Below are positions 1 through 64,000 of a stretch of DNA of 64,000 nucleotides, piece by piece. A program made the position numbers and the translations under genes. The stretch covers positions 96,001-160,000 of the IMG/VR virus record IMGVR_UViG_3300035137_000026. The stretch is one strand, 5' to 3'. This DNA comes from a virus. How positions within the stretch are numbered: position 1 is the stretch's first letter; the number at the start of each line of letters is the position of its first letter. The notes below the pieces were generated by a model, which was given only the letters and a program-made list of their open reading frames with translations, had not been told where the DNA came from and searched no databases.

Positions 1-2389
1 TCGTAGACAGGTGCTGGCCAAAGAGTTCATGACAGACCCAGCTCACTATCTGAAGATTGATAGACTGATGGGCGATCATATGGCAGATGCAGAATACCGA
101 ATTCAGAAGAACATGGTAGCCTTGGCTAAGAAGTTCAAGTTCTCACCAGAAGAGATGGGACTTACCTTTGGCCTTATGGATGCTAAGAGAGCTGCTGAGC
201 TGGGTATTGCTGCAGAAGTAGAAGCAGCACCTGGTGTCGTCGGTCTATTCAAGGGACGTCTGGGAGATCTGGCATTTGAAGGCGGAGCTGGCGGACTGGG
301 TAAGTTTGAGCAGACAGGCTTCCGTCTCTTGGCTATGAAGGGTGAGGAGGGACAGAGGTTCGCTGCTGAGCTGGCTACTAGAATCCGTGGCAAAGATGAA
401 TTGATTCCTGCTAATCGGATGATGGCTAGTGTGCTCAATGAGATGGAGCTTACAGAACGACTATCTAAGATAGCAGGCAAGGCTCCTATTGACGAGCGTA
501 CTCTAGCTCAGATGACAGCTGGCGACTTACTCAGAGAAGAGGGTCGGTATGTCACTATCGGTCGGAAGATTCAAGCTTTCGGCGGGGCCAAACAAATCTA
601 TATTCCTGGCATTAAGGAAGCTCAGGGAATGATGCTCCCTACTATTACAGACAAGGGACAGAGAATCCCATCTGATATTAGTAGAGGACTAGAGGATTTA
701 CGTGGCTTGGTAGCCAAGGGCGCAGCCCAAGAAGAGATTGAAGATGTAGCTGCTAGACTCAGAACATCTATCGTCCAGCAAACAGAACTACAAGCCTCGG
801 CTACAGGGAAAATCCTTGGAACTCGGTATCTTACAGGTATTCGACAAACTGCTGCTCAGACAGCACAATCTAATGCTGCATTCAGAATCTCTCCTCGCAC
901 AGCCAACAGAATGTTTGAGGACTTGATTGACCGTGCACAAGGCACAGAGCAGAAAGCCTTCCTCAATATGCAGAAACGTAAGCTTCTGGATGAGGGAGAG
1001 CAACTTATAGGTGGTGTGTGGCGTCATCCAACCACAGGACCAGAAAGCTTCCAGTTTGTTCGCTATCAGGTAGACAGAAATCTAGCCGATGAGCTTATTG
1101 CCGCTCCCTACCAAATGGGAGAGATTGTTCTGGGTGGCAAGCGTCATAAGGTAGATGTTTCGGCAATGGTTGGTATGAAGGGCGACTTTGACAAAGATAT
1201 GTTCAATATCGCTGCTATTTCCGACAGAGATACGGTTAAGCGTCTAACAGCCAAGATGAAGAATGAGGTCGCTGAAGGTTATACAGGCTACTTGTTTAAC
1301 CATTACGCTATGAAGGATCTGATTGATCAACGTAAGGGACCGATCAGTGATCTTGTTAACCTAACTAGACAGGAAGCTCTTGAGCAGGGTGCACGCAATC
1401 TGACGACAGCCAAAGTTGCTACTCCACAAGTTAACCTAGCTCTGCAGAAACTCAAGCTTGGCCTGCAATATGCAGCTCCGAAAGAGTATCGTCCTATGGC
1501 TGAGCTGTTCTGGCATCTTGAGGAGGTTGCTATTGGTGGTAAACACGGTGCTCAACAGAGTAGAATGTATCAGGATATTGCTCATGCCGTAAGACAGAGA
1601 GATGCTTCAACCCTCGAAAGTGTTATCAAGACATTAATGGGCGAGAAAGACAAAGTCATCTCGGGTCAGATAACAGGTCCTACAGGAGACCTTGTGCCTC
1701 AGACCATGAAGTATAGCCCAAAGCGGTGGGCTGATCAGGCTATGCAGGCGGCAGTATCTGCTAGTGAGGATGTAGAGATTGCATACAAGTCTGCTCGGGC
1801 AGCTAAGGGTATAGTGCCACAGGATATGTCCACATTGGTTGAGATGTATTATAAGCGTAGAACAGGCTCGTTAGATGTGGCTCAATCTGTAATGCATTCC
1901 AAGTCTTATGGTATGCCAGGATTTACAGAGAGAGCTAATAGAGTATTGCGTCAGGCCGGCACAAAGACTCGAGCTATTCTTGGTGCTCTAAGTAAAGCTA
2001 AGGCTCCAGCTCTTGTTGGAGCAGCAATTGGAGCCGGCATGATGCTGTCTGCTCCTTCTGTGTCGGGCGCACTACAAGCACCCAGAGAAGGCCCTGCTGG
2101 TGGAAGAAATATAAATAACATAGATCTAGGTCCTCCGGCTGGTGTTGGAGTCAATCCTCCACCTCCAAGGATTATGGTATCGCCCAAGGCTTATGATATG
2201 GGTGGAATTAAGATGTCATCTCGTGCTAATATTAGAATGTCTATGCCGGATGCACAGCAGTCTGGTGGAGACTTCATGCGAAACGCTAGAACTTTAGCTA
2301 GTGGCGGAAATGTCAGAGTCCGGACAACAGATGATCGAGAGGCTCTTAGTCCCCACCGATTGGCGAATAAGATACATGAGAGACTGTAA
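1..2389 (+). CDS. C-terminal part of a large virion protein (tape-measure position) with an RNA polymerase beta-prime-like catalytic region; 5'-truncated
   Basis: The frame is open back to the window edge (cgt aga cag gtg). Motifs occur in beta-prime order: RISPRTANRMF, WRHPTTG, MKGDFDKD (1184-1198), GARNL, EEVAIGGKHG. A Gly/Ala-rich hydrophobic segment lies near the C-terminus, and the gene is directly upstream of the hub gene. Confidence 0.65.
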   Translation, partial: RRQVLAKEFMTDPAHYLKIDRLMGDHMADAEYRIQKNMVALAKKFKFSPEEMGLTFGLMDAKRAAELGIAAEVEAAPGVVGLFKGRLGDLAFEGGAGGLGKFEQTGFRLLAMKGEEGQRFAAELATRIRGKDELIPANRMMASVLNEMELTERLSKIAGKAPIDERTLAQMTAGDLLREEGRYVTIGRKIQAFGGAKQIYIPGIKEAQGMMLPTITDKGQRIPSDISRGLEDLRGLVAKGAAQEEIEDVAARLRTSIVQQTELQASATGKILGTRYLTGIRQTAAQTAQSNAAFRISPRTANRMFEDLIDRAQGTEQKAFLNMQKRKLLDEGEQLIGGVWRHPTTGPESFQFVRYQVDRNLADELIAAPYQMGEIVLGGKRHKVDVSAMVGMKGDFDKDMFNIAAISDRDTVKRLTAKMKNEVAEGYTGYLFNHYAMKDLIDQRKGPISDLVNLTRQEALEQGARNLTTAKVATPQVNLALQKLKLGLQYAAPKEYRPMAELFWHLEEVAIGGKHGAQQSRMYQDIAHAVRQRDASTLESVIKTLMGEKDKVISGQITGPTGDLVPQTMKYSPKRWADQAMQAAVSASEDVEIAYKSARAAKGIVPQDMSTLVEMYYKRRTGSLDVAQSVMHSKSYGMPGFTERANRVLRQAGTKTRAILGALSKAKAPALVGAAIGAGMMLSAPSVSGALQAPREGPAGGRNINNIDLGPPAGVGVNPPPPRIMVSPKAYDMGGIKMSSRANIRMSMPDAQQSGGDFMRNARTLASGGNVRVRTTDDREALSPHRLANKIHERL

Positions 2390-2394
2390 AAACT

Positions 2395-5300
2395 ATGCCT
2401 AAAACTATATACGATCAGCTCCCCGAGTACCAAGATCAGACAACAGAGGCTACTCTCCCAGGAGAGAATGGTCAGGATGTGCCCGCAGGTTCAATCTATG
2501 ACCAGCTACCCAATGGTTTTGGAGAGGGGCCTATTCCTGATGAATGGGTTCCAGGAGCAAAACAAGATCGCCAGAAAGCAGCGGATTTCTTCCGTCAGGA
2601 AGTAGATTTCCGTGGCTTTCCAGATGACTTCTTGATCATCAACGATGTTGTTATCTCTGGAATTCCCACCACAGCTGTATCGATTGAATCTAGTAATGAT
2701 GTTGTTGTAGCAGAGACTCTTAGATCTCGCTCGCCAGTGGTGTCTACTAAGGGTACTCAGAGTATCATGGTAAACATCTCTTTGGTGTTTCCTCCAGGAC
2801 AAGAGCAGTCATATAAACTTCGCCGGTTGATTTCAGAGCTACAGCATCATCCGTTACTTTATGTATACAATGGTAAGATTCGCAAGTCCTTAAATATAGT
2901 CGACCCATCTGAGAATACAATCTTTGTTCTCGAGACGGCTACAATGCGTAGTGACTCCGAGCATACTGGTTCAATTATACTAGATATGACTCTACACTAT
3001 TTCAACTATAAGCCATTCTCACACCACTTCTGGTACAACACAGAATTGCCGTGGACTAAGCCAACGAAAGAACAGGCTGGTGATGATACAGAGCCTAATG
3101 AGCTATATCTAGGTGATCTCATAGGATATGAGGCATCATCTCATTCTATGGATAGAGAGTCTGAGAAGATGGCACGTGATTTGTACAATGGCACAATTGC
3201 TTTGTTTGGCGAAAAGCCAAATGCACCAGTCAATATGCCAATGGCTTCTAAGTCCTGGATGTACTATGCCTCGCATATGTATATGAAAACATGGGCTGTC
3301 AAGGAGACTACCAGTGACTACGTAGGTATCCATCTAAGACAGTATGAGTATAGAACACCAGATAGTGATGAGGCTCGGGCGGGTCGTGGTGCTATTAAGG
3401 ATATATTTAGAGAAGTGACCGAGGATGATCTGCCAAAATTCAACTACCATTATAAATCTCAAGTAGATATACCAAAGGAACAGTATGCAGACCTGACTGC
3501 CACTGAGCGACAGGCACATCATGCGATTGACAAAGAACATGCTCCGCCACCCAAACCAACTGGAATAGATTGGCTAGATACCCGCAATGAACTTGTTTCT
3601 ACATATGGTATTTCAGTATTCGCCGTAAAGAATGGTTTAACACCTGGTGTCTTGAGTCCAGTATTAGCTAATGCTGATGGGTCATATCGAAGCTTCCAGA
3701 ATGCCAGCAAGTGTAACATTCACTTTTTTGAAGTTCTGTATCGCAGCGGTTACGAAGTCTCAGTGGTGAAGACTAAATATGGAAAAGGCTATCCACAGAT
3801 TGGTGGTATGCTTCGTCAGATCCGGAGTCCTAGACTTAAGTGGGGTATTCGTATTTCTACTAAGACAAAGTCTCAGATTAATAAGATCATCCAGACTGGT
3901 GTGCCATGTGGTTTGTTAAACAACTTTCACGTTGTTATTCTGACCAAGGTACACGAGGTAGAGCATGCATCAGATGGAAGAATTACTCGTATCAGATTTG
4001 CTGGCTATGATCAAAAGAAGCTTGGCGAATATAAATCTTGGACATGGACAGACAAAAAGACTCCTGGGGGCCTAGAGATTGTACAAGCTATTCCATCTGG
4101 TACGAGACCGCCATATCGTAATCCTCTTGGCCCGATCAAGAAGAAAGATGCGGTTGTTGAATTTGTTAACAAGGTTAATAAGGCCGAGACCAAACAGACT
4201 GGCGGTAAGCAGGACGGCAAGATACTTAAGGACAATAGAAGCGCAACCAAGCGAATGAACTGGATCAAGAAGATATACTTCAACGAAGGCCTTGAATATT
4301 ATACTGATGATCAGAAAGTACGAAACGTATTCTTTAGAGATATTAGCTGTCATGTTTCTAGCGATCCGATTAATGTTGAACTGATTAACAGACAGAATAT
4401 TGTGATTGCAGAAGACATGGTAACATCTGCTGTGTCGGTAACATTCGGCAATCGCCTTGCTAAGCAAAAATTGCTAAGTCAGGATACTCATACATGGCAG
4501 TTCTTGGGTGCCGGCAATAAAACTGGCACCCTAGTCTTCACATTTGCTGGCGATACAGGCCGTAGGTCAGCTGATAATATCAAGAAGATAATCTATGAGT
4601 CTCGTCGCAATGCTAGGAAGTTTGGTTCTGTTATTCCTGATGCTGGCACAATCAAACTATCATGGGAGGCTCCAGATGGTCGGCAATCTCCAAATACAAT
4701 TTTAGCTTTGTTTGCTGGCAGAACAGGTGAGCATCCACAGAAGGATATGAGTGTAATCGTCACTGATTTCTCAGAGCAGAGCGATCCAAATAACTCAGAC
4801 CTGCACCAGCTAGTAGTCAACTTTATTGTTCAGGACTTTGCAGAAGAGAAGCTAGACAGAAATGTCTTTACTTCTCTGGATCAGAAGAAGCGTGTTCTTA
4901 GTGTTATCATGGATAAGTTTGTCTCTTCTGGTTGGGTTACACCCCAAGAAGATTATGAAGATAAAGACAAGCTTGAGGAAGATGGTAGACTTTGGTTTGT
5001 TGCTGCCAATCCAGAATATATTCTTTATCGAGATACCAAGACAGTTCGTGAGGAGTATCTTATACAGAAACACGTAGAGGGTACAGGTGTTGTCGGTGGT
5101 GGTGCTCGCCCATTTAAGATTGTTGGTAATAAAATCCCAGCATGGCTTGCACCTATTATCATTGAAGCTGTGGCTTATACAGTTAGAGCAAACGATAAGC
5201 TTCCGAGATGGGATACTACTATTTTTGATACTTTTGCCGCTGAACGTCACATGAAAGGTTATAGAGACAATAACGAAACCAAGCGATTGCCAGGCCGTTC

Positions 5301-8300
5301 TTCTTCTGGGCCTGCTGGTAATGTGACACATCCTGGTGAAGAGGTTAATGATCGTGAAGCAAACAACAGGCTGGTGGATCAGATCTTTAATGAGTGGAGT
5401 ACTAATATGGATATTGTATTCCAGAAGATCATGCAACATGCTACTGCTTCTGACTTCAAAAATCACTTTGGTGAGATCGGAGACGAACTTGTAGATGCAT
5501 TAGTGTCTCAGATGGGCGAATGCTACGATGATTTGATGCTACCGCCTACACCTGAGTATAACGTACCTCTACCACCAGACTTCTATGTGTATGATGACTC
5601 GCATGAAGATCCGGCGCTATCCACACTGACAGATGATGGCAATATCGAATTGCTTCTGCGACAGCATTTGCGTAACGAGCGCAAGTCTGTAGCTCGCTAT
5701 CTAGAGGACTATACACTCGGTGGCTCTTATATGTCTAGAAACGTAGAGTTCATCAAGTCTACTCGAGATCATTATGTTTCTCAGATGGACAACGAGATAA
5801 AGTTCATTAACTTTAGTCAAATGTTGGCTGAGGGTTGCTCTACTTGGGAGCCAGTATTTTATAGAAATACAGACCCTGTCTACAATGAAGCTACGGTGAA
5901 GAAGTGGACAGATCACGTTCTTAGTAAGGGTGGCGGCTCAGAAGATGAGAGCCGTCAGACCTTTATGGAGAATCTTGTCAAGCTCAGTCCTTATCTAGGT
6001 GGAGAAGCACGACATTGGATGGCAGACAAGGATCAGCCATATAGTGAAGTTGTAAATCAGATCTATGAAGAGAACTGGAAGCGTCTTGCCTTTGGTCCTA
6101 ATCCTGACTATCAGGCTGCTGATACTGTCATGAATGGTAATCCAATTGATCCTCAAGCTGAGGCTTCACGTCAGGCTATTAAGAAGACAGAATCGGAAGA
6201 GCAGGCCGAAGCGCAACAGAATGCTGAGACATATGGGCCGCATCAAACTAAGATGGAAGATGGTTCCATTACATTCGGCCAGAGCCAGAATGAACGAGAC
6301 GCAGCAGGTTCTGGTATCGGCGGAGCCATTATGGAAGCCTTAGGCACGGTTGGATCATTCTTCTTGGCCACAGCAGAGGCCACAAACCCTGTGATTAGTT
6401 TAGCTAGCAAGGGTATCTCGGCTCTCGTGCAGACAATGAATCACGAAGATGTCAAGAATGTATTCAAGGAAGAGAATGAAGACAACGTCCGTTCTAAGAC
6501 TGCAGCATCTACAGCACTTGGTACAAAGTGGAAAGATCTAAGTATTAGACGTGTGTTCCCTACATTTAAGATATACTTCATTGAAGACGACGAATCAGGA
6601 ACAGAGATCTTACAAGGGCGTACAATCAGAGCATTCGATGACTTTTATTCCTACTCGGCTGTACAAGAGATTAGGGTAATTCGCTCTCGCAAGGTAGCTG
6701 CAGACTTGGCTATTATTCGAATTACCAATGTCGGTGGCAAGTTGCTGCGTAGGCGCTTTGGTGAAGAATCGCAGTATGAGAAAGACCAGAAAGCAAAGTT
6801 TGGTATTGAAGCTGAATATGAAACAGGTATTTTTGCTGATACCGAGAAGGAGAACCCATTTGAGAGAATGGTTCTTCAAGATGGTGTGAAAGTTCAGATT
6901 CGTTTGGGATATGCTAGCAATCCGGACCATTTGGAAACCGTATTCCTAGGTAGCATTGTGGAAATGTCACCTCGGGAAGATGGAAAGATCATAGAGCTGG
7001 TGTGTCAAGGATTCGGAGCTGAGCTAGAAGGTGTAGAGTTGGGGCCTCTGGAGGATGGCCCAATCTTCTATTCCTCACAGCAGGTTCTGTCTGGAGCTAT
7101 TATCCAAGATAGTATTGTTAACTTTGGTCGCCGCTCTAGATGGAATAGAACTCCATCGGCTGAGCAGAGACATCAGTTCACCGGTGGTGAAGGAACTGGC
7201 ACTCTTGGGCAGGTAGGGCCAAGTTCAGTACTAAGAGCTTGGGCTGAAGCACGACAAGGTCGCATGAGCTTCAAGTACCCCTTTAGGAACTACCCACAGG
7301 ACGACAACATTTTTGCGCCTCCTCCAGCTCAGTATGCTACTAAGTGGATGAGGTTCTGGAATAATGCTTGTACCTACCGGCCGCTCAAACAGACACCGTG
7401 GCAGGTATTCAAAGAGCACGAGCTTAGACATCCAGGATATATCTCTCTAGCGGTACCATATGGTCACTCGCCTCGTATGACTATGTTCTTCGGAGCTAAG
7501 GGTCAGCACTATTGGAAGGAACCACCTACAGGACTAGAAATGTTCTTAGCTGAGAGTGCAGAGGAAGAGATCATCAGACTGCGTGGACTGAACAAGGCTC
7601 AGCGTAACCAGGCTCAGTTTAGACAGAACCTGGAGAAGATCGCTAAAGAGAATACGGCTTTGGCAAATGCTATTCTGAAGGGTGTCTCTTCATTCTCTCA
7701 TCCACTTGATGTAGGCACGAAGCTTGGTGAGATTTTTGGTCGCTACAGACCATTCAGAAACTATCATTACTTCGATTCTTCGCACCATATCCTTAAGAAC
7801 TCCATCAGCACAAACCGTGATGGTACATTCAATGAGGTTGAAGTTCTATACTTCTCAGATGAGAATGACATTGAAGAAGACGATATTGATGAACTCGTCA
7901 CCAACCTTGAGCAGCTATCTCGAGGCGAAGCTGGCCTGATGGCTTGTCAGCTGGACGAGAATATGCCTGAAGAGTATATCCGCTCTTACAGAGAAGAGTT
8001 CCCCTCTTGTGTGACGGATGACATGGCTAGACGATACGTCCAGGGTCTGTTTGCACGGCTGCTTAGAGACAGCTACAAGGGTGAGCTTATTGTTCTAGGT
8101 GAGCCGACACTCAAGCCATACGATGTATGCTATCTCAATGACTCGAGTATCAACATGACTGGGCCTATTGAAGTAGAGCAGGTAGAACAGATTTTCAATA
8201 GAGATTTCGGGTACATATCAATCATTACACCTGACATGTGTCTTGATATCAATGACTACTACAGCGCAACGACATTTGACCTAACAGCTGCTAGTATGGC

Positions 8301-8673
8301 TTATACATTTGGTCTGGACAACCCCGACACAGCATTATCTTTGGGTATGTTGGCTTCGCCTCTTGGAACCTTAGCTTGGGCTGGTGGCGTAAAGCTGATA
8401 AAACATACACAGGATGGTGTTCCTGTAATAGCTACGCCATTAGTGCTAAATGGCAAGCCTATGATGAGTGTAGCTATGGGACAGAAGAGGGGCTCACTAT
8501 TGCTTAAGTGGCATGGCCAATGGAAGCAGTATAGAGATGATCTGGCAACTGCTTGGAGTAAGTTTGATATTGCTGAGTCGATGTTCCAGGATGGTCTTGA
8601 TCGACAAGAAAGTCTATTTGGCTTCTTTGGAGCTGAGATAGGCGAATCTATACCAACCGCCGAACCTGACTAG
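2395..8673 (+). CDS. Giant baseplate hub / tail-tube-initiator fusion protein with an internal Cys/His peptidase-like domain
   Basis: 2092 aa. The C-terminal third has hub-like features (QEIRVIRSRKVAADLAIIRITN; VKVQIRLGYASNPDHLETVFLGSI; IELVCQGFGAEL). Two tube/Dit-like beta-rich segments are present, plus SKCNIHFFEVL...FHVVIL. It lies upstream of the wedge genes. Confidence 0.6.
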   Translation: MPKTIYDQLPEYQDQTTEATLPGENGQDVPAGSIYDQLPNGFGEGPIPDEWVPGAKQDRQKAADFFRQEVDFRGFPDDFLIINDVVISGIPTTAVSIESSNDVVVAETLRSRSPVVSTKGTQSIMVNISLVFPPGQEQSYKLRRLISELQHHPLLYVYNGKIRKSLNIVDPSENTIFVLETATMRSDSEHTGSIILDMTLHYFNYKPFSHHFWYNTELPWTKPTKEQAGDDTEPNELYLGDLIGYEASSHSMDRESEKMARDLYNGTIALFGEKPNAPVNMPMASKSWMYYASHMYMKTWAVKETTSDYVGIHLRQYEYRTPDSDEARAGRGAIKDIFREVTEDDLPKFNYHYKSQVDIPKEQYADLTATERQAHHAIDKEHAPPPKPTGIDWLDTRNELVSTYGISVFAVKNGLTPGVLSPVLANADGSYRSFQNASKCNIHFFEVLYRSGYEVSVVKTKYGKGYPQIGGMLRQIRSPRLKWGIRISTKTKSQINKIIQTGVPCGLLNNFHVVILTKVHEVEHASDGRITRIRFAGYDQKKLGEYKSWTWTDKKTPGGLEIVQAIPSGTRPPYRNPLGPIKKKDAVVEFVNKVNKAETKQTGGKQDGKILKDNRSATKRMNWIKKIYFNEGLEYYTDDQKVRNVFFRDISCHVSSDPINVELINRQNIVIAEDMVTSAVSVTFGNRLAKQKLLSQDTHTWQFLGAGNKTGTLVFTFAGDTGRRSADNIKKIIYESRRNARKFGSVIPDAGTIKLSWEAPDGRQSPNTILALFAGRTGEHPQKDMSVIVTDFSEQSDPNNSDLHQLVVNFIVQDFAEEKLDRNVFTSLDQKKRVLSVIMDKFVSSGWVTPQEDYEDKDKLEEDGRLWFVAANPEYILYRDTKTVREEYLIQKHVEGTGVVGGGARPFKIVGNKIPAWLAPIIIEAVAYTVRANDKLPRWDTTIFDTFAAERHMKGYRDNNETKRLPGRSSSGPAGNVTHPGEEVNDREANNRLVDQIFNEWSTNMDIVFQKIMQHATASDFKNHFGEIGDELVDALVSQMGECYDDLMLPPTPEYNVPLPPDFYVYDDSHEDPALSTLTDDGNIELLLRQHLRNERKSVARYLEDYTLGGSYMSRNVEFIKSTRDHYVSQMDNEIKFINFSQMLAEGCSTWEPVFYRNTDPVYNEATVKKWTDHVLSKGGGSEDESRQTFMENLVKLSPYLGGEARHWMADKDQPYSEVVNQIYEENWKRLAFGPNPDYQAADTVMNGNPIDPQAEASRQAIKKTESEEQAEAQQNAETYGPHQTKMEDGSITFGQSQNERDAAGSGIGGAIMEALGTVGSFFLATAEATNPVISLASKGISALVQTMNHEDVKNVFKEENEDNVRSKTAASTALGTKWKDLSIRRVFPTFKIYFIEDDESGTEILQGRTIRAFDDFYSYSAVQEIRVIRSRKVAADLAIIRITNVGGKLLRRRFGEESQYEKDQKAKFGIEAEYETGIFADTEKENPFERMVLQDGVKVQIRLGYASNPDHLETVFLGSIVEMSPREDGKIIELVCQGFGAELEGVELGPLEDGPIFYSSQQVLSGAIIQDSIVNFGRRSRWNRTPSAEQRHQFTGGEGTGTLGQVGPSSVLRAWAEARQGRMSFKYPFRNYPQDDNIFAPPPAQYATKWMRFWNNACTYRPLKQTPWQVFKEHELRHPGYISLAVPYGHSPRMTMFFGAKGQHYWKEPPTGLEMFLAESAEEEIIRLRGLNKAQRNQAQFRQNLEKIAKENTALANAILKGVSSFSHPLDVGTKLGEIFGRYRPFRNYHYFDSSHHILKNSISTNRDGTFNEVEVLYFSDENDIEEDDIDELVTNLEQLSRGEAGLMACQLDENMPEEYIRSYREEFPSCVTDDMARRYVQGLFARLLRDSYKGELIVLGEPTLKPYDVCYLNDSSINMTGPIEVEQVEQIFNRDFGYISIITPDMCLDINDYYSATTFDLTAASMAYTFGLDNPDTALSLGMLASPLGTLAWAGGVKLIKHTQDGVPVIATPLVLNGKPMMSVAMGQKRGSLLLKWHGQWKQYRDDLATAWSKFDIAESMFQDGLDRQESLFGFFGAEIGESIPTAEPD

Positions 8674-8682
8674 GAGGACTAG

Positions 8683-9114
8683 ATGCCACGTCGATTTGGA
8701 GGAAATACCCCACTGGGGAGCGAGCTTAACAGTATGGGCAGCCGCCAAGAAGGCCTTCGTGTGGCTCGTCGGCGAGTGAGATATGGTATTATCAAGGATG
8801 TAGTTGGCCGCAAAACACAACAGAGTGTATACGTGGTTATCCTCAACCTGCTGAATCCTGATGGCTCGCCAGCTGGAATCTCAGGTCCTATACCTCTACA
8901 AGAGCATCCTTCAATGATTGCGGCTAATTATGGATCTCCTGACGAGCTTGTTGGGCGCTATGTAGTGAAGGTAGAGTATATGGGTACCTCGGTTAATAGA
9001 GGCGTAGGCACAATCGTTAAGCCTATTACCGATGATAAAGAGATCACAGAACAGACAAATCAGGTCCAGATTACTGGTGCGGCATTCGCTCCACCAGGAA
9101 GCGGTCTGATATAA
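8683..9114 (+). CDS. Putative baseplate spike-associated protein (OB-fold-like)
   Basis: 143 aa with RBS GGAGG; lies between hub and gp25-like gene; function inferred from position. Confidence 0.35.
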   Translation: MPRRFGGNTPLGSELNSMGSRQEGLRVARRRVRYGIIKDVVGRKTQQSVYVVILNLLNPDGSPAGISGPIPLQEHPSMIAANYGSPDELVGRYVVKVEYMGTSVNRGVGTIVKPITDDKEITEQTNQVQITGAAFAPPGSGLI

Positions 9115-9115
9115 T
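9107..9115 (+). promoter_or_regulatory. Possible extended -10 promoter element (TGATATAAT)
   Basis: Exact TGnTATAAT overlapping the stop of the 143-aa gene, 19 nt before the next ATG; may be coincidental. Confidence 0.25.
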
Positions 9116-9133
9116 ACCGACAGGAGTTTTACA

Positions 9134-9472
9134 ATGCCAACAAAAACAATCAAATCAGAACCTGATGGCGAAGCTGGAATCGTTGCTGCTAAGAATGCCG
9201 TAAGGATCAATGGTAACAAAGACAACTATGTGTTGGCTGATGAGCGGGGGGTTACAGTCAATGGACCAGTCAGTTTTGTCAGCGGTTCCGGGCAAATACG
9301 CTTCGGTGGACTCTGGGTAATGCAGAACGAGATGATGCTGTCTCTTCCATCCACCATGGCCACACCAACTCCTGTAATGACCATTAATCCCCCGGTAGGA
9401 CAGCTTGCAGCCATTATGAAAGATGCTGCAGTAATGATGTCTCTGCTGGCTACATTTGCAGGTGGTTTCTAA
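9134..9472 (+). CDS. Putative baseplate spike / puncturing protein
   Basis: 112 aa, short beta-strand repeats then a hydrophobic helix; RBS CAGGAG; positional inference. Confidence 0.35.
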   Translation: MPTKTIKSEPDGEAGIVAAKNAVRINGNKDNYVLADERGVTVNGPVSFVSGSGQIRFGGLWVMQNEMMLSLPSTMATPTPVMTINPPVGQLAAIMKDAAVMMSLLATFAGGF

Positions 9473-9912
9473 TGGCTCAGATTTACGATAAGGTCGATTG
9501 CTTTTGGACCTCTCGAGGCGACATGATGATCGGTGGCAAGGGGGACATCCTCACCACAGAGTTTGATCCACTTCGTTCGCTTGTACAGGAAATTCAGACA
9601 CGCATTGAATCAGATCAGGGAGACTGGGTTGTCTTTCCAGCGACTGGCACCAATCTGCGAGACTATGTCGGAGAAGCAAATAACCCTTATGTAGCTGAAG
9701 CTATTAAGACTAGGATCCACGGAGCACTTACTAGAGACGGCTTCATTAACAACCGTGATATAAACATACAGTATATGCCTATTGATCGTGACAAGTTGCT
9801 TGTTCGGCTCACTATCACAGTGGCACCTACTGCCTTGAACAATAATTCTCAGACATTAACACTGAATTCGATATACAATTATTCAGATAACAATGTATAC
9901 TTTTTTGCATAG
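9472..9912 (+). CDS. Baseplate wedge subunit, gp25/GpW-like
   Basis: SLVQEIQTRIESDQGDWVVFPATGTNLRDYVGE and IKTRIHGALTRD match the gp25-like pattern; directly precedes baseplate J. Confidence 0.75.
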   Translation: MAQIYDKVDCFWTSRGDMMIGGKGDILTTEFDPLRSLVQEIQTRIESDQGDWVVFPATGTNLRDYVGEANNPYVAEAIKTRIHGALTRDGFINNRDINIQYMPIDRDKLLVRLTITVAPTALNNNSQTLTLNSIYNYSDNNVYFFA

Positions 9913-9923
9913 GAGTGTAGTCA

Positions 9924-11177
9924 ATGCCATTTTTTCCACGTGAAGAGAAAGACATAGTCTCTGAAGCATTACAGAGAATGAGTCGCTCTACTAATATCAC
10001 TCAGCTGGCTCCGGGTGGTAAGGCGAGATTCTTCCTTACAACCGTTGCTCGAGAGCAGGCCCGTCAGCAGGCTCTATTCGATGCCAATTTACTTCAACCA
10101 TACATCAAGTATTCTGAAGGTAAGTTCTTAGACTTCTTTGGTGACATGCTCAATCTTCCTCGGGTAGAGGCGACACACGCAGGAGCAGCCAACGAGAACT
10201 TTATGTTCTATGTACAGAGTGGTCGGTTTACTGATTTAAATTCAGGCTCACCATTTACTGTTCCTGTTGGTACGGTGGTCGGAACAGTTCCGTTTGACGG
10301 CACTACCGTTACTCCAGGTCTTGAAGTTCAGGATACTATTGAGTACAGAACTACAGAGTCTGTGGTGTGTGAACCGACAGCCTCTTATGTGTATGCTCCA
10401 GTTAGGGCCACAGTAGAAGGTGCTTATGCTTCTGTGCCTCGTAATGCGCTGACACAACACGGCTTTGATGGCTATGCACTGGCCGGCACCAACCTCCTGA
10501 AATGTACTAACAAATATGCAATTGATAATGGTGTAGATAGAGAGAGCAATGAGTCTTATCGCTATAGGTTGGCCAATATCTTTACGGCTCGGAGTCAAGC
10601 AATGTATGTCAGTATTCGTCTGGCAGCGTTGAGTATTGCAGGAGTAGCAGATGTTGTTATGGTGAATGCAGAACAGGGGCCTGGCACGTTTGCCTTATAT
10701 ATTCGCAGCATTACGCCATCTGTTAGTCCAGAGCTGGTGACTGCAGTATCTACGGCTGTGAATGAAGTGGTTGCTTATGGTATCCGTCCATTTATTTCGG
10801 CACCTAGAACTCTAGGTATGGAGATGGTTGCTGCGGTGAACTGGTCTCCTCGAGCAAGCAAAGAAGAGATTGCAATCGGTTATACAAATATGCGGAATAT
10901 AGTTGAAGAAACCATCAACGAACTAGATATTGGAGAGGCATTAAATTTGACGGACTTGATTGTCGCAATGCTAGACGTTGCTCCGAAGGCAAATAGGATT
11001 GGTCAGAATATGGTGAACACATTTGAAGAAGTATATGTACATCGATCTAATCCGACTGCTGAGAGCGTGACCACACGCAATCTTGTTTTCTCTGATTATA
11101 TTGAGCCGCTATACAATGAAAGAATTCTACTAGAAACATCTACCCGCTATCGTGGTATTCAGTTCATAACATTCTAA
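9924..11177 (+). CDS. Baseplate J-like wedge protein
   Basis: FLDFFGDMLNLPR, TVPVGTVV, PVRATVEGAYASV, NGVDRESNESYRYRL, AALSIAGVADV are typical baseplate-J motifs. Confidence 0.85.
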   Translation: MPFFPREEKDIVSEALQRMSRSTNITQLAPGGKARFFLTTVAREQARQQALFDANLLQPYIKYSEGKFLDFFGDMLNLPRVEATHAGAANENFMFYVQSGRFTDLNSGSPFTVPVGTVVGTVPFDGTTVTPGLEVQDTIEYRTTESVVCEPTASYVYAPVRATVEGAYASVPRNALTQHGFDGYALAGTNLLKCTNKYAIDNGVDRESNESYRYRLANIFTARSQAMYVSIRLAALSIAGVADVVMVNAEQGPGTFALYIRSITPSVSPELVTAVSTAVNEVVAYGIRPFISAPRTLGMEMVAAVNWSPRASKEEIAIGYTNMRNIVEETINELDIGEALNLTDLIVAMLDVAPKANRIGQNMVNTFEEVYVHRSNPTAESVTTRNLVFSDYIEPLYNERILLETSTRYRGIQFITF

Positions 11178-11187
11178 GGAGTCTGCT

Positions 11188-12837
11188 ATGGCAACATTAG
11201 GCACCTGGCCCCAGGATATATATTACCTGTCGTGGATGACACAGAGGCTAACCAACCGTGCGCCAGATTGGACTCATGCACGCAGATGGTCTTGGTCTGT
11301 ATTCCAGCAGATGTTGAATCCCACAGCTGCAGATCTAGAGCGTGTAAACAAGCAGTTGGTTGAAGAGCGAAATAATATTTATCTCAGTGCCACCAATATA
11401 AACCTGATTGACAGACTCTACTTTGTTGAGCTTGGTGTCGGCATGGAGTTTTCTTATTCAGATGGTGGAGATGGAATCATAGTCTTCGACACTCCTGCGG
11501 TATATGTTGACATAGAAGATACTGAGCATCAGATTACGATTGCCAAAGATAATGATATTGAATCTCTCTGTTACACAGCGGTACCATCTCGAATTGAAGA
11601 CGGAGAGATGGTTTGTTCGTATCTTGAGGTAATTCCACGGACAGAAGTTTCTGAGCTTGGTGACGTAGCCCCTAATTCTTTGCCAATTCCAGGCCATCTG
11701 TATGTCACGCTGCGCAACAATAATACTTGGCAGTATGAGGTTGTTAACAAATACTTCTATCCAAAGATCCACATCCGAGGGACTACTCGCAAGGGTGTAG
11801 AGATGGAAGAAGCTGTTCCTCTTAGATATAACGGTACTTTTAAGACGATTAATGAGTGGGATGAGGTAACCGAGGTTTTTGTTAGCTATCTTGACGCCGA
11901 AGCCGAGATCACAGTTGAGGTTCTTCCATTCGACCGGGATACACAACTGGACACACACAACCTTGTTGTGCCAGCTACCGGAATAGAATCCTGGCGATTT
12001 GTGCGCCTTGAAGAGAAGATATGGGGTAGTGCTTTAGTATCAGAAGGCTTCACGGTGAGCAGCTTTGATGTTATCCGTAAAGGCTTTGATACTCTCGACC
12101 ACGAGTGGGAGATGGAACTTCATAATACTAGCGGCACGCCTGTAGATCTGACAGCTATGGTTCTCAAGCCCAATACAGACTATATGCTAGCTATCGATGA
12201 TAACTATCTGTATGTCTACAACACAAAGCTTCCATACCCAGATCTGACAGTACTGGGTTCAGAGAGTGCAGATACCAAGATGGATCTGTGGTCTGACAGA
12301 TGGATTTATGCCAGAGGTGATTCTGTAAGAATCTTTACTGATATTCTAGATGTAAGTGTGGTGCCCTGGCGAGTCAGATGGAGTGTTGTTGACCCAGATG
12401 GTCAAGAATACTATTTACTAGCTAATGGCTCTAAGGTCTTAACTGACAGCGGTGTGGATGCTTGGATTGGCAATACTCGCTGGGAGTACGGAACTTGGAA
12501 AGAGATATATATGGATTTTCTAGTTGAGCAAACTGGAGTTCATGTAGTCACCCTCGAGACACTCTATGCTGACGCCGATAAACAAGGAAACAATGTTACT
12601 TTGACTACGAAGTTTCTTTACTATGTTCCATCAGCCACTCCAGAGAATGTTATTGAGCTTCCTAATGCATTAAAGAATGCGACAGATATAGGCTTTGATT
12701 CTGATGGCAAACTCTGGTTCTCAACTGGCGATGATATTCTGCTGGCCGATCTATACTACGACTACTTTATGGTGGACTATGAGCTGAATAGAGTTTGGTT
12801 GCGGGAGAATTACTCTTCTGTTAGGGTGGTACTATGA
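11188..12837 (+). CDS. Baseplate/tail structural protein
   Basis: 549 aa, acidic and beta-rich, follows baseplate J; RBS AAGGAG. Confidence 0.5.
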   Translation: MATLGTWPQDIYYLSWMTQRLTNRAPDWTHARRWSWSVFQQMLNPTAADLERVNKQLVEERNNIYLSATNINLIDRLYFVELGVGMEFSYSDGGDGIIVFDTPAVYVDIEDTEHQITIAKDNDIESLCYTAVPSRIEDGEMVCSYLEVIPRTEVSELGDVAPNSLPIPGHLYVTLRNNNTWQYEVVNKYFYPKIHIRGTTRKGVEMEEAVPLRYNGTFKTINEWDEVTEVFVSYLDAEAEITVEVLPFDRDTQLDTHNLVVPATGIESWRFVRLEEKIWGSALVSEGFTVSSFDVIRKGFDTLDHEWEMELHNTSGTPVDLTAMVLKPNTDYMLAIDDNYLYVYNTKLPYPDLTVLGSESADTKMDLWSDRWIYARGDSVRIFTDILDVSVVPWRVRWSVVDPDGQEYYLLANGSKVLTDSGVDAWIGNTRWEYGTWKEIYMDFLVEQTGVHVVTLETLYADADKQGNNVTLTTKFLYYVPSATPENVIELPNALKNATDIGFDSDGKLWFSTGDDILLADLYYDYFMVDYELNRVWLRENYSSVRVVL

Positions 12838-13781
12838 GCGGACGTAAACTACAAGGGTTTTCAATATATATCGAGCTTCCTACACAGGTAGAAGGCACTC
12901 CTGGAGTCCGCAATGTTGTCAATAATTTTGACTATCACGGTGACTTGGTGTCTCTCCGTAGGCTGCATGGTGAAAGTAATGCAAAGTACAAGCAGAGGCT
13001 TATGGATGTCTCGGTGCATCCAGGTGGACCACTATACGAGCAGGTAGTGAGCGGCCTAGCTAGAGATCTAGGATACCTCCGAAAGAATGCTCTTGAGATT
13101 AACATCAAGTATAATAGTGCAGGCGACCCAATAGCGCAGAATCCTCTAGTTGATGTTCTCGCCAATAGAGTTGTTCTCTATAGTGATTGGCGACCAGATG
13201 GCACAGAAGTCATTGACATGGAGATTCGAACCTATCAGTTGGGCGATCCTGGATATTATCTAGATGACCTGGTGGTAGAGATCAATAAGTCGGAGTACTT
13301 TTCGGCTTCGCTAGTGGACGACATCAGACCAAATACTATTACTTCTACTTTGGTTCGAACTAACTCAAGACACATTGTTCCCGAGGCATATATCCGCTCA
13401 GATCAGCTGCAAGTGCTTGATAATCAAAACATTATCGATGGTACTCTGGTCTTCTTTGAGAAGATAATCTTTGAGACAGAAGTAACCGGAACTCCTTCCG
13501 CTGACGGTGAATATGCGGTAAATTACGTATCTGGAGAGATTCAGTCATATCTCCAGCCATCCGGTCAGAGCTATTGCTCATATCAGTATAATGAGTTCCC
13601 ACTGATAGTTGATGCTGTACCAATTCAGGTGTTTGCATTCCAAGATGACGACTTTCAGTATGAGCTGTTCCAGCATGAAACTCTAGATTCCGGTGAGGTT
13701 GTAAATAGCCTGCCCAACGGAGAGGGCTCAGAAATCTATCATCAGCTGTTCACGCAGACTGAAGTATTCTGGGGCGAGTAA
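12834..13781 (+). CDS. Baseplate wedge-associated structural protein
   Basis: 315 aa; FDYHGDLVSLRRLHGESNAKYKQRL resembles the wedge-protein motif; ATGA overlap with the previous gene. Confidence 0.5.
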   Translation: MSGRKLQGFSIYIELPTQVEGTPGVRNVVNNFDYHGDLVSLRRLHGESNAKYKQRLMDVSVHPGGPLYEQVVSGLARDLGYLRKNALEINIKYNSAGDPIAQNPLVDVLANRVVLYSDWRPDGTEVIDMEIRTYQLGDPGYYLDDLVVEINKSEYFSASLVDDIRPNTITSTLVRTNSRHIVPEAYIRSDQLQVLDNQNIIDGTLVFFEKIIFETEVTGTPSADGEYAVNYVSGEIQSYLQPSGQSYCSYQYNEFPLIVDAVPIQVFAFQDDDFQYELFQHETLDSGEVVNSLPNGEGSEIYHQLFTQTEVFWGE

Positions 13782-13783
13782 TT

Positions 13784-16063
13784 ATGGCAGTAACCAGACC
13801 AAGTATAAATTTTAGTACTAAGCAGACGGTGTATCATCGTGAGAGCATGAAGCCTTATGTTGGCTTCGAGAACATAGATGATATGCCTGATGGATGGCGT
13901 TTTGACATCAAACGCTGGTGTAGTCCTTTCGACCTAAGACTGCCAAAAATGCCTCGTCTATCTGATACCTCTACTCAAGGTGTATCTGAGTCGATATACT
14001 TCAAATCTGGTGTTGGATCTGTAGATGCTGGTGATGTCTACATGAAGAGTATAGACGAGTTGTTCCGTGACCACGAGAGACACTGGATTCCTATTCTCCG
14101 TACAGGCCAGTATTTTCGCTACAAGACGCCATGGTATCTATATGGCGACAACAGTAGAGTACAGTATATTAGCTCAAGTGAGAATCGTGATGGACGCAAT
14201 TATCTAAAATTAGATGAAGAACCTGACATGTCTTCACCTATCTTGGCTTCTTCTTTCCGACGAGTCACTGCGACAAGAACTCCTATGCATGACACTGTCG
14301 TACAGCAGATGTATGAGTTTTCGGGTGTCTATGTAGATGAAGAAGAGCAATCAACTGTTACAGTGATGGGCAATATCAACTGGAATAATGTTGACTATAA
14401 CAAGCGTGAATTCATTGTTGACACCAGTATCGAAGGCACAACCAGACTATTCTTCAATAAAGACTACACTGAGACTGTAGGTGTAGTTCCAACATACTAT
14501 CAGGATTTAGCAGCCTGTGAGGTCCTTGGCTTATCTAATGGTTCTAACTACCAGGTCTATTATCTCAAACGATTCCCAGTGCTTGCAGACAATTCCTTCC
14601 ATTTGTATGTAGCGGACGTCTCTACTTGGGAAGAGTGGACTCGAGTTGATACATGGTTCGAACTGATTAATTCCACAGCTCAGAAGCAATATTTCGTCGA
14701 CAAGGACTTGGGGATTATTTATCTTGGCTCGTCTGTTAATGGCGGATGCCCACCGTTGGGTCGCTATATTGTTTGTAGCTACGATGTAACTCTAAGAGTA
14801 GAGTATGAAGAGTCAGAACGGAAGATGGAAGTTAAGGCCTGGGAGGCAGACACTAGCCCGGTGACACAATATATCAACCAGGGCTTTGTGTGTATTACGC
14901 ATGACCAGCTCGAGGCCGCTATTCTCAAACTTGAGATTGACAAGGCTATGATTCCATTTACTCATGCCCCTCGAGAGTACGGGCCTATCTACGTTGGCTC
15001 TGACTATGGAATCCTTAAGGCTACTGTGACCACAATTGGCGGAACAGTTGTGCCTGGTATTGAGGTTGGCTTCGAGATGACACCATCAACCATCGGATAC
15101 CTGGCCGGGTCAGCAACTTCCACATCTGTGACTAACGGTAGAGGAGAAGCATACACCTCTTACCAGCCACCAGTATCTGCTGATACGCTAGGTTTCTATA
15201 CTGTCACAGTAAGAGCATCTACTAATCCGTACTACCCAAATCACAAAGAACTGATTATCAAAGAGACTGAGACTGGACTAGAAGGCCGAGAAGAAGAAGT
15301 CTATACATTCCAGGTACTTAAGGATGACATTCTGCTGGGATATGCTACTGTTGACGATTGGATTTACTACAATCTGGATGCTCCGTCTTGGGTAGTAGAT
15401 GCGACTACATATGCACAGTGGAAGTCTGAGATAATCATCGACTACGAGTTGGAAGATTGGGCTGGCGTACAGGCAGATGGTACAATTGTAGGAAGAAAGG
15501 TTGTTATCTACAAGCTTGATCCTAGTACTGAAAACTATGATTCTTCGGCTGTACATCCAGCCATAGGCGATATGGGGGCTGTTGTTCCTCTCCGGCCTGA
15601 GCTAGTAGAGAAAATCACGGATAGTGGTGATGATTATTATGGTTATTGGCGAGTTATCTATCCAGAAGATGCTATCGCTGATTGTGATCCCGATGACAAC
15701 AATAACAACATTGGTGGTTACTGGCTGTGCTCAAGCAGAGTAATAACTTTCAAGGCACATTGCTGGAGCCCCTACTATAATCGTATAATATATAGCAATG
15801 ATCTTGTGGTGAGGATTTCACTGCCAGACTACTTGCTTGGCGAATACACAAATGATTATCTGCAGAAAGTCCCATTTGGCTGGAAGCTACCAACGGATAC
15901 AGACAATGTGGCTGCAGGGCTCAATGGAGCCACCTTTATAACTGTGAATCCTCACTCTGGACCATATAAGATTGTAGATCTCGTGAACGAGACCACAAGC
16001 GATGACTGGGCATCGGCTCCATTTAAGAGTATCGGATTCCAGATGTACATCGAAGAATCTTAA
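13784..16063 (+). CDS. Virion structural protein with an Ig-like (Big_1/invasin-type) domain
   Basis: 759 aa; ILKATVTTIGGTVVPGIEVGF...SVTNGRGEAYTSY is a Big_1-like signature. Confidence 0.55.
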   Translation: MAVTRPSINFSTKQTVYHRESMKPYVGFENIDDMPDGWRFDIKRWCSPFDLRLPKMPRLSDTSTQGVSESIYFKSGVGSVDAGDVYMKSIDELFRDHERHWIPILRTGQYFRYKTPWYLYGDNSRVQYISSSENRDGRNYLKLDEEPDMSSPILASSFRRVTATRTPMHDTVVQQMYEFSGVYVDEEEQSTVTVMGNINWNNVDYNKREFIVDTSIEGTTRLFFNKDYTETVGVVPTYYQDLAACEVLGLSNGSNYQVYYLKRFPVLADNSFHLYVADVSTWEEWTRVDTWFELINSTAQKQYFVDKDLGIIYLGSSVNGGCPPLGRYIVCSYDVTLRVEYEESERKMEVKAWEADTSPVTQYINQGFVCITHDQLEAAILKLEIDKAMIPFTHAPREYGPIYVGSDYGILKATVTTIGGTVVPGIEVGFEMTPSTIGYLAGSATSTSVTNGRGEAYTSYQPPVSADTLGFYTVTVRASTNPYYPNHKELIIKETETGLEGREEEVYTFQVLKDDILLGYATVDDWIYYNLDAPSWVVDATTYAQWKSEIIIDYELEDWAGVQADGTIVGRKVVIYKLDPSTENYDSSAVHPAIGDMGAVVPLRPELVEKITDSGDDYYGYWRVIYPEDAIADCDPDDNNNNIGGYWLCSSRVITFKAHCWSPYYNRIIYSNDLVVRISLPDYLLGEYTNDYLQKVPFGWKLPTDTDNVAAGLNGATFITVNPHSGPYKIVDLVNETTSDDWASAPFKSIGFQMYIEES

Positions 16064-16072
16064 GGAGGCACT

Positions 16073-19000
16073 ATGGCCAACACAATTGATCAGATGCAGG
16101 ACGTCTTTCCTGTTTCCTTTGAGTTTGTAAAGGGTGAGCAGCCTTCGGCTACTAAGCTAACTGGCTGGGTCAAGCAAACCAATACTGCTTTTGCTAGAAT
16201 GACCAAGGCTGTCGGTGACCCTTGGGAATATACGGCACACAGCGGAACAAGCGGAATTTACTTTCTGAGTCCTGACAGACTAGCACAGGCTAGTCTTGCT
16301 CGATTCATGGGTCCGTCAGACTATACTTCTCCTCGAGGCGCATCATTCCAGGAGCCTATCAGTACAGCCTTAGAAGTAAGGTTGCCATCCTATCGGAATA
16401 CGTGGAATCTAGGCTACCCACTTGTCAAACTTACCAGTGATCATCTACCTAGTGATGCTGGTATGGATAAAGTAGAGAAGCTGAACTGGAGTTCTGACGT
16501 TACATATATTAGCGGACCAGTGTCGTATTTTGATACCGAGGTGGCGTCTGCTGACCTTGTAACAGAATATGGTGAGTTCTATGTTGACTACTACACAGGA
16601 ACTATTACAGCCTACACCACAGCAACATCTGAAATAATACTGCAGATTGATAACCTTCATATGTTTGGTCCTGGCCCGGCGTGGGGCACATCCAACATAA
16701 TTCCCCACTGGAATGATGACGCAACTCTCTGTTGGGTAACAATCAATAGTACATCTGGCGGCACTACGCTCTATGATGTGGCCCTGCCACAAGTACAGAG
16801 TACATCTCGGGATACAGATCCAGATGCAGCTCTGCTTGGAGCAGTGTACCATCCAGATATAGCTATTGCTTCTGTCGTACAGTGGAATGCTACGGTATCA
16901 GGAGCTACGGCATATTATAGACTGCCAGTATCACTGACCAACAACTTGACTGCTGGCGACCAAATTCCAGATGGCTTTATGTATGTCTGGGACGAGTCTA
17001 CTGGGCGCATTGTTCCACAGACAGAATTCTTCTATGTAGACGAGCATAATGTTCAGGTACAAACGCCAGAAGGTTGGCTAACCGAGGGTGGCTCGATTAG
17101 ACTTATTGTTACAGGCACAAGTCTGGCAGAAGCGGTTCACCACCTGATGATGGTACAGCGTGAAGGTCGCCATGCGGGCCTCTCAACTGGCCAGCACCAG
17201 GACACTCTGCACTATATGGTTCCTATCTCCCATGATGAGATCGTAGACTCCTTCAGCGGCCCGATTGGTAGTACAATAACAGAGCCCACGAAGTTCTATT
17301 TCCGTGAGTCAACTGCTCCTGTTAATCCACATCCACAGTATATCCATAGAGCTGGATATCTTGATGATGATGAAGAGGGTAACTCTGCTAATGCTATGAG
17401 AGGGTGGCTTGCTTTTGCGGGCCGCTATGACATTGACAGCGCCTATACGATTGGTGCAGGTACTGCTAGTGGCACTATGGGTGCTACCTATGGTCTTATC
17501 TTTGGCGGTGGAACCATAACCACATCTTCCCAGAATGCTCGACTCGCCTGGGAGGGTGGAGAGAATGTGGACACATGGAGTGGTTCTGGAGACACAGCAA
17601 AGAAACTAGGTTTCGGCATAGACGAGCTTGGTGCTCAACGTGTGGGCAGCGAGCGATTCGGCGCTCTTACTTATACCCCATGGTATGGAATGCCTCTGTA
17701 TCTTAGAGGTCAGGTAGATACAGTATTGGTAGAAGCAGTGGGTGCAGTACTAGGCTTTGACTTCGGCGACTGGGGTGAGATGAACTACATCAAACTCACC
17801 AAAGCATTCCGAAGTGGGAGCTGGGACATGCCCAACCAGGCATGCTGGATTGAACAAGCCACAACATCAGCATTGTCGATTACACCAGGTCTTATCGGTG
17901 GAACAACAAGCAACCGTCTGGCAGCTGAACAAATTCGTGAGTTCAGATTCCGAGCCGGTTCATACAATCCAGACACCAGAAATGCAAATGATGGTCTTGG
18001 AAACACAACACAGCCACTGACATTTGATTCGAGTCTCTCTCATGACGCTATTGAAGCAAATGGTGCTAGTAAGTATTTCGTTGTAGATGGAGAATGCGCC
18101 TCAGATTTCCGTGTTGGCGATACAATTACGTGTGCTGGATTTAGCAATAGCGGCAACAATGATGACTTCACAATTACGGCAGTTTCTCAGATCGGCGGGA
18201 ATACACATGTTAGCGTATCAGAGTCTGTAGTTACAGAGCCTTCTCCAACCAGTGCAACGGTGACGTCATCTACAAACGAATTCAATCCCTATTTCACATC
18301 ACCCGGCATGGTTGGAGCTGACTTCTTTAATGTTTATAGCAATGCTATCTTCTTCTCTGATACTGGCGATGGCAAGACCACGTCGTTTACCGACCGTGGT
18401 AACCTTTGGATGAATACTGGAAGTTCTGATAGTATGCCGTCTGGTATCTACTACGTCCCACAAGCCACTCAGGGTCCAGCCATGGCTCTGTCGCTGTATG
18501 ACTCATCCCTAAGTGCCAGCAGCCAGCCATTGTATGTTGGTGACAGATATGGTTTCTGGTATATTTCCGAGGAAGATGGTCCAGTAGGGCTCATAACTAC
18601 AGATTCAGTGTTGATTTCATCTGGACATGATACTGGAAACCTAGCAACCATAGTGAGTAATATCAGAACCTATGGTGATTCTGGACAATTAGGAATCGCT
18701 GCTGGTGACTATGCAGCAGTTCAGGCATCTTACGGATTGGCTGGCTCGTCTATGGGGCTACAGCTCTATGCAAGCGATGACTATCCAGACATTAGAATAA
18801 CTTCATGGCATGGCGATATAGCCATTAGGACATATACATCAGGCTATATTGCTATCGATTCAACCGAATATCTCACAATAGATGCCAATGACGACATAAA
18901 CATCAATGCAGATAATATCTATCTGGATGCAAAAAGCTACATCTTCCTGGATGCTCCAGGCATCAATGTAACCTCAGAGGACTACAGCGTAACTATTAAC

Positions 19001-19663
19001 ACAAATCTAGATTTCATTGTGAACTGTGGAGACGAGATTGAAATGGAAGCCGATGGCACAGGCGACAATTGGCTCGAGGCAACCAACGGCAATCTCTACC
19101 TCCGATCTGGAACAAGTTTTAATTCAAATGCTGTATTGGGACTGCAAGCAACCGGTCGAGCCTATATCTTGGCAGATGAAATTGAGCTATTAACGAATAC
19201 TACCGGTAGTGGGGATATTGCGATTAAGAATCGGCATGGTGGGAATATCGAATTGTATTGCTCTGGTTCAGGCGAGGTACAGTCAGCTACTATCTATGGT
19301 GAAGTGGCCGCATCTCCAAGGCGAGCAGTATATGTTAGCGATAGCTCAAGTAACTATACTGTAGCCACAACATCGTCCAGCAAGAAATACAAGACTGATA
19401 TCTCTAGCCTAGAAGAGCCACCTACTTGGTTATATGATTTGAATCCAGTAAGCTTCCGGTTCAAGAAGAATAAGAAGTACCTCGAGTGGGGCTTGATTGC
19501 AGAAGAAGTACATGAGGTATTGAAAGCTGCTGAGGTTTCAGATAACGCTATGGTGTTGTATGAAGATGGAAAACCAGATGGTATTCTGTATGATCAGCTA
19601 ATTCCACTTCTTCTAAGTGCAGTGAAAGATCTCAAAACTCGCCTGGATAAACTAGAGGGATAA
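16073..19663 (+). CDS. Long tail fibre/spike with a C-terminal peptidase S74 intramolecular chaperone
   Basis: 1196 aa; the C-terminus SSKKYKTDISSL...LYDLNPVSFRFK...WGLIAEEV...GILYDQLIPLLLSAVKDL is a clear S74 chaperone, preceded by beta-helical I.I.A repeats. Confidence 0.85.
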   Translation: MANTIDQMQDVFPVSFEFVKGEQPSATKLTGWVKQTNTAFARMTKAVGDPWEYTAHSGTSGIYFLSPDRLAQASLARFMGPSDYTSPRGASFQEPISTALEVRLPSYRNTWNLGYPLVKLTSDHLPSDAGMDKVEKLNWSSDVTYISGPVSYFDTEVASADLVTEYGEFYVDYYTGTITAYTTATSEIILQIDNLHMFGPGPAWGTSNIIPHWNDDATLCWVTINSTSGGTTLYDVALPQVQSTSRDTDPDAALLGAVYHPDIAIASVVQWNATVSGATAYYRLPVSLTNNLTAGDQIPDGFMYVWDESTGRIVPQTEFFYVDEHNVQVQTPEGWLTEGGSIRLIVTGTSLAEAVHHLMMVQREGRHAGLSTGQHQDTLHYMVPISHDEIVDSFSGPIGSTITEPTKFYFRESTAPVNPHPQYIHRAGYLDDDEEGNSANAMRGWLAFAGRYDIDSAYTIGAGTASGTMGATYGLIFGGGTITTSSQNARLAWEGGENVDTWSGSGDTAKKLGFGIDELGAQRVGSERFGALTYTPWYGMPLYLRGQVDTVLVEAVGAVLGFDFGDWGEMNYIKLTKAFRSGSWDMPNQACWIEQATTSALSITPGLIGGTTSNRLAAEQIREFRFRAGSYNPDTRNANDGLGNTTQPLTFDSSLSHDAIEANGASKYFVVDGECASDFRVGDTITCAGFSNSGNNDDFTITAVSQIGGNTHVSVSESVVTEPSPTSATVTSSTNEFNPYFTSPGMVGADFFNVYSNAIFFSDTGDGKTTSFTDRGNLWMNTGSSDSMPSGIYYVPQATQGPAMALSLYDSSLSASSQPLYVGDRYGFWYISEEDGPVGLITTDSVLISSGHDTGNLATIVSNIRTYGDSGQLGIAAGDYAAVQASYGLAGSSMGLQLYASDDYPDIRITSWHGDIAIRTYTSGYIAIDSTEYLTIDANDDININADNIYLDAKSYIFLDAPGINVTSEDYSVTINTNLDFIVNCGDEIEMEADGTGDNWLEATNGNLYLRSGTSFNSNAVLGLQATGRAYILADEIELLTNTTGSGDIAIKNRHGGNIELYCSGSGEVQSATIYGEVAASPRRAVYVSDSSSNYTVATTSSSKKYKTDISSLEEPPTWLYDLNPVSFRFKKNKKYLEWGLIAEEVHEVLKAAEVSDNAMVLYEDGKPDGILYDQLIPLLLSAVKDLKTRLDKLEG

Positions 19664-19664
19664 T

Positions 19665-21908
19665 ATGACAGCTTTTAGTGGACAGCAACATTTCCAGGTT
19701 CGCATCACCAGTGTGGGTGGCAACGATTTCGATGCTAGCACCAAGCAGAATGTGAAGAAGCGTGTGGAGAAGATTCTCTACTTAGAAAATCCTCCGGATG
19801 ACGCAGTCCGTCTGACCTATGTCGGATCTAAGGAGCTATCGCCTGCAAACAATCTGTTCATTGGTGACCGTAGCGATAGCCTTTATGCCAACTCCCGTAC
19901 TGGCCGTATTCAAGAATTTGTTGGTGATGTTTCGCCTATTACTGTGAAGAACACAAACTTTATTGTCACTCAGATGTTCAATGAGGCTGACTCTGGTTCT
20001 ATCCCATTGTACTTCAAGCATATATTGCCGTTAGCCATAGTGGCTGAGTCGGTGCGCATCTACGACCAGGATTTTAATGAAGTCAGCACTGACAAACACA
20101 AGCTTCAACTTCAGGCTGTATATGATGAGGACACCGGCTATCCGACAGATGAATATACAGAGTATCATCTATACAATAACCTTAAAAGTTCCTATAATGA
20201 AAGCACAGGTGAATACGTAGTCTATTTTGTCCAGTATACAGATACCTCCGGTACCACCGACGTTACTGTTACGGAGCTGTTAAGCAATGAGCTGGCATAT
20301 ACAGAAGCAACATTTGAAGACATTTGGTATGCGACCCTCGAGTTAAAGCCTTGGGTTAAGGCATACCAGTGGGATCCAATTACTTTGTCAATTAAGATGC
20401 CGGCTTCTGGCGAGTATGCAGTTCAATATCAGGAGAGTAAAAGGATCAGTGTTAAAGATCCTGTGGCTCTAGATGACATTCATCCGTGGTTCCCTCGAGT
20501 TGTGAATGGGCAACTGGTTACAGGATACGATGGTTTGGCACTCAACTATTCAATTCCTGAGTTTGAGAATCAGGCATTCAATCCTCTTGAGCCATACAAG
20601 GTTGCAGTCCGAGTTGGTTGTGTGAAGATAGATGACCATCTTGTAAAGCTCCCACATGAAGACCTACAGAGTGGCTCGCTATTCTCGTACTTCTACTTAC
20701 TATTTGAGAGTGAAGAGGGTGTCATAGTCTATGCTGTGACTAATGATCCATATATGGCTGGTACAGAATACCGAGACTTTGACAATAATACAGTGCTCGA
20801 TGATAACGGTGATGAAATCCTGTGGGCATCTGATACACTATTAGGACTAGATAGCATGAGCGGAATTGCTCATGTTAGCTTTGAGATCAGTGACTCGTAT
20901 GATGTCTGGGCCACATATTCATACAAGGAATACCAGTATGAGGTGACAAGTCTCAACATGAATCCTGTCTTTGATGGAGACGCCGCCAAGGAACTAAGAT
21001 CCGTATACTTGGTTCCGGAGTCTTTGGCTAACTCAAACCTAGGCTTACAAACACAGGGTATCCACTGGATAAAGACTAGCCCCTCTGGTCTTATTACAGG
21101 TATCAGTCAGAACGGAGATGGAGGCAACGAGAATATTGCTTTTGATGCTGAGCTTAAGACCGCAGCTGGCTATGGATTAAATGGCGTATTAGACATGCAT
21201 TATAGCTGGCGGGCAACAACCATGACAGCTTCCTCACAGGAAGTCATTGATGGCCAGCATATAAACGTTTCATCTACTAACAGCTTTCCATACAAGGGCT
21301 GGATCCGCTTCTTGGACGGAAGCGGATATTATAGATATGCACGGTTTGTAGAAAAAACAGATACTTCTCTAATACTGTCCTCAGATGAGAACCAGGTGGC
21401 CTACGAGTCCAGCGGGCTTGTCATAGCAGGGAATACCACAATAGAACTAGTCAATTTCTTGGATGAGCGCACAACGCTAAGCACTCGCACTACAGATGAG
21501 ACAAATCATATCCCTAGTGGATATCCACCATCGTACTCGAAATACTTTATGCTTGCAGAGCTATCCATTAATCCACCACACAGCCAAAAGGATGCTGTTG
21601 TGATTGATGTCAGAGAGAATGGCGGTGGCGTAGATAAAGGCAAATATGAGGATGCTAAAGGCCTAAACCCACAGGTTCAGTGGCTCTCAGACTTTGGAGA
21701 CTATGATGGCCAGGTCTATCCTGGCAATTCAGTGCTAGTTATTAAGCTGCCGATTAAACTGTTGGACACCTATACAGAGAATCAGCTATATGATATTGTT
21801 TTGCAGAACATTCCATTTGGTGTAAAGCCACTTATCAGATATTACGGCTATAAGCCAAACATCTTGTACGTAGGCCCAGAAGAATCAGAAGGAGCCGTAA
21901 TGGGTTAG
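19665..21908 (+). CDS. Virion structural protein
   Basis: 747 aa, acidic and beta-rich; tightly coupled within the structural operon. Confidence 0.5.
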   Translation: MTAFSGQQHFQVRITSVGGNDFDASTKQNVKKRVEKILYLENPPDDAVRLTYVGSKELSPANNLFIGDRSDSLYANSRTGRIQEFVGDVSPITVKNTNFIVTQMFNEADSGSIPLYFKHILPLAIVAESVRIYDQDFNEVSTDKHKLQLQAVYDEDTGYPTDEYTEYHLYNNLKSSYNESTGEYVVYFVQYTDTSGTTDVTVTELLSNELAYTEATFEDIWYATLELKPWVKAYQWDPITLSIKMPASGEYAVQYQESKRISVKDPVALDDIHPWFPRVVNGQLVTGYDGLALNYSIPEFENQAFNPLEPYKVAVRVGCVKIDDHLVKLPHEDLQSGSLFSYFYLLFESEEGVIVYAVTNDPYMAGTEYRDFDNNTVLDDNGDEILWASDTLLGLDSMSGIAHVSFEISDSYDVWATYSYKEYQYEVTSLNMNPVFDGDAAKELRSVYLVPESLANSNLGLQTQGIHWIKTSPSGLITGISQNGDGGNENIAFDAELKTAAGYGLNGVLDMHYSWRATTMTASSQEVIDGQHINVSSTNSFPYKGWIRFLDGSGYYRYARFVEKTDTSLILSSDENQVAYESSGLVIAGNTTIELVNFLDERTTLSTRTTDETNHIPSGYPPSYSKYFMLAELSINPPHSQKDAVVIDVRENGGGVDKGKYEDAKGLNPQVQWLSDFGDYDGQVYPGNSVLVIKLPIKLLDTYTENQLYDIVLQNIPFGVKPLIRYYGYKPNILYVGPEESEGAVMG

Positions 21909-21946
21909 CGTTTGGATTGACTGTGTTCTTACTTAAGGAGTAGACC

Positions 21947-22453
21947 GTGGCCAGAATGATAGTAAGATGGGACAAGATGGGTCCTGAATTTACGTACATG
22001 GTATGGTATGCCAAGCAACCAAAGGGTCCGTGGATTCGTCACAACGAGATTCGTTTAACAGACGAGATTGTGGATTATCTGCGTGGTTTTGATATTGATA
22101 CCGGCGAGTATTACGAAACCTTTAGCTATAATGAGTACTACATCGATGGCCTAGATGAACAGACTAACTATTCTGTGAAGGTGACCTGCCACGATAGGTA
22201 CGATGCTTGGTGGTACAGTCAGACAGATTACGATAGCGTTGGTGGTGGCATGAGAAGTGCTTATTCTATGCCTAGCCCAGATGGTGGTAATAGACTTGGT
22301 TTTCAGTTTTATGTTGACCTGCCAGTCCTTGGAGCTTTCTTTGTCTTAGTCGGATCAAATGCTCCTTCTGTCGGTCCAACATCGTGGCGATATGACGCCG
22401 ATACCGACATGTGGATTCAAACAGCAATACCACAGATAGACATTCCTAAATAA
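21947..22453 (+). CDS. Fibronectin type III-like virion protein
   Basis: IVRWDK...YMVWY...YYIDGLDEQTNYSVKVTC follows the FN3 pattern; GTG start with RBS AAGGAG. Confidence 0.55.
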   Translation: MARMIVRWDKMGPEFTYMVWYAKQPKGPWIRHNEIRLTDEIVDYLRGFDIDTGEYYETFSYNEYYIDGLDEQTNYSVKVTCHDRYDAWWYSQTDYDSVGGGMRSAYSMPSPDGGNRLGFQFYVDLPVLGAFFVLVGSNAPSVGPTSWRYDADTDMWIQTAIPQIDIPK

Positions 22454-22464
22454 AGGGGTTCATA

Positions 22465-23523
22465 ATGGGCAGCACTCTTGATAACGTAGTCCGGGCGACA
22501 ATAAAGACTCATGACGATATTATACTAGCGGGTCATGGCAGGGTAACACCTACTAGGATTGCATATATTGCTCGGTCAAATGATTTCGGACAAACCTGGA
22601 CCACACCGTGGTATGAAAGCATCGCTAACGCTGAGTGGCCGTTAGGTTTTGGTATTAGCACAGACGACGAACATCTATATTACTTTGGCCGCATGAGCGA
22701 CATGTTGTATAGCTGGTATAAGACTAGTGACGATTCATCCGGGAATGTTGTGGCGCACTCTTATCCTGCATGGAGATATGATACCTATCTAGAAGGCGTC
22801 ACAAAGATTGGCGGATATTACTATGCTGGGATGACACCCGACGTGAATGGTTCGATTTCAGGCTTAGACATCGGTTGCTCAAGTGATGGCATCAATTGGT
22901 CTACTGCCATGGAATGGCACAACGACCGTGTTTACAGAGAATACTGGTGGCCATGGACTCAGTTCAAATATCATTCAGGAACTGACACACTGTGGGCTTA
23001 TAACTGGCAGTACAATGTAGACCATACAACCAAATCAGCTATTGTATACAATCCAACGCCTAGAACCAATCCAACCAATTGGATTGATTGGACGTTTGAT
23101 ACAGAGTACTTTAGTGGTTTGCGACCGTATCAAGTTTTTAGTTTAATGCTGAATGAGAATACAGGCCAGCCCCAGTCGTTTTGTGCCAGAGCAGATGTTG
23201 CAGGAGAAGGGGTTCCTCAGCGTCAATGTGTCTTTGGACTGCTGGACAATGGAACATATGATGTTTGGCACCAGAGTACGCAATACACCATTGTCGCAGA
23301 ATGGGATCATCGCAACAACACAATACTTAGGCCAGAGGTTCGCAAAATGTATTGCTTGGCCTGGCATAGCGGAGGCAAGTACATGGCTCAAGAAAGTGAA
23401 GCCACGCAAAATTTCAATGGATATGATATAAAAATGTTAGAACTGCTTACTACACCAGTTCCGACGACAGATGTGTATCCCGTACCATTGTGGGGATACT
23501 ACACTCCAGAAGAAGGACGATAG
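22465..23523 (+). CDS. Beta-propeller protein with Asp-box (BNR) repeats
   Basis: 352 aa; RSNDFGQTW and CSSDGINWS Asp-boxes; rich in Trp and Tyr. Confidence 0.6.
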   Translation: MGSTLDNVVRATIKTHDDIILAGHGRVTPTRIAYIARSNDFGQTWTTPWYESIANAEWPLGFGISTDDEHLYYFGRMSDMLYSWYKTSDDSSGNVVAHSYPAWRYDTYLEGVTKIGGYYYAGMTPDVNGSISGLDIGCSSDGINWSTAMEWHNDRVYREYWWPWTQFKYHSGTDTLWAYNWQYNVDHTTKSAIVYNPTPRTNPTNWIDWTFDTEYFSGLRPYQVFSLMLNENTGQPQSFCARADVAGEGVPQRQCVFGLLDNGTYDVWHQSTQYTIVAEWDHRNNTILRPEVRKMYCLAWHSGGKYMAQESEATQNFNGYDIKMLELLTTPVPTTDVYPVPLWGYYTPEEGR

Positions 23524-23532
23524 GAGAGACAA

Positions 23533-24060
23533 ATGACTGTAAATATTACATTTTCCAACGTGTCTGGTGGAGACTCCCTGTCCGACACAGTGGACCTGGG
23601 TTCTGTAGAGCCTGGAAACGAGTCTTCCTGGCAAGACATCTTCATTCGCCATGATGCTGTGGTTAATGAGATTACAGATTGTGCCTGGTATCTCCAGCGA
23701 TATGTAGGCTCTAGCTATCTTGGCGAGAATGAAGATGATGACTTAACAGAGCTGATGTCATGGGGAGACGCTGCTACTGGTGGATTCATTATCAATCAGG
23801 TAATCCCACCTAGCTGGACATACGGCGAACAGTTTAACACTGGCGATGATCAGCTGATCAAGAATGGATATGGTGATATCAACAACCAGTTGATTCTAGA
23901 TGAGGACGCAATAAACATCGGTACGCCAGCTGGAGATGGAGTAATTCCTGTGGCCGGCGAGGCACATATCCAGGCCCGCTTCAAAGTTCCTAGCTCGGTA
24001 CCTAATGGTGCTGGTTATAGAGCCGCCACACTAGTCTTCTCGTACTCAGCTACATCCTAG
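23533..24060 (+). CDS. Virion structural protein (Ig-like beta-sandwich)
   Basis: 175 aa, beta-rich, ends YRAATLVFSYSATS; RBS AGGAG. Confidence 0.45.
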   Translation: MTVNITFSNVSGGDSLSDTVDLGSVEPGNESSWQDIFIRHDAVVNEITDCAWYLQRYVGSSYLGENEDDDLTELMSWGDAATGGFIINQVIPPSWTYGEQFNTGDDQLIKNGYGDINNQLILDEDAINIGTPAGDGVIPVAGEAHIQARFKVPSSVPNGAGYRAATLVFSYSATS

Positions 24061-24066
24061 GAGGCA

Positions 24067-24165
24067 ATGATGAGTGATACAAATTCTCCAGGAACCGTAG
24101 ACTCTGAAGTTTGGACAGCCAACACGGATCGTGAATACTCTACCCCAATAGAGGAAGAAGAGTAG
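24067..24165 (+). CDS. Small acidic peptide (32 aa), absent from the ORF track
   Basis: Translated by hand as MMSDTNSPGTVDSEVWTANTDREYSTPIEEEE; RBS GGAGG immediately upstream. Confidence 0.4.
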   Translation: MMSDTNSPGTVDSEVWTANTDREYSTPIEEEE

Positions 24166-24194
24166 TTGTCGCCTGCTGGTATATACAGTATAAT
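24166..24194 (+). promoter_or_regulatory. Sigma70-like promoter
   Basis: TTGTCG (24166-24171), 17-bp spacer, TATAAT (24189-24194), in an intergenic gap; followed by an inverted repeat TACAAGT/ACTTGTA (24196-24223). Confidence 0.5.
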
Positions 24195-24243
24195 GTACAA
24201 GTCGATAGTGAATGTCACTTGTATCATATTGAGGAACTAAGAT

Positions 24244-24585
24244 ATGGAAATTACAAGACTTTATAACAATTCGGACAGCGAGTTGCTGAGGATTGACACA
24301 ATCACGGTCGACGTCCAGCCACCGACCTATAAAGACTTACGGATCGGTAATGATCCTAGCCTTCAGATGAAGGTTGGGCCACAAAGGATAAAGACACGGA
24401 TCATGACAGGGGGAAATACGATAACCAACCGCACGGTTGCCACCATCGAGATCACTGGAGATTTTGACAGTTACGACACTTCTGGACCAAATTATGACTT
24501 CACCTGGGCCATTAAAGATCTGGGTAATGGTCAGAAGGTTCGCTTCGATATGTCCAATCTCCCTATTGTCGGAAGCAGTGTGTAA
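24244..24585 (+). CDS. Hypothetical protein (113 aa) with its own promoter
   Basis: RBS GAGGA; flanked by the two longest intergenic gaps of the + module. Confidence 0.55.
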   Translation: MEITRLYNNSDSELLRIDTITVDVQPPTYKDLRIGNDPSLQMKVGPQRIKTRIMTGGNTITNRTVATIEITGDFDSYDTSGPNYDFTWAIKDLGNGQKVRFDMSNLPIVGSSV

Positions 24586-24592
24586 ACAGTCC

Positions 24593-24635
24593 TTGACATC
24601 AAATATCACCTGTAGCATATTAAGGTTTGTGCTAC
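24593..24635 (+). promoter_or_regulatory. Possible sigma70-like promoter overlapped by an inverted repeat
   Basis: TTGACA (24593-24598), 17-bp spacer, weak -10 CATATT (24616-24621); inverted repeat GTAGCA (24612-24617) / TGCTAC (24630-24635). Confidence 0.35.
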
Positions 24636-24673
24636 GAGGAGAGTACGTAACGTTAACCTTATAGGAGTAACCA

Positions 24674-25162
24674 ATGAAAGTTAAGAGAGAAAAACTTGTT
24701 GCCATGTGGGGCCTGATCAATCGCCTTCAGGGACAGAAGACTGCGGTCAAATTCCACTATCTCCTGCTCAAGAATCGAAAGCTTCTCGAGCCTGAGATTA
24801 CTGCCTTGCAGGAAGCACAGACTGCAGATCCACCCGAAGGACACGAGGAGTTCAACAAGAAACGCCTTGCCGTGTGCAACGAATTTGCCGAGAAGGATGA
24901 TAACGGTGAAGTTAAAATTGTGAATAACAATTTTGTCATCCCGCCAGATCAAAAGGAAAAGTTCGAGGCAAAGTTAGATAAGGTGAAGGAAGAGTACAAG
25001 GAAGTCCTGGAGATCATGGATAAGCGCCAGGAAGACTTCATCAGCCTGCTTCAGGAAGAAGTAGAGGTTGATTTGGCTACCATTCCCCTGTCCATTATGC
25101 CCGACAATCTTGTTGGCAATGAAGTTGAGACCCTCTTTGAGATCATCGATGGTGACAAGTAA
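24674..25162 (+). CDS. Conserved phage protein found near tail fibre genes (DUF1617-like)
   Basis: KFHYLLLKNRKLLEPE...NEFAEKDDNGEVK...LLQEEVEVDL pattern recalled from this family; RBS AGGAG. Confidence 0.45.
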   Translation: MKVKREKLVAMWGLINRLQGQKTAVKFHYLLLKNRKLLEPEITALQEAQTADPPEGHEEFNKKRLAVCNEFAEKDDNGEVKIVNNNFVIPPDQKEKFEAKLDKVKEEYKEVLEIMDKRQEDFISLLQEEVEVDLATIPLSIMPDNLVGNEVETLFEIIDGDK

Positions 25163-25644
25163 TGGGAGCATGGCTGAAGCTATTCACTGATGGTACGCTG
25201 GAACATGGTAGTGATGAGCTGATTGCCAAGAGAGAAGCTTCGTGGACTCGTGGCCGGCTAGATGGAATAGAGAAAGTCCGACTATTCAATAGACGGCGAA
25301 CCTGTTCTTTGATTGTTCCCAACACCAACTGGCATCAGTTTGATAGATTTTCAGTTATAGTCTCAGAGGGCACACAGCAGCCCACAATTACTCATCGTGT
25401 GGTACAGGCCGAGATTCAGTCTCATCACGTAGGTCTCTACCTAGTATGCTCAGACTCTGGAGCAAATTATGCTTGGACAGTCGTTCGAGAATTAAGGGAT
25501 GCTGATAGGAATCGTTTTCACAAGAAGCTTACAGATAAACATGTAAGCCAGTGGCTCACCGTTATCTTGCCCGACCGAGATTATCCAGGTATAACCTTCT
25601 CAACTAAGGGTAAGATGAATGACAACCAGCACATATCTAAATAG
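25162..25644 (+). CDS. Hypothetical protein
   Basis: 160 aa, TAATG coupling to the upstream gene. Confidence 0.55.
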   Translation: MGAWLKLFTDGTLEHGSDELIAKREASWTRGRLDGIEKVRLFNRRRTCSLIVPNTNWHQFDRFSVIVSEGTQQPTITHRVVQAEIQSHHVGLYLVCSDSGANYAWTVVRELRDADRNRFHKKLTDKHVSQWLTVILPDRDYPGITFSTKGKMNDNQHISK

Positions 25645-27604
25645 TGTATTAAAGATCCTTCCCGCCGTTCAGGCACGGAATATTACCGATCTTCTTAATG
25701 AGTTCCAAGCCGAGGGTGAGATTAAGGATGCTGACGAGTATAGAGCTAAGCTTCAAGAGCTAACTACTGCCGTCAACGATGCAAATCCTAAGCCTTCCTT
25801 CACGCAGATACGTTCTCTAATCTGGCACCTCACATCGTCTGATGCACACAACATCATGATGAGAGCTACACAGAAGGACCTATTTGCTATCTTCCAACAG
25901 GCTATTGAGCTGGGTGGCAAGGTGGACGACCATCACTTTCTTATTATGAAGAACTTAGCTGCTGATATGGAACGTGGTCTGGCTGACCAAGAAAATACTA
26001 TTCGTAGGCTTGAGTGGCTGGCCAATACATCTAATGAGTTTACGATGGCTATCGTGAATGCCTTTGTGTCGGCCTCGTTGTACAAAGTACCACGCAGCCA
26101 GACAGGTGCAGAGAATCTCTACTTCGACAACCGTACATATCAGAGTCGGACAGAAGCAGAACTTCCTAGTGCTGTTGTCTCAGAGCATGGCCAACGGCTG
26201 ATTTTGGATTCAACTAATGAACCCCAGCTGCTGCCTATCTCGGTTACAATGCACACAGACGAAAGCTCCTATGGTACACAGATTCAGACAGCAGTTAATA
26301 ACAATATTCTGAATCTAGTGGATGGCACCAGAGGAACCTTTTGGACACGCCATGTCTACTTGTCAGAAACAGTTCCCAAGGTAACAACTGTCCTTGAGTT
26401 CAATCTTGGTATGGCCCGTGACATCAATTACATGATCCTCGAGGGTGCAGCTGATACTGTGTTCAATGTCGAAAGTATTTATGGGATTGCGCCTGATGGC
26501 CATAAGATGGCTTTGCTTACAGATGTCACAGAAATTAATGGCAAAGAGCGTGTTGATTTTGACAGGACTCTGGTCCGTGGCGTCTACATTACATTCTCTA
26601 CTAACTCCTACGTGAAAGCAGATTATGTGACCGACCCCAAGTCTGCTATCTTTGATTACTTCGAAGAAGATATGATGTTTGATGAGGTAGACCTTATGGA
26701 GGCATTTGGACCACTAGCAGCCGAGGTCCTGTCGTCTAAGACTCTGGGCGATATACTTAATGTGCCTAGTGGCGACTCTGGCATGGTAGACGCCTATGTG
26801 TATCCGTTTGCACTGGACAATGTGTGGTTTGGGAATAGCCTTTATGAGGATAGTGGTATCTTTGTGTCGAAGCCTCTCAAGGGAGACAATCTTGGTGTGT
26901 GCGCCGTTCAGACAATAGAAACGACAGAGACAGATGAGGATGTGAGTAACTCTATTGAGTTTGAGATCATTAAACAGGATCTTATCCCAAAATTCGGCGA
27001 GACTAAATTTCCTATCCCTAAGCTCGGCCAGACAACAGTAGAATCCGAGCGGCTTATCCTCACAAAGAGAGAGTTGGATAGCACAATGGCTGATTCCGGT
27101 CACCTTAGGTTCTGCCCCTATGTAGATCCAGCATGGACATTTGGAGATGATCAGCCAGTTAAAGTTTATAAGAATGGAGAGCAGCTAACACTCGGAACGG
27201 ACTTCCAGATCGCTATCAAGCTGAATAGTGCTGGAGATGCTCTGTTATGGGTAGGCTCGTGGACAGCCTCGCTGTCTGATTCTACAGTCTTTGCCAACTA
27301 CACTCTAAGTCCAGCCAAAATGTGGGTCAGGATACTTGCACCAGATTCTACGGCAGTCTATACGGTGGATTACACAATCCGAACGAGTGACACGTATATC
27401 GACGATAACACAATGTGGCTTGATACAAACAAGCAAATCTTCCTGTCTGACGAGGGCAAGGTATATTTTAAAAGAGATAATCCAGATGTTACAATAAAAT
27501 CTGAGTTGTACCTGCAGATAACCCTGCGAAGAAATACGGCTTCTCAGTCTACAACTCCAAAGCTTCATGAATATGCATTGCTCGGTGCTTCATATTACAG
27601 CTAG
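25619..27604 (+). CDS. Virion structural protein with a galactose-binding/discoidin-like domain
   Basis: 661 aa; helical N-terminus, then NILNLVDGTRGTFW...LEFNLGMARDINYMIL; ends TPKLHEYAL. Confidence 0.5.
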   Translation: MTTSTYLNSVLKILPAVQARNITDLLNEFQAEGEIKDADEYRAKLQELTTAVNDANPKPSFTQIRSLIWHLTSSDAHNIMMRATQKDLFAIFQQAIELGGKVDDHHFLIMKNLAADMERGLADQENTIRRLEWLANTSNEFTMAIVNAFVSASLYKVPRSQTGAENLYFDNRTYQSRTEAELPSAVVSEHGQRLILDSTNEPQLLPISVTMHTDESSYGTQIQTAVNNNILNLVDGTRGTFWTRHVYLSETVPKVTTVLEFNLGMARDINYMILEGAADTVFNVESIYGIAPDGHKMALLTDVTEINGKERVDFDRTLVRGVYITFSTNSYVKADYVTDPKSAIFDYFEEDMMFDEVDLMEAFGPLAAEVLSSKTLGDILNVPSGDSGMVDAYVYPFALDNVWFGNSLYEDSGIFVSKPLKGDNLGVCAVQTIETTETDEDVSNSIEFEIIKQDLIPKFGETKFPIPKLGQTTVESERLILTKRELDSTMADSGHLRFCPYVDPAWTFGDDQPVKVYKNGEQLTLGTDFQIAIKLNSAGDALLWVGSWTASLSDSTVFANYTLSPAKMWVRILAPDSTAVYTVDYTIRTSDTYIDDNTMWLDTNKQIFLSDEGKVYFKRDNPDVTIKSELYLQITLRRNTASQSTTPKLHEYALLGASYYS

Positions 27605-27612
27605 GTGGTAAC

Positions 27613-30600
27613 ATGCCAAACAAACACTTATCTAGGCCGCCAACAGAAGTCATGAGAGCCAGACTGAAGGTTCTCTTAGAGAATGTTAACTATCTGTATA
27701 CAGCCAAAGAGACGGTTCTCGAGGAAGACCTGGTAAATGCTTACCACACAGCCATGAAGTTGTTCCTAACGTCATTAGACGGTTCTATCTGTGGCGCAGT
27801 GGCCAAGATTCTCAAAGGTTCTCCGGCCGATCCTTTCCACTACAATGTATTTACTAGTTCCATCAACAAGGACCTTGAGGCTCTCTACTCAGAAGCGGGC
27901 GCTCTTGATAAGCTGATTGTCTCAAACTTCAACTCTGTTATTGCCGAAAGGGAACAGGTACTCCAAGTATCCAGACGAGTAAGTGATAAGCTGGGAACCT
28001 ATTTGCTATATGCTGATCCTACTCTGGGTGGCGGGTACTTCTTTGGAGACTCCTTCAATAGTGCCGAGAAAATTGAGGTGGGTTCTGATCTACTAGACAC
28101 AGACGAGTGCTTTATCGGACAGAATGAGGGAGTTATTCTTCTTCCACTAGATGGAGATCCGGACGCACCGAGAATCAAATCCTATACAATAAACAAGCCT
28201 AGCAATGGAAGTGCTGGAAATAATTACGAAACTGATGTTTTGGGCAAAGATGAGATTGAGGCTATCGGAGATAGTGAGCCCAATACTTGGTATGAGTATG
28301 AGCGGGTGACAGCCTACGAGTCCGATACACCGCTTGTCTTTGACCTAACCATTACCCTCGACAAGATCTCAGTTATTAATCATATACATATTAACCCTAT
28401 TAACTTCGGAACGCCATCGCCGGTGTCCATCGTGACGCTCGAGACCTCTAAAGATGGCCTTGAGTATGTGTCGGTTAAGGACGAGGTGCCAATCAAAGAC
28501 TTCGTTTCAGAAGAGGAAGACAATGTATTTGATCTGTCGCCAGCTACCGCAAAGTATGCTGGTCAAGGGTTCTACTCCTTCCTGCCTCGGAAGGCTCAGT
28601 TTGTGCATGTCGTTCTGGAACAATACACACCTTATGCTATTAATACGATAGACGGTTCGCTTCTCCGCTATGCTATTGGCATCAGAGATATCAATATTCT
28701 GGGTCGCAGGTTCAAGACAGAAGGCTCTCTGATCTCTGTGCCAGTGAATATTGGCGAGGAAGCTCGTAAGATCGCCCTGTGGGCCTCTGAGAACCCCGTA
28801 GAGGTTAGCATGCTGTCTGATATCACTCATGCTATTTCAGAGAATGACGGAGCTACCTGGAGGCCCATACAGCCCCAGAGACGCTCTGGGTTCGATGTAC
28901 CTGAGGTGATTGACTATAACACCATTGCAAAAGGTGCCATTGAGACAGATATTGCAGTTAAAACTCTTCGTCATAAAATAAGCATGACTAGAAACACCGA
29001 TGCGTTCTCGGGTAACGTGACTCTCAAAGAAGAGAAAGAAACCAACATTGATGTGCTGAACGTACCTACAGGCGGAGACTTCTCCTTCACAACTACTCAG
29101 CCTCCTATCAGGGAAACTGTTAGGGTGATACTCCCGTTCTACGGAAGCTTCTCCTGTCCCACTGCAGCATATGGTCCTTCCATAGTTGGCCAATCACAGC
29201 CAATGGATCTAGACTTCCTCGAGTTCAATGTGGATGTACCGGCTATCGGCACTCTAAGATATAAGCTACCGTTTAAGAACATTCCTAATCTGCCTGAGCA
29301 TATTCGGGTATTTGTGAATGGCGAACAAATAGAATACTGCTCTAAGAGCGATGAAGGTATCGGCAGCGTGTCTGGCACACAGTCTTTTACCAGCTATGAT
29401 GTGGTGGATGAGAATAGCAAAGTCTATTTCCTGAATAAGGGTGGTGCAGAAATACAATTTGGCTGGACAGATGCGGCTGGTATTCTTAGAGGGTTTCTTC
29501 CTCCTACAGGTGCCAAGATTGAGGTATGTCTGGATGGAGACAACCCTCGTCTCGAGCTAACAGATGCAGGCTATGTTCTATTGCTCGCTGGAAGTAGCGA
29601 TGGCTTTAAGGAGAACGTCAGCTTAATATCTATGAACAATCTGTCAGACGAAGAAGCAGTTGATGTGGCTATTGAGATTCCAGCTGGGCGGGACAAGGTG
29701 GAAATCTCTAGTTCACAGCCGGTAAACACGAGTGCTTTGTCGTCCAAGAAGAGGCTAAAGTTTCCTGCCAAGGCAGGCTATAAAACCATGTATGATTCCA
29801 CCCAGGTAACCAGAACACTATCTCCAATTAATATTCCACAATCCCGTCTACTGGTTGATAGTTCTTCTGATCCTGTAGAGGAAGAACTAGATCAGGGCAT
29901 GCAGACTATCGTTCTAGAAGCTGAAGATGGCATGCTGCCTCCAGTCTTCCTTGAGGATATGGACACATGGCAGATTGTAGAATACGATATTGATACTGGA
30001 GAGCCACTGATATCAGGCCTACAGTTCACAAACAAAGTAGAATATATTGATGGCCGACAAGAGCTGATGACGTGGAGTGGCACCGAGTGGGAGTCCGATC
30101 CATCAGCTTATAGCTTTGATGCTTACTCTGGCCGGGTCTATACCGGCAGTTTGCCGTACACAGATCGGAAGACAATGTTCCATTGTAAGGCTCTGTCGGT
30201 GACAGTAGTTCCACCAGACAAGTGGGAATACTACAAAACATCTGTTCACGGTCGCATGAATACACAGAAAATCGTGATCAATCCAGAGTATGTAGTAACA
30301 CACACAAGAATTATGGCTGTGGATGGTACCTCGACGCCAGTTCAGAGTGTAGAGTTAATTGGAGAGCAGGATAAGGGGCACGACTGGTTCAAGCAGAAGT
30401 TGGTTAAAGGTACCGTTGTCATGGACGATAGCTTGTTCCCAGAAAGCGTGAAGCGTAAGGAAGTCCCGTACATTGATGGGTATACAGAGTTACACGACAC
30501 TGTACAGATTGAAAATGAGGAAATTGTCTTTACGCCTATCGGCGGTAACCTTTACACATACACACTAGAGCTAATCAGCGATAGCCAGGCTATCGTTGGG

Positions 30601-31197
30601 CAGCCAGGCTTTGCTGCTGTGCGTTCAACGATCAATCCTGTTACTGAGGAAAGCCTATTTGTGGTCTATTCAGCCACAACACCTAGTGCTCCAGGCGAAT
30701 GGACCTTCGAGACTCAGGTAGATGGCTCCTGCTTGATAACCGTATACGTACATGCATCGGTCGACCCAACAGAGAGAGACCATACGGCCAGCTACAAATA
30801 TGCCGTGATTGATCCTGGCGTTGATATGGATGGTCTGTACTCTGTTGACTATGAGACTGGCACTATGCACTTTGCTACTGCTATTGAGCTATCTGGTAAT
30901 ATACAGTATGAAGTATCTGCTTATTCAGCCTTCTATAATATTGCTGAGATTGTGCCTGATGGCGACATCAAAGAGATTGATGAAGAAGGTATGAAGATTA
31001 CACTGAGTACTGCTTTGGGTATGAGATTCCTGAAGATGACTACAGCTATGAAGGCTCGGCCTGCCTATGCCAAAGTGGTCTATGACTACTACAAGAAGTC
31101 TACTGAGTCTCTAGCAGATTTAGAACCATACTTCTCACCAATCTGTAAAGACATCGCATTGAAGGCTGTAACGGTGAGCACGATAGAGGAGTTATAA
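27613..31197 (+). CDS. Large virion structural protein with a discoidin-like domain
   Basis: 1194 aa; helical N-terminus, then EAIGDSEPNTWYEY...LTITLDKISVINHIHI. Confidence 0.5.
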   Translation: MPNKHLSRPPTEVMRARLKVLLENVNYLYTAKETVLEEDLVNAYHTAMKLFLTSLDGSICGAVAKILKGSPADPFHYNVFTSSINKDLEALYSEAGALDKLIVSNFNSVIAEREQVLQVSRRVSDKLGTYLLYADPTLGGGYFFGDSFNSAEKIEVGSDLLDTDECFIGQNEGVILLPLDGDPDAPRIKSYTINKPSNGSAGNNYETDVLGKDEIEAIGDSEPNTWYEYERVTAYESDTPLVFDLTITLDKISVINHIHINPINFGTPSPVSIVTLETSKDGLEYVSVKDEVPIKDFVSEEEDNVFDLSPATAKYAGQGFYSFLPRKAQFVHVVLEQYTPYAINTIDGSLLRYAIGIRDINILGRRFKTEGSLISVPVNIGEEARKIALWASENPVEVSMLSDITHAISENDGATWRPIQPQRRSGFDVPEVIDYNTIAKGAIETDIAVKTLRHKISMTRNTDAFSGNVTLKEEKETNIDVLNVPTGGDFSFTTTQPPIRETVRVILPFYGSFSCPTAAYGPSIVGQSQPMDLDFLEFNVDVPAIGTLRYKLPFKNIPNLPEHIRVFVNGEQIEYCSKSDEGIGSVSGTQSFTSYDVVDENSKVYFLNKGGAEIQFGWTDAAGILRGFLPPTGAKIEVCLDGDNPRLELTDAGYVLLLAGSSDGFKENVSLISMNNLSDEEAVDVAIEIPAGRDKVEISSSQPVNTSALSSKKRLKFPAKAGYKTMYDSTQVTRTLSPINIPQSRLLVDSSSDPVEEELDQGMQTIVLEAEDGMLPPVFLEDMDTWQIVEYDIDTGEPLISGLQFTNKVEYIDGRQELMTWSGTEWESDPSAYSFDAYSGRVYTGSLPYTDRKTMFHCKALSVTVVPPDKWEYYKTSVHGRMNTQKIVINPEYVVTHTRIMAVDGTSTPVQSVELIGEQDKGHDWFKQKLVKGTVVMDDSLFPESVKRKEVPYIDGYTELHDTVQIENEEIVFTPIGGNLYTYTLELISDSQAIVGQPGFAAVRSTINPVTEESLFVVYSATTPSAPGEWTFETQVDGSCLITVYVHASVDPTERDHTASYKYAVIDPGVDMDGLYSVDYETGTMHFATAIELSGNIQYEVSAYSAFYNIAEIVPDGDIKEIDEEGMKITLSTALGMRFLKMTTAMKARPAYAKVVYDYYKKSTESLADLEPYFSPICKDIALKAVTVSTIEEL

Positions 31198-33377
31198 TGG
31201 CATCGCTAGCTACAACATACAAAGAGTACATTCTAGAGCAGTTAATGCTTAAGTATCTATATGATGGTGAGATTCCCACATCAGACGACATCGAGGATGA
31301 TCTAGAAACCTATATGGAAGTTCATCCTGACATGGACGAACCAGCCTCAAAGAGATTTGACTGGTCCGTCAAGCCCGGAGAGAACTCAAGAGCTAGTAAG
31401 ATCCAAGATATCGCTCATTATGTATCCCAGGATGTAGGTGTTGTAACAAGAGAATTCTATCGGATTGCCGAGGTGTCAAGTCGGTTCTATGATCGCTGGT
31501 CTTCTGAGATGAAGCGTCTGAGTGGTTTTGCTCGTAAGCTCGAGCAGAGAGCTGACTCTCTATTGTTGCTGGCGGGTGATACTACAGGATTCTTTGCATA
31601 TGTTGGCGATGTGTTTGCTGACATGTCGAAGGTGGACACAGAGCTAACTGATGCTCGAGTAGACCTACATGAGACGGCGGTCACCATCAACCCATCACAC
31701 GACGAGCTTACAGGACAGGGAGCCCTACTAGACCTGGGGGACATGACAGAGAACGATGTGTCCTTTACGCCCTTGTCCCAGCATCCAGGCATTGCATACA
31801 TGACAACAGGCGACGGCAACATGCTGTCTAATATCTTTGAGACAAATAGCTCCACCTGGGTCGGCCGGGTGGTGTCTGACAGTGCTGGTGATATGGTATG
31901 CGAGCTAAAGGCAAGACTGTCTAATAATACAGATCTGGAGGTCTCTCGTATTGCAGTTGAATTTGTCGGCCCGTTGGGAACAACAAGCTCTACGGTAACA
32001 TGCCTCTATTCTGAGGACGGTTACGTTTGGAACTTAGTTCCTTCTGTAAATGCCACCAAGACCCTAGAGCGTAATATGTCCTGGATCTTCTCTCTAACTA
32101 CCATGAGATGGGTCAAGTTCATATTTCGGAAGACAGCTCCGGACAACGTGGACAACGAGTATATTTTCTCTATTTCCTATGTCAGAATCTATGGTAATGA
32201 TTACGATTCAGATGTGGGTAACACCTTCTACTCAACAGCTATGCAGGCTCTCGATGCAGAGAGCAATCCAATCCTCTTCTCTCTGGTAGCGCTCAATACA
32301 TGTCAAGAGACTCCAGCAAATACAGGAATCACTTACTACTTGTCTGCATCAAGGGATGGAGATATCTGGACTGACTGGATGGGTATTAGCCACTCGGAAG
32401 CTGATGAGGTGTTGTATCCTAAGATTATTAATCTAAGTGGTGCCAACTGGAAGGACAATACAGAGTTTGACGACATCACACTCCTTAATGACACAGTTAC
32501 GGCTAGCAGCGTGGCTCAAATGCAGCTGACTAATGAATTCAGCAACACCACGCTTGACCTTCTTGGTTATAAGTTCAAGAATACTTCCTTTGGTGTTGTC
32601 AACACAGCCATCACGGTGAGCGAAGGTGAGGATCCAGATCTGATTGGTAACAGTGTAGTCGTCTGGCGTAATGTTCGATACCGTCCAGACACAGACTATC
32701 CAGATACCCTGACCGTTCGAAGTAACCCACGGGGATGGGGTATTAATGGCAGTGACTACGTCTGCTATTTTGAAGTGGTAGACTCTGATGGAATCATCCT
32801 TGATTTCGGTGAGCGTACATGCACGATTGACGGTGCCCCATATAGTGGCGTCGTTCAGGTCGATTCTGGTATTCACAAGTTCACAACCCAAGCAGAAAAT
32901 TGGTTTGACATCGCAGATAATATTACGGATGGAGGCTATGCTTCACCTAGCCACGTAGGCTCAACAGAAGAGCTAGAAGCCCTTGATCCTCTGTATCCGT
33001 ATAACCACAAACTAATTATTGAAGGATTCCCGTATGTTACTGGATTCCAGGGCGAGAAAGCCTACACAGGAACAGATATATCTGCAGAGTTCTATGCAAC
33101 TCGTACTAGCTTATTTGACTTAGAAAACAACCATGATACCTACGGATACTTCTCCGTCAGGAGGGTAGGCTCAGAGAGCAGCCCCACTCTAGCCGTAATT
33201 ATGCATTACGATGCCAGCAATCCTGACTATGCCAATGAATTAAATGTAGTTAAGTGGCGCTCCGGAGCAAGCGACACCACTATGTATAAGTATGCTAAAC
33301 TTAAAGCAGTTCTTTGGACCAACGATGCTGGTGTTACACCATCATTGACATCCTACAGGCTGAAGCTGGGGATGTAG
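31197..33377 (+). CDS. Virion structural protein with a discoidin-like domain
   Basis: 726 aa; NMLSNIFETNSSTW...; ends TPSLTSYRLKLG, similar to the end of the 661-aa protein. Confidence 0.5.
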   Translation: MASLATTYKEYILEQLMLKYLYDGEIPTSDDIEDDLETYMEVHPDMDEPASKRFDWSVKPGENSRASKIQDIAHYVSQDVGVVTREFYRIAEVSSRFYDRWSSEMKRLSGFARKLEQRADSLLLLAGDTTGFFAYVGDVFADMSKVDTELTDARVDLHETAVTINPSHDELTGQGALLDLGDMTENDVSFTPLSQHPGIAYMTTGDGNMLSNIFETNSSTWVGRVVSDSAGDMVCELKARLSNNTDLEVSRIAVEFVGPLGTTSSTVTCLYSEDGYVWNLVPSVNATKTLERNMSWIFSLTTMRWVKFIFRKTAPDNVDNEYIFSISYVRIYGNDYDSDVGNTFYSTAMQALDAESNPILFSLVALNTCQETPANTGITYYLSASRDGDIWTDWMGISHSEADEVLYPKIINLSGANWKDNTEFDDITLLNDTVTASSVAQMQLTNEFSNTTLDLLGYKFKNTSFGVVNTAITVSEGEDPDLIGNSVVVWRNVRYRPDTDYPDTLTVRSNPRGWGINGSDYVCYFEVVDSDGIILDFGERTCTIDGAPYSGVVQVDSGIHKFTTQAENWFDIADNITDGGYASPSHVGSTEELEALDPLYPYNHKLIIEGFPYVTGFQGEKAYTGTDISAEFYATRTSLFDLENNHDTYGYFSVRRVGSESSPTLAVIMHYDASNPDYANELNVVKWRSGASDTTMYKYAKLKAVLWTNDAGVTPSLTSYRLKLGM

Positions 33378-33389
33378 TCAGTATTAGGG

Positions 33390-33395
33390 TATAAT
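33390..33395 (+). promoter_or_regulatory. Isolated TATAAT -10 box before the 479-aa gene
   Basis: Exact TATAAT in a 35-nt intergenic gap, followed by RBS GGAGG; no recognisable -35. Confidence 0.25.
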
Positions 33396-33412
33396 AGATT
33401 CGGAGGCTTGTA

Positions 33413-34852
33413 ATGACAACGACATATGGATTCAACTGGTCGTGGGTGAGCAATACTGATGCAACTTTGAATAAATCAGGTGTGGTGTACCAAGGCGGCG
33501 GGACAATCTATGCATTTCGCCAGCCCTCTGGCGGAGCAATTAGCTCAGCTGATCTTACTGCATTTGGCAAGTCGGTAGGACAGAATCTACAGAAGGTTCA
33601 CAGTGATTGGCGGACATACATTCGCCCAATTCTGAATTCCCTACCAGCAGGCAACGCTGACACACGATGGAGTACAGAGATTGGCAAGGGACTGCCCAGT
33701 AAGATTGACTGTTTTGCTTATGGTGTCCAGGGAACAACACTATTTGTGTTCAATGATGCTACTAGCAGCAAAGCAGATGGTAGATACTGGGACTCTACAG
33801 AGTATCGTCCCAAGACTATCGCAGAAGCCTTCGAAGATGTCTACCAGGCGCTCTCAGAGATTGAGACAACGTTAGATGACGATACTACGGTAGATTTAGA
33901 CCCACTGTGGGCTGCTATCGGTGAGGCCTATCGAGATACTGATAGGGCCACAACAGTAGGAAGCCTGGATAGTCGTGTTGGTACACTTGAGACGTATATC
34001 TCACAGCTAAACGACGACATCTATGAGCCTACAACATACCCTTACCAGATCGGGACTCCTCTACCATATAGCATTGCTACAATGCTCAATGAGCTGTTGG
34101 TTCTTCATAACTCAGGTGGTTGGGGAGCAGATCCGAGTGATGTGAGTCATGCTGGCATTATGCCTAGTGCACATACGCACGCATTCGATGAGGTGCTTCC
34201 TCCTCCAGCGCCGGCCAACACCCAAGGCCGCTCTGGTTCCTATACAACACTAGAGAATGAGGTCCTTAGACTACGATGGGAAATTCAACGTACTCGAGGC
34301 TCTACAAGTTGGTACTCGGACGTTACCTACCCTTATGGTGGAGTGGCCGACCTTAAGAACCACATCTTGGCTGTAGGCAGCGGTACACCATCAGCCAGCA
34401 ACCCACATGGTCAGAACTACATCGACATGGGAGTTGACACTTACCTGGATGCAATTGTTTCTTTTACGGGGATGTCTAACTACACAGACTCGAACCCCAC
34501 TTACACAAGTACCAACTATATTACACAGAGTGACTCTCTACAGGATGCTGTTAGCGATCTGGATGCAGCATTATACTCAGCCCTCGGTACAGCGGTCGTT
34601 CGCATGGACTATGGTCCATATGATCGCTCTGGACTCTCAGAGACTGAGAGAATGCAGAATCCTATTGTTGTAAGCCATAGCTTCAGCCGTAAGCCTGTGA
34701 TCAACGTGATCGACGCCGCACCGGAGGATGGTGCCGACTATTGGGGCATGTACAGCTCTCCTGACTACGACGTGGAAATTGACTATCCAAATAACGACAC
34801 ATTCAGAGTATGGACCGATGCAGCCATCGTTGAGATAATTGCATTCTTCTAG
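33413..34852 (+). CDS. Virion structural / fibre-associated protein
   Basis: 479 aa with heptad-like segments (LDSRVGTLETYISQL; LQDAVSDLDAAL). Confidence 0.5.
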   Translation: MTTTYGFNWSWVSNTDATLNKSGVVYQGGGTIYAFRQPSGGAISSADLTAFGKSVGQNLQKVHSDWRTYIRPILNSLPAGNADTRWSTEIGKGLPSKIDCFAYGVQGTTLFVFNDATSSKADGRYWDSTEYRPKTIAEAFEDVYQALSEIETTLDDDTTVDLDPLWAAIGEAYRDTDRATTVGSLDSRVGTLETYISQLNDDIYEPTTYPYQIGTPLPYSIATMLNELLVLHNSGGWGADPSDVSHAGIMPSAHTHAFDEVLPPPAPANTQGRSGSYTTLENEVLRLRWEIQRTRGSTSWYSDVTYPYGGVADLKNHILAVGSGTPSASNPHGQNYIDMGVDTYLDAIVSFTGMSNYTDSNPTYTSTNYITQSDSLQDAVSDLDAALYSALGTAVVRMDYGPYDRSGLSETERMQNPIVVSHSFSRKPVINVIDAAPEDGADYWGMYSSPDYDVEIDYPNNDTFRVWTDAAIVEIIAFF

Positions 34853-34863
34853 GAGGGGTTTGA

Positions 34864-36783
34864 ATGGCAGGAACAAGGCTAGATAGATCTAATAGAGGCA
34901 AGGTGTCGTTTGGCACTGGTGCTCCTAGTTCATCTACTAGAGGCAATATTTATCTAGATGAGTCGAGTGGACTCTTGTATGTGAAGTCTGGGTCAACCTG
35001 GTACGTCTGTGGTGATAAGCTGTGGAACCTCGATGGCGGTAACATCGTTAATCGGAATAATTATCCACTTAAAATAACAGCTAGCGACGACTCTGAATTT
35101 ACTCTTAGCTCTAACAGCTCCTCAGATACTAGACTCACATTGGGGTCGGTTAATGCCGGCTCTGGTAGTGCTGAGCTATATATTGGTGGGTCTGAGACAG
35201 ATGAGCTTAACATCTCTGCCGTGACCTTCTTTATGCTTGGCTCCAATTCTTCGTATCTAGGAGTCAATGACGTAACGGTTTCAGATCTAACACTTACTGT
35301 AGACTGTTCAAACAACGGTGCTGGAGATGCACACGTTAAGATTGCAGGAGACAATAGTGTATCCTTGTGGACTGGCGAAAGCGATGGCTCGACAATTGCA
35401 CTATATGTCTCTGAGGTAGGAGCCGTTGGTATTGGAGCCGATCCGGGAAACTACGGAGTGGAGAGAGGTAGCCTAATTGTTGGCGATCTTACCTCGGGAA
35501 TGGCTGGGGCTGCCCTAAACATATGCGATATTACAAGCGTAGGAAATGTCAGCACATTCCGCCGAGATAGCAATACACTCAAGATCAACGAATATACCGC
35601 AACGACTGTAACAGAGTGGTATGACGGTGACTTCCCTAGCACAAGTCTTATCTATCGGCTGGATGGATCTGGTCATCACCATGCGGTTGACGGAACTACC
35701 AACCTACCTGCTTACAGTTTCATAAACAATGTAACAGCTGGGATGTATTACAACGACACTGATACTAGGTTAGAATGGAGTATTTCAACCAACCTGTTGA
35801 TGTATCTTAATTACAATGACGGACTAAGAGTGACGCTTGGTAACGGAACGGTTAACTTTTTGATTTCTGGAAACCAGATCTTTGACTGTAGTCTTACTGA
35901 AGTTGTTGTTAATAATGGCGGGCTTGATTCAGTAGACCTCCGTGTCGAGAGTGATAATTACAACAATATGCTGCGTGTAAATGCAGAATATGACCTCGTA
36001 GCCATCAGTAAGGATGGCGGTTGGACTACTGGCGGCCCCGCCGATGCGGCTCTAAATATATGCGACCACACAATGTTGCTAGGAGATGTAATCTACGACG
36101 TAGATTTTACAGATGCTACTTACTCAACTATTTCTCGTGTTCGTGCTCTAAGCATTAAGATGATTCCAACCGGTCTTAACGCCGGGGAAGATGCCCTGAC
36201 CAACTATACATTTGGTAATGGTACCTGGTTGACGGATTGTGGACCCACAGGAACGTGGACATATTCTTCCGGCTGGGTTATTCCCGGACAGACAGGTCGT
36301 GATATTGGATGTGCCCTAATCTTCCCTCTGATTCGCACTGGTAACTGGGAGTTTAAGGTTACATTTAGTACAGTTGCTCACACCGCATCTGATGAGACAC
36401 ACATCTCTCTTGGTGTAATATCTGTCGGTAACTTTACACCATTCCATACAGTTGCGGTATGTACATCAGCTGGAATTGCTGCTCCGCAGTTCTGTACATC
36501 CAACGGCAATGGTGGCTTTAATATGCAGCAGTCGGCTGGGTCGGCTGGCAGTTTGCCAGGCACCTTCTCGCTAGGTATACGGTATGAAAATGGCTGCTTC
36601 TTCCAATGGAATAACACTACTGGATCATGGCACACAACTGCATGGTCTGGTGTATTTGGAACTTCAGGAGGATGGTCTCAGTTTGGTATCGATCATCTTT
36701 ACTTCCTTGCAAGCAGCGAGGATGTGCTACAGTCCTCAAAAGATGTAACAGTAACAAACGTATACTTCGAATATCTAAACTAA
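34864..36783 (+). CDS. Tail fibre / receptor-binding protein
   Basis: 639 aa; N-terminal FGTGAPSS...GNIYLDESSGLLYVK, fibre repeat DGTTNLPAYSF...GMY, and a beta-sandwich C-terminus. Confidence 0.65.
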   Translation: MAGTRLDRSNRGKVSFGTGAPSSSTRGNIYLDESSGLLYVKSGSTWYVCGDKLWNLDGGNIVNRNNYPLKITASDDSEFTLSSNSSSDTRLTLGSVNAGSGSAELYIGGSETDELNISAVTFFMLGSNSSYLGVNDVTVSDLTLTVDCSNNGAGDAHVKIAGDNSVSLWTGESDGSTIALYVSEVGAVGIGADPGNYGVERGSLIVGDLTSGMAGAALNICDITSVGNVSTFRRDSNTLKINEYTATTVTEWYDGDFPSTSLIYRLDGSGHHHAVDGTTNLPAYSFINNVTAGMYYNDTDTRLEWSISTNLLMYLNYNDGLRVTLGNGTVNFLISGNQIFDCSLTEVVVNNGGLDSVDLRVESDNYNNMLRVNAEYDLVAISKDGGWTTGGPADAALNICDHTMLLGDVIYDVDFTDATYSTISRVRALSIKMIPTGLNAGEDALTNYTFGNGTWLTDCGPTGTWTYSSGWVIPGQTGRDIGCALIFPLIRTGNWEFKVTFSTVAHTASDETHISLGVISVGNFTPFHTVAVCTSAGIAAPQFCTSNGNGGFNMQQSAGSAGSLPGTFSLGIRYENGCFFQWNNTTGSWHTTAWSGVFGTSGGWSQFGIDHLYFLASSEDVLQSSKDVTVTNVYFEYLN

Positions 36784-36794
36784 GGAACTTCACT

Positions 36795-37148
36795 ATGTAT
36801 AATAAGTTTAGACAAGGGGTTATCGGCTGTATTAGGAAACCTACTCTTAAGGAACTTCGCCGGTCACTTGAGGCAGGTACTCGAGAAAAGATTGTCGATA
36901 AGCTTCGCAACACAGACCCTGTTGATGTGATTGTGGTCAGTAGTGATGAAGACAAAATCGATCTAAAACTTCAGAGAGAGCAGGAAGAAGCTGAAGAAAA
37001 TGCTTGTATTGAGTCGCTTGTAGAAGAAGTATATGGTGGTCTACTGGTGGCAGAGATCTCCGTCGAGGAGATTCCCACCAAGAAACCTAAGCGTAAGAAG
37101 AGAACTACAAAGAAGAGAGTTACGAAGAAGACTACTGAAGCTTCCTAG
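36795..37148 (+). CDS. Hypothetical protein with an acidic middle and a Lys/Arg-rich tail (117 aa)
   Basis: Start moved to MYNKFRQG at 36795 (RBS AAGGA), because the longer ORF overlaps the fibre gene; tail is KKPKRKKRTTKKRVTKK. Confidence 0.55.
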   Translation: MYNKFRQGVIGCIRKPTLKELRRSLEAGTREKIVDKLRNTDPVDVIVVSSDEDKIDLKLQREQEEAEENACIESLVEEVYGGLLVAEISVEEIPTKKPKRKKRTTKKRVTKKTTEAS

Positions 37149-37344
37149 CTAATTCCAACAGCTCCCGAGTCTCGGCCTCGAGCTGCTCTACGAGTTGTGT
37201 CAATTCCTCAATCCTATTCTGTCCAAGCACATTCAGTCTGTTTAGCTGGTTAATGCTCCCGCCTCCTTGGACGAGGACGGCAAGTTGTCTTACGGTAGTC
37301 TCTAGATCGTCTAGTCGCTTACGTTCTGTGGTAGTTAGCGCCAT
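37132..37344 (-). CDS. Small coiled-coil protein
   Basis: 70 aa heptad pattern; RBS AGGAG; last gene of the - strand run. Confidence 0.55.
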   Translation of the reverse strand: MALTTTERKRLDDLETTVRQLAVLVQGGGSINQLNRLNVLGQNRIEELTQLVEQLEAETRELLELARKLQ

Positions 37345-37919
37345 TAGTCTGTTCTCCTAAAGGTAGTATGTATCAACATATTGCCACGGTGGTTATCTTT
37401 AATGTGCTCGCTAGTGTATTCAGGGTGGTCTGCTAGAAACTTATCTACTGCTCGTCTGACGCCTCTAAGGAAATCATAGTCATCAACTAAAATCCACTCA
37501 CATACCTTATGTGATATTTCCATGTCATGAAGGCAGCCTTTGTAGGAATGGTCGCCATCAATATGTATAAAATCATATTTGCCACCATATAGTTCGTTAT
37601 TCCTTTGGCTGTCAAATAATACCAAGTTCACATTGAATTCCCTAAGGATTTTAGGTGCTAGGTCGGTAAAGAGTCCACTGACTCCCCCGTGAGCATTTCC
37701 GTTGTTGTCTAGGCCTATAAACTCAGCCTGATGACATGCACTTAGGAAAGCAAAAGCAGAGTATCCAGCTCGCACACCGATTTCACATATACGCTTGGGT
37801 TTCAAACGCTTGGCAATGGCGTGCTTGTTTCTGTAATAGTGTTCTACTTTAGGGTTTGTAGGGAAAGACTTTCTTTCGCCGTCCCACCACATTTCAGCCA
37901 ATTCATTCCACCAATCCAT
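37344..37919 (-). CDS. Class I SAM-dependent methyltransferase (Methyltransf_24-like)
   Basis: ICEIGVRAGYS, FIGLD, YDFIHIDGDHSY, ILVDDY; start moved to MDWW at 37919 (RBS AAGGA). Confidence 0.8.
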   Translation of the reverse strand: MDWWNELAEMWWDGERKSFPTNPKVEHYYRNKHAIAKRLKPKRICEIGVRAGYSAFAFLSACHQAEFIGLDNNGNAHGGVSGLFTDLAPKILREFNVNLVLFDSQRNNELYGGKYDFIHIDGDHSYKGCLHDMEISHKVCEWILVDDYDFLRGVRRAVDKFLADHPEYTSEHIKDNHRGNMLIHTTFRRTD

Positions 37920-37929
37920 TATGTTTTCC

Positions 37930-38745
37930 TTACCACCATGAGAGGTTAACATACCCAACCTGTTCAAGTAGTTCTTTTAGTTCGTCATCCTGGTGCAGGC
38001 ACTCATACTCTACTCCGAGTATCCGCTTCATGCCAGTAACATCTCCTGATAGTATCATGTTCTTGGCTTCATTAAAACCTTCCACCCCACGTTCTCTCTT
38101 GCATAGTAGAGTGCCATCCTCAGTAAGCCCAATTGGCCTCCAATCGTAGACGAAATCTAGGCCAGGCTTCCTCAGTTTAAGCCCACAGTACTTAAATAGG
38201 TCGCTTGCCAAGTTAATCCGACCCTCTAGCTCTTTGGCTGCATCTGTATCAACAGGGAATAGAAATCGGTTTTTGCAGGGTATTTTTAAGATATCTTTAA
38301 AGCGTGCAGCAACAGTTTGTGCTCTGTCTTCTCGTATTGCTTGGTCTTCGTGCTGATAGTGTACCTTATACCTTGCATAGGTTCTCCAGATTAGGGTGTT
38401 AAGAGAAAGCATCGGATCTCGCATCGAAATTACTACTGGTATTTGGGATCTTTTGGTTTGTAGAGTAGTTACTAAGGGTGAACCAGGAGTGTCATGGTGA
38501 CCATGCACCAGGATAACATCTTTCCCAGCTTTTTCTTCTGGAGTTAGGAAACTTAAAGCTGTTTTCTGAATCCATGACTGGTCTACTACAGTACAGGGAT
38601 TGTTCTCGAGCGAGAGTTTTCTGCCTCGGTTTTCCATAAATCTCTCGCCTTTCCAAAAGAATTTGTCTGGCGGATAGTTACTTTGGATTAGTCGACACAT
38701 AAACGTACCACCAGTGTGTGTGACGGTGTAGGCTATGGCTATCAT
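37930..38745 (-). CDS. Sulfotransferase-like P-loop protein
   Basis: YTVTHTGGTF (5'-PSB-like) and VVISMRDPMLS (3'-PB-like); paralogue of 39469-40314. Confidence 0.6.
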   Translation of the reverse strand: MIAIAYTVTHTGGTFMCRLIQSNYPPDKFFWKGERFMENRGRKLSLENNPCTVVDQSWIQKTALSFLTPEEKAGKDVILVHGHHDTPGSPLVTTLQTKRSQIPVVISMRDPMLSLNTLIWRTYARYKVHYQHEDQAIREDRAQTVAARFKDILKIPCKNRFLFPVDTDAAKELEGRINLASDLFKYCGLKLRKPGLDFVYDWRPIGLTEDGTLLCKRERGVEGFNEAKNMILSGDVTGMKRILGVEYECLHQDDELKELLEQVGYVNLSWW

Positions 38746-39467
38746 GTGGTTTCTGCTCCTTTAATTTTACTGGTCAGCTGGTCGTATGATTGTTTGGCGT
38801 AGTGCTCCCATCCTGTCCAGACGATACCATTCTTGTCCTGCCCACAATAATTCTGTGGTTCTTTTGCATCACAAGCAGTAAGCTCCATTTGTACAGTGGG
38901 CCAGCCAAGTATATGAGCAGCTTTTCGTGTGAAGTTAGCTAGCCTTTTGATTATGGTTCTGTCTTGTGCCCGAGAACACTCATAGCGAACCATGATCTTC
39001 TTGACATGGGAACCCCAGTTTTCGTTGACTCTCTTATCCATTTCAGCCAACATGTTTTCTAACTCTTTTGGATTTGGGCGCTTTATTCTCTTGGCCACGC
39101 CGAACTTTACCAGAAATCCTCCCTTAAGACGGAAGGCATATCTCACCCCGTCACCCAGGTCATAGTACTGACTGGTGGCCTCGTGGAATGGGGACCATAA
39201 GAAAGTATCAATCTTCCTGGGTATTTTATAAGCAACTGGCCTCATCATCTTTAGCTGATCCGGGGACAGTTTGTCTGCATAAGGCATCGTGAATTTTTTG
39301 CCTGGCACAAACTTTTTGAGAAATAACTCTAGACCTGCTCCCATGGCGGTGTAGGTGTCGGGCGTCTTAGTGCTAATACAATCACACATGCTAAAGCGTT
39401 TGATGTGACCTAGGGTAGAACGTTGACGACCCTTAACAGCTAACTGGATAAGTTCCTCGTTAGTCAT
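38742..39467 (-). CDS. Hypothetical protein, possibly a degenerate SGNH/GDSL fold
   Basis: FSMCDCIS near the N-terminus and WEHYAKQSY near the C-terminus loosely resemble GDSL blocks I and V. Confidence 0.3.
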   Translation of the reverse strand: MTNEELIQLAVKGRQRSTLGHIKRFSMCDCISTKTPDTYTAMGAGLELFLKKFVPGKKFTMPYADKLSPDQLKMMRPVAYKIPRKIDTFLWSPFHEATSQYYDLGDGVRYAFRLKGGFLVKFGVAKRIKRPNPKELENMLAEMDKRVNENWGSHVKKIMVRYECSRAQDRTIIKRLANFTRKAAHILGWPTVQMELTACDAKEPQNYCGQDKNGIVWTGWEHYAKQSYDQLTSKIKGAETT

Positions 39468-39468
39468 G

Positions 39469-40314
39469 TTACCACCATAGAAGATTGCTGTATCCAGCCT
39501 TGTCTAAAAGCTTCTTTAGAGGATCTTCCTTCTGCAGAAATTCAAATTCAAAGTTGCAGAATGCATTCTTCTGAATGTAGCTTACGTTGCCAGACTTGTA
39601 CTCTCGTTTCATCTGCTCGAATTGGCTATAGGCCTTGTCTTGGCCTGCTCCAGAACTCTTCTCTTGGCTGGTGTTGATGGGCTTCCAATTGTTTACAAAC
39701 TCTTGTGTTTGCTGGTTGTACTGTAGGCCACAGTGTTTGTAGAGATCTTTGGCTAGCGACGTGCGCCCCTGGGTGGTCTTCGACAACTCTCCGTCTATAG
39801 GGAATAGCAACATTCTGGCAGGCGGCACGACAAGTATATCCATAAAGGTTTGACAGATTCTTCTTGCTTCCTTGTGTCTTTGCTCTATCGGCCTTATATT
39901 GGGTAGTTTCCTACCGTATCCATACCAGCCCTGCCACGAACGAGTCATAATAGCTAGGAACGGGTCTCGTAGAGGAGACACAAATGATATATCGAGCGGA
40001 TCGGCGTGATGTAGAATCTTCATTATTGGCTTGCCTCTGTGCCAGTGATGCCCCTTAATAAGAAGCAACTCTAAATTACTCCACATCTTAAATACTTTGT
40101 CATCGGGCTTTGCAGACTTCTTAATCAGTATTCTGAGCTGATTACCACTAATAGGAGATTGGAAATTGTAGTCTTCATAGTTCATGCCATCATGATAGCG
40201 GTTGCCAAACCACATATCGTCAACTTGGCACCACTTGTTTGTACTCTGCCGCTGTAGATCCATTACAAAGTGAGTGCCAGTGTGGGGTATTGTATACGTA
40301 AAGATTGTTTTCAT
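39469..40314 (-). CDS. Sulfotransferase-like P-loop protein
   Basis: YTIPHTGTHF and FVSPLRDPFLA; colinear with 37930-38745 through to GYSNLLWW. Confidence 0.6.
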   Translation of the reverse strand: MKTIFTYTIPHTGTHFVMDLQRQSTNKWCQVDDMWFGNRYHDGMNYEDYNFQSPISGNQLRILIKKSAKPDDKVFKMWSNLELLLIKGHHWHRGKPIMKILHHADPLDISFVSPLRDPFLAIMTRSWQGWYGYGRKLPNIRPIEQRHKEARRICQTFMDILVVPPARMLLFPIDGELSKTTQGRTSLAKDLYKHCGLQYNQQTQEFVNNWKPINTSQEKSSGAGQDKAYSQFEQMKREYKSGNVSYIQKNAFCNFEFEFLQKEDPLKKLLDKAGYSNLLWW

Positions 40315-41201
40315 TGACCCATTAAATCCTGTAACTTTTTAACAACCTCAGCAGTTTCTAGCTCTTGAAACTTGTGTGGTGGAAGTTCATAAGCGTGAGT
40401 CCACTTTTCTTCATATGCCCAGTTTCCTGTCTCTCCTCCGTGCTGCATGACACTTCGTTGGTTGCCATGCTCGTCACGGGTAGGATAGAAGTATACAGAT
40501 GGTACACTATTTGTCCACGCCGCAGATAGCATGCTACTGTGCGCACCAATAAATCCCGCTGCCTCTCTAACGATAGCAGCTCCAAGACGTAAAGATGTTA
40601 GGTTAATCATATTGTGGATTTTGGGGCCAGATACATCAAGCACCTCGTCCTGACAACGAATACCCATGCGTCCCCGTTCTGAGTGTCCCAGGATAACAAC
40701 TGGAGTTCCTAGTCGTTGAAGCTCTTCTATTACTTCAATATACTTAAAGTCTGGGAAACACTTGTACTTCCCGTCCTTAGGATGTGGTCGACAGCCTCTA
40801 TGTGGAAGACCAGCAAATGGGTGAATAACAACATATGGCTCTTGTCTTATCTCGTCTAGAATCTTAGTCTCTGTTGGAGACAGATATAGCTTGTTTAGAC
40901 TTGGTTTAATTTGGTTGTTAGAAGCATATTTTTTTATGTCTTCTGTTAAAACCATTTGCTTCCACATCCGTTCGTCCGGATGCCCAGGCGGCTTCCAGTC
41001 ATGAGTAAGAATTGCATCGATATGGGGATTGAGTTCGATCAACTCTCTTGCTGTAGAAGAATGACATGTGATTATGGCTATAATTTTGATGTCTTTATCA
41101 TGCTTCTTTACGTTCTCGACTAGTTTCCACTGAGGCTTCTTGAAGTATGTGTATATAAAGTCTCCGACTCCCCCTCCTGCTCGTACATGTAATATGGTCA
41201 T
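40311..41201 (-). CDS. Glycosyltransferase, GT9 (heptosyltransferase-like, GT-B fold)
   Basis: GGGVGDFIY, PYVVIHPFAG, FIGAHSSMLSAA. Confidence 0.7.
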   Translation of the reverse strand: MTILHVRAGGGVGDFIYTYFKKPQWKLVENVKKHDKDIKIIAIITCHSSTARELIELNPHIDAILTHDWKPPGHPDERMWKQMVLTEDIKKYASNNQIKPSLNKLYLSPTETKILDEIRQEPYVVIHPFAGLPHRGCRPHPKDGKYKCFPDFKYIEVIEELQRLGTPVVILGHSERGRMGIRCQDEVLDVSGPKIHNMINLTSLRLGAAIVREAAGFIGAHSSMLSAAWTNSVPSVYFYPTRDEHGNQRSVMQHGGETGNWAYEEKWTHAYELPPHKFQELETAEVVKKLQDLMGQ

Positions 41202-41203
41202 GC

Positions 41204-43183
41204 CTATCTCCTAAATTTCTTCTTGACTACTTCGGCAACCTGCTTAGCTCTTATGGCTAACATGCATTTAGAGTGTCCTCGAATTGTGTTTAGCTGCTTA
41301 CAGGGTATTCTACTGTTTCTCCAGCAAGGAATACAGTCCATATCTGATTTTATCACAGTCACATTATCGTAGCCCTTACATCGAGGCCTATAGTCTATAG
41401 GACCAAATAGAGCTATGGTGGGTATGTTTAGGGCCGCTCCGAAGTGAAGGAGGCTGGTGTCCACAGTAATGAGTCCATCGCACTGCTCAAGAATCGCTAT
41501 GGATTTCTGGAGTGGGAAGCCACAGGCATCAATCACGTTTTTGAAAACGTGTTCTCTTGAGTGATCAATTAATATTAGCTCAAAGTGTGGACCCAGCAAC
41601 TCAGATAGCTGGTGGAAGTACTTCTCAGGCCAGTTGCGATACATTTCGGCGCTTCGCAGCCCGACAGCTATCTTTGGCTTATTAGAGGATACCGTCTTTG
41701 CAATGAAGTCTTTTGCCCACTGTCTATGGTCATCGTGTACTATATATTTAGGCTTTAGTTCATGTACGATTTCTCTGACTCCAGCTGCTTCAGCGTATAT
41801 CTCAACACGACTTTTCTGTACATCCTTGCCTGCAGCCACCCTAGCAGATTCGTATCTGGCACATGGCGATGATAGATCAATAATGGCGTAGTATCTTTTG
41901 GGATTGATATGTGCATCCGCATCTATTAGCCTATGAACACTAGGGTTATTTTGCAGAACAGGCCATAGTTTACTCTGGCAAGCGACCTCAATGCGTTTGT
42001 CTGGATGCTTTTCCTTGATAGCCTCGAGCGTGGGCGTAACCATTAACATATCACCAATACCGTCTGTAATTCGCCGCACCAGAATGACAGGGTCCTGATT
42101 CTTATCAGTAAGATCTTTGCCGTATGTTATGTGTGCGGCCGTTATGTAGTTACTAGTAATTTTCCTTCTGATTGCTACTTTCACATCTTCTGGTGTTACA
42201 CCAGTGAGGCACGCAAACTTATTACCCTGGCTCTTGGTGCATCGTGGGCTGTACCAACAGAACTGGCACGGGAGCTTCTTTAACAACACGGTGCAGTTGG
42301 AGTAGTAGTTGCATCTGCTCTCTGGGGGCACAGGACCAAAAATTGCAATGATTTTCTTTTGGAGTGCGCCGGCCAAATGAAGCATGCCGCTATCAGGACA
42401 GACAGTTACCTCACAGCAATCCATGATGGCCGCAACCTCCGTGAGCTTGTGATCTGCTATTATAGTTACGTTACTCTTCTTGTGTCTCTCCCATCTCTCG
42501 ACAGTGTTACCCCAGTCGAATAGAAAGACATGTAAGTCATCGTCTTCAGCCAACAAGTCTATTAGGGTGCCGATGTGATTGAGTGGCCATGTACGTCTGG
42601 CATCGTTGCTGCGAGCCTGGATGGCAATTAGAGTTTTTTGGCCTTTTACATGTTTCTTGATAAACCTGTCGGCCCACTTCCGTTCTTCCTTCTCAATAAT
42701 GTAGATTGGAATAGGATCTGCAGATACATCTATGCCTACGGCATTAGCAAACATGTCTATTCTGTTAGGTGGTATAGTTCCAGGCTTCTCTTGGTCTAAT
42801 CCAGTGGAGGTGATGTCTACAACATAATCGTATTCTGGGTCTCGAGCATCATGAAAAGGTATCAGCGTGTCTACATACGGATTATGTCTAATGATGTCAG
42901 CCAGTGCCCCCTGCGAGTACTTCATGTCAGTAGCATAGGTAATGTGACACTGTGGGATAACCATCTTAATAGCCTTAGTTATTGGCGTTGTCATGAGAAC
43001 ATCGCCAATACCACCCAACCTACGCTTCAAGCAGATTCGTGGGCTCACAGATCGCCTAAGCCTGCTGATCTTAATACGAGTTCCTTCGACCTTCTTCTTT
43101 GAGCTGGCGTTGACAACTCTAGCTGGCCTTGGGGATCTCCTATGTTTTGGGGTTATTACTCCATGCTTCATTTTGTTGGCCAT
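41204..43183 (-). CDS. Tandem double GT9 glycosyltransferase
   Basis: Two full GT9 units: RRLGGIGDVLMTTP...DSGMLHLAGAL..IAIFGP and RITDGIGDMLMVTP...DTSLLHFGAAL..IALFGP; basic N-terminal extension. Confidence 0.85.
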   Translation of the reverse strand: MANKMKHGVITPKHRRSPRPARVVNASSKKKVEGTRIKISRLRRSVSPRICLKRRLGGIGDVLMTTPITKAIKMVIPQCHITYATDMKYSQGALADIIRHNPYVDTLIPFHDARDPEYDYVVDITSTGLDQEKPGTIPPNRIDMFANAVGIDVSADPIPIYIIEKEERKWADRFIKKHVKGQKTLIAIQARSNDARRTWPLNHIGTLIDLLAEDDDLHVFLFDWGNTVERWERHKKSNVTIIADHKLTEVAAIMDCCEVTVCPDSGMLHLAGALQKKIIAIFGPVPPESRCNYYSNCTVLLKKLPCQFCWYSPRCTKSQGNKFACLTGVTPEDVKVAIRRKITSNYITAAHITYGKDLTDKNQDPVILVRRITDGIGDMLMVTPTLEAIKEKHPDKRIEVACQSKLWPVLQNNPSVHRLIDADAHINPKRYYAIIDLSSPCARYESARVAAGKDVQKSRVEIYAEAAGVREIVHELKPKYIVHDDHRQWAKDFIAKTVSSNKPKIAVGLRSAEMYRNWPEKYFHQLSELLGPHFELILIDHSREHVFKNVIDACGFPLQKSIAILEQCDGLITVDTSLLHFGAALNIPTIALFGPIDYRPRCKGYDNVTVIKSDMDCIPCWRNSRIPCKQLNTIRGHSKCMLAIRAKQVAEVVKKKFRR

Positions 43184-43195
43184 GCAGAGCCTCTG

Positions 43196-43777
43196 TTAGG
43201 TGGTTTTGATGAACTCGAAATTAATTGATGGCTTGAAGTTCTCGTCGTCGAAATACTCCGCCTCTGTAGTACCAAAGACCTCGCCGGTAGCATGAAAGCT
43301 GCCAGGCTCTGCATTGTGGACTGTATAAACAAGGTGGGTTACGAGCATAGTCTTGTCAGCTAGAATTTCACCAATCTTGTCACCTAGTTCTGTGTGGAAT
43401 CTAGGTTCGTCAGAATTCAGCATCCGTGTCCGAATGTTGTCAACTCTACGCTGGCTTGGATAGTCGCCCAACTTGATTTCCATTCGGAAGATGTTGGGGC
43501 GGCTTCTCATGAGAGTCTTGCAGTACTGCTGTGCTCTCTCTAGGCTCATGCTGCGGATGTCAGTAATGCCTGCCATTGGTGGCGGACTGGCTGGGTCCAT
43601 ATCGTAATAGTCATATGTAACCCTCATGCGCTGAACACCTTTGCCACTAGCATTAATAGCCTTGACAATGCTGCTCTGATCTTTGGCATACTCGGCAACT
43701 TCCTGATGTGTGGGGTTCCGGCCGAAAAGACCAGACGATGGATTTCTTACTGCATTGGGATCGAACTCTTTAGTCAT
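43196..43777 (-). CDS. Hypothetical protein
   Basis: 193 aa, coupled to neighbours; no motif recognised. Confidence 0.55.
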   Translation of the reverse strand: MTKEFDPNAVRNPSSGLFGRNPTHQEVAEYAKDQSSIVKAINASGKGVQRMRVTYDYYDMDPASPPPMAGITDIRSMSLERAQQYCKTLMRSRPNIFRMEIKLGDYPSQRRVDNIRTRMLNSDEPRFHTELGDKIGEILADKTMLVTHLVYTVHNAEPGSFHATGEVFGTTEAEYFDDENFKPSINFEFIKTT

Positions 43778-44355
43778 TTTTGACTCCTCCAGTTTAATGT
43801 CTCTTGCAAGTCAGACAGCATCGTAGCAACTGTTCTTCTGTCTATTTTTAGTAACTTAGCAAGTCCTTGAGCTGTGAGCTGCCTCTGATCAGCTGCAAGT
43901 ATCATATATATAAGATATTTTTCGCTTCTTGTAAAGCATTTTCCTACATATCTGTCTTCCCATAGGATATTTGGGACGGTCCAATAGAACTCCTCATCCA
44001 GGGCATACTCACCACCAGTATCAACGAGACCACTAGGCTCCTCTAATGGACACATGTACTTTTCAACTCTGGAGAGCATGTCGGCTACCCGTCTAGGTAT
44101 CTGAGCCTCTAGGTAAGGCACAATAGAACTAGTATACTTCTTGTGCTCTCTAAACAGCTGTTCACAAAGCATAAACAACTCTGATTCAGCTTCAGCTGCC
44201 AGCAACCCCTTCTTCATGAGAGACCTCTTAGCCCAGCCTAACAGAGGCCTAAGCAATATATAGAATGCATAGACCCTGTCCTGCTGGCTAGTCTCAGGAG
44301 TGTAGAATATGGCTCTCTCGTATTTACGAAAGAGGTGTTTGCGGCGTAGCTTCAT
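43774..44355 (-). CDS. Putative sigma-factor-like protein with a C-terminal HTH
   Basis: AESELFMLCEQLF...SSIVPYLEAQIPRRVADMLSR resembles region 2; LTAQGLAKLLKIDRRTVATML is an HTH like region 4. Confidence 0.45.
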   Translation of the reverse strand: MKLRRKHLFRKYERAIFYTPETSQQDRVYAFYILLRPLLGWAKRSLMKKGLLAAEAESELFMLCEQLFREHKKYTSSIVPYLEAQIPRRVADMLSRVEKYMCPLEEPSGLVDTGGEYALDEEFYWTVPNILWEDRYVGKCFTRSEKYLIYMILAADQRQLTAQGLAKLLKIDRRTVATMLSDLQETLNWRSQK

Positions 44356-47162
44356 TCGACTACTGATGGGCCGATCGCTGGATGTTGGTACTCCGGAAGG
44401 AATCTCTCGGCGTGGCCGTCATACATAGCTGGCAATCTGTCGTTGAAGGCTCTTAAGATCTCTAGAGCACAGCCTCTGATGATTGGGTGAGCTGGCTTAT
44501 CACATCTCATATTGAAAACGTGCATCCACTCTCTTAGGTTGGCGGATATAACAATCTCAGACTTAAGACCAATAGGTAACACGGATCTAGCAATCTGAGC
44601 CTTGACACCCATGTCGATAAGCTTCATGTAGTGCTGCTCACAGTGGCGCATGGCAGCTTCCCACTCGTCTTGCTGCTCGGGTGTCATACCAGGCTGCTTA
44701 ACAACTGTAATCTCAGCATCGAACTTGCCTCTGGAGTAATTACAATACCTTGTAGACTCCTGTGCAAAGCTAGCAATCCTGTGACGTACTAGCTCGTGAG
44801 TGTTTCCAGACCAAAATGCTTTGCCATTTCGTCTAACATATAGTGTCCCATTGGGGACTGTAACGCAACGAATCTTGCCCTTGTAATGTTTCTTAGACCA
44901 GTGTTTCTTATTAAATAGATGTTCGTTAGTCCTATCGGTTACAGACACAATGTACTGGATTACTTTGTTGGTGATGGTATTCCCATTCTTCATTTCTCGT
45001 GACTGGCCTCGCCTGTCGTCGGTTCTTATAGAGGCACATCGCCCACCCTTCATAAATAGCTCTTGTAGGTCCCCAGCAAATCCATAGCTAGCTGTATATA
45101 CAACAGTATGGCCGTTCTCTTTATGAATGTTACCGTCTCCAGCCACGACGCCTTCCAAGAATGCTCTAATGTAGTTTGAGTTAGCATGTTTAATCCAGGT
45201 TGGACATCTGCCAGTATATGTTTTCTTCTGGTCTCTAGGGAACCACTTTCTAAGAAACTTATATAGCTCAGTGTTGTTTATTCGAAAACCGTCAGGTTTC
45301 TCTTGAAACTTCCATCCTAATCCGCTTAGTACTTTCTTAATATATCGTCTTCCAGATTCTTTAGTCTGCGAGATAGTTACTCGTCCACCAGTGTCTTTAC
45401 TCTTCCATAATGAACCATCAGTGATCCATATACCCATAAATCTAGCAAAGTCTAGTTTGTGTATTTGTGGAAAGAGATAAGCATATGGAGAGTCTTTACG
45501 AAAGCAGTTCTCCCCTATGTCTCGGAATAGCCCTCTAAGAAATTTTACCCGCCGCCCATAGATCTCTTCTGCTCTACTAATTTTCCAATTTTTGTCTTTC
45601 CTTGAATCGTAGTGAAACCAGAACATTCTGTGATTCGGAGTAACTGCAAAGTCTACAATGGTAGACTTGCCGTAGATAAGTTCGCCATCCCAATCTTCTT
45701 CTGTATAATCTAATCTTTTCTGGTACTCTGCGCCTTCTGTCTCAGTATTCATTGTTAAAAACAAATCATCATCTGTTGTGTCTTCAAATTTCTTCCAGCC
45801 ATCATAGGTTAGGACTTCTGTCTGATCGTCATAACATAGTCCTCGGTCGGCGCTAATACGAGCTGAGGCCATTGCATGCTCAAGCATCGCATGGTGGCCC
45901 CTGTCCCTAAGCATCCTAATGAACTTAGGAGCAGACTCCTCTGTGATCTTGTCCTCTGACTTATAACAGTTTCCGATCCACATCGACTTTCCATTATCTC
46001 TGATGCAGATGATACCATTGTCAGTAGAGGGGCAATACACCTTGCCACTATACTCTTCTTCAATCAACTGGTCTGGCTTAATGATCCAAGAATCTCGTTG
46101 GGATTCTTCAGCATAATATATCCCATTACAGTTTCTCCAGTGTTCTGAATCCATGAACCCAACTGATGCGTTCTTTCCTGTTAGTATCCATAATTCCTGA
46201 ACTTGATCGACTAGGGCCTTGTTGATTGACAGATATCTTTCCGTCCTCGTTGTATTTCCAGAACCGTCACCCATATATAGAATGTCTAGAAAATAACTGA
46301 TCATTTCAGAAGATAGCTCCCTAACCAAGTTTGGTATCCTCTTATTCTCAGAATAGCGACCACAATGTTCTTCGACCCACTCTACAAAAGGTCTACCCTC
46401 CCAGATTCTAAAAGTATGGATGTGTAATCTCCTAGAATCTGGTATCACTGAGAACTGGAGACCTAGTTCGATTAAGGCTTCTTCTATCTTATAATACAGC
46501 TGTTCGTGTATACTCTGTGTAATTCCAATGTAAGATCCAGACCCTTTTGGCTTTCCGATGTGGCCTTCGGCAATGTAGGCTGCAAGAATAGTTAGGAAAT
46601 CTTGATTAACTTCATATGTCTTGCCTTTAATAGTTGTCTCATGTGATGGGTTTCTAGAGACGTATTTATAGTCATTTGTCTGAATATATTTTGTACAATT
46701 GTCTTCTCGTTGCAGTATGCTATCCTTGAAATATTTTGGAACCCACCATCCGTAATTGCGCTTATCATCTTTTAAACAACGTGCTTCCACAAAGCCATAT
46801 GGCTTAATAGTATCCTGGTGATGTGCCTTGCATGCAAACATTCTATGGTCGGGCGTTACTCTAAATTTAATATTTCTATGTCTTGAAGATAGCAAGCTCC
46901 CGCTAAAATCTTTTGCTACCATCTTTGATGGTTGGTATTGGAGCTGTTTCGTGTCACTGTTAAAGGTCAGCACTTTGTTAGTCGGCTCTATGGCTGAAGC
47001 TTCCTTCCATCCTTCGTCTGTTAGTATTTCAGTGTCCGGATGCAGGCACGTGCGCCCAACTCTCTCCAGCCACTGCTCTATAGTGGCGTATCCCTCTGGA
47101 ATGTGGAATACAATCTCATCAACCTTTGGTTCTGCTACTCTCATTTTGAACTCCATACCCAT
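44352..47162 (-). CDS. thyX: Flavin-dependent thymidylate synthase ThyX precursor with two inteins
   Basis: Exteins join to ERVGRT|CYKSE...GHHAMLEH...DRGL|THELVRHRIASFAQESTRY (RHR-X7-S motif); mature protein about 231 aa. Confidence 0.92.
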   Translation of the reverse strand: MGMEFKMRVAEPKVDEIVFHIPEGYATIEQWLERVGRTCLHPDTEILTDEGWKEASAIEPTNKVLTFNSDTKQLQYQPSKMVAKDFSGSLLSSRHRNIKFRVTPDHRMFACKAHHQDTIKPYGFVEARCLKDDKRNYGWWVPKYFKDSILQREDNCTKYIQTNDYKYVSRNPSHETTIKGKTYEVNQDFLTILAAYIAEGHIGKPKGSGSYIGITQSIHEQLYYKIEEALIELGLQFSVIPDSRRLHIHTFRIWEGRPFVEWVEEHCGRYSENKRIPNLVRELSSEMISYFLDILYMGDGSGNTTRTERYLSINKALVDQVQELWILTGKNASVGFMDSEHWRNCNGIYYAEESQRDSWIIKPDQLIEEEYSGKVYCPSTDNGIICIRDNGKSMWIGNCYKSEDKITEESAPKFIRMLRDRGHHAMLEHAMASARISADRGLCYDDQTEVLTYDGWKKFEDTTDDDLFLTMNTETEGAEYQKRLDYTEEDWDGELIYGKSTIVDFAVTPNHRMFWFHYDSRKDKNWKISRAEEIYGRRVKFLRGLFRDIGENCFRKDSPYAYLFPQIHKLDFARFMGIWITDGSLWKSKDTGGRVTISQTKESGRRYIKKVLSGLGWKFQEKPDGFRINNTELYKFLRKWFPRDQKKTYTGRCPTWIKHANSNYIRAFLEGVVAGDGNIHKENGHTVVYTASYGFAGDLQELFMKGGRCASIRTDDRRGQSREMKNGNTITNKVIQYIVSVTDRTNEHLFNKKHWSKKHYKGKIRCVTVPNGTLYVRRNGKAFWSGNTHELVRHRIASFAQESTRYCNYSRGKFDAEITVVKQPGMTPEQQDEWEAAMRHCEQHYMKLIDMGVKAQIARSVLPIGLKSEIVISANLREWMHVFNMRCDKPAHPIIRGCALEILRAFNDRLPAMYDGHAERFLPEYQHPAIGPSVVE
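44802..45836 (-). mobile_element. ThyX intein 2 (345 aa) with a LAGLIDADG endonuclease
   Basis: Starts CYDDQTEVLT, block B TPNH, MGIWITDGS and FLEGVVAGDGN motifs, ends WSGN followed by Thr +1. Confidence 0.9.
45969..47048 (-). mobile_element. ThyX intein 1 (360 aa) with a LAGLIDADG endonuclease
   Basis: Starts CLHPDTEILT, block B TPDH, AAYIAEGH and FLDILYMGDGS motifs, ends WIGN followed by Cys +1. Confidence 0.9.
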
Positions 47163-47187
47163 GCTCTATGGTGCTCTGATTTGCTCA

Positions 47188-47793
47188 TTATTCCCAACCT
47201 CTGATTTTGTCTGCATACTTCTTAGTTAGCTCGTCGTAGAAGAGGTACTTGAAGCCTTGTTTCTCGCAGAACTCAATATCCTTCTTCTTATACTTGTTAT
47301 AGATGATAATGATAGTCTTTGCTGCATCATCGGGATAACACTTCTTGAAGCGTCTGAGTTTGTTCCGGCTGCGGGCATCCATATATCCCTTAACCTCTAC
47401 CCAGCCCTGCTCTAATCCATCGGGTAGCTTCTTTCTGCCACGTATCTCAAAGTCCATTACATATACATGAGGTTTGGTCTTGTACCCCTCAAATGTAAAG
47501 GCCCGCTCCTCATACTTCCAGGGCACTCCTAAGTGCTGGAGTATCCTTGCGAAGTTTGCCTCTGTGGCCGACTTGAAGGAGTATGCGGGATGTACATCTT
47601 TCCGTACACCCTTCTTTGTCCGTGCAAAGTTGGCAGCCACAGTCTTGATTGTCTTAGACCCACGGCTGGACTTCGCTGTTTTCTTGTCACCACAATCTAC
47701 ACAGACAATCTTCATTGCCATCTTGTAGCCATCGCCCAAGTAAAACAATTCCTTGCCGCATACACTACAGCAAACAATTCTACTTCCTACCAT
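47188..47793 (-). CDS. PD-(D/E)xK endonuclease (T7 endonuclease I / resolvase-like) with an N-terminal Zn ribbon
   Basis: FKSATEANFA...WKYE...YVMDFEI...WVEVKGY; CSVC...CVDC at the N-terminus. Confidence 0.7.
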   Translation of the reverse strand: MVGSRIVCCSVCGKELFYLGDGYKMAMKIVCVDCGDKKTAKSSRGSKTIKTVAANFARTKKGVRKDVHPAYSFKSATEANFARILQHLGVPWKYEERAFTFEGYKTKPHVYVMDFEIRGRKKLPDGLEQGWVEVKGYMDARSRNKLRRFKKCYPDDAAKTIIIIYNKYKKKDIEFCEKQGFKYLFYDELTKKYADKIRGWE

Positions 47794-47798
47794 TTACA

Positions 47799-48209
47799 TC
47801 ATCCTTCCATATTAGTAACAAGTTGTTTCTGCTTTAACCCCTCGTTCCAGTCTTGTATTTTTACAGATTTCTTCCAGTTGCAGGAATTGCCATCCTCATC
47901 TGGAATATTACACTCATACTCAGCCGTGACTGTCTTCTCCTTGAGGTTCTTGGCAATACTCGGGATTACCCATTTGCCACAGACCTCGCAGCGCCTGTAG
48001 GCACCAGTAGTCAGCTGAATATCGTCTACGCTAGCCTCAATATCCACCTCTGGGACGAGCAGGGAGATTCGGATGAGTGCTTCATTCTCTTCTGGTACAA
48101 CATGGAGCTGGACTGCGTCTACTGTCTCAAGTTCCATGTCATTCAGGAATATAGAGATGTCGCCGGCCGCATCTCTAAGAATCTTAAGTTTGACTGTCGG
48201 TTTTGGCAT
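47799..48209 (-). CDS. Hypothetical protein with a C-terminal Zn-ribbon-like motif
   Basis: CEVC ... ECNIPDEDGNSC. Confidence 0.5.
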   Translation of the reverse strand: MPKPTVKLKILRDAAGDISIFLNDMELETVDAVQLHVVPEENEALIRISLLVPEVDIEASVDDIQLTTGAYRRCEVCGKWVIPSIAKNLKEKTVTAEYECNIPDEDGNSCNWKKSVKIQDWNEGLKQKQLVTNMEG

Positions 48210-48540
48210 CGTCGTCTCCTAGCATAATATGTGGGTACGGCTCGGCTTCTTTGACCGACTGTAGCATGCTCTCGGGGATTTTGATTGTCAAGCCCTTCTT
48301 GTCATCGGACATTGCTTCTTGTTCTTCATCCTCTTCTCCTACACAGACGTAATCAAATGTCCACTTAGATGAGACCCAGTGACAGCTGGAGCATTCTACC
48401 GGCTCATCCATACCATCATCGTAGCGGCCATCATATTCGAATTCTTGCATACAGTTTGGGCAATTTAGGATAATTGTCATGGGTTCCTCCAGCGTGGCAA
48501 CTGTTAAATTTTGCTCACTTGGACATCCGTACATACTCAT
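48184..48540 (-). CDS. Small Zn-ribbon protein
   Basis: CPNC...CSSC; start moved to MSMYGCP at 48540 (ATGA overlap with the upstream small ORF). Confidence 0.5.
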   Translation of the reverse strand: MSMYGCPSEQNLTVATLEEPMTIILNCPNCMQEFEYDGRYDDGMDEPVECSSCHWVSSKWTFDYVCVGEEDEEQEAMSDDKKGLTIKIPESMLQSVKEAEPYPHIMLGDDDAKTDSQT

Positions 48541-48707
48541 TTGTATTTCTCCCAGCATGGCTTGCAGTACCATTCCATGCTCTCTACTGTGAACTCGCTA
48601 TCTGGTGTAAACCTGCTTGGTGCCTTCCAGGAGACAAATCTCCCGCAGCAACAGCAGTTTGGGTTTACTATCCGAACTTTCGGCTTGGTATTTTTCTCGT
48701 TGGCCAT
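48537..48707 (-). CDS. Small Cys-rich Zn-finger protein (56 aa), absent from the ORF track
   Basis: Translated by hand as MANEKNTKPKVRIVNPNCCCCGRFVSW...WYCKPCWEKYK; RBS GGAG; fills the gap between neighbours. Confidence 0.55.
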   Translation of the reverse strand: MANEKNTKPKVRIVNPNCCCCGRFVSWKAPSRFTPDSEFTVESMEWYCKPCWEKYK

Positions 48708-49210
48708 TTGTACTCCCTCGGATGTGGAATCTTAGCCTTTGGCTTAGCTGGTACTATCTCCTCTGCTGGCTGAGATGCCTCCACTGCTTCTGAGACTCTC
48801 TGAGACAGCTCCTCTGCCGTGATCTTCTTCTCGTCATACTTGACAACCAGATAGGCCCATCCAGCCTTCTCAGCGGCCTCCTGCTTCTCCCAGTCGGCCT
48901 CCATCCGCTTCCTGTAGTTCCTCTTGGCTTCTTCTCCAGTGACGCCTCCGAAATACACAGGCCTAAAATGGTGTTCGCCATGCACCTCGACCACAATATT
49001 CAGTCCCAGAACAACCCAATCAAACTTCTCTCTTCCTGAGGCGAACGATGGATTTACTTGGTTGACTGGATACTCCTGTCTTACTTGGTAGTTTGGGAAC
49101 AGCTCCGTCAGCAGATTTCCGACGTGCTTGTGCATCTGGCTAGCATTCTTTGCTAGCTGTTGGGGTGTCTTAGCTCGTTTCATAGATCGGTAGCCTTGCC
49201 ATCTCTTCAT
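48668..49210 (-). CDS. Vsr/DUF559-like endonuclease
   Basis: VRQEYPV...KFDWVVLGLNIVVEVHGEHHF...DWEKQEAAEKAGW. Confidence 0.7.
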   Translation of the reverse strand: MKRWQGYRSMKRAKTPQQLAKNASQMHKHVGNLLTELFPNYQVRQEYPVNQVNPSFASGREKFDWVVLGLNIVVEVHGEHHFRPVYFGGVTGEEAKRNYRKRMEADWEKQEAAEKAGWAYLVVKYDEKKITAEELSQRVSEAVEASQPAEEIVPAKPKAKIPHPREYKWPTRKIPSRKFG

Positions 49211-49553
49211 TCATGATACGTCTCTGCTCTTCTTGAGCTTTAGTCTCTCCCTCTGGTGGTTTCTCTAGAACCTCTTCTACGGGGAGTGCAAGCAACCATT
49301 CTTCAAGCCAGTATGGTAGTTGAAACACAAGCTGGTGTGGGTTGTCTCTGTCCTGTCTTATCTGTACTTCACCATCTTTTTGTAGCTTGCTGGCGTCTAT
49401 CTCGCCCTCTTGTGCAAGCTTCATAAGTACATGCTGTAGCTCTACTTTGATGGCATAAATACTACGGCTAGTGATGCTTTCTCCAATGTGTTTCTCAATC
49501 GCCTCGGAGATTCTTCTGTATATTTCCTTCCGCTGTTCGGTTTGGTTTTTCAT
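49170..49553 (-). CDS. Hypothetical protein
   Basis: 127 aa, RBS GGAGAG, coupled to neighbours. Confidence 0.5.
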   Translation of the reverse strand: MKNQTEQRKEIYRRISEAIEKHIGESITSRSIYAIKVELQHVLMKLAQEGEIDASKLQKDGEVQIRQDRDNPHQLVFQLPYWLEEWLLALPVEEVLEKPPEGETKAQEEQRRIMNEEMARLPIYETS

Positions 49554-49873
49554 ACGAATCTCTCCTCTTTGTTTTTTACCATTGGTGGCATTATATTAAG
49601 GTAGCCCTGTGACTGGGCAAACTGAACTAGAGCCCGCCACAGACTTTGATCCTCTATCTTCTTGAGGCTATGAGTACAGTCTTCCACGTATGCCATCTGC
49701 TTAAGGTTGTCTAGGAATATCATGTAGCGTTTACCTTGATAGCCGATGGTTACTCTATGCTCCCATCGGTAGTATGGTAGCAGATCTACATTCACGTTCT
49801 CTTCGCCATTAGCAAGTGCCACGTTTACTGGTAGAGGAAATCGCTTCTCGTTTACAAGGTAAAATCCTGGCAT
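49550..49873 (-). CDS. Hypothetical protein
   Basis: 107 aa, coupled to neighbours. Confidence 0.5.
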   Translation of the reverse strand: MPGFYLVNEKRFPLPVNVALANGEENVNVDLLPYYRWEHRVTIGYQGKRYMIFLDNLKQMAYVEDCTHSLKKIEDQSLWRALVQFAQSQGYLNIMPPMVKNKEERFV

Positions 49874-50568
49874 ACCTTACACTCCTTGCAGGCATATGGG
49901 TTCGCATGCTGAGTTCTGGAACGAATGCCGCATTCTACATGGTACAACATCTTTCGAATTCCTTCCATGGCTTTTGGGCTAAAAGTTGACGTGGTGACAC
50001 TTATTTTGTCAATAGACTCGTCTACGTCTATTGAGATGTAAGTAATCGTCTCTCCACGCCCGCTATAGAAGGCATAAGCTATTGCTTTTATTGCCGGATC
50101 CGTGGCTGCCTGACGAAGCGAGAGTCCCTTCCTGTCTAGATTAATAAGAACTGTGTTCTGGGGTTTCTCGAGATCTACCTTGACAATGTCCACCTGAGCC
50201 TTCAGGACACTTGTGCCTATCCGGATGGTACTCTCTGCTTCTACTCCAGCTGTTGGCATCATCCAGTCAGACATGTCGTACTTGCAATAATCAGTGAATT
50301 TATGGGCTGCTGCCAGCGAGATCTTAGTGGATTCTGTGGCTGGTAGATGTTCTGCCGCCGGCCACCAAATCTTATCCCATGCCTGTCTTAGTTTCCGTGG
50401 GCTGACGATACTATCTTTGAGGCAAGCATGTCTTTCGGCCTCTATGATTGCTGCTCTGATCTTCTGTTCTGTGAATGTGAGTGGTTTAGCTACAATCCTT
50501 GTTGCGCCCTTAGCCTGAAGAACAGGGCAATAAACGTAACACGCTATGTCGAGTGGGCTGAGGTACAT
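49852..50568 (-). CDS. Cas4/AddB-like PD-(D/E)xK fold protein, probably catalytically degenerate
   Basis: YVYCP near the N-terminus and CKECKVC at the C-terminus; AQVDIV retained, but the D/E-x-K position reads VLINLD. Confidence 0.5.
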   Translation of the reverse strand: MYLSPLDIACYVYCPVLQAKGATRIVAKPLTFTEQKIRAAIIEAERHACLKDSIVSPRKLRQAWDKIWWPAAEHLPATESTKISLAAAHKFTDYCKYDMSDWMMPTAGVEAESTIRIGTSVLKAQVDIVKVDLEKPQNTVLINLDRKGLSLRQAATDPAIKAIAYAFYSGRGETITYISIDVDESIDKISVTTSTFSPKAMEGIRKMLYHVECGIRSRTQHANPYACKECKVCQDFTL

Positions 50569-50729
50569 TACTCGTCGTCGTCAAGATCGTAGTGGCTCTC
50601 CATTTCGCTGAGTACGTTGAATGGCTGCTCTACGAAATGGCTTCGGTCTGCATTACAGGCGGGACAGTTGGTTGTTACACCATACTCTCCCTCGAATTCA
50701 TTTCCGCAATTACTGCACTGATAAATCAT
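50568..50729 (-). CDS. Rubredoxin-like Zn/Fe ribbon microprotein (53 aa), absent from the ORF track
   Basis: Translated by hand as MIYQCSNCGNEFEGEYGVTTNCPACNADRSHF...DDDE; RBS GGAGG; TAATG coupling downstream. Confidence 0.65.
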   Translation of the reverse strand: MIYQCSNCGNEFEGEYGVTTNCPACNADRSHFVEQPFNVLSEMESHYDLDDDE

Positions 50730-50886
50730 CTTGTTCCTCCTCTAAATCTCCTGTGATTTCATCTAAGAGATCCGCTACCCGTTCTGCACTGTCAGTAGCG
50801 TGGTCAATAATTCTGGCCACAGTTTCTGTTTTAGCGGCCATCTCTACAGCCTTAGTGGCTGCGACTGCTCCGATAAGTTGTTTCAT
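50710..50886 (-). CDS. Small hypothetical protein
   Basis: MKQLIGAVAATKAVEM..., RBS GGAGG before 50886. Confidence 0.45.
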   Translation of the reverse strand: MKQLIGAVAATKAVEMAAKTETVARIIDHATDSAERVADLLDEITGDLEEEQDDLSVQ

Positions 50887-50931
50887 GAATCCTCCAACAC
50901 TCAACATAACGCATTACTCATACAGCGACAA

Positions 50932-53400
50932 CTAAAAATCATTAGCTGCTCTGTTTTCTGCTAGGAAGGCCTTACGGTCCTTCTGATCCTGGATGGCAGT
51001 TTGTAGTTCAACAGCTCGATACTGTCCTGCATAGCCGTAGAGATCCAGGAATTCTCTGCCTTCGTATCCAGAGACCTTATTCTTACCGAACTTTACCCAG
51101 ATTCTAGGTAGTATGTCCCCATGCTTATCTTCGTGTATAAGGATAGCGCTGTCTTCATCACAATGGTGTAGATCATTGTACAAGTGAATGATTACACTGG
51201 CATCGTACTGTAGTGCCCTGGATTCTGCGATTGCCAAGTTGGTTGGCCTCTCACCAGGAGCTAACTTTCTATATTCCACTGTGGATACGATAGTAATGTG
51301 GTTGGCTACCGTCATGTTTTTCATTAGATTGCTCAACCGTTTGACTCGCTCGTGACCCTGTAACTCAGACAAGTCTGGATACTTGTGGAAGTTGTCACAG
51401 AACAGAACGACGTTCTTCTCTGGATATTTTTCTCTATACTTCCTTACCAGAGCTTCTGCGTACATTAGAGACTGTCCGTCACTAGCATCACGAATGACAA
51501 TCCTCTCGTCTCTAATTGCCTGAATAACTTTGTTGTATCCCTGCTCTCTGAGTTGTGGTACGAACTCATATCCATCCTGCATTTTCCAGTAGTTTGGACT
51601 CGAGACATGGTTCAGTCTGAGCTGAAGCGTCTCTGTAGCGCAGCAGACCATCTTGTATAGGATGAATCTGGCGGCATCATCAATGGAATGGTAAATACAG
51701 ATGGCATTGTTTCGCTCTTCGTTTGCTATCTCCCAGGCCATTTGGCTAGCGAATGTTGTCTTGCCGGCCTGCTCCGAACCACCAACAAATACTAGATTGT
51801 CTGATCTCCAGTCATCATCTAGGTGAGCAGCGATACCACCCAAGCCCCATGGCTTCATAAAGAACCCTGCGAATTCTCCACTCTTCTGCTCGTCAGCTTC
51901 CTTCTGAGCCAATACTGTGCCTAGAACTGTGTTCTCGTCGCTCTCCTGTTGTACGGCCTTGTTGATCTCACCTAACTGGTGCTGGGCCTGAATCAGGGCC
52001 ATCTCTGCCTTTTCTGGGTTCTTCTGTACTTCCCAGGTCAGGGCTTCAATGACTGCTTTCTTTTTATGTTGTATGTTTGCTTCCTTCTCGCTTCTGAGAC
52101 GCTTCACCTCAGACATGATGATCGCAATATCATGGCCTGTCATCCTGGAGACCTGCTTAGCCATCTCCTGCTGGCGGATATGACTCTTCTCAGACACGAT
52201 TATCTGAGCCATCTTTTGGGCTATCTCTGACTTCTTGTCCTCATCCAAATCTTCCTTCTCTGCCTGTTCTTCCATGAACTTGGCAAGCCTCCATTCGAAT
52301 GCTGTCCATTTCTTTAGCCGAACGAACTCATCAATGCCCCTAGCTCTCAGCAGATCGTCTGGATCTTCTCCGCTGGGTAGCTGAATAAGTTTGACCCTGA
52401 AGTCTTTCTCTTGGGCGAACTTCTCATCCAAGGCTTTTCTAACAGCCTCTTCTCCTGCGTCATCGCTATCGAAGACTAGGATGAGGTTGAACACCCCACA
52501 TCTCTTCAGTAAGTTAACGTGGTGGTCTGTGAGTGCTGTACCTAGAGTGCAGCAGCAGTTCATTAGACCATGGTGTCTAGCTGTAATGACGTCAGCTTGA
52601 CCCTCGAAGATGTACAGAGGGCTGGCTGCTGTCTTTGCTACATCAAAGCCGTAGAGACGTGATCCCTTATTGAAGATGGCGCACTCGAGCCCCGTACCTC
52701 TAGTGTTGATATACTTTGGGCCACTGGTTTGGTCACCTTTTTTGTGCTTCAAGTTTTTAGCACTGAAGCCTACTGGCCTACCCTTGTCATCATAGACTGT
52801 GAATAACAGATTGTGTTTGTCGAATAAGTTCGATCTATCCAGGTCAACTGCACTTAGGAATTTTGGCTCATAGCCAGCCTTCTTCATTGTTTCCATGAAC
52901 TCTTTGTAGTTGACTGTCCCAATCCCCCAGCTTGCAAGCTTTGATCTCTCCCAACTCCGGCGGTCAATCTCATAGTCAACCGTTGAGTAGTCCCCAAAGT
53001 TTGGATTACTAACCAGCTTGGCCGCTAGTGCATAAGCTGAGTATGTTCTGTATTCGTATATCTCTTCCGGTGTTAGATCTTCCAGCTCTACTTGAACTCC
53101 GAACTTTTCTGCGAGATACATGACGTTCTCTTCAATGAATCCTCTGCCGGATATTGGCTTGCCCTCGAGGTAGTGTGCCGCCAGGAAGATACCAGCTGAG
53201 CATCCACATGCAAAGCAGTTCGCTCTATACTGGTCTATCTCACCACGACATGACATTGATGGGTGAGTGTCATTATGGTCCGGGTGAATGCAGTTGAAAT
53301 CCTTGCTTGTGTCAATCCCATGTTCCTCAAGGTATTGTTCAAGATAGGGCTCTAGGGCCTCGCTCATTGCATCCAGGTTAACCAGTCTCTGCTTCATCAT
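50932..53400 (-). CDS. DNA primase-helicase (CHC2 Zn finger + TOPRIM + DnaB-like SF4 helicase)
   Basis: CIHPDHNDTHPSM...CFAC; IFEGQAD and VFDSDDAG (TOPRIM); GGSEQAGKTT (Walker A); LFCDNFH; SRALQYDASVII. Start moved to 53400 (TAATG coupling). Confidence 0.9.
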   Translation of the reverse strand: MMKQRLVNLDAMSEALEPYLEQYLEEHGIDTSKDFNCIHPDHNDTHPSMSCRGEIDQYRANCFACGCSAGIFLAAHYLEGKPISGRGFIEENVMYLAEKFGVQVELEDLTPEEIYEYRTYSAYALAAKLVSNPNFGDYSTVDYEIDRRSWERSKLASWGIGTVNYKEFMETMKKAGYEPKFLSAVDLDRSNLFDKHNLLFTVYDDKGRPVGFSAKNLKHKKGDQTSGPKYINTRGTGLECAIFNKGSRLYGFDVAKTAASPLYIFEGQADVITARHHGLMNCCCTLGTALTDHHVNLLKRCGVFNLILVFDSDDAGEEAVRKALDEKFAQEKDFRVKLIQLPSGEDPDDLLRARGIDEFVRLKKWTAFEWRLAKFMEEQAEKEDLDEDKKSEIAQKMAQIIVSEKSHIRQQEMAKQVSRMTGHDIAIIMSEVKRLRSEKEANIQHKKKAVIEALTWEVQKNPEKAEMALIQAQHQLGEINKAVQQESDENTVLGTVLAQKEADEQKSGEFAGFFMKPWGLGGIAAHLDDDWRSDNLVFVGGSEQAGKTTFASQMAWEIANEERNNAICIYHSIDDAARFILYKMVCCATETLQLRLNHVSSPNYWKMQDGYEFVPQLREQGYNKVIQAIRDERIVIRDASDGQSLMYAEALVRKYREKYPEKNVVLFCDNFHKYPDLSELQGHERVKRLSNLMKNMTVANHITIVSTVEYRKLAPGERPTNLAIAESRALQYDASVIIHLYNDLHHCDEDSAILIHEDKHGDILPRIWVKFGKNKVSGYEGREFLDLYGYAGQYRAVELQTAIQDQKDRKAFLAENRAANDF

Positions 53401-54014
53401 TATTCCATGCCCTTTTCGTCCCACCAGCGGAGTGTTTCTTTGTACTCCAGAACTATGTTGGCTGCTTCTTCCATGTTGTCTACCTCAAATGGATAGACAC
53501 CTCTAGTCTTTTCATTCCATGGCTGTTTCATCATAATCGGAATCGGCCCATCGATGTCAGCCAATACCCTGGGATCATCATCAATGATAAAATCAGCCTC
53601 TACGCATTGTTTCGAGTGTACCGAGTCCACCATAAACAGATAGTACTTCATGTTGGGGAAGTATCTCTTCAGCCATACATCTTTCTCTGGTGGGCAGCGG
53701 TCCCAGTTAAGCACTTTGGTAACAAAGCATATCTCTGCACCAGCATCGGCAAGTCTCTGGACCTGCTTAATGGCTCCTGGGAATGGCGGAATATCCTCGA
53801 AGAATCCCTTGTCACAGATTTCATCGTACAGCTCTCTGTGATCAGTATACTTTGCCTGTTGCTCTGGAGTCATCCTTTCCCAGACTAGTTGTGCTGTCTT
53901 GGGTTTGTAGGCATCGTCCTTCGTCATCTTGATACCATACAGCTCTTCAACCTTCTTAAAGGAAGTGGTTGTAAAGTCCGCAATGGTGCCATCCATATCT
54001 ACTATGACTCTCAT
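53400..54014 (-). CDS. HAD-family 5'(3')-deoxyribonucleotidase
   Basis: VIVDMDGTIADF, PPFPGA, FVTK, EKDVWL, IIDDDP, QPWN; start moved to MRVIVD (RBS GGAG). Confidence 0.85.
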   Translation of the reverse strand: MRVIVDMDGTIADFTTTSFKKVEELYGIKMTKDDAYKPKTAQLVWERMTPEQQAKYTDHRELYDEICDKGFFEDIPPFPGAIKQVQRLADAGAEICFVTKVLNWDRCPPEKDVWLKRYFPNMKYYLFMVDSVHSKQCVEADFIIDDDPRVLADIDGPIPIMMKQPWNEKTRGVYPFEVDNMEEAANIVLEYKETLRWWDEKGME

Positions 54015-54039
54015 CGTTCTCTCCGTTGTTTGTGGAACC

Positions 54040-55011
54040 TTATCCGTCGGTTGCGCACTGGTCTTTCCAGTCGCAGTAGGCACAGTGCCAGTCGCCAAGT
54101 TTATTGCTCTTAGCGTTGGGGTTCTTTACCCATCTCTCATACTTGCCTTTTGCAATCTTACCTTCAGAATACAGTCTTTCAACTGTAGCTGCATCGTATT
54201 CGACCATGTATTCTTTTTTGGGTAGGGTTTTCTTGCGCAGGATCTTAATCAGCTCTTTATATCGACCATGCATGTCTTCTATTGTAAAGGGCTGGAGTGA
54301 TGGTCCTTCCTGGAATGCATTCCAGTATGGTCCTGGAATCTGCTGCCAGTAGCACTGGTGCTTGCCATCATTCCGCTTCTGGAAGCCTACCTTGAACTCT
54401 ACCCTTGCACCACTAGCTCTATCCATATAGAAAATTCTATATTCATCGAGCACATCCTTATACTCCCAGGCATAGAGCAGTGCCTGAAGGAAGTGGCTTT
54501 CTTTCGGCTGGCCGGCAATAAACCGGCCAGTCTCCTTCTCCCTCTTTACTCCATGGATCTCCTTCTGGTTTGGGTACTCTGCGTAGGTCTTCATCTCTAT
54601 ACCCATCAGCTTACCTGTCATGGGATTCCTGAGGATAGCATCCATCTCTCCAGAAAGCACAAGCTCTTTATTGAAGAACTTCACGTTGTTAGATACCCAG
54701 AGACCCATCTCTTTCCAGAGTTTAATCTGCATTCTCTCCAGTTGTTTGCCTATTCGGCCTGTCTGGTGGAGCTTGATACCTCCTGGATTGCTCTTGGGTA
54801 TGTCGTTGGTTCTATAGAACACCTGTCGGTGACACTTACCCAAGACAACCTTACGCTTGCCATCTTGGTAGGCTACCGAGGCCTCTGATGGCCAGAGACC
54901 CTGACGTCTCTTATCGAAGGCCCTGTGTCTCTCAGCAAGTATAGACTCATCTTCTTCTGCGATCAGAGAAAATACTGGCTGGTTATTCATCGTATAGGAT
55001 TGGCGGCTCAT
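54040..55011 (-). CDS. Cas4-like PD-(D/E)xK exonuclease
   Basis: LWPSEAS, KCHRQVFY, LSGEMDAIL, GIEMKT, QALLY, CAYCDWKDQC. Confidence 0.75.
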   Translation of the reverse strand: MSRQSYTMNNQPVFSLIAEEDESILAERHRAFDKRRQGLWPSEASVAYQDGKRKVVLGKCHRQVFYRTNDIPKSNPGGIKLHQTGRIGKQLERMQIKLWKEMGLWVSNNVKFFNKELVLSGEMDAILRNPMTGKLMGIEMKTYAEYPNQKEIHGVKREKETGRFIAGQPKESHFLQALLYAWEYKDVLDEYRIFYMDRASGARVEFKVGFQKRNDGKHQCYWQQIPGPYWNAFQEGPSLQPFTIEDMHGRYKELIKILRKKTLPKKEYMVEYDAATVERLYSEGKIAKGKYERWVKNPNAKSNKLGDWHCAYCDWKDQCATDG

Positions 55012-55282
55012 GCTTCGGCTTCCTTATGTATTTATCGTCCATGTACTCTCGCCCTTTGAACAGGCAACCAACATCTGGGACGCATTGGTTCTTCTCTAAC
55101 TCAGCTACCTTCTGAGCAAGGTGCTGGATCAACTCCACCATGCACCACTTCTTGCGGCGATGTCTTACAAGGATTGCTCCAGGCTTGCTCGAGAGTATCT
55201 TTCTTCCTCTAGCAGATGCTTGCTCATCACATGTCTTCTTGGCTGGCCATGGTGCTACTAGAGGTGCTGGTTTCTTGGCCAT
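54983..55282 (-). CDS. Hypothetical protein
   Basis: 99 aa, RBS GGAG. Confidence 0.45.
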   Translation of the reverse strand: MAKKPAPLVAPWPAKKTCDEQASARGRKILSSKPGAILVRHRRKKWCMVELIQHLAQKVAELEKNQCVPDVGCLFKGREYMDDKYIRKPKHEPPILYDE

Positions 55283-55288
55283 GCCTGT

Positions 55289-55873
55289 CTACTCCTTCTC
55301 CTTCGATGGGAACCTAACGACATTGCCTGGGCGTTCGCTTGGAAGAACTACATCACTCTCTGCCTCAACGTCTTCTGGCGGGGCTGTCTCTTCCTCATCT
55401 ACAGGCTGCATATAGCAGTCACAGTTGTGTTTACAGTCACAGTCTAACGTACAGTTCTGGTCATTGCCTTGATGTTCTGTCTGTGCTCCCTCAGCTTCTG
55501 CCTGCATTTGTGCTATCTGTGCCTGGATCTGCTTTTGCATTTCCTTCTGACGCTGGATAATCTTGTCAGCCACGTCCGTCTTGTAACGCTGCTCAATCTC
55601 CTCCTGTGTGAAGAGACCTTTCTCAACCATCATGGCTGTCAGCATCTGCATTGTCAGCCTAGCTGTATCCAGCACCATGCCGATATTCTCCTGGGATCGG
55701 GCAATCTGTACCATCCCCATCTCTAGGTTCTGCACGGCTCCCACTAGAATCTGAAATTCATCTGGTGGTCCCTCGGCTGGCATACCATCTGGTGACAGAA
55801 TTGCAGGGTTTGGAGTGCCGGCCTTCTGAAGCATCTGGCGAACAATCTCCTGTACTCGTTTATCTTCACTCAT
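55289..55873 (-). CDS. Hypothetical coiled-coil protein with a Cys cluster
   Basis: Start moved to MSEDKR at 55873 (RBS AAGGAG); Gln-rich coil and CTLDCDCKHNCDC. Confidence 0.55.
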   Translation of the reverse strand: MSEDKRVQEIVRQMLQKAGTPNPAILSPDGMPAEGPPDEFQILVGAVQNLEMGMVQIARSQENIGMVLDTARLTMQMLTAMMVEKGLFTQEEIEQRYKTDVADKIIQRQKEMQKQIQAQIAQMQAEAEGAQTEHQGNDQNCTLDCDCKHNCDCYMQPVDEEETAPPEDVEAESDVVLPSERPGNVVRFPSKEKE

Positions 55874-55884
55874 CCTATATCTCC

Positions 55885-56832
55885 TTAGTGCATAATCCGT
55901 GGTGTGTCTTTCGGGGTTACACTGTTGCGGTCTCTCATCCACTTACCACAATCCTTACAGCGCAGTCTCTTGTACTTATATAGCTTGGTATATGAGTATC
56001 CTCTGTACTCTAGATTAGTACCACCACATGCTGGGCAGTGCAGTATATCGTCATCAATAAGTAGGTTCCAGTTCGGCATACTGGCTGCCAGTGGCATCAG
56101 TTTTTCTGTAATGTCTCTTTGGGTGCGAACATCCTGTACGTTGTATTCTGCAATAATTTCCATAGCCTCTACGTCGTGTGCTTTAGCTCGTCTCCAGATA
56201 TACAGTGGCACCTCAGACTTCTGTTCGTCGCATCTAAATGCTCGAGCGATAGTCTTCAGCTTGTTGTTGTTTAGCCTCAGGTTCTTCTTAGCAATTCTCC
56301 AGGTATCAATATGTACTGGCTTGGGGATTACTGGAAGCCCATGCATGAGACACCGTGTCTGAATGAACGGGAAGTCAAATCCTGGAGAGAAGTGTCCGAT
56401 TAGCACATCTGCCTCTTCCATGATCTTAACTACGTCTTTCAGTAAGTATAGGTCCCTTTTCTCGACTGGTAGCTCATCCCAACCAGAATAGTCCCACATC
56501 CGCATGACTACTGGCTCTGGCTCGTCGTGCCACCAGTAGCCGAAGCAGATCATCTCTCCAAATTCGGCAGACAGATCGGTGGCTTCAATGTCGAAGTACA
56601 TAATCTTAGCCTTGCTTATTTGGGTGGCTATTGATGATCCGTATGGTAACTTAGGAGGCTTATTGCGCTTGTCCTTGTGCCGGCGAATAATACCCTGAAC
56701 GGCCTTAGTAGTCCTTTGTGGGAATCCTTTGCTAGCCAGTATCTCTGCGATCTCTCGTGCTAGCTTATTGCCAGCGTGCTTGATGACCAACTGTCTCTCT
56801 TTGTCGGTCCATTTATCATGTGTGTCTTCCAT
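55885..56832 (-). CDS. RNase H-like 3'-5' exonuclease (RNase_H_2/DnaQ type) with an N-terminal HTH and a C-terminal Zn ribbon
   Basis: YFDIEAT, GHFSPGFDFPF, HIDT, YNVQDV (DEDD); CPAC...CKDC; WTDKE...EIA HTH. Confidence 0.8.
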   Translation of the reverse strand: MEDTHDKWTDKERQLVIKHAGNKLAREIAEILASKGFPQRTTKAVQGIIRRHKDKRNKPPKLPYGSSIATQISKAKIMYFDIEATDLSAEFGEMICFGYWWHDEPEPVVMRMWDYSGWDELPVEKRDLYLLKDVVKIMEEADVLIGHFSPGFDFPFIQTRCLMHGLPVIPKPVHIDTWRIAKKNLRLNNNKLKTIARAFRCDEQKSEVPLYIWRRAKAHDVEAMEIIAEYNVQDVRTQRDITEKLMPLAASMPNWNLLIDDDILHCPACGGTNLEYRGYSYTKLYKYKRLRCKDCGKWMRDRNSVTPKDTPRIMH

Positions 56833-56836
56833 GTGT

Positions 56837-58939
56837 CTATCTCATCCTTTTCATATTTGTTGCGACAGCCAATGCTTGCTGATAGGCCGTGTGGCTAACA
56901 TCCTCACGGGGGATGAACTCTACCAGTGTGCCGTCTTGTACCGTGAGTGTAATCGGGTGAATGTGTCCAGCCTCATTGTCCTCAGTTACTAGCTCAAGAT
57001 CATTGATAATCACCTTGATGAGTGGTGGAGAATCATCACTTTCAGGTGCCGTAACCCTAACACTCCCACTAACAATATTGACTGTGTCTTCTTCGAGGCA
57101 CTTTTCTAGCTTTCTCCACTGTCGGGGGAAGATGGTTGCTTCCATTCGGCCCGACTTGTCCTCGATGTTGACTACGGCCATGTTCATGCCACTCTTGGTC
57201 CTAATCTTTCTGATTGCTGACACAACCACTGGGATATTGATTGGCATCCCATCTTCAATTCCTTCTCCCTCCTTTAGCGCAGCAACGGTGTGTCGTGCGA
57301 GTCTAGAAAGACCAGGGTACTCGTCCATAGGATGTCCCGTCAAGTAAAATCCTAGCGTCTGACGCTCGAGCGCTAGCCTGTCTTGTCTTGAACCCTCATC
57401 TATCTCATTCATCTCCGGTAGTTGTGGCTCTTCCGGAATTTTGTATGGCTTTGGTTCTTTAAGCCGTTTTGGTTCTCTTCCCTTGGGGTTCTTCTTCCAC
57501 TTCTTGATTTTCTCGTCTCTTATGCTTTGCTTTACATCAAAGTCTATCTGGCAGGCCTTCTCCTTCTCCTTGATTTTGGCTACACGTTCTACCCATTTAG
57601 GATGTTTCTCATAATACTTATACAGCTCGTCCAGGTTTTTTACCAGTTGTCCTCTGGAGAATTCTGTTATTTCTCCAAGAGCACCACATGCTGCGAGAGC
57701 TTTAACGGTCCCCTTGTTGATCTTCCGTTGGACCATCTCTTCTAGAGACTTGAATGGCCCGTTGGTGTTCCTCTCTTCCACGAGTGCATCACAAGCTTTT
57801 GGTCCTAATCCTTTGATTCCGGCCAGTCCAAATATTATCGTTCCATTGTTGATGGTGAACATTCCCTCTGAGATATTTACATCAGGTGGCTGGATTGGAA
57901 TCTCTGCCTCTCTGCAGGCATAGATATACTTCACCAGATCCTCCTGATCCTTGAAGGATGCATTTAATAAGGCGGTATAGAACTCTGTAGGGTAATGAGT
58001 TCTTAGCCATGCTGTCTGGTACGAGATAATTGAGTAGGCAACACTGTGACTGTTACAAGTCACAATACCCTGGTCTGTTACGAAGGTATGGTTTGGCGCT
58101 GCCATTTCTACATCGTACACATTCTCCTTCCCGCAGGGTTCTATGCTACGGATGGCTACAGGTTGAGTATACAAACCACGTTCTCCCATCCTAGTCCGCC
58201 CCATGGTATAGTATGCTTTCTTATGGCAGGAGACACAGTACGTTGCGAGATTATCTAGGCTGTTGTTGCTGTGGTTTCTGTCTATGTGATGTATCTCGAG
58301 ACGCTGGTGTGTATGTTGGCAGCACTTGGCTTCACATTGGTTGGCCTTCTGGGAATTTAAAGCATATGGTATCAGGTTGCTATTTGAGTGGTGCCTTGGG
58401 TCATTAGCGGAACCTTTGTTAGTAAATCTGTATGTGGTATCTTGAGGTACATGCCCTGAGTTTATGTATAGGCGATCTTTGGGCTTTAGCTCTGCAGTAG
58501 TCTTCTCTCCATTAGTGGTCGGAAACTTGTGGTTCTCAGTGACCACAATACTGCGTCCATCTTCGGTTGTAATTCGGAATACAGATCTGGTACCTGCATA
58601 TCTAATGTCTACGATTCTATTCTTCCGTAACTTGCCGTCTTGACACATAGAGAATGCCGTCCCATATCCATATCGTCTATATCTGTAAGCTAGCGACGGT
58701 TTACCAATATTTCTAGCATATTCGGGATCGTTTGCTAGTTTGTACATCTGTTCGATGGTGGCCCGAAACTTATTTCTCTTCTGATGACCGACACGATATA
58801 ATGTTTCTTGCCCGCTTATGCATTTGTTGAAACAATTAGAGGCCACCGACCCGTTATTTAGAACAAAGTTGTGATCAGCCTCAAGGCCAATGTCGAACAC
58901 TTTCTGTTGGCCGAGGCTCTTACGGCTAATAATTTTCAT
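56837..58939 (-). CDS. dnaE: DNA polymerase III alpha (DnaE) C-terminal half: split intein C fragment, CFNK, HNH intein, C-extein
   Basis: CFNK|SHSVAYSIISYQTAWLRTHYPTEFY, IQPPDVNIS, IIFGLAGIKGLG, ERQTLGFYLTGHP, and the OB fold TKSGMNMAVVNIEDKSG. Confidence 0.93.
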   Translation of the reverse strand: MKIISRKSLGQQKVFDIGLEADHNFVLNNGSVASNCFNKCISGQETLYRVGHQKRNKFRATIEQMYKLANDPEYARNIGKPSLAYRYRRYGYGTAFSMCQDGKLRKNRIVDIRYAGTRSVFRITTEDGRSIVVTENHKFPTTNGEKTTAELKPKDRLYINSGHVPQDTTYRFTNKGSANDPRHHSNSNLIPYALNSQKANQCEAKCCQHTHQRLEIHHIDRNHSNNSLDNLATYCVSCHKKAYYTMGRTRMGERGLYTQPVAIRSIEPCGKENVYDVEMAAPNHTFVTDQGIVTCNSHSVAYSIISYQTAWLRTHYPTEFYTALLNASFKDQEDLVKYIYACREAEIPIQPPDVNISEGMFTINNGTIIFGLAGIKGLGPKACDALVEERNTNGPFKSLEEMVQRKINKGTVKALAACGALGEITEFSRGQLVKNLDELYKYYEKHPKWVERVAKIKEKEKACQIDFDVKQSIRDEKIKKWKKNPKGREPKRLKEPKPYKIPEEPQLPEMNEIDEGSRQDRLALERQTLGFYLTGHPMDEYPGLSRLARHTVAALKEGEGIEDGMPINIPVVVSAIRKIRTKSGMNMAVVNIEDKSGRMEATIFPRQWRKLEKCLEEDTVNIVSGSVRVTAPESDDSPPLIKVIINDLELVTEDNEAGHIHPITLTVQDGTLVEFIPREDVSHTAYQQALAVATNMKRMR
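58052..58822 (-). mobile_element. Cis intein (257 aa) with an HNH endonuclease in DnaE
   Basis: Starts CISGQETL, block B TENH, HNH motif EIHHIDRNHSNNSLDNLATYCVSCH, block F VYDVEM, ends VTCN followed by Ser +1. Confidence 0.88.
58835..58939 (-). mobile_element. Split DnaE intein, C fragment (35 aa)
   Basis: MKIISRKSLGQQKVFDIGLEADHNFVLNNGSVASN followed by CFNK; closely resembles the cyanobacterial DnaE IntC as recalled. Confidence 0.93.
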
Positions 58940-58959
58940 GTATTTTCCTACTGGTATGC

Positions 58960-61707
58960 TCAGATGGCCCCTAGTGCCTCGCTATATATCTCAAGGTTGG
59001 CGAAAACCCCGCCTAGTTGGTCATTGCCAGACAAGAATTGACATATGTCAATTCGGTCTAGATCATCTGGTATAACAGCAGATGTGTCTTGCGCCTTGTC
59101 TGCGTCAACCATTAGTCGGACATCATCAGGTTTCCAATGTATGTATCCACGGTGTTGATTGCCGTCACAGATATTGCCATCTACCGGTAACTGCACTGAG
59201 TATGCCCCGCCAACCCGTATGTAAGTTGACAGCCTGTTACTAGCTGAAAGGTTCATGAATGTCCATATCGCATCATTGCTTGATCCACCATCGCTAAACA
59301 CAAGAAATTGCCGATAAACACTTGGGGTAAAGTCTGGCAGCATAAAGTCAAATCCACAAGTATTTCTACCTCCGCTTCCGACTCCACCAAGATTTCCATC
59401 ATCGCTCTTAAATCTTAGTTGATCCTTAGATCTCGTCTCAGCTGAAGCTCCGGTAATTATTGGTGATGTAGCATAATCATAGTTCTCACATTGTGCGTAC
59501 CAAATATAAATATCTTCTGTTACACCATCCCCTGCAAATGTGACGTCGTTATCATTTTCTGCGACAAACACACTCCAATAATGTGAAGCAGCAGTACCAG
59601 TAATTTTTAGTACCACCAAAACAAAACCATCACCCAAGTCCTCGATGTATGGCAGAGCACCATTGCCGTTTGTTCCTATAGCAACATTAGCCAAGTCGAA
59701 GTGTGCATATGCTCCTGTTATGGAGTCAACTACCTTAATCCACTCCTTGTCACCTGCTTTAAAGACTGCGCTGAATGTCCAATCGTCAGCTGTAAGCGTT
59801 ATATTTGTCCGAACGCTATGAGTATCGTTATCTACACTACAGACAACTGCATCCATTTGAATTCCTGGGCCGGGTCCATCAATGGAATCAGAGTTGATAG
59901 TACATCGTGTTTTGGTCCATACGGCATTATTAAAGTCATCGCAATACGTAAATAGATTCTGTGACTGAGGTTCTGATAGTCCTCCCTTGATGATTCTCTT
60001 CTGTGTCGGGCGGGCCACACACCGCAACGCTTCTTCTCCAGCTAGATAATATCGTCGTGGTGGAACCTTCTCTAAGGTAATCTTATCAAATTCTACGTAT
60101 CCGTCAGTACTTGCAAGTGCATATAGGAAAGGACCTCGTACAGCAGAAGCGGTATATGATACATCAAAGTACTGCCAGTCTGTGCTGGTGGTAAGATTGA
60201 AGCTAGCACTCCCAATGTTAGATACCCGAGGAGTGGTCACTCCATCGCTTCTACCGAATCCTGTTATTCTGTATCTCTCACCTGGCTCACATTGATGTAG
60301 TTGCCGTGCAAATGGGTTGGTTGTCCCATCATATGCAATTCTAAGGCACCTAGAACCATCTACTGGATCACTTTGCTTAGTGAGTACTGCATCATTCTGA
60401 GCATCCCATCTAGCAACACCGGGAAGCTCCATATCTCCATCCTCTAGATATATACGCTTTATTACGATGTTATCAAACTCTGAGTATCCAGAAGCACCCC
60501 AGTTATAAAGTCTTATATCGCCTGCGCTTGTTACGAATACCTCGTCTAACTCTTGCCACTCGTTGCTGATTGTGCCAGTCCAAATTGAGGTACCACCCCA
60601 GAGGATTCTAGGGTACCCGGAGCTGCCGTCGCCACGGGCTCTACCAGTGATACGGTATGTCTTGTTTGGTGTGAGAACCTGTTGATAGGCATACGCATTC
60701 ATTGTACCATCATAGGCTACACGTAGTACCTGTCTTACTCCATATGACTCCTTAGTCAAAATAGCATCATTCCAAGGAGTCCAGTCGGAAGTTGACTCTC
60801 TTTCCATGTCACCGTCATTAACTACATTTCCGTCCGGCTCTGCTTTGTCTACATATGCAGGATAGTTTCTGGTCTTTAGGATTGGTGCAGCAGTGCCTTT
60901 GGCTAGCTGGGGCCACTGACCCCAAAACTTTGCTGATAGTTTTGCCGCTAGATCATCTTGTACATGTGTATCAAGCCAATCTTGGCCAATCCAGGTAGCG
61001 GCATAGAGTATATCTCCATCAAATGGTTGATTAGCTACTCTTGAACCAAAGTGGAATTCATTAGCGCCATTCAGAGTGGAGTGATATGATGATACATCAA
61101 CTGCCGAACCGCTAGGTAAGCCGTTAACATATATCTGAGCATATCCATTTCTATCTACAAATACCCATGCATCGTAATACCTACCTGTAATTAGGGTGTC
61201 TGAATATATGCCTATATAGCCACTTGAGTCATGTAAGACAACACGCAGTCTATGTGATGATGTGAATGTCCATTCCCAACCAACATTGCCAGTTCTAGTT
61301 GCTAAGATAGATCGATGTGCGGAATCATCAGTACAATTGAAAATTATTCCTGATACTATATCCTCGGTCGATACCTGACCAAATGTTGCATTCCCAGCCT
61401 TATAAAAATCGCTTCCTGCTCCGGAGAAGCGTACAGAACGGTCCATTGGCCCAAGTGCTATAGATCCTTGCCGATACTCTGGCTGCGTGCCACCAGTTTG
61501 TCTAGTAAGAATTTCCCCATATTTCCAAGGAGCAAGATCAGTACTATTGGCATCTATTCCTCTATACCTGTATAGAGGAGATTTGGTTTGTCCATTGATA
61601 GTTAGAAACTCAGACAGTCGGGCTATGCCATTGATGGGCATGTCTGGCTTATCTTTGTACAGCTCAAATGTCTTGAAGGCTGATGGTCTGGAACTACGTA
61701 TGATCAT
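58960..61707 (-). CDS. Lectin-rich fibre/spike-like protein (LamG + two CBM4/9-like repeats + head-fibre-like domain + LamG-like end)
   Basis: 915 aa; QIYVNG...FDGDI (LamG); two DGDME...W...YRITG..R.DG...EFD.I repeats; GGLSEPQSQNLFTY...ITGASAETRSKD. Confidence 0.7.
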   Translation of the reverse strand: MIIRSSRPSAFKTFELYKDKPDMPINGIARLSEFLTINGQTKSPLYRYRGIDANSTDLAPWKYGEILTRQTGGTQPEYRQGSIALGPMDRSVRFSGAGSDFYKAGNATFGQVSTEDIVSGIIFNCTDDSAHRSILATRTGNVGWEWTFTSSHRLRVVLHDSSGYIGIYSDTLITGRYYDAWVFVDRNGYAQIYVNGLPSGSAVDVSSYHSTLNGANEFHFGSRVANQPFDGDILYAATWIGQDWLDTHVQDDLAAKLSAKFWGQWPQLAKGTAAPILKTRNYPAYVDKAEPDGNVVNDGDMERESTSDWTPWNDAILTKESYGVRQVLRVAYDGTMNAYAYQQVLTPNKTYRITGRARGDGSSGYPRILWGGTSIWTGTISNEWQELDEVFVTSAGDIRLYNWGASGYSEFDNIVIKRIYLEDGDMELPGVARWDAQNDAVLTKQSDPVDGSRCLRIAYDGTTNPFARQLHQCEPGERYRITGFGRSDGVTTPRVSNIGSASFNLTTSTDWQYFDVSYTASAVRGPFLYALASTDGYVEFDKITLEKVPPRRYYLAGEEALRCVARPTQKRIIKGGLSEPQSQNLFTYCDDFNNAVWTKTRCTINSDSIDGPGPGIQMDAVVCSVDNDTHSVRTNITLTADDWTFSAVFKAGDKEWIKVVDSITGAYAHFDLANVAIGTNGNGALPYIEDLGDGFVLVVLKITGTAASHYWSVFVAENDNDVTFAGDGVTEDIYIWYAQCENYDYATSPIITGASAETRSKDQLRFKSDDGNLGGVGSGGRNTCGFDFMLPDFTPSVYRQFLVFSDGGSSNDAIWTFMNLSASNRLSTYIRVGGAYSVQLPVDGNICDGNQHRGYIHWKPDDVRLMVDADKAQDTSAVIPDDLDRIDICQFLSGNDQLGGVFANLEIYSEALGAI

Positions 61708-61708
61708 T

Positions 61709-62392
61709 TTATTCTAGAACGAAAGTGCAGCTAACAGAGAGATCTTCGGCATCATTATTTGTTCCGTTAGCATCTGTTGTGATTTCTATGTCGTCATCGA
61801 TGGAGACTGCATAATCTGTATCTATATCTACTGTGGTATGCACCCAAGATGTAGAAACGTCTCGTCCTTCGTTAGAATTGGTAGTACAAACTTGAGTTCC
61901 ACCAATAGAGACGTTAACTCTTGGTTGACTGGCTCCGGTATCTGCTGAAACTACACGATGAGATATTCTGGCTAGATATGCATTTCCTAGTCTCCACTGT
62001 ATATATGTTGCTAAGTCATTTAGGACAAGATCTGTATCGGCGGCATCGGCAAATAGGCCAGGTATATTTATATCTAGCTGCTGAACACGAGAAGTAGGAC
62101 CAAACTGGATCTCGTCATCACTGACACCCAATGGATATCCAGCTATTGTTACAGTACCACTAGAATAGTCAGTAATTATTCCGTAATACCAAGTACCGCC
62201 AGATTGGCGATAACGTATTGGACGACCGACCTTAAACTTCAGCTGATTATCTGAGTCGTCTGTGACAGTGAAGCTTGATCCGGATACTCGAGTGAACGAG
62301 TTGCCACCGAACCATGCTTCTGATATAGAGAAATCACTAACAATTTCATGATAATCCAGCTCTTTAGAAAATGGATTATACTTATAGGGCAT
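61709..62392 (-). CDS. Short fibre/spike-like structural protein
   Basis: 227 aa; MPYKYNPF N-terminus and RVSGSSFTV...FKVGRPIRY resemble phage fibre modules; RBS GGAGG. Confidence 0.5.
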   Translation of the reverse strand: MPYKYNPFSKELDYHEIVSDFSISEAWFGGNSFTRVSGSSFTVTDDSDNQLKFKVGRPIRYRQSGGTWYYGIITDYSSGTVTIAGYPLGVSDDEIQFGPTSRVQQLDINIPGLFADAADTDLVLNDLATYIQWRLGNAYLARISHRVVSADTGASQPRVNVSIGGTQVCTTNSNEGRDVSTSWVHTTVDIDTDYAVSIDDDIEITTDANGTNNDAEDLSVSCTFVLE

Positions 62393-62414
62393 TCACCGCC
62401 ACCTCCACAGTTAA

Positions 62415-64000
62415 TTATAGTATTTCTGCCAGTTCATGTATAGTATACAGGCTATGATTCTCTTTGTATATGGTGTCAATATCTAGCATTGTGCCATCAA
62501 TTGTAAGGAACTTATGATCCTTGGTGGCTTGAATAACAGTCCCGTCCTCGAGGGTGTATTCAAAGGTTTCCTGCTCGCCATTATCGTGCCACTGGCTGAT
62601 GGGTTGTATGGTAATAAGGCCGTTGCTGATTGAGTAGACATTACATTCCAGTTTATTACCTACAATATCCCCAATTCTCATGGGCCCAAACTCTACTGTG
62701 AGCACCTCAGTTTCGTATGTCAGACAATATTTGGCGAAACCGGCAATATCGTCAAATAGCTTAGTAGCAATGCTCTCAGAGATACCATTTGTTATGCATC
62801 CGTTGACGAATTTCTCCCGCTCGGGCTCCATCTTCTCCCGGATCTTCTTGCCAATGATCTGCCTCATATTGTCGGCTTCGGGTAATGTATATCCAGCCAA
62901 ATCTGTACAGATCTTCATAATTTGCTCCTGGAAGCAATTATGGGAGACCACTCCATCAGCTATAAAGTACGGAAAGCTCTGGTCCTGCATCTGGATATCA
63001 TAACATTCTGCCAGTTTGGGTTCTGCTGTAAGGACGTCGAGGTCTTGTGCCTTGTATTCTACATATACTGGAAACGTATCTTGCAGGTATGAAATTCTGT
63101 ATGCTTCTTTATATACTGACAAGAAGCCTGGTATCCTCCAGACGTAGGAGTTGTTTCCCTGTGGTCTATACATCCCACTGCCATGAAGGCTACGTTGTAA
63201 CTGTTTCTTGTGAGATGGAGACTTATAGAATAGTTGCGAGCTTTTAATTAGCTGTCTTAATAGCTTTCTAGCTATAGGTGGATAATAACTATTTCCTATC
63301 CTGCACTTGTAATACTTACCGGGTAGCTTAGGAGCAATGAGGCTACAAAATGCATATCTGTCTACAATATATATGTAATTATCGGAGATACGATATGCTA
63401 TCTTCAGCGAACGCAATAAATCTCCAATGTCTAACAATAGCTTGTGAGAAACAGACCGATAGTAAATTAAGTTCTTTCCGTAGTGGCCGTCTGCGTCCCA
63501 TATTCCACGAAGTAGCTCTACCCTTGATCTTTCATTGAAGTCTCGGAACTGTGTGGGAAGTGTTTTGGTATGTGATTTACTTATCCATTGACCGACTCCA
63601 TACTGTTTATCTAGAAAATTAGTTGGTGGAGATTTTCTAGGAGCAGTATTAAATTTCGAATAAGCATACCATGCTCTTGTGTTTTGATAATATTTGGGCT
63701 CGCCGCCAAAAACTCTTGATATCTCTTCAGAAATCCATTTAGCCTGTTCCTCTGTGCTACATGTAATGGTTTTAGTCCCTGGCTTCATTTCTCCGTTTCC
63801 GATGAGAAGCCCCAATATGTAAGCCTTATCTGAAATGTCGATCAGGTTACTATTAGTTGCCCACTGACTGTATAATACAGATCCACATCGGTCGATTTGC
63901 CCAGATAATTGAGTAGATAAATTGCACTTTAGGTCTTTTGTAGCACAGTCACCATCTGTTGTAAGCCAAACGTGATCATCTGATGATTGAATTTCTTGCT
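62415..64000 (-). CDS. dnaE: DNA polymerase III alpha (DnaE) N-terminal half, truncated at the window edge: LAGLIDADG intein, 70-aa extein, split intein N fragment
   Basis: The frame is open to 64000. Extein CFQEQIMKICTDLAGYTLPEADNMRQIIGKK...LFDDIAGFAKY is the DnaE finger region. Confidence 0.9.
   Translation of the reverse strand, partial: QEIQSSDDHVWLTTDGDCATKDLKCNLSTQLSGQIDRCGSVLYSQWATNSNLIDISDKAYILGLLIGNGEMKPGTKTITCSTEEQAKWISEEISRVFGGEPKYYQNTRAWYAYSKFNTAPRKSPPTNFLDKQYGVGQWISKSHTKTLPTQFRDFNERSRVELLRGIWDADGHYGKNLIYYRSVSHKLLLDIGDLLRSLKIAYRISDNYIYIVDRYAFCSLIAPKLPGKYYKCRIGNSYYPPIARKLLRQLIKSSQLFYKSPSHKKQLQRSLHGSGMYRPQGNNSYVWRIPGFLSVYKEAYRISYLQDTFPVYVEYKAQDLDVLTAEPKLAECYDIQMQDQSFPYFIADGVVSHNCFQEQIMKICTDLAGYTLPEADNMRQIIGKKIREKMEPEREKFVNGCITNGISESIATKLFDDIAGFAKYCLTYETEVLTVEFGPMRIGDIVGNKLECNVYSISNGLITIQPISQWHDNGEQETFEYTLEDGTVIQATKDHKFLTIDGTMLDIDTIYKENHSLYTIHELAEIL
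62418..62726 (-). mobile_element. Split DnaE intein, N fragment (103 aa)
   Basis: CLTYETEVLTVEFG...QWHDNGEQETFEYTLEDG..I.ATKDHKFLT followed by a stop; near-colinear with the cyanobacterial DnaE IntN as recalled. Confidence 0.93.
62937..64000 (-). mobile_element. Cis intein with a LAGLIDADG endonuclease in DnaE (N-terminal part beyond the window)
   Basis: Block B SSDDH, AYILGLLIGNG and LLRGIWDADGH motifs, block F CYDIQM, ends VSHN followed by Cys +1. Confidence 0.88.

Follow-up and report, generated by a model that had tools for sequence, protein, structure and literature searches.

The gene designated g117, from an uncultured contractile-tailed phage with a genome of 198 kb, is strongly supported by its predicted fold and residue conservation as encoding a very divergent single-chain two-barrel RNA polymerase (RNAP) core with a DxDxD loop. 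Because this one-chain core is encoded in the tail operon, the virion probably carries a transcription enzyme of the phage itself, and the favored explanation, which we consider probable, is an RNAP that is built into the virion, ejected and used to transcribe the first genes. The window analysed here (64,000 nt of IMGVR_UViG_3300035137_000026) begins inside the gene, the frame of which (window 2-2389, plus strand) is open through the 5' edge. Recovery of the upstream sequence, as proposed in an earlier sequence-only reading of the window, gave a full ORF of 1,489 aa (genome 93920-98389; L002:13920-18389). The part 5' of the window encodes an N-terminal Gly/Ala-rich segment, most of the beta-like half and a lysine pair (K619/K626). 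The features that lie within the window are as follows.

1..2389, plus strand: C-terminal 795 codons and stop codon of g117, whose start at genome position 93920 is 2,081 nt upstream of the window
284..355, plus strand: end of the predicted beta-like (Rpb2-like) half (residues 789-812), a conserved Gly-rich strand/helix closing the first barrel region
806..1240, plus strand: predicted beta'-like double-psi beta-barrel (DPBB-A; residues 963-1107), containing the R-H-P motif and the D-F-D-K-D metal loop
1022-1030, plus strand: R-H-P motif of DPBB-A, inside the beta'-like barrel
1184..1198, plus strand: putative catalytic DFDKD loop (D1089/D1091/D1093), with the three Asp in 106/106 representatives and a variable position 4
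1367..1474, plus strand: long bridge-helix-like helix (residues about 1150-1185), with T1168, N1172, Q1176 and K1179 invariant in the close clade
1514..1549, plus strand: trigger-loop-like segment (residues 1199-1210), with E1201, K1208 and H1209 conserved
1973..2068, plus strand: C-terminal Gly/Ala-rich hydrophobic segment (residues 1352-1383), possibly membrane-inserting
2192..2389, plus strand: conserved C-terminal tail module (residues about 1425-1489) and stop codon, homologous to the C-terminus of 0305phi8-36 gp146
2395..8673, plus strand: g118 (2,092 aa), baseplate hub/tail lysin homologue (0305 gp147, ME3 gp037), starting 5 nt past the g117 stop codon
9924..11177, plus strand: baseplate J-like wedge protein, marking the downstream baseplate block

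An AlphaFold model of residues 230-1350 (pLDDT 86, pTM 0.82) was compared with known structures, and the C-terminal half was also modelled alone (pLDDT 81). With Foldseek against the PDB, 73/73 of the matches listed with E < 1e-3 are chains of the two largest RNAP subunits. An unbiased VIA structure search of 48,161 PDB chains placed two-barrel RNAPs in all of its best 17 positions; matches in this search were the PhiKZ nvRNAP beta-like chain (Z 12.3, 298 residues aligned), AR9 (Z 11.6), RDR2 (Z 10.8, 472 aligned) and QDE-1 (Z 10.1, 467 aligned), the last two each covering both halves of g117, and Pol I A190 (Z 9.0, model residues 611-1099). In the model, residues about 230-830 align with beta/Rpb2 chains (Z 10-12.8), and generic double-psi-barrel matches start at model residues about 560-590, at the end of the beta-like half. 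The best eight matches of the C-half model are the largest subunits of the archaeal, Pol I, II, III, IV, vaccinia and Mtb polymerases (Z 8.8-10.3), with generic DPBB domains ranking next on model residues about 24-168 (g117 residues 963-1107). An ESM Atlas structure search returned clusters with Rpb1_2, Rpb1_3 and Rpb1_5 (TM 0.57-0.58).

The string DFDKD occurs once, with 0.01 occurrences expected by chance, and the model places strands on either side of it, in keeping with the beta'-type barrel of this superfamily, whose last strands enclose the DxDxD metal loop. Long helices are modelled C-terminal to this barrel, and the alignments with Pol I, Pol II and archaeal A' run through them, pointing at the fold level to a bridge helix and a trigger loop after the barrel. 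In the other half, K619 and K626 fall in a modelled beta-hairpin at the start of the generic DPBB alignments; their proposed matching to Rpb2 K979/K987, and that of E511/E512 to E836/D837, is drawn from the pattern of the motifs and the secondary structure of the model. The two-barrel catalytic core proposed in the sequence-only reading is thus borne out both by the RNAP subunits matched by the model and by the catalytic residues kept in 106 representatives, and every motif and feature that it listed is present at its place. The double-psi beta-barrel expected around window 790-1220 is predicted at 806-1240, and the partner barrel with conserved lysines, to be sought upstream, corresponds to the beta-like barrel upstream of the window with K619/K626. 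The bridge-helix-like and trigger-loop-like regions correspond to the helices after the barrel and to the conserved E1201/K1208/H1209, and the Gly/Ala hydrophobic segment is found at residues 1352-1383.

Conservation was assessed in two samples: 30 close homologues and 106 distant representatives, the latter with identities as low as about 16%. Among the close homologues, R1035, P1037, D1089, D1091 and D1093 are invariant. In the representatives, R1035 and the three aspartates are each present in 106/106, P1037 and K619 in 104/106 and K626 in 102/106, with the trigger-loop-like residues E1201, K1208 and H1209 at 102/106, 105/106 and 90/106, respectively. The Arg-x-Pro motif precedes D1089 by 54 residues, within the spacing of about 35-55 typical of the superfamily. 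Conservation of E511/E512 is confined to the close clade. The lysine of the DxDxD motif, to which the sequence-only reading had drawn attention, is indeed present, but is a feature of a sub-clade: close-clade members have K, R or N at position 4, and the wider family has mostly Ala or Gly there. A hydrophobic segment comparable to that at the C-terminus of g117 occurs in 94/106 representatives, and D1471 of the C-terminal tail module is kept in 99/106. The family comprises at least 168 clusters at 50% identity; the lengths of the 106 representatives range from 1,355 to 1,696 aa, with no long forms.

This family has been overlooked by all routine annotation because it is unrecognisable by sequence. 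No RNAP family was found in Pfam and PHROGs searches with the g117 protein or in Pfam searches with 30 members (E ≤ 10), and the family profile gave no matches to PDB sequences (E ≤ 10). Searches of 50,697 phage records with tblastn and megablast gave no match for g117, and an Atlas feature search gave no usable match for g117 or g116. Comparison of the family with residues 1-1200 of P23-45 gp96 using hhalign was not significant (probability 0.1%). That Pfam, PHROG, PDB-sequence and hhalign searches all fail could be taken to mean that the resemblance is a matter of chance or artefact and that the protein is not polymerase-related; this is hardly credible, as four independent fold searches with two confident models put almost only RNAP subunits on top and the universal catalytic residues are invariant.

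The order of the surrounding genes (sheath, tube paralogues, chaperones, g116, g117, hub, baseplate) is kept in eight related viral contigs and in a member of about 17% identity. The stop codon of g116 overlaps the start codon of g117 (TAATG), and g117 lies one gene away from chaperone homologues and directly upstream of a hub homologue. The tape-measure position directly upstream of the baseplate hub, claimed in the sequence-only reading, is upheld by this synteny and by the homology of g118 to gp147 and gp037 (phmmer 1e-26 for g118 against the 0305phi8-36 baseplate hub/lysin gp147). By sequence comparison, the tail module is homologous to modules of Bacillus phage 0305phi8-36 and Acinetobacter phage vB_AbaM_ME3. 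The g116 protein is homologous to 0305 gp145 (5e-69), a virion protein verified by mass spectrometry, and the slot equivalent of g117 is 0305 gp146, a 'hypothetical tape measure' that mass spectrometry has likewise found in virions. The C-terminal 150 aa of this protein are matched by the family profile (25 bits, E 1.5e-7 in a control set of 593 sequences, in which the next unrelated match has E 0.21). Unlike g117, gp146 is 2,537 aa long, has neither DxDxD nor hydrophobic segments and is assigned as the tape measure.

ME3 gp036, which is annotated only as hypothetical, occupies the same slot (1,603 aa) and has a DHDQD motif, an RxP-like motif, a Lys pair and terminal hydrophobic segments, including one comparable to the C-terminal segment of g117. 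It matches the family profile (21.8 bits), its BFVD models match the g117 model (E 7e-7 and 3e-6), and it is a member of the family; an hhalign comparison of the family with gp036 was not significant. Six-frame searches of the ME3, 0305, Ma-LMM01 and P23-45 genomes with the core profile found nothing, and it was the wider family profile that detected both ME3 gp036 and 0305 gp146. The nearest BFVD structural match of g117 is annotated only as 'minor tail protein'.

A YonO-like polymerase is encoded in 0305 (gp99) and in ME3 (as a split gene) and is absent from the present phage: the PF05183 (YonO/RdRP) profile has no match in this genome at E ≤ 10, whereas 0305 gp99 scores 1e-20 in a like search. 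The genome was searched for a second RNAP or sigma factor with PF05183 and PF04542, for paralogues, and for further DxDxD strings in six frames. None of these searches gave a convincing candidate, whether T7-like, YonO-like or with a second DxDxD, and sigma-70 region 2 was not detected; a PF00940 search returned nothing in this genome, but was also silent in control genomes. A DYDSD string in g136 (window 31197-33377) was rejected as chance, this being a beta-rich tail-module protein without polymerase features. Since a second RNAP and sigma-70 region 2 went undetected, the g117 enzyme may not be confined to an early, injected role. The record also has a 127-bp 'direct terminal repeat', which is a common assembler k-mer length and was not used for placing the genome ends.

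Since no other RNAP-like gene was detected in the genome, g117 may need to transcribe beyond the early genes. One could thus envisage an active phage RNAP that is made in the cell as a general or late transcriptase and either is absent from virions or also works outside them, its gene just happening to lie in the tail operon. This appears unlikely. The gene is translationally coupled to tail genes the homologues of which are mass-spectrometry-verified virion proteins, its position is conserved over very deep divergence and its C-terminal module is common to the virion protein 0305 gp146. Moreover, a soluble transcriptase would not need terminal hydrophobic segments, and one made together with late structural genes would come too late for a non-virion early role.

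Intergenic regions were searched for a phage promoter motif by k-mer enrichment upstream of genes, by all-against-all short blastn of 92 intergenic regions and with 10-mers allowing one mismatch. No motif above shuffled controls was found, and the only words recovered were Shine-Dalgarno-like, purine-rich or tRNA T-loop-like. This result would suit a tape-measure-slot protein with a structural or ejection role in which a polymerase-like fold is reused, for gripping or translocating DNA on entry or for synthesizing primers or short RNAs, rather than a promoter-dependent transcriptase; so would the unusually variable position 4 of the metal loop and a slot and C-terminal module common with 0305 gp146, which itself has no DxDxD. 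We nevertheless regard such reuse as quite unlikely, since the Arg/Pro pair, the three aspartates, the Lys pair and the E/K/H residues are invariant or nearly so over 106 clusters down to about 16% identity, the pattern expected of retained nucleotidyl-transfer chemistry.

The location of g117 after the chaperones and before the hub and baseplate is that of a tape-measure locus. The protein itself does not resemble a long, extended helical ruler, three quarters of it being modelled as a compact alpha/beta enzyme (pTM 0.82), nor is it a multi-thousand-residue fusion of an RNAP with a tape measure. A true tail-length ruler with a fused RNAP domain, similar to P23-45 gp96, would fit the slot and the C-terminal module that g117 has in common with the protein assigned as the tape measure in 0305phi8-36. 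It is nonetheless very improbable here, as the compact region (residues 230-1350 of 1,489) leaves about 370 residues for a ruler and family members are uniformly 1,355-1,696 aa long. A search among proteins of 2,607-5,000 aa found no longer fused forms, which is weak evidence. The possible tape-measure fusion raised in the sequence-only reading is therefore not retained. An alternative candidate for the ruler is g116, which directly follows the chaperones. Homologues of g116 vary in length from 1,390 to 2,610 aa, but this variation was rejected as a ruler-like property, since discrete inserts of about 290-440 aa account for the extra length. Those checked, at two of the three sites, start with Cys and end with His-Asn followed by Ser, and the inserts are therefore taken to be inteins. 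The g117 family suggests that the 'tape measure' assignment in the 0305phi8-36/ME3-type lineage needs re-examination.

In the favored explanation, that of a virion-borne and ejected RNAP, residues about 230-830 would form a beta/Rpb2-like half with the first barrel and the conserved Lys pair, and residues about 840-1340 a beta'/Rpb1-like half with the second barrel (RxP, DxDxD), the bridge helix and the trigger-loop-like element. This core would be flanked by the Gly/Ala-rich N-terminal segment and by the C-terminal hydrophobic segment and conserved tail. The protein would be expressed late, with the tail proteins, and incorporated into the virion by way of its C-terminal module, at a site within or beside the tail lumen and hub. 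Upon tail contraction it would exit with the proteins of the tape-measure region and become anchored at the inner membrane through its hydrophobic ends, from where it would transcribe the first genes of the entering DNA independently of the host RNA polymerase. Packaging and ejection are suggested by operon position, translational coupling, the terminal hydrophobic segments and the C-terminal module shared with 0305 gp146; we infer that the enzyme is catalytically active, uses a DNA template and transcribes early genes. A folded enzyme of 165 kDa is too big for the tail tube, which makes it necessary to suppose that it unfolds or sits at an unusual place. A more far-reaching proposal, which we put forward as doubtful but conceivable, is that the slot protein throughout the 0305phi8-36/ME3-type lineage (at least 168 clusters) is a membrane-anchored, ejected single-chain RNAP that has retained the C-terminal virion-docking module of the slot protein. 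As the sole phage polymerase in phages like this one, it would start host-independent transcription and, anchored at the entry pore, help to pull in the 198-kb genome by transcribing it.

Virion-delivered RNAPs allow an infection to start without the host enzyme and to escape host control and some defences. To our knowledge, few are known, namely those of N4 (T7-like), of PhiKZ-type phages (multisubunit, head-packaged), of crAss-like phages (gp66) and of P23-45 (gp96); the PhiKZ-type phages also inject theirs. A virion-borne RNAP of a phage's own has so far been shown only in phages unrelated to the present one. The P23-45 gp96 RNAP is encoded at the tape-measure locus, is carried in the virion and transcribes the pre-early genes (PMC10770324); its group also includes P74-26, G20c and TSP4 (PDB entries 8H2M and 8H2N). 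Like gp96, g117 is a single-chain two-barrel RNAP at the tape-measure locus with membrane-type segments, is invisible to sequence searches apart from its DxDxD and has a presumed role in transcribing the first genes. However, gp96, from a siphovirus, is 5,002 aa long and is a real ruler that carries the RNAP at its N-terminus, whereas g117 is a stand-alone protein of 1,489 aa in a phage with a contractile tail. P23-45 also has a non-virion RNAP (gp64), of which no counterpart was found in this genome. The structural comparison called for in the sequence-only reading produced beta'-type matches, but the match with gp96 is weak (Z 5.5-7.2, about 12-13% identity) and lower than those with cellular RNAPs, as is that with P74-26 gp62 (Z 7.4).

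The gp66 protein of crAss-like phage phi14:2, which is ejected and transcribes early genes (bioRxiv 10.1101/2020.03.07.982082; PDB entry 6VR4), is likewise a large single-chain two-barrel RNAP with a DFDxD motif that has a non-Gly fourth residue, and its gene lies among virion genes. It differs in being a QDE-1-like protein of 2,180 aa packaged with neighbouring cargo proteins in a podovirus-like phage, whereas the context of g117 is a myovirus tail operon. The entry 6VR4 is absent among the matches listed for the g117 model, and the only crAss-type match is a BFVD 'RdRP' (E 5.6e-5). The best structural matches of the beta-like half are the PhiKZ and AR9 RNAPs (PDB entries 7OGP/8QUE and 7S00/7S01; Z 11.6-12.8), which, like g117, are phage-encoded two-barrel enzymes of large myoviruses. 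These enzymes are multisubunit and head-packaged, have split and scattered beta and beta' genes and can be recognized with Pfam, whereas g117 encodes one chain, lies in the tail operon and is unrecognisable by sequence. With YonO, QDE-1 and RDR (PF05183), g117 shares a single chain in which the beta-like barrel precedes the beta'-like barrel; unlike them, it has no PF05183 match, its best half-by-half matches are multisubunit RNAPs and in the first barrel its close clade retains a pair of neighbouring acidic residues, like the multisubunit enzymes.

The g117 family would therefore add to the virion RNAPs a sequence-invisible, one-chain polymerase of cellular type from the tail operon of large myoviruses. 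The membership of ME3 gp036 and the module shared with 0305 gp146 link the family to cultured phages, which makes the idea directly testable, and the compact beta-beta' fusion of about 1,100 residues would be useful for studies of minimal two-barrel polymerases.

The window corresponds to bases 96001-160000 of a 197,730-bp viral record. The frame at window positions 2-2389 is open across the window's 5' edge; the complete ORF (g117, genome positions 93920-98389) encodes 1,489 amino acids. Every motif named in the sequence-only reading is present in this protein, and that observation is confirmed.

Motifs of g117 (protein residue numbers)
Residues 1035-1037: R-H-P motif
Residues 1089-1093 (window 1184-1198): DFDKD, one occurrence versus 0.01 expected by chance
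From about residue 1157: conserved helix
Residues 1201-1210: E..GGKHG segment
Residues 1352-1383: Gly/Ala hydrophobic segment

Searches of Pfam and PHROGs with g117, and of Pfam with 30 family members at E<=10, identified no family; the family profile matched no PDB sequence, and tblastn of g117 against phage GenBank records gave no match. Metagenomic homologues number 48 (27-80% identity); nearly all measure about 1,460-1,540 aa and a few are truncated fragments. R1035, P1037, D1089, D1091 and D1093 are invariant in 30 of them.

An AlphaFold2 model of residues 230-1350, computed from an alignment of 46 sequences, is confident (pLDDT 86, pTM 0.82). In Foldseek against the PDB (73 matches with E<1e-3), the significant matches listed are beta, beta', Rpb2 and poxvirus Rpo132 chains. 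When the model was aligned without bias to 48,161 PDB representatives, the 17 best-ranking chains were all two-barrel RNA polymerases; beta-like and beta'-like chains align to separate halves of the model, and single-chain enzymes span both.

Alignment of the g117 model to PDB representatives
Beta-like, model residues about 1-560: PhiKZ nvRNAP, Z 12.3
Beta-like, model residues about 1-560: AR9, Z 11.6
Beta-like, model residues about 1-560: plastid, vaccinia, bacterial, Pol I, Pol III, Pol IV and ASFV, Z 9.4-10.5
Beta'-like, model residues 611-1099: Pol I A190, Z 9.0
Beta'-like, model residues 611-1099: archaeal A', Z 8.8
Beta'-like, model residues 611-1099: Pol II, Z 8.8
Beta'-like, model residues 611-1099: Mtb beta', Z 7.9
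Single-chain: RDR2, Z 10.8, 472 residues aligned
Single-chain: QDE-1, Z 10.1, 467 residues aligned
Single-chain: P74-26 gp62, Z 7.4
Single-chain: P23-45 gp96, Z 5.5

Modelled separately, residues 940-1340 (pLDDT 81) have the largest RNAP subunits in the first eight ranks (Z 8.8-10.3) and resemble ESM Atlas clusters containing Rpb1 domains 2, 3 and 5 (TM 0.57-0.58). Generic double-psi barrels rank next, aligned to residues 963-1107, so that a barrel is predicted around DFDKD and its partner is present upstream in the beta-like half, two structures whose absence would have counted against the earlier reading. Judged from these predicted models, it is close to certain that g117 is an RNA polymerase at the level of the fold.

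A profile of the g117 core (residues 400-1345), run against 1.84 billion proteins, matched 168 clusters at 50% identity, 148 of these at E<=1e-10. Among 106 full-length representatives (1,355-1,696 aa, median 1,489, with identities to g117 as low as about 16%), R1035 and the three aspartates of DFDKD are invariant; P1037 and K619 are each conserved in 104, K626 and E1201 in 102, K1208 in 105 and H1209 in 90. The K619-x6-K626 hairpin resembles the Lys pair of Rpb2, which Ruprich-Robert and Thuriaux describe as universal (PMC2919709). In the model this hairpin forms two strands, exactly at the start of the generic barrel alignments, and its lysines may be equivalent to the Rpb2 pair residue by residue. 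Position 4 of the metal loop is Lys, Arg or Asn in the close clade and varies across the 106 representatives (Ala 45, Gly 26, Lys 8, Asp 8, Arg 6); the lysine is thus a local quirk and not a defining trait.

The structural module forms a + strand block at 62.8-132.8 kb with terminase, portal, major capsid protein and sheath, and its tail module is homologous to those of the cultured Bacillus phage 0305phi8-36 (0305) and Acinetobacter phage vB_AbaM_ME3 (ME3).

Tail genes flanking g117 and their 0305 counterparts
g111-g113: tube paralogues gp140-142 (up to 3e-41)
g114, g115: gp143 and gp144, split tail chaperones
g116: gp145, a virion protein verified by mass spectrometry (5e-69)
g118: gp147, hub/lysin (1e-26)

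The slot of g117 is that of ME3 gp036 and of 0305 gp146, which is assigned as tape measure and was found in virions by mass spectrometry. The g116 stop and g117 start codons overlap (TAATG) and g118 begins 5 nt downstream of the g117 stop, bearing out the proposed position directly upstream of the baseplate hub. Gene order is the same in eight related viral contigs, and it also holds around a family member of only about 17% identity, whose hub has Peptidase_M23. Divergence is much faster in the polymerase than in the adjoining genes (loci L019/L020 compared with L002, the g117 locus); in the most distant related contig the polymerase retains 28% identity, g116 50%, the hub 40% and the tube protein 67%. 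The tube paralogues g111-g113 (L002:5773-8260) match PHROG 9206, labelled 'major head protein', as are the RefSeq products 0305 gp140/gp141 and ME3 gp030, whose notes say tail tube; the label seems to be an error passed on from record to record.

ME3 gp036 (1,603 aa) contains an R-E-P motif followed by DHDQD, together with a K-x7-K pair and hydrophobic segments close to the two termini, and its BFVD models match the g117 model at E 7e-7 and 3e-6. The 106-sequence profile was run against a 593-sequence control set comprising the phage's own proteome and ME3 and 0305 tail-module proteins with reversed and shuffled copies. Besides g117, the sole matches were ME3 gp036 (21.8 bits, E 1.4e-6) and the last 150 residues of 0305 gp146 (25 bits, E 1.5e-7), the next being at E 0.21. 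ME3 gp036 is a member of the g117 family. 0305 gp146 has neither DxDxD nor a hydrophobic segment; by the sequence match, this proven virion protein of the same slot has a C-terminal module in common with the polymerase, which, though indirect, is the best argument available for incorporation of g117 into the virion.

Among Microcystis phage proteins in BFVD, a piece of the giant MaMV-DC protein A0A075BUT7 matches the polymerase model (E 1.3e-5), as does, weakly, a Ma-LMM01 protein (probability 0.6). The 3,562-aa hypothetical protein gp080 of Ma-LMM01 (NC_008562.1 57700-68388) might be the polymerase's counterpart.

The suggested fusion of the polymerase to the tape measure is not supported: the compact enzyme takes up three quarters of g117, the 106 representatives span a narrow range of lengths, and a search for forms of 2,607-5,000 aa found none. 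The variable length of g116 homologues (1,769-2,610 aa versus 1,390 aa for g116) was considered as a ruler signature and rejected, as the extra length consists of one to three discrete inserts that each measure about 290-440 aa and fall at three conserved sites.

Insert-bearing g116 homologues (locus coordinates)
L009:4689-9998
L011:4657-9996
L015:2157-9989
L017:4653-9989
L020:4533-9920

Inserts checked at two of the three sites start with Cys-Leu or Cys-Val, and the resolved C-junctions show a His-Asn end followed by Ser, the signature of inteins. The g116 of this genome lacks inserts. The presence of inteins in a tail-lumen or ejection protein suggests that g116 has highly conserved sites, perhaps catalytic ones.

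Searches of the genome found neither a second polymerase (T7-like, YonO-like, a paralogue or any further DxDxD frame) nor a sigma-70 region 2, and no repeated promoter motif emerged, which sustains the rival reading in which the enzyme doubles as a non-virion transcriptase. The best explanation, and a fairly probable one, is that g117 is a virion-delivered early transcriptase. Unlike this phage, 0305 has a YonO-like polymerase, gp99 (PMC2147016), and in ME3 an endonuclease-like ORF interrupts a YonO-like gene between the RxP and DVDGD motifs.

Candidate second, split two-barrel polymerase of ME3
NC_041884.1 222114-226849, minus strand (loci L038-L039)

The order there is a 798-aa ORF ending at V-R-N-P-S (RxP-like), a 243-aa endonuclease-like ORF and a 358-aa ORF in which DVDGD lies close to the beginning. 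In BFVD the product of the 798-aa ORF (A0A172Q0S6) matches the g117 model at E 1.7e-6.

Comparable polymerases are known from PhiKZ and AR9. Others are P23-45 gp96 (PMC10770324) and crAss-like gp66 (bioRxiv 10.1101/2020.03.07.982082). The literature searched, including a 2026 jumbo-phage review, yielded no description of a single-chain two-barrel polymerase encoded within the tail operon of a myovirus. New here are the family census with its invariant-residue table over 106 clusters, the recognition of ME3 gp036, the C-terminal module common to the family and 0305 gp146, and the clade-specific nature of the metal-loop lysine.

A 726-aa tail-module protein (window 31197-33377, + strand) contains G-N-D-Y-D-S-D, a look-alike of the metal loop; as the protein matches no family and lacks further polymerase features, the resemblance is taken to be chance. 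The 'direct terminal repeat' (G000:C1:1-127 and 197604-197730) has a length of exactly 127 bp, a k-mer maximum commonly used by assemblers; it is more probably a trace of circular closure of the assembly than a sign of true virion ends. About ten 'intergenic' regions (e.g. 13679-15635 and 17241-18199) share words like GGTTCGAATCC (tRNA T-loop), suggesting a sizeable tRNA gene set.

What the first reader, a model, noticed from the sequence alone, without database searches (positions are those of the whole stretch)
37344..43183. Phage glycan-tailoring cluster: three GT9 domains, two sulfotransferase-like proteins and a methyltransferase
Seen: six contiguous co-oriented genes abutting the end of the virion module: double GT9, single GT9, sulfotransferase-like, unknown, sulfotransferase-like, SAM methyltransferase. 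No nucleotide-sugar synthesis gene is in the window. Established: GT9 enzymes add heptoses to LPS core; some phages glycosylate their virions or modify host surfaces. Inference: an assembly line for a methylated and possibly sulfated glycan placed on the virion (shielding) or on the host envelope (superinfection exclusion), or less likely on DNA. A phage-made sulfated glycan would be new to me.
Basis: partly seen in the sequence, partly recalled or inferred. Interest (0 to 1): 0.72.

Follow-up and report, generated by a model that had tools for sequence, protein, structure and literature searches.

The report
Phage sugar-building and sulfating gene island
An uncultured 198-kb wetland phage carries a tight row of soluble enzymes that most likely build a short sugar chain and add sulfate and methyl groups to it; related phages keep the same slot with different sugar genes, at least one sulfate-adding enzyme wherever enough DNA is held, and in one contig the enzyme that makes the sulfate donor, but what the sugar is attached to is still unknown.

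Summary

The two "sulfotransferase-like" proteins belong to a family with no Pfam match. Their predicted fold matches PAPS sulfotransferases (22 best chains, Z 9.1-11.8); kinases score 7.9 or less. They lack a Walker-A GK[ST] motif and keep the 3'-phosphate motif, but have His where Lys/Arg normally sits in the 5'-phosphosulfate loop.

About 14 distinct related contigs share the frame HTH protein - 193-aa protein - tandem GT9 - variable island - 70-aa protein, facing tail-fibre genes. Islands swap GDP-mannose dehydratase, DegT aminotransferase, acetyl-, methyl- and pyruvyl-transferases. All 12 with enough sequence hold a sulfotransferase. One holds APS kinase two genes from a His-type member.

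This genome has no nucleotide-sugar or PAPS synthesis genes, so donors come from the host. It also lacks the hydroxymethylase, TET and C5-methylase genes of known DNA glycosylation routes.

The acceptor is unresolved: phage particle protein (about 0.4), host envelope (about 0.3). The scan has noted similar phage islands in at least 45 other genomes. Published work calls the role of phage sulfotransferases unclear.

The parts
41204..43183 (-). Tandem GT9 glycosyltransferase, 659 aa. It has a basic N-terminal tail (19 K/R in the first 55 residues), then GT9 domain 1 (about residues 52-340) and GT9 domain 2 (about residues 365-659). Each domain ends in an invariant Cys4 cluster: C306/C309/C315/C325 and C617/C620/C628/C640. 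This is the conserved first gene of the island.
   Evidence: Pfam PF01075 E 8.1e-31; 66.2 and 43.6 bits per domain. Nearest solved chains by sequence are 3TOV GT9, WaaF 1PSW and WaaC 2GT1, with the G-D and D(T/S)G..H...GP motifs aligned. Cys and tail conservation are seen in A5 and the residue counts. Homologues of 44-61% identity lie in about 14 distinct phage contigs.
40311..41201 (-). Diverged GT9-like glycosyltransferase, 296 aa. The N-lobe GVGD motif is kept. The C-lobe donor motif has changed to HSSMLS. Relatives carry one to four copies of this family per island.
   Evidence: Pfam 16.3 bits, below the 22-bit cut-off. hhalign of A7 against A5: 88.7%, E 2.6e-6, 210 columns. Atlas: nearest clusters are viral, partly PF01075, with structure TM 0.66 to a heptosyltransferase II cluster. 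Paralogue census.
39469..40314 (-). ST-A, 281 aa. A sulfotransferase-fold protein of a family with no Pfam match ('HTGT type'). Loop P10-H11-T12-G13-T14 follows strand 1. H89 is invariant at the end of strand 3. R116-D117-P118...T124 follows strand 4. The C-terminus reads GY.NL.WW.
   Evidence: AF2 model pLDDT 82.4, pTM 0.83. VIA-wide: the top 22 chains are all PAPS sulfotransferases (Z 11.8, rmsd 4.4, 215 aligned for 3-OST5, down to Z 9.1); the next chains are kinases and IPTases at Z 7.9 or less. Foldseek PDB top hits are all sulfotransferases (E 4e-4, TM 0.33-0.43). Atlas feature hits are viral Sulfotransfer_1/3 clusters, score 0.95. Conservation. hhalign to canonical island sulfotransferases: E 5.7e-5.
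38742..39467 (-). SGNH/GDSL-fold protein, 241 aa: an acyl-esterase or O-acyltransferase-like enzyme. Block I reads C28-D29-C30 where the family normally has G-D-S. H222 is invariant in a GWEHY motif near the C-terminus.
   Evidence: AF2 model pLDDT 90.7, pTM 0.88. All of the VIA-wide top 50 chains whose titles could be read for fold are SGNH/GDSL-type esterases or O-acetyltransferases, or phage tail proteins aligned over such a domain (Z 10.5, rmsd 3.4, 159 aligned for 4H08, down to Z 7.5). The five best Foldseek hits include PatB and GDSL esterases at E 4e-4 to 1.6e-3. Conservation in A3. Homologues sit in the islands of L004/L015, L005/L016, L006 and L009.
37930..38745 (-). ST-B, 271 aa. A paralogue of ST-A in the same HTGT-type family, with H10-T11-G12, GHH at residues 82-84 and MRDPMLSLNT.
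   Evidence: BLASTP against ST-A: 29% identity, E 2e-37. Motifs. E 1e-38 to the L027 member that lies two genes from APS kinase.
37344..37967 (-). Class I SAM-dependent methyltransferase, 207 aa by the longest ORF; the likely start is the ATG at 37919. It is of O-methyltransferase type.
   Evidence: Pfam Methyltransf_24 E 5.3e-10, 40.6 bits against a cut-off of 26.3. The homologue in L005 is fused to a polysaccharide pyruvyl transferase and also hits Methyltransf_3 (O-methyltransferase). The nearest solved chains by sequence are PaMTH1 and a putative O-methyltransferase, E 1.1e-3.
37132..37344 (-). 70-aa predicted coiled-coil protein ('sm70'). It closes the island in the window and in L009, L012, L016 and L023; in L011 it lies inverted. 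Function unknown.
   Evidence: Conserved at 37-54% identity at the island end. Sequence.
43196..44355 (-). Two conserved 193-aa proteins directly upstream of the tandem GT9. One is an unknown ('u193a', 43196-43777). The other has a C-terminal helix-turn-helix (43774-44355). They form the fixed left border of the island. Whether they take part in its function is not shown.
   Evidence: Present in nearly every related contig that reaches that far; L010 lacks a detectable HTH homologue. HTH_11 is weak at E 5.8e-4. No PDB sequence match of note.

Best explanation
The six genes are one phage's version of a swappable glycan island found in a lineage of large uncultured tailed phages.

Proposed working, with shown and inferred steps marked:
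1. All enzymes act as soluble proteins in the infected cell's cytoplasm (no membrane segments: shown).
2. The conserved tandem GT9 puts the first one or two sugars on an acceptor, and the GT9-like paralogue extends the chain. Donors are host nucleotide sugars; ADP-heptose is the family default, but the donor here is unknown (inferred).
3. Two sulfotransferase-fold enzymes add sulfate from host PAPS (fold and gene context shown; activity inferred).
4. An SGNH-fold enzyme with Cys in place of the usual Ser adds or removes an acyl group (fold shown; chemistry inferred).
5. An O-methyltransferase-type enzyme methylates a hydroxyl (family shown; substrate inferred).

I favour a phage protein as the acceptor, most likely a particle or fibre protein made in the same cytoplasm. 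The released particle would then carry a lineage-specific, negatively charged sugar coat. This last step is inference.
For: Operon-like packing.

GT9 identity of three domains.

Sulfotransferase reading:
- Fold well separated from kinases.
- Conserved H..HTG, H89 and RDP...T motifs across 71 homologues.
- Profile-profile link to canonical island sulfotransferases, E 5.7e-5.
- The HTGT-type gene lies directly after the tandem GT9 in L011, L023, L024, L027 and L030, and one gene later in L032.
- APS kinase (193.6 bits) lies two genes from an HTGT-type member in L027.
- Canonical Sulfotransfer_1 (63 and 47.5 bits) occupies the same islands.
- All 12 islands with enough sequence hold at least one sulfotransferase.

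Glycan context in relatives: GDP-mannose 4,6-dehydratase, DegT aminotransferase, hexapeptide and GNAT acetyltransferases, a sugar C-methyltransferase, FkbM and Methyltransf_23 methyltransferases, and a pyruvyl transferase fused to the methyltransferase.

For a phage-protein acceptor:
- No membrane segment in any island protein (maximum 19-residue hydropathy 1.49).
- No flippase, polymerase, ligase or lipid-priming transferase was found among the island genes scanned.
- The island always ends against the tail-fibre arm, next to a fibre gene of which only a short stretch near the N-terminus (39-58 residues) is conserved.
- Virion glycosylation has a precedent in mycobacteriophages (as summarised in PMC12619734).
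Against: No acceptor was found. The genome has no poly-Ser or mucin-like tract, and the ten virion and fibre proteins scanned have no RCC1 propeller.

Characterised GT9 enzymes mostly act on the LPS inner core. The sequence-nearest solved structures are WaaF, WaaC and 3TOV, not the protein-modifying TibC.

The 5'-phosphosulfate-loop Lys/Arg is His in the whole family. No member of A2 reaches any Pfam sulfotransferase model, and only one of 54 distant members does. Catalysis is therefore unproven.

The cluster lies on the strand of the replication genes, not the virion genes. No expression data exist. The host is unknown.
Confidence: 0.42

Rival explanations
1. The enzymology is the same, but the acceptor is a host envelope glycolipid or polysaccharide precursor, for example the lipid A-Kdo/core on the inner leaflet. 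The GT9 enzymes act as LPS-core transferases and host MsbA exports the product. The infected cell's surface is thereby changed by added sugars and sulfate. This would block superinfection, or stop progeny from sticking to debris.
For: All biochemically characterised relatives that the sequence searches hit are LPS heptosyltransferases. The basic N-terminal tail and the overall basic charge of the tandem GT9 would suit binding to an anionic membrane face. GT9 enzymes need no flippase of their own, which explains why the islands have no export genes. Islands that vary the way O-antigen clusters vary would fit a receptor arms race.
Against: The phage looks virulent and self-sufficient in replication, which leaves little time for envelope turnover (inference). 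Close tandem-GT9 homologues are absent from 185,579 species genomes; the best hit is a 27%-identity fragment in Spirosoma, so the gene was not recently taken from a host LPS locus. The island sits next to fibre genes. The host is unknown, so an LPS core with heptose cannot be assumed.
Confidence: 0.3
2. The glycan is built on phage DNA as a base hypermodification that protects against restriction. This would follow the phage gene clusters that put hexose, HexNAc, heptose or Kdo on 5-hydroxymethylcytosine.
For: Phage GT-B enzymes related to LPS enzymes have been shown to glycosylate 5hmC, heptose included (bioRxiv 10.1101/2023.12.21.572611). The cluster lies in the nucleotide and replication arm, next to ThyX. 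The tandem GT9 has a strongly basic tail.
Against: The complete genome has no ThyA-like hydroxymethylase, no TET/JBP dioxygenase and no C5-cytosine methyltransferase, so the hydroxymethyl handle used by those known routes is missing. The methyltransferase is of O-methyltransferase type and is fused to a polysaccharide pyruvyl transferase in a relative. Sulfated, pyruvylated or perosamine-type DNA adducts are unknown to me.
Confidence: 0.04
3. The two HTGT-type proteins are not sulfotransferases. They keep the fold but use another nucleotide donor or none, for example as a binding or scaffold subunit. Alternatively the island makes a free or small-molecule glycoside rather than decorating a macromolecule.
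For: His replaces the catalytic Lys/Arg of the 5'-phosphosulfate loop in nearly all members. There is no Pfam or PDB sequence match. Foldseek TM scores are only 0.33-0.43. The profile-profile link covers 96 columns at 65.8% probability. Several islands carry a canonical sulfotransferase as well, so the HTGT type could do something else.
Against: The fold ranking is clean: 22 sulfotransferases come before any other fold. The 3'-phosphate R...S/T motif and a His at the catalytic-base position are invariant. APS kinase lies two genes away in L027, an island fragment that shows no canonical sulfotransferase. Islands with only HTGT-type genes exist: the window, L016 and L023.
Confidence: 0.15

Closest known systems
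LPS inner-core heptosyltransferases WaaC and WaaF, and the GT9 structure 3TOV (CAZy GT9, Pfam PF01075)
   Same: GT-B fold family. N-lobe G-D motif and C-lobe D(T/S)G..H...GP donor motif are present. They are the nearest solved chains by sequence.
   Different: Here two GT9 domains are fused behind a basic tail, and each carries a Cys4 cluster. The genes are phage-encoded, with no close cellular homologue in 185,579 species genomes. In relatives they sit with GDP-sugar pathway genes, so the donors may not be ADP-heptose. The acceptor is unknown.
Bacterial autotransporter heptosyltransferases TibC and AAH (BAHT; eLife 2014, PMC4358343)
   Same: GT9-related soluble enzymes that glycosylate a protein in the cytoplasm. 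TibC has a Cys4 'iron finger' (C339/342/358/370) inserted in the C-lobe. The phage domains have invariant CxxC...C...C clusters at a comparable place.
   Different: TibC did not appear in the PDB sequence search at E up to 1, while WaaC, WaaF and 3TOV did. No TibC-type N-terminal beta-barrel and no autotransporter-like acceptor were seen.
PAPS-dependent sulfotransferases (heparan sulfate 3-OST and NDST, TPST, cytosolic SULTs, Stf9; Pfam Sulfotransfer_1/2/3)
   Same: Same fold over almost the whole chain (Z 9.1-11.8, 185-226 residues aligned). There is a strand-loop-helix at the N-terminus, an R-x7-S/T 3'-phosphate motif after a strand, and a conserved His where cytosolic SULTs have the catalytic His.
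   Different: No Pfam or PDB sequence match. His replaces Lys/Arg in the 5'-phosphosulfate loop. There is a family-specific C-terminal GY..L.WW motif. The family is known so far only from uncultured-phage-like contigs.
Sulfotransferase genes annotated in phages and giant viruses (Synechococcus phages S-SRM01 and S-SCSM1, OM43 phage genomes, Megaviridae)
   Same: Virus-encoded sulfotransferase-fold proteins. Canonical ones of this kind sit in the relatives' islands.
   Different: Published notes treat them as isolated auxiliary genes whose 'biological function ... remains unclear' (PMC10580990). Here they are fixed members of a glycan island, next to glycosyltransferases and in one contig next to APS kinase.
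Mycobacteriophage virion glycosylation, and giant-virus capsid or fibril glycosylation clusters
   Same: Virus-encoded soluble glycosyltransferases near structural genes. In the giant-virus case they come with dehydratase, aminotransferase, acetyl-, methyl- and pyruvyl-transferases; that comparison is from my own knowledge. The mycobacteriophage case is as summarised in PMC12619734.
   Different: Different glycosyltransferase families. No sulfation is reported there, to my knowledge. No glycosylated acceptor has been identified here.
SGNH/GDSL carbohydrate esterases and O-acetyltransferases (PatB, OatA C-terminal domain, sialate O-acetylesterase, CE2/CE3)
   Same: Fold match (Z 7.5-10.5). A His is conserved near the C-terminus, at the block V position.
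   Different: Block I G-D-S is C-D-C, so the nucleophile would be Cys. No Pfam match. Whether it adds or removes an acyl group is unknown.

Membership tests
CAZy GT9 / Pfam PF01075 (tandem protein, 41204-43183) | Score over Pfam's gathering threshold for each domain | tested here: met
   107.6 bits for the whole protein; 66.2 and 43.6 bits per domain against a cut-off of 22.
CAZy GT9 / Pfam PF01075 (tandem protein) | N-lobe Gly-Asp motif (catalytic Asp of WaaC) and C-lobe D(T/S)G..H....P...GP donor-binding motif | tested here: met
   GGIGDVLMTTP and DGIGDMLMVTP; PDSGMLHLAGAL...IFGP and VDTSLLHFGAAL...LFGP. These align to 3TOV, WaaF and WaaC and are invariant in three homologues.
CAZy GT9 / Pfam PF01075 (tandem protein) | ADP-L,D-heptose as donor and an LPS core acceptor | not testable with these tools
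   No GmhA-type SIS, SDR or NTP_transferase gene in the genome. One HldE-domain-II-like gene scores far below its cut-off. The host is unknown.
CAZy GT9 / Pfam PF01075 (296-aa protein, 40311-41201) | Score over Pfam's gathering threshold | tested here: not met
   16.3 bits against a cut-off of 22. The C-lobe motif has changed to HSSMLS.
CAZy GT9 / Pfam PF01075 (296-aa protein) | Homology to a bona fide GT9 domain over the whole domain | tested here: met
   hhalign of A7 against A5: 88.7%, E 2.6e-6, 210 columns, with the GD motif aligned. Atlas structure TM 0.66 to a PF01075 cluster.
PAPS sulfotransferase superfamily (ST-A, ST-B) | Sulfotransferase fold, distinct from P-loop kinases | tested here: met
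   VIA-wide ranks 1-22 are all sulfotransferases, Z 11.8-9.1 (rmsd 3.7-4.8, 185-226 aligned); kinases and IPTases score 7.9 or less. Foldseek PDB and BFVD top hits are sulfotransferases.
PAPS sulfotransferase superfamily | 5'-phosphosulfate-binding loop with catalytic Lys or Arg (PKSGTT, PRSGTT or KxGT) | tested here: not met
   The loop is present after strand 1, but it reads (P/x)HTGT in about 90% of 71 members; His takes the Lys/Arg position. Canonical island sulfotransferases read GETKCGTTS.
PAPS sulfotransferase superfamily | 3'-phosphate-binding motif: Arg after a strand, Ser/Thr eight residues later | tested here: met
   R116 is invariant, D117 and P118 are near-invariant, and T124 (or Ser) is mostly kept among the 71 members printed. 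It is aligned by hhalign to the RNP..RL.S motif of canonical sulfotransferases.
PAPS sulfotransferase superfamily | Catalytic base (His or Glu) at the end of the third strand | tested here: inconclusive
   H89 is invariant and sits at the end of strand E83-89 in the model. No residue-level structural superposition was available.
PAPS sulfotransferase superfamily | Match to a Pfam sulfotransferase model | tested here: not met
   0 of 71 members at E up to 0.01; 1 of 54 distant members. No PDB sequence match for the profile.
PAPS sulfotransferase superfamily | Access to PAPS | tested here: inconclusive
   The genome itself lacks APS kinase, ATP sulfurylase and CysD/H. Relative L027 encodes APS kinase (193.6 bits) two genes from an HTGT-type member. 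Host supply is assumed.
SGNH/GDSL hydrolase superfamily (241-aa protein) | Fold | tested here: met
   The top 50 VIA-wide chains are SGNH-type wherever the titles allow a reading, Z 10.5-7.5. The model has pLDDT 90.7.
SGNH/GDSL hydrolase superfamily | Block I Gly-Asp-Ser nucleophile and block V His | tested here: not met
   Block I reads C28-D29-C30, near-invariant, so there is no Ser. H222 is invariant. A Cys nucleophile is possible but untested.
Class I SAM methyltransferase, Methyltransf_24 | Score over Pfam's gathering threshold | tested here: met
   40.6 bits against a cut-off of 26.3. The L005 homologue scores 63.5 bits and also matches O-methyltransferase Methyltransf_3.
Phage DNA glycan hypermodification clusters (5hmC/5hmU based) | A hydroxymethylase (ThyA-like) or a TET/JBP dioxygenase, with or without a C5-methyltransferase, in the genome | tested here: not met
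   No PF00303, PF12851 or PF00145 match in the complete genome. Criteria taken from 10.1101/2023.12.21.572611.
BAHT (TibC/AAH) protein heptosyltransferases | Closer to TibC than to LPS enzymes; N-terminal beta-barrel; iron finger; autotransporter acceptor | tested here: inconclusive
   A Cys4 cluster is present. TibC is not listed in the PDB sequence search. No acceptor was found.
Virion glycosylation systems (mycobacteriophage type; the scan's RCC1 or poly-Ser cassettes) | An identifiable acceptor next to the enzymes: Ser/Thr-rich tail, poly-Ser tract or RCC1 propeller | tested here: not met
   The highest Ser+Thr share in a 40-residue window of a real virion protein is 0.42. No RCC1 or other such Pfam match in ten virion or fibre proteins.

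The most novel reading that the evidence does not exclude
A lineage of large environmental phages coats its own particle, probably its fibres, with a sulfated and methylated oligosaccharide made entirely by phage-encoded soluble enzymes. The GT9-type transferases would work as protein glycosyltransferases with donors beyond ADP-heptose. The sulfotransferase family would use His in place of the canonical Lys/Arg. That would be the first sulfated glycoconjugate known to be made by a bacterial virus.
Probability: 0.3. Interest if true: 0.8.

Novelty: new variant of a known kind. Interest (0 to 1): 0.6.

Why it matters
Phage sulfotransferase genes are listed in several surveys, but no role has been assigned to them. 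Here they are fixed members of a glycan island. Sulfation is the one tailoring step present in every island with enough sequence to judge, while the sugars and other decorations change from phage to phage. In one relative the PAPS-making enzyme travels with them.

That gives a concrete, testable hypothesis: sulfated phage-made glycans. It also defines a small set of soluble enzymes that can be expressed. These include a sulfotransferase family without Pfam coverage and with an unusual active-site loop, GT9 enzymes probably working outside LPS synthesis, and an SGNH enzyme with Cys in the nucleophile position.

If the acceptor is the particle, this bears on how environmental phages tune adsorption, charge and escape from recognition. 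If the acceptor is the host envelope, it is a new form of receptor editing by a large, probably lytic, phage.

Tried and rejected
**Searches for close relatives**
- Nucleotide search of the cluster against 50,697 GenBank phages: no match.
- tblastn of ST-B, the GT9-like protein, v479 and a 352-aa virion protein against the same set: no match.
- The tandem GT9 found only two weak uncultured hits.
- So no cultured relative can serve as a model.
- IMG/VR scans: A1 and the single tandem-GT9 protein found nothing. A8 found only one contig already held.
- The A2 alignment was too diverse for the metagenome scan (not counted).
- The genome collection gave only a 27%-identity, 88-residue GT9 hit in Spirosoma profusum, so no host clue.

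**Direct sequence tests of the sulfotransferase-like family**
- Pfam on ST-A, ST-B and the 241-aa protein at E up to 10: nothing relevant.
- Pfam on 71 family members: no sulfotransferase hit.
- Family profile against PDB sequences: only a chance ribosomal hit.
- hhalign against a single canonical sulfotransferase: 1% probability, though the RDP strand aligned.

**Regulation and expression**
- The promoter and terminator scan found no more sites than shuffled sequence, so no regulatory claim is made.
- Sequencing runs: no RNA holder is listed. The only holder is the probable source wetland DNA sample.

**Acceptor leads from earlier notes**
- RCC1 propeller and poly-Ser tracts were not found here.

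**Other checks**
- The relative's 380-aa protein with a PRSGTS loop gave no significant profile match.
- The phrase 'phage sulfotransferase' and three variants: 0 papers.

The genomic contexts of most of the 143 family representatives could therefore not be read.
- The structure-prediction cap (2 jobs) left the tandem GT9, the GT9-like protein, u193a and the methyltransferase unfolded.

Full report
**Setting**

The window is bases 96001-160000 of a 197,730-bp viral record with direct terminal repeats, rated complete. The only sequencing run that holds the cluster is a wetland metagenome, probably its source. No record among 50,697 GenBank phages resembles the cluster or two neighbouring virion genes, so this is an uncultured lineage with an unknown host.

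Yes. Six ORFs lie head to tail on the minus strand: 41204-43183, 40311-41201, 39469-40314, 38742-39467, 37930-38745 and 37344-37967. Gaps between them run from -38 to +2 nt. The tight packing continues upstream through two 193-aa genes to an intein-bearing ThyX, and downstream to a 70-aa ORF. That ORF ends about 350 nt from the end of the last plus-strand virion gene, so the two arms converge here.

**The glycosyltransferases**

The 659-aa protein has two GT9 domains, each over Pfam's cut-off.
- Its nearest solved relatives by sequence are the GT9 structure 3TOV, WaaF and WaaC. The N-lobe G-D motif and the C-lobe D(T/S)G..H...GP motif both align.
- It has a strongly basic N-terminal tail, with 19 Lys/Arg in 55 residues.
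- Each domain has a CxxC...C...C cluster, and all eight cysteines are invariant in three homologues.
- TibC, a protein-modifying relative of GT9, has a Cys4 iron finger in its C-lobe (PMC4358343). However, TibC did not appear in the sequence search while the LPS enzymes did, so I draw no conclusion from the motif.

The 296-aa protein fails Pfam's threshold at 16.3 bits. A profile of 12 homologues aligns to GT9 domain 2 over 210 columns (88.7%, E 2.6e-6), and the Atlas places it among viral GT9-like clusters. It is a diverged GT9-type enzyme whose donor-binding motif has changed.

**The two sulfotransferase-like proteins**

They are paralogues (29% identity, E 2e-37). Their family has 143 representatives at 50% clustering in a library of 1.8 billion proteins. 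Pfam does not recognise the family, and its profile matches no solved structure by sequence.

- **Fold.** The AlphaFold model of ST-A has pLDDT 82, pTM 0.83. It was aligned to 48,161 representative chains.
  - The 22 best are all PAPS sulfotransferases, from Z 11.8 (rmsd 4.4, 215 residues, heparan sulfate 3-OST5) down to Z 9.1.
  - P-loop kinases and isopentenyl transferases follow at Z 7.9 or less.
  - Foldseek against PDB and against viral models gives sulfotransferases first, at modest scores.
  - Atlas language-model neighbours are viral Sulfotransfer_1/3 clusters.
- **Motifs across 71 homologues**.
  - A strand-loop-helix reading HTGT.
  - An invariant His at the end of the third strand.
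  - An invariant Arg in P(M/I)RDPLLS(L/I)(N/H)(T/S).
  - A C-terminal GY..L.WW.
  - The Arg...Ser/Thr spacing is that of the 3'-phosphate motif.
- **Link to canonical enzymes.** hhalign aligns the Arg...Ser/Thr stretch to the RNP..RL.S motif of canonical sulfotransferases found in related islands (E 5.7e-5, 96 columns).
- **Against kinases.** There is no Walker-A GK[ST].
- **The real departure.** His sits where all canonical enzymes I know have Lys or Arg in the 5'-phosphosulfate loop. Activity needs a bench test.

**The former unknown and the methyltransferase**

The 241-aa protein folds with high confidence (pLDDT 90.7).
- Its 50 best VIA-wide matches are SGNH/GDSL-type wherever the titles allow a reading: carbohydrate esterases, peptidoglycan O-acetyltransferases, sialate esterases and phage tail proteins aligned over such a domain. 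Scores run from Z 10.5 (rmsd 3.4, 159 aligned) to Z 7.5.
- Block I reads Cys-Asp-Cys instead of Gly-Asp-Ser.
- A His near the C-terminus is invariant.

The methyltransferase passes Methyltransf_24. Its nearest solved relatives by sequence are O-methyltransferases. In a relative it is fused to a polysaccharide pyruvyl transferase and also matches Methyltransf_3. These points argue for a sugar hydroxyl rather than DNA as its substrate.

**Comparative evidence**

Scans of IMG/VR and JGI contigs with the 241-aa, tandem-GT9 and sulfotransferase-like families brought in about 14 distinct related contigs that carry the tandem GT9 or part of it. Nearly all that reach far enough share a fixed frame:
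1. an endonuclease-I-like protein,
2. a protein with a helix-turn-helix,
3. a 193-aa unknown,
4. the tandem GT9,
5. a block of variable gene content,
6. the 70-aa protein,
7. the converging fibre genes.

The variable block is drawn from the following families:
- GT9-like paralogues, one to four per island
- the SGNH-like protein
- HTGT-type sulfotransferase-like proteins
- canonical Sulfotransfer_1 proteins (63 and 47.5 bits)
- GDP-mannose 4,6-dehydratase
- DegT/DnrJ/EryC1 aminotransferase
- hexapeptide and GNAT acetyltransferases
- a sugar C-methyltransferase
- FkbM, Methyltransf_23 and Methyltransf_11 methyltransferases
- a pyruvyl transferase

The dehydratase, aminotransferase and acetyltransferase set is that of a perosamine-type amino-deoxy-sugar pathway (my inference from the families).

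Two findings bear directly on sulfation.
- Every one of the 12 islands with enough sequence has at least one sulfotransferase of either type. The HTGT type lies directly after the tandem GT9 in L011, L023, L024, L027 and L030, and one gene later in L032.
- In contig L027 the order is tandem GT9, HTGT-type protein (E 1e-38 to ST-B, all motifs present), a methyltransferase, then APS kinase (PF01583, 193.6 bits, with a GLSGAGKT loop). APS kinase makes PAPS.

**What the genome lacks**

The complete genome has no match to the following families:

| Family searched |
|---|
| APS kinase |
| ATP sulfurylase |
| PAPS_reduct family (CysD/CysH) |
| SDR epimerase/dehydratase |
| NTP_transferase |
| GmhA-type SIS |
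| GT2 |

- Of two cytidylyltransferase-like genes, one is NadD, part of a NAD-salvage set. The other is a 144-aa protein nearest to HldE domain II, but at 70 bits it is far below the 181.5-bit cut-off.
- Sugar, sulfate and methyl donors must therefore come from the host.
- The genome also lacks a ThyA-like hydroxymethylase, a TET/JBP dioxygenase and a C5-cytosine methylase. These are the entry enzymes of the known DNA glycosylation clusters (10.1101/2023.12.21.572611).

**Target**

None of the island proteins has a membrane segment. No island gene scanned encodes a flippase, polymerase, ligase or lipid-priming transferase. The acceptor is therefore either something that stays in the cytoplasm, such as phage proteins, or a lipid-linked precursor that the host exports itself, such as lipid A-core.

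I favour a phage particle or fibre protein, at about 0.4, for these reasons:
- the island always abuts the fibre arm;
- its content varies the way the neighbouring fibre gene varies;
- the tandem GT9 has no close cellular counterpart;
- virus-made virion glycans have precedents.

The envelope reading, at about 0.3, is kept alive by the LPS ancestry of GT9 and by the basic, membrane-friendly tail.

Earlier notes of this scan suggest that such islands decorate RCC1 propellers or poly-Ser proteins. I looked for both here and found neither, so no acceptor can be named.

**Novelty**

Phage sulfotransferase genes are already annotated, and one paper says their function 'remains unclear' (PMC10580990; also PMC8290583; BFVD entries). 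Four phrase searches for phage or viral sulfotransferases returned no paper. This scan has noted comparable islands in at least 45 genomes, one of them with the same tandem-GT9 architecture.

What this case adds:
- a defined lineage-wide slot in which sulfation is the constant element;
- a sulfotransferase family without Pfam coverage and with a His loop;
- its linkage to APS kinase in one relative;
- an SGNH member with Cys at the nucleophile position.

I rate it a new variant of a known kind, interest 0.6.

**Limits**

- The fold-prediction cap left the GT9 proteins unfolded.
- No RNA data exist for this DNA.
- The host is unknown.

Noticed in passing
L012:12905-15130 and L024:1138-4227: Relatives carry LAGLIDADG inteins inside glycan genes. 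One is a 741-aa GDP-mannose 4,6-dehydratase and the other a 1029-aa tandem GT9. This lineage also has inteins in ThyX and DnaE.
   Followed up: no
G000:C1:180851-181285 (L021:1352-1786, minus strand; outside the window): A stand-alone 144-aa cytidylyltransferase-like protein. Its best NCBIfam match is HldE domain II (heptose-1-phosphate adenylyltransferase), at 70.3 bits against a cut-off of 181.5. It could supply an ADP-sugar for the GT9 enzymes, but it is unassigned.
   Followed up: partly
L027:2317-2871 and L027:4070-5053: A relative's contig encodes APS kinase inside its island. About 1.2 kb further on it encodes a 327-aa 'Volactin' actin-like protein (PF25216, 239 bits).
   Followed up: partly
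window 43196-44355: Two 193-aa proteins lie immediately upstream of the tandem GT9 in nearly every relative; one has a weak C-terminal HTH_11 match. They may be a regulator pair or part of the system. Neither has a family or PDB match.
   Followed up: partly
L016:17031-18173 (minus strand): In the virion arm of the 174-kb relative, a 380-aa protein begins IVISGCPRSGTS, like a canonical sulfotransferase phosphate loop. Profile comparisons were not significant.
   Followed up: partly
window 36627-37148 (+): This 173-aa ORF overlaps the end of the last virion gene and the 70-aa gene. It is Lys/Arg-rich and low in complexity, and is probably not a gene.
   Followed up: no
window 16073-19663 and 58960-61707: The 1196-aa fibre protein ends in an intramolecular-chaperone domain (Peptidase_S74). 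The 915-aa fibre-like protein inside the split polymerase gene has a CBM_4_9 sugar-binding domain.
   Followed up: no
window 47188-47793: A 201-aa protein resembles phage endonuclease I (26.4 bits, below the cut-off). It is conserved at 41-70% identity in all relatives as the left anchor of the shared frame.
   Followed up: no
L006:4602-13846: A more distant 91-kb phage contig holds the SGNH-like gene in a different island: GT4, several GT2 genes, a pyruvyl transferase and a radical SAM enzyme, with no GT9. The SGNH-like protein is therefore a portable glycan-island part.
   Followed up: partly

Follow-up and report, generated by a model that had tools for sequence, protein, structure and literature searches.

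A probable functional split intein of the cyanobacterial DnaE family in the sole dnaE gene of a 198-kb phage

Among natural tools for protein trans-splicing the split intein of cyanobacterial DnaE is the chief one, and how the split in an essential polymerase gene originated has been an open question since 1998-2003. The locus described here raises this question for a virus i.e. does the interrupted dnaE of an uncultured phage carry a working member of this intein family, and how did it come to be there? From sequence comparisons we conclude that the element is very probably a functional natural split intein of the cyanobacterial DnaE family, residing in the sole dnaE of a 198-kb phage.

The split intein and its locus

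The features of the locus are collected in Table 1, in coordinates of the window i.e. the whole stretch of 64,000 nucleotides that was analysed (arrows in the text mark intein-extein junctions). The open reading frame listing and coordinate arithmetic place both intein halves where the original prediction had them. The IntN-bearing dnaE fragment (950 aa, from 62415 to past the window end) reads GFAKY↓CLTYETEV and runs through 103 aa of IntN to a stop; the IntC-bearing fragment (56837-58939, 700 aa) opens at its own ATG with the 35 aa of IntC and continues ASN↓CFNK. The span originally given for the element, 58835-62726, runs from the last base of IntC to the first base of IntN.

Table 1. Features of the interrupted dnaE locus (window coordinates, minus strand)
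Feature	Coordinates	Strand	Supporting detail
Intein 1 (LAGLIDADG, contiguous, 411 aa), its C-terminal three quarters	62937..64000	-	LAGLIDADG_3, Hint_2
DnaE extein island, 70 aa, from intein 1 to IntN, ends GFAKY	62727..62936	-	ORF listing
IntN, 103 aa (62418-62726) plus TAA stop (62415-62417)	62415..62726	-	Cys1, block B TKDH, net charge -12
Gap gene 1, 227 aa	61709..62392	-	N-terminal motif MPYKYNPF
Gap gene 2, 915 aa, fibre/lectin-like	58960..61707	-	CBM_4_9 1.4e-6; C-terminal phrog_5939 7.5e-24
IntC, 35 aa, own ATG	58835..58939	-	DIG, HNF, terminal ASN kept
Extein CFNK, 4 residues, Cys+1 of split intein, between two inteins	58823..58834	-	ORF listing
Contiguous HNH-endonuclease intein, 257 aa, site FNK↓SHS	58052..58822	-	Intein_splicing, HNH domains
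Rest of DnaE C-extein plus stop	56837..58051	-	HHH_6 and OB-fold domains
DNA polymerase exonuclease subunit, next operon gene	55885..56832	-	RNase_H_2 fold

The 3.4-kb gap between IntN and IntC is filled by the two co-directional gap genes. Gap gene 1 had no family match; its N-terminal motif recurs in the gap genes of sister phages. The PHROG matched by the C-terminus of gap gene 2 is a tail protein. A spacer of 22 nt, with a GGAGG ribosome-binding site inside, separates the IntN stop from gap gene 1, and one of 20 nt, with AGGAAA before the ATG, separates the stop of gap gene 2 from IntC. Neither spacer contains a terminator-like site, and promoter and terminator scans were uninformative.

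Two ordinary inteins flank the split one. Intein 1 begins at the window-equivalent position 64169, outside the window, is inserted at YGVM↓CFQEQ and ends VVSHN↓C; this site is empty (TFQEQ) in the sister phage L003. The HNH intein has Cys1, TENH, a terminal TCN and Ser+1; P0201 carries an intein at the corresponding site, and the two share 54% identity.

The similarity of both halves to the Npu and Ssp inteins is far beyond chance. For IntN the match to 4qfq_A, the IntN chain of Npu DnaE, had an E-value of 3.8e-36, with 58 of 100 aligned positions identical, and IntC matched Ssp 1zde at E 5.3e-12 and the Npu chains at 1e-11 to 2e-10, with ~63% identity; the earlier estimate by eye that over half of the residues match Npu is thus borne out for both halves (~58% and ~63%). 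Identity to cyanobacterial inteins was 51-61% in one comparison and 55-63% across 80 cyanobacterial genomes, with the best cyanobacterial IntN at 63%, and the nearest cellular relatives were all cyanobacterial.

The insertion site, GFAKY↓C...ASN↓CFNK, matches the FAEY↓C... of cyanobacterial DnaE-N proteins. The assignment of site and CFN context to the cyanobacterial split DnaE intein was therefore correct, and the split point and catalytic residues agree with it. The site FA(E/K)Y↓C...N↓CFNK is insertion point a of PolIII-alpha, which has been reported from cyanobacteria, always in split form (Novikova 2016, PMC4760082). The family is split at the endonuclease-insertion point into an IntN of ~100-123 aa and an IntC of 35-36 aa encoded by separate genes, and here the halves are 103 and 35 aa. 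Cys1, TKDH, DIG, HNF, the terminal Asn and Cys+1 are all present and are invariant across the aligned phage relatives. Among the 150 best IntN matches there was no contiguous intein at this site, and the non-terminal matches came from synthetic fusions or from other genes or sites.

Comparison with L003 gave pN 0.16 and pS 0.87 (saturated) for IntN, comparable to the flanking extein, and dN 0.10 with saturated synonymous sites for the 70-aa extein island. IntN and extein are therefore under strong purifying selection.

The phage dnaE, its relatives and the movement of the intein

The phage has one dnaE in its whole record, and its sole replicative DNA polymerase is encoded in several pieces; three inteins, one fission and a stop-interrupted endonuclease gene all lie within it. 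The surrounding replication module is intact, with exonuclease and primase-helicase genes, and the exonuclease gene comes after dnaE in all sister phages. The extein is 35-40% identical to cyanobacterial DnaE and falls in a phage clade of ~60 clusters, mostly unbroken and intein-free, which extein trees place apart from cyanobacteria with support of 99-100. Its best identity to any deposited phage is at most 41%. Against GenBank phage genomes the 8-kb region had no nucleotide match and IntN had no tblastn match at E 1e-3; there are no close cultured phages, and the 64-kb window has no tRNAs.

As the intein is 51-61% and the extein only 35-40% identical to its cyanobacterial counterparts, the intein has moved horizontally, and the intein and extein phylogenies disagree. 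Separate trees for the two, as originally proposed, put the extein with phages and the phage IntN outside a branch (support 96/92) that holds all 30 cyanobacterial rows of the 100-column intein alignment. Cyanobacterial monophyly was not rejected in this intein tree (p-AU 0.40), and rooting with other inteins gave branches too long to inform. The claim that a virally carried member of the family bears on the origin of the cyanobacterial split thus stands as to its relevance and the viral carrier, but the intein tree does not fix the direction of transfer.

At least three lineages of phage DnaE have relatives at the same site, and the same split arrangement is present in many metagenomic and IMG/VR contigs; the IMG/VR relatives were recovered by an alignment-based scan, an exact-peptide scan having given none. 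The possibility that related phages already carried this arrangement, raised beforehand as a limit on novelty, is thus realised in many contigs, but these are unannotated, and we came across no publication on viral members at PolIII-alpha insertion point a. Four sister contigs from other assemblies (L003, L012, L177 and the P0160 contig) are split in the same way and differ in their gap genes. Several phages that share 59-80% amino-acid identity keep the layout; IntC plus the dnaE C-extein is 74% identical to dnaE-C of L177. In the syntenic sister P0162 dnaE is unbroken (1126 aa) and its site, of the GFAKY-SFNK type, is empty. A LAGLIDADG endonuclease lies between the intein halves in L005 and is fused to IntN in L013, and a homing endonuclease gene that is free-standing, as described for fractured genes (Dassa 2009), is found in L005, L008 and L013. 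In the present phage the gap is taken up by the 227-aa and 915-aa genes, with no homing endonuclease and no remnant of the relatives' endonuclease. Sequence comparison thus points to an allele series at one site in one family, comprising the IntN-endonuclease fusion, the free-standing endonuclease, endonuclease loss and the empty site. In the alleles that have lost the endonuclease, the gap is either small or filled with cargo.

Assembly of the polymerase and alternative readings

The four co-directional, tightly packed genes (dnaE-IntN, the two fibre-like genes and IntC-dnaE-C) are probably co-transcribed. The acidic IntN would dock with the basic N-terminal end of IntC to form one Hint domain, and trans-splicing via Cys1, Asn35 and Cys+1 would join ...GFAKY to CFNK... 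and so restore the FAxY-xFNK-SH motif that is conserved in Pol III alpha. The two ordinary inteins would splice in cis, the LAGLIDADG intein 70 residues upstream and the HNH intein 4 residues downstream, and any order of the three splicing events is conjectural. The HNH intein gives the split intein an odd C-extein until it is excised, and may interfere with splicing.

Active polymerase also depends on putative non-covalent assembly at a second break upstream, between the PHP fragment and the rest of DnaE, where there is no intein; the separately encoded PHP-domain fragment would have to associate non-covalently. The LAGLIDADG endonuclease gene at this break carries an in-frame stop, and the break reads as a probable endonuclease-associated fission with a diverged duplication. 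An intron was rejected, as the dnaE region had no Rfam match at E up to 1, and a dead intein was rejected in favour of the fission.

The tolerance of non-covalent assembly implied by the upstream break lends some weight to the idea that the intein halves merely dock as a clasp without splicing, leaving the polymerase as a non-covalent complex. Such a clasp would have no need of Cys1, the terminal Asn or Cys+1, yet all splicing residues are kept here and in all relatives, and we give the idea little probability. The number of interruptions in a single dnaE could instead mean that the gene is decaying under a load of selfish elements, with the split intein a relic and the host polymerase used by the phage. 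This is very improbable, as every frame is open, intein and extein are under strong purifying selection, the layout persists in several diverged phages and the accessory replication genes are intact.

Fibre-like genes in a replication operon do look odd, as if a chimeric join had broken a contiguous intein or gene and placed them in dnaE. However, at least four independent assemblies contain dnaE-N-IntN-stop, gap genes and IntC-dnaE-C, ribosome-binding sites and short spacers are found at the junctions, and gap genes of different phages have an N-terminal motif in common. An assembly artefact, already considered in the original prediction, is hence extremely improbable; the independent sister contigs with different gap genes, together with the empty-site sister P0162, rule out a chimera. 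A further reading, whose chromosomal form was already considered in the original prediction, is that the DNA is cyanobacterial, either part of a chromosome or a dnaE captured from the host not long ago. It would fit the cyanobacterial affinity of the intein, but it has virtually no chance of being correct, as the record is a complete virus of 197,730 bp with direct terminal repeats, baseplate and virion proteins, the best cyanobacterial IntN is only 63% identical, and the extein trees, in which the extein is nested well within the phage clade, refute it. These features indicate that the carrier of the split intein is a phage.

The functional split intein that we favour would be an insertion into a normally unbroken phage DnaE lineage. 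Most likely the split intein came in together with a free-standing LAGLIDADG homing endonuclease as one unit, the form that survives in related phages; the endonuclease would later have been lost and the gap would have become a variable slot for fibre genes. A broader scenario is possible but rather unlikely i.e. that phage dnaE is the reservoir in which the intein family diversified, that a fractured, LAGLIDADG-bearing phage allele was ancestral to cyanobacterial split dnaE, and that the intein gap is a homing-propelled slot moving fibre (host-recognition) genes between co-infecting phages.

Relation to known systems and significance

The phage intein and the cyanobacterial DnaE split intein (Ssp PCC6803, Npu; PDB 4qfq, 4kl5, 1zde) have in common the FAxY↓CFNK site, the split point (IntN ~100 aa, IntC 35 aa), the catalytic residues, a non-His penultimate residue, an acidic IntN and a basic IntC head. 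They differ in that the phage halves belong to a single operon and are separated by 3.4 kb, whereas the cyanobacterial halves are at distant chromosomal loci, in that the host gene belongs to a phage DnaE lineage, and in that a second intein follows 4 residues after the phage junction. The DnaE of Trichodesmium erythraeum, with two contiguous inteins plus the split one (InBase), resembles the phage DnaE in having several inteins including a split one at this site. It is a cellular gene with its halves far apart, and its extra inteins are not known to lie 4 residues away from the split junction.

The fractured genes of Dassa 2009 (PMC2677866) comprise gp41-1, NrdJ-1, IMPDH-1 and DnaE-1 to -3, three of them DnaE inteins. 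These metagenomic/phage split inteins, the three DnaE ones included, are of other types and at other sites (PMC2677866), as originally stated for gp41, NrdJ and IMPDH. As in those genes, the two halves of the phage dnaE remain together at a single locus and on the same strand, and each carries one half of a split intein. Those fractured genes contain GIY-YIG or Vsr-like endonucleases, whereas the gap here contains fibre-like genes and no endonuclease; the LAGLIDADG endonuclease of the phage relatives was predicted but not observed in that study (PMC2677866). Its stepwise model, from intein through endonuclease invasion and endonuclease loss to separation of loci, fits the series of phage forms described above. 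In nrdA of the Aeromonas phage Aeh1, mobE marks an endonuclease-mediated fission without an intein (PMC2677866), which resembles the upstream dnaE break in having a free-standing endonuclease gene between non-covalently assembling fragments. The endonuclease at the dnaE break is of the LAGLIDADG type with an in-frame stop, however, and the parallel is with the upstream break and not the split intein.

For this intein family the 2009 model lacked intermediates; the phage and its relatives supply them, and their allele series makes the model testable by phylogeny, endonuclease assays and splicing assays. They also provide diverged halves of the Npu type (40-70% identity), and these may prove fast or orthogonal, or accept unusual exteins e.g. 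the 4-residue CFNK. The cyanobacterial-type DnaE split intein family thus also lives in viruses, sometimes with a homing endonuclease attached.

The intein halves and their carrier phage

The dnaE fragment that the ORF listing placed on the minus strand extends past the window end, and with the adjoining DNA added (L002; window position = 56000 + L002 position) the IntN-bearing fragment became a 950-aa ORF ending in GFAKY, 103 residues starting CLTYETEV, and a stop. IntC forms the first 35 residues of a 700-aa ORF, ends in ASN and is followed by CFNK. The original prediction had placed both halves exactly, and its assignment to the Npu/Ssp DnaE family was borne out: for IntN the match was to chain 4qfq_A, the Npu DnaE IntN (E 3.8e-36; 58 of 100 positions of the displayed alignment identical), and for IntC to Ssp 1zde (E 5.3e-12) and to chains derived from Npu (about 1e-11). 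The window intein has the complete set of Cys1, block B TKDH, DIG, HNF, terminal Asn and Cys+1, all invariant across alignments of phage relatives. Net charge is -12 for IntN and +4 for the first 15 residues of IntC, an acidic IntN and basic IntC start in common with DnaE split inteins, for which opposite charge polarity of the halves has been described (PMC2677866). The element truly belongs to the cyanobacterial DnaE split intein family, is carried by a phage and is probably functional. Against the sister phage L003, IntN had a pN of 0.16 and a saturated pS of 0.87 (adjoining extein pN 0.10), so the intein is being kept as a working coding sequence.

The source record is an IMG/VR virus with direct terminal repeats and an estimated completeness of 100%. 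The window also codes for a baseplate wedge protein, virion structural proteins and tail proteins, and dnaE, present once in the whole genome, lies in a replication module with a polymerase exonuclease subunit and a primase-helicase. The terminal repeats and virion genes confirm a phage rather than a cyanobacterial chromosome. Among deposited phage genomes there was no megablast match and no tblastn match to IntN, and extein identity to any of them is at most 41%. The genome is intein-rich, with LAGLIDADG intein sequence in ThyX (Thy1 + LAGLIDADG_3) and a LAGLIDADG intein, missing in L003, in a class II ribonucleotide reductase.

Coordinates and layout of dnaE parts, gap genes and related features
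Feature	Position	Strand	Description
Window	96001-160000 of 197,730-bp record		
IntN	window 62418-62726	minus	103 residues
dnaE C-fragment ORF	window 56837-58939	minus	700 aa; opens with IntC
Window gap genes	window 58960-62392	co-directional with dnaE	227 aa + 915 aa
dnaE part 1	L002 9966-11195		409 aa; PHP domain + palm start
Intein-free dnaE break	L002:9165-11195 (window-equivalent 65165-67195)		past window end
ThyX	window 44352-47162	minus	LAGLIDADG intein sequence
Ribonucleotide reductase	L174 (G000 170804-173971)		class II
L003 gap (NCBI, 31.5 kb)	L003:12572-17805		dnaE-N ending in IntN, then 645-aa + 1092-aa tail-spike-like genes
L177 gap (JGI, 144.7 kb)	L177:12540-14220		450-aa + 105-aa genes, then IntC-CFNK-SHS
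P0160 contig gap (39 kb)			single 167-aa gene
L012 gap (IMG/VR)			single Laminin_G_3 gene
P0159	L008:14691-15098		135 aa
L005			IntN / HTH-LAGLIDADG / IntC, separate genes
L013 (204-kb IMG/VR contig)	9497-12347		IntN fused in frame to HTH-LAGLIDADG endonuclease; IntC in another frame
L008 (189-kb metagenomic contig)			cargo genes + endonuclease

Organization of the broken dnaE gene

The same split occurs, with differing gap genes, in separate assemblies of four syntenic sister phages (L003, L177, the P0160 contig and L012), which rules out a chimeric assembly as the source of the layout. In a further syntenic sister dnaE is unbroken (P0162, 1126 aa) and the fibre genes are absent at that place; this comparison argues that the split intein is an insertion. 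The gap is a hypervariable slot for fibre/lectin-like genes in the window phage, L003 and L177. Otherwise differing gap genes of the sister phages have an N-terminal MPY(K/R)YN.F motif in common, and the gaps of IMG/VR relatives from other lineages hold Laminin_G_3, collagen-repeat and depolymerase-like genes. The spacer between the IntN stop and the ATG of the 227-aa gene is 22 nt and includes GGAGG; that between the stop of the 915-aa gene and the IntC ATG is 20 nt and includes AGGAAA. No terminator-like site was found in the two spacers by a scan that was itself no better than shuffles, and we infer that the dnaE fragments and gap genes are co-transcribed.

Altogether dnaE consists of three ORFs and three inteins. 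Part 1 departs from its relatives directly after FERFL. Parts 1 and 2 are separated by a free-standing gene for a LAGLIDADG endonuclease with two motifs; this gene has an in-frame stop close to its beginning. The opening ~90 residues of part 2 duplicate, in diverged form, DnaE residues from about 305 to 390. No intron was detected at this break; the sisters P0002 and P0160 are unbroken there, and in the clade B phages L006 and L008 a break lies at roughly this point. Part 2 continues with a contiguous 411-aa LAGLIDADG intein at YGVM/CFQEQ (inserted after YGVM), a 70-aa extein island and IntN, and part 3 runs from IntC and CFNK through a contiguous 257-aa HNH intein at FNK/SHS to the HHH_6 and OB domains. 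The site of the LAGLIDADG intein is occupied in another phage-type DnaE by a related split IntN (P0061, 494 aa; YQEQ/C).

The neighbouring FNK/SH site forms another hot spot: P0177, P0207 and P0211 have split inteins there, and P0201 has a contiguous HNH intein that is 54% identical to that of the window; in L022 and L023 a split intein lies two residues beyond it (FANYGF/C). Protein P0159 of L008 consists only of the IntC of site a (FA(E/K)Y then CFNK), CFNK, and the N-terminal half (IntN) of a second split intein, inserted at FNK/SH, and is followed downstream by a LAGLIDADG gene and then by IntC2 with the remaining dnaE. This would amount to trans-splicing of three pieces around a middle extein of 4 residues.

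Relationships of intein and extein

With the extein of the sister protein P0002 as query, about 60 metagenomic clusters were found at 51-81% identity, most of them unbroken and intein-free (1107-1133 aa; site GFAxY-[S/G]FNK-[A/S]HS). Diverse bacteria came next at 42-46%, and cyanobacterial DnaE-N is only 35-40% identical to the phage extein. Identity between the window IntN and those of cyanobacteria is 51-61%, against 64-86% for cyanobacterial IntNs among themselves. DnaE trees built from the PHP-palm and the palm-finger regions contained four separate well-supported lineages with a split intein at site a: the cyanobacteria and three phage clades, A, B and C. In clade A, intein-free alleles surround a terminal subclade of four split members to which the window phage belongs; clade B has the extein context GFADY, and clade C consists of L005 and L013. 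It follows from this disagreement between intein and extein relationships that the intein has moved between dnaE lineages.

In a 57-row IntN tree of 100 columns, for which rooting with other inteins failed, a 96/92 branch had the full set of 30 cyanobacterial rows plus L005, L013 and P0039 on one side and 24 phage rows, the window phage among them, on the other. The phage branches were much longer and more diverse, and cyanobacterial monophyly was not rejected (p-AU 0.40, from 100 columns only). Four clade A proteins (P0212, P0214, P0216 and P0221) are intein-free, yet carry Cys at the insertion site (Y-CFN) in place of the S or G of most alleles; this could be the footprint of precise intein loss or a pre-adapted homing site.

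Spread of the family and endonuclease-bearing forms

With IntN as query, 1.84 billion representatives yielded 37 matches at E 1e-10 or better, in cyanobacterial FAEY or phage GFA[DK]Y/GFSDY context except for short fragments, synthetic fusions and two matches in other proteins; where the protein end was present, matches in these contexts stopped about 95-115 residues past Cys1. A species-genome collection contained 534 IntN relatives, the best 80 of which were cyanobacterial wherever the record was named, and IMG/VR contained 90, among them contigs 48-204 kb long in which IntC follows 1.3 to 8.4 kb downstream. The arrangement is present in many relatives. No paper on viral site-a members was found in the full-text literature (subscription journals outside coverage). 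The three metagenomic fractured DnaE loci of Dassa 2009 (PMC2677866) involve other sites and other intein types, and so differ from the window intein in both. The metagenomic protein P0028 (355 aa) has a DnaE-type IntN (54% identical) near its N-terminus, no DnaE extein, and ~240 unrelated residues after it; this IntN may have been recruited or domesticated.

Three relatives (L005, L013 and L008) retain a LAGLIDADG endonuclease. Those of L005 and L013 are homologous (53% identical) and in both overlap the IntC start by 29 nt; the IntC frame upstream of its ATG is open for 9-16 codons only, and therefore the IntC genes are truly separate. Among the forms, the L013 layout comes closest to a contiguous bifunctional intein at site a. 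In the Dassa 2009 model (PMC2677866) the cyanobacterial state is step IV, and the forms seen among these relatives match steps IIa, II and III. The window intein belongs to a wider viral distribution of the site-a split intein, which takes in endonuclease-bearing forms and is apparently undescribed. The value of the phage split intein lies in the question of how the cyanobacterial split dnaE originated and in the new splicing parts that it offers.
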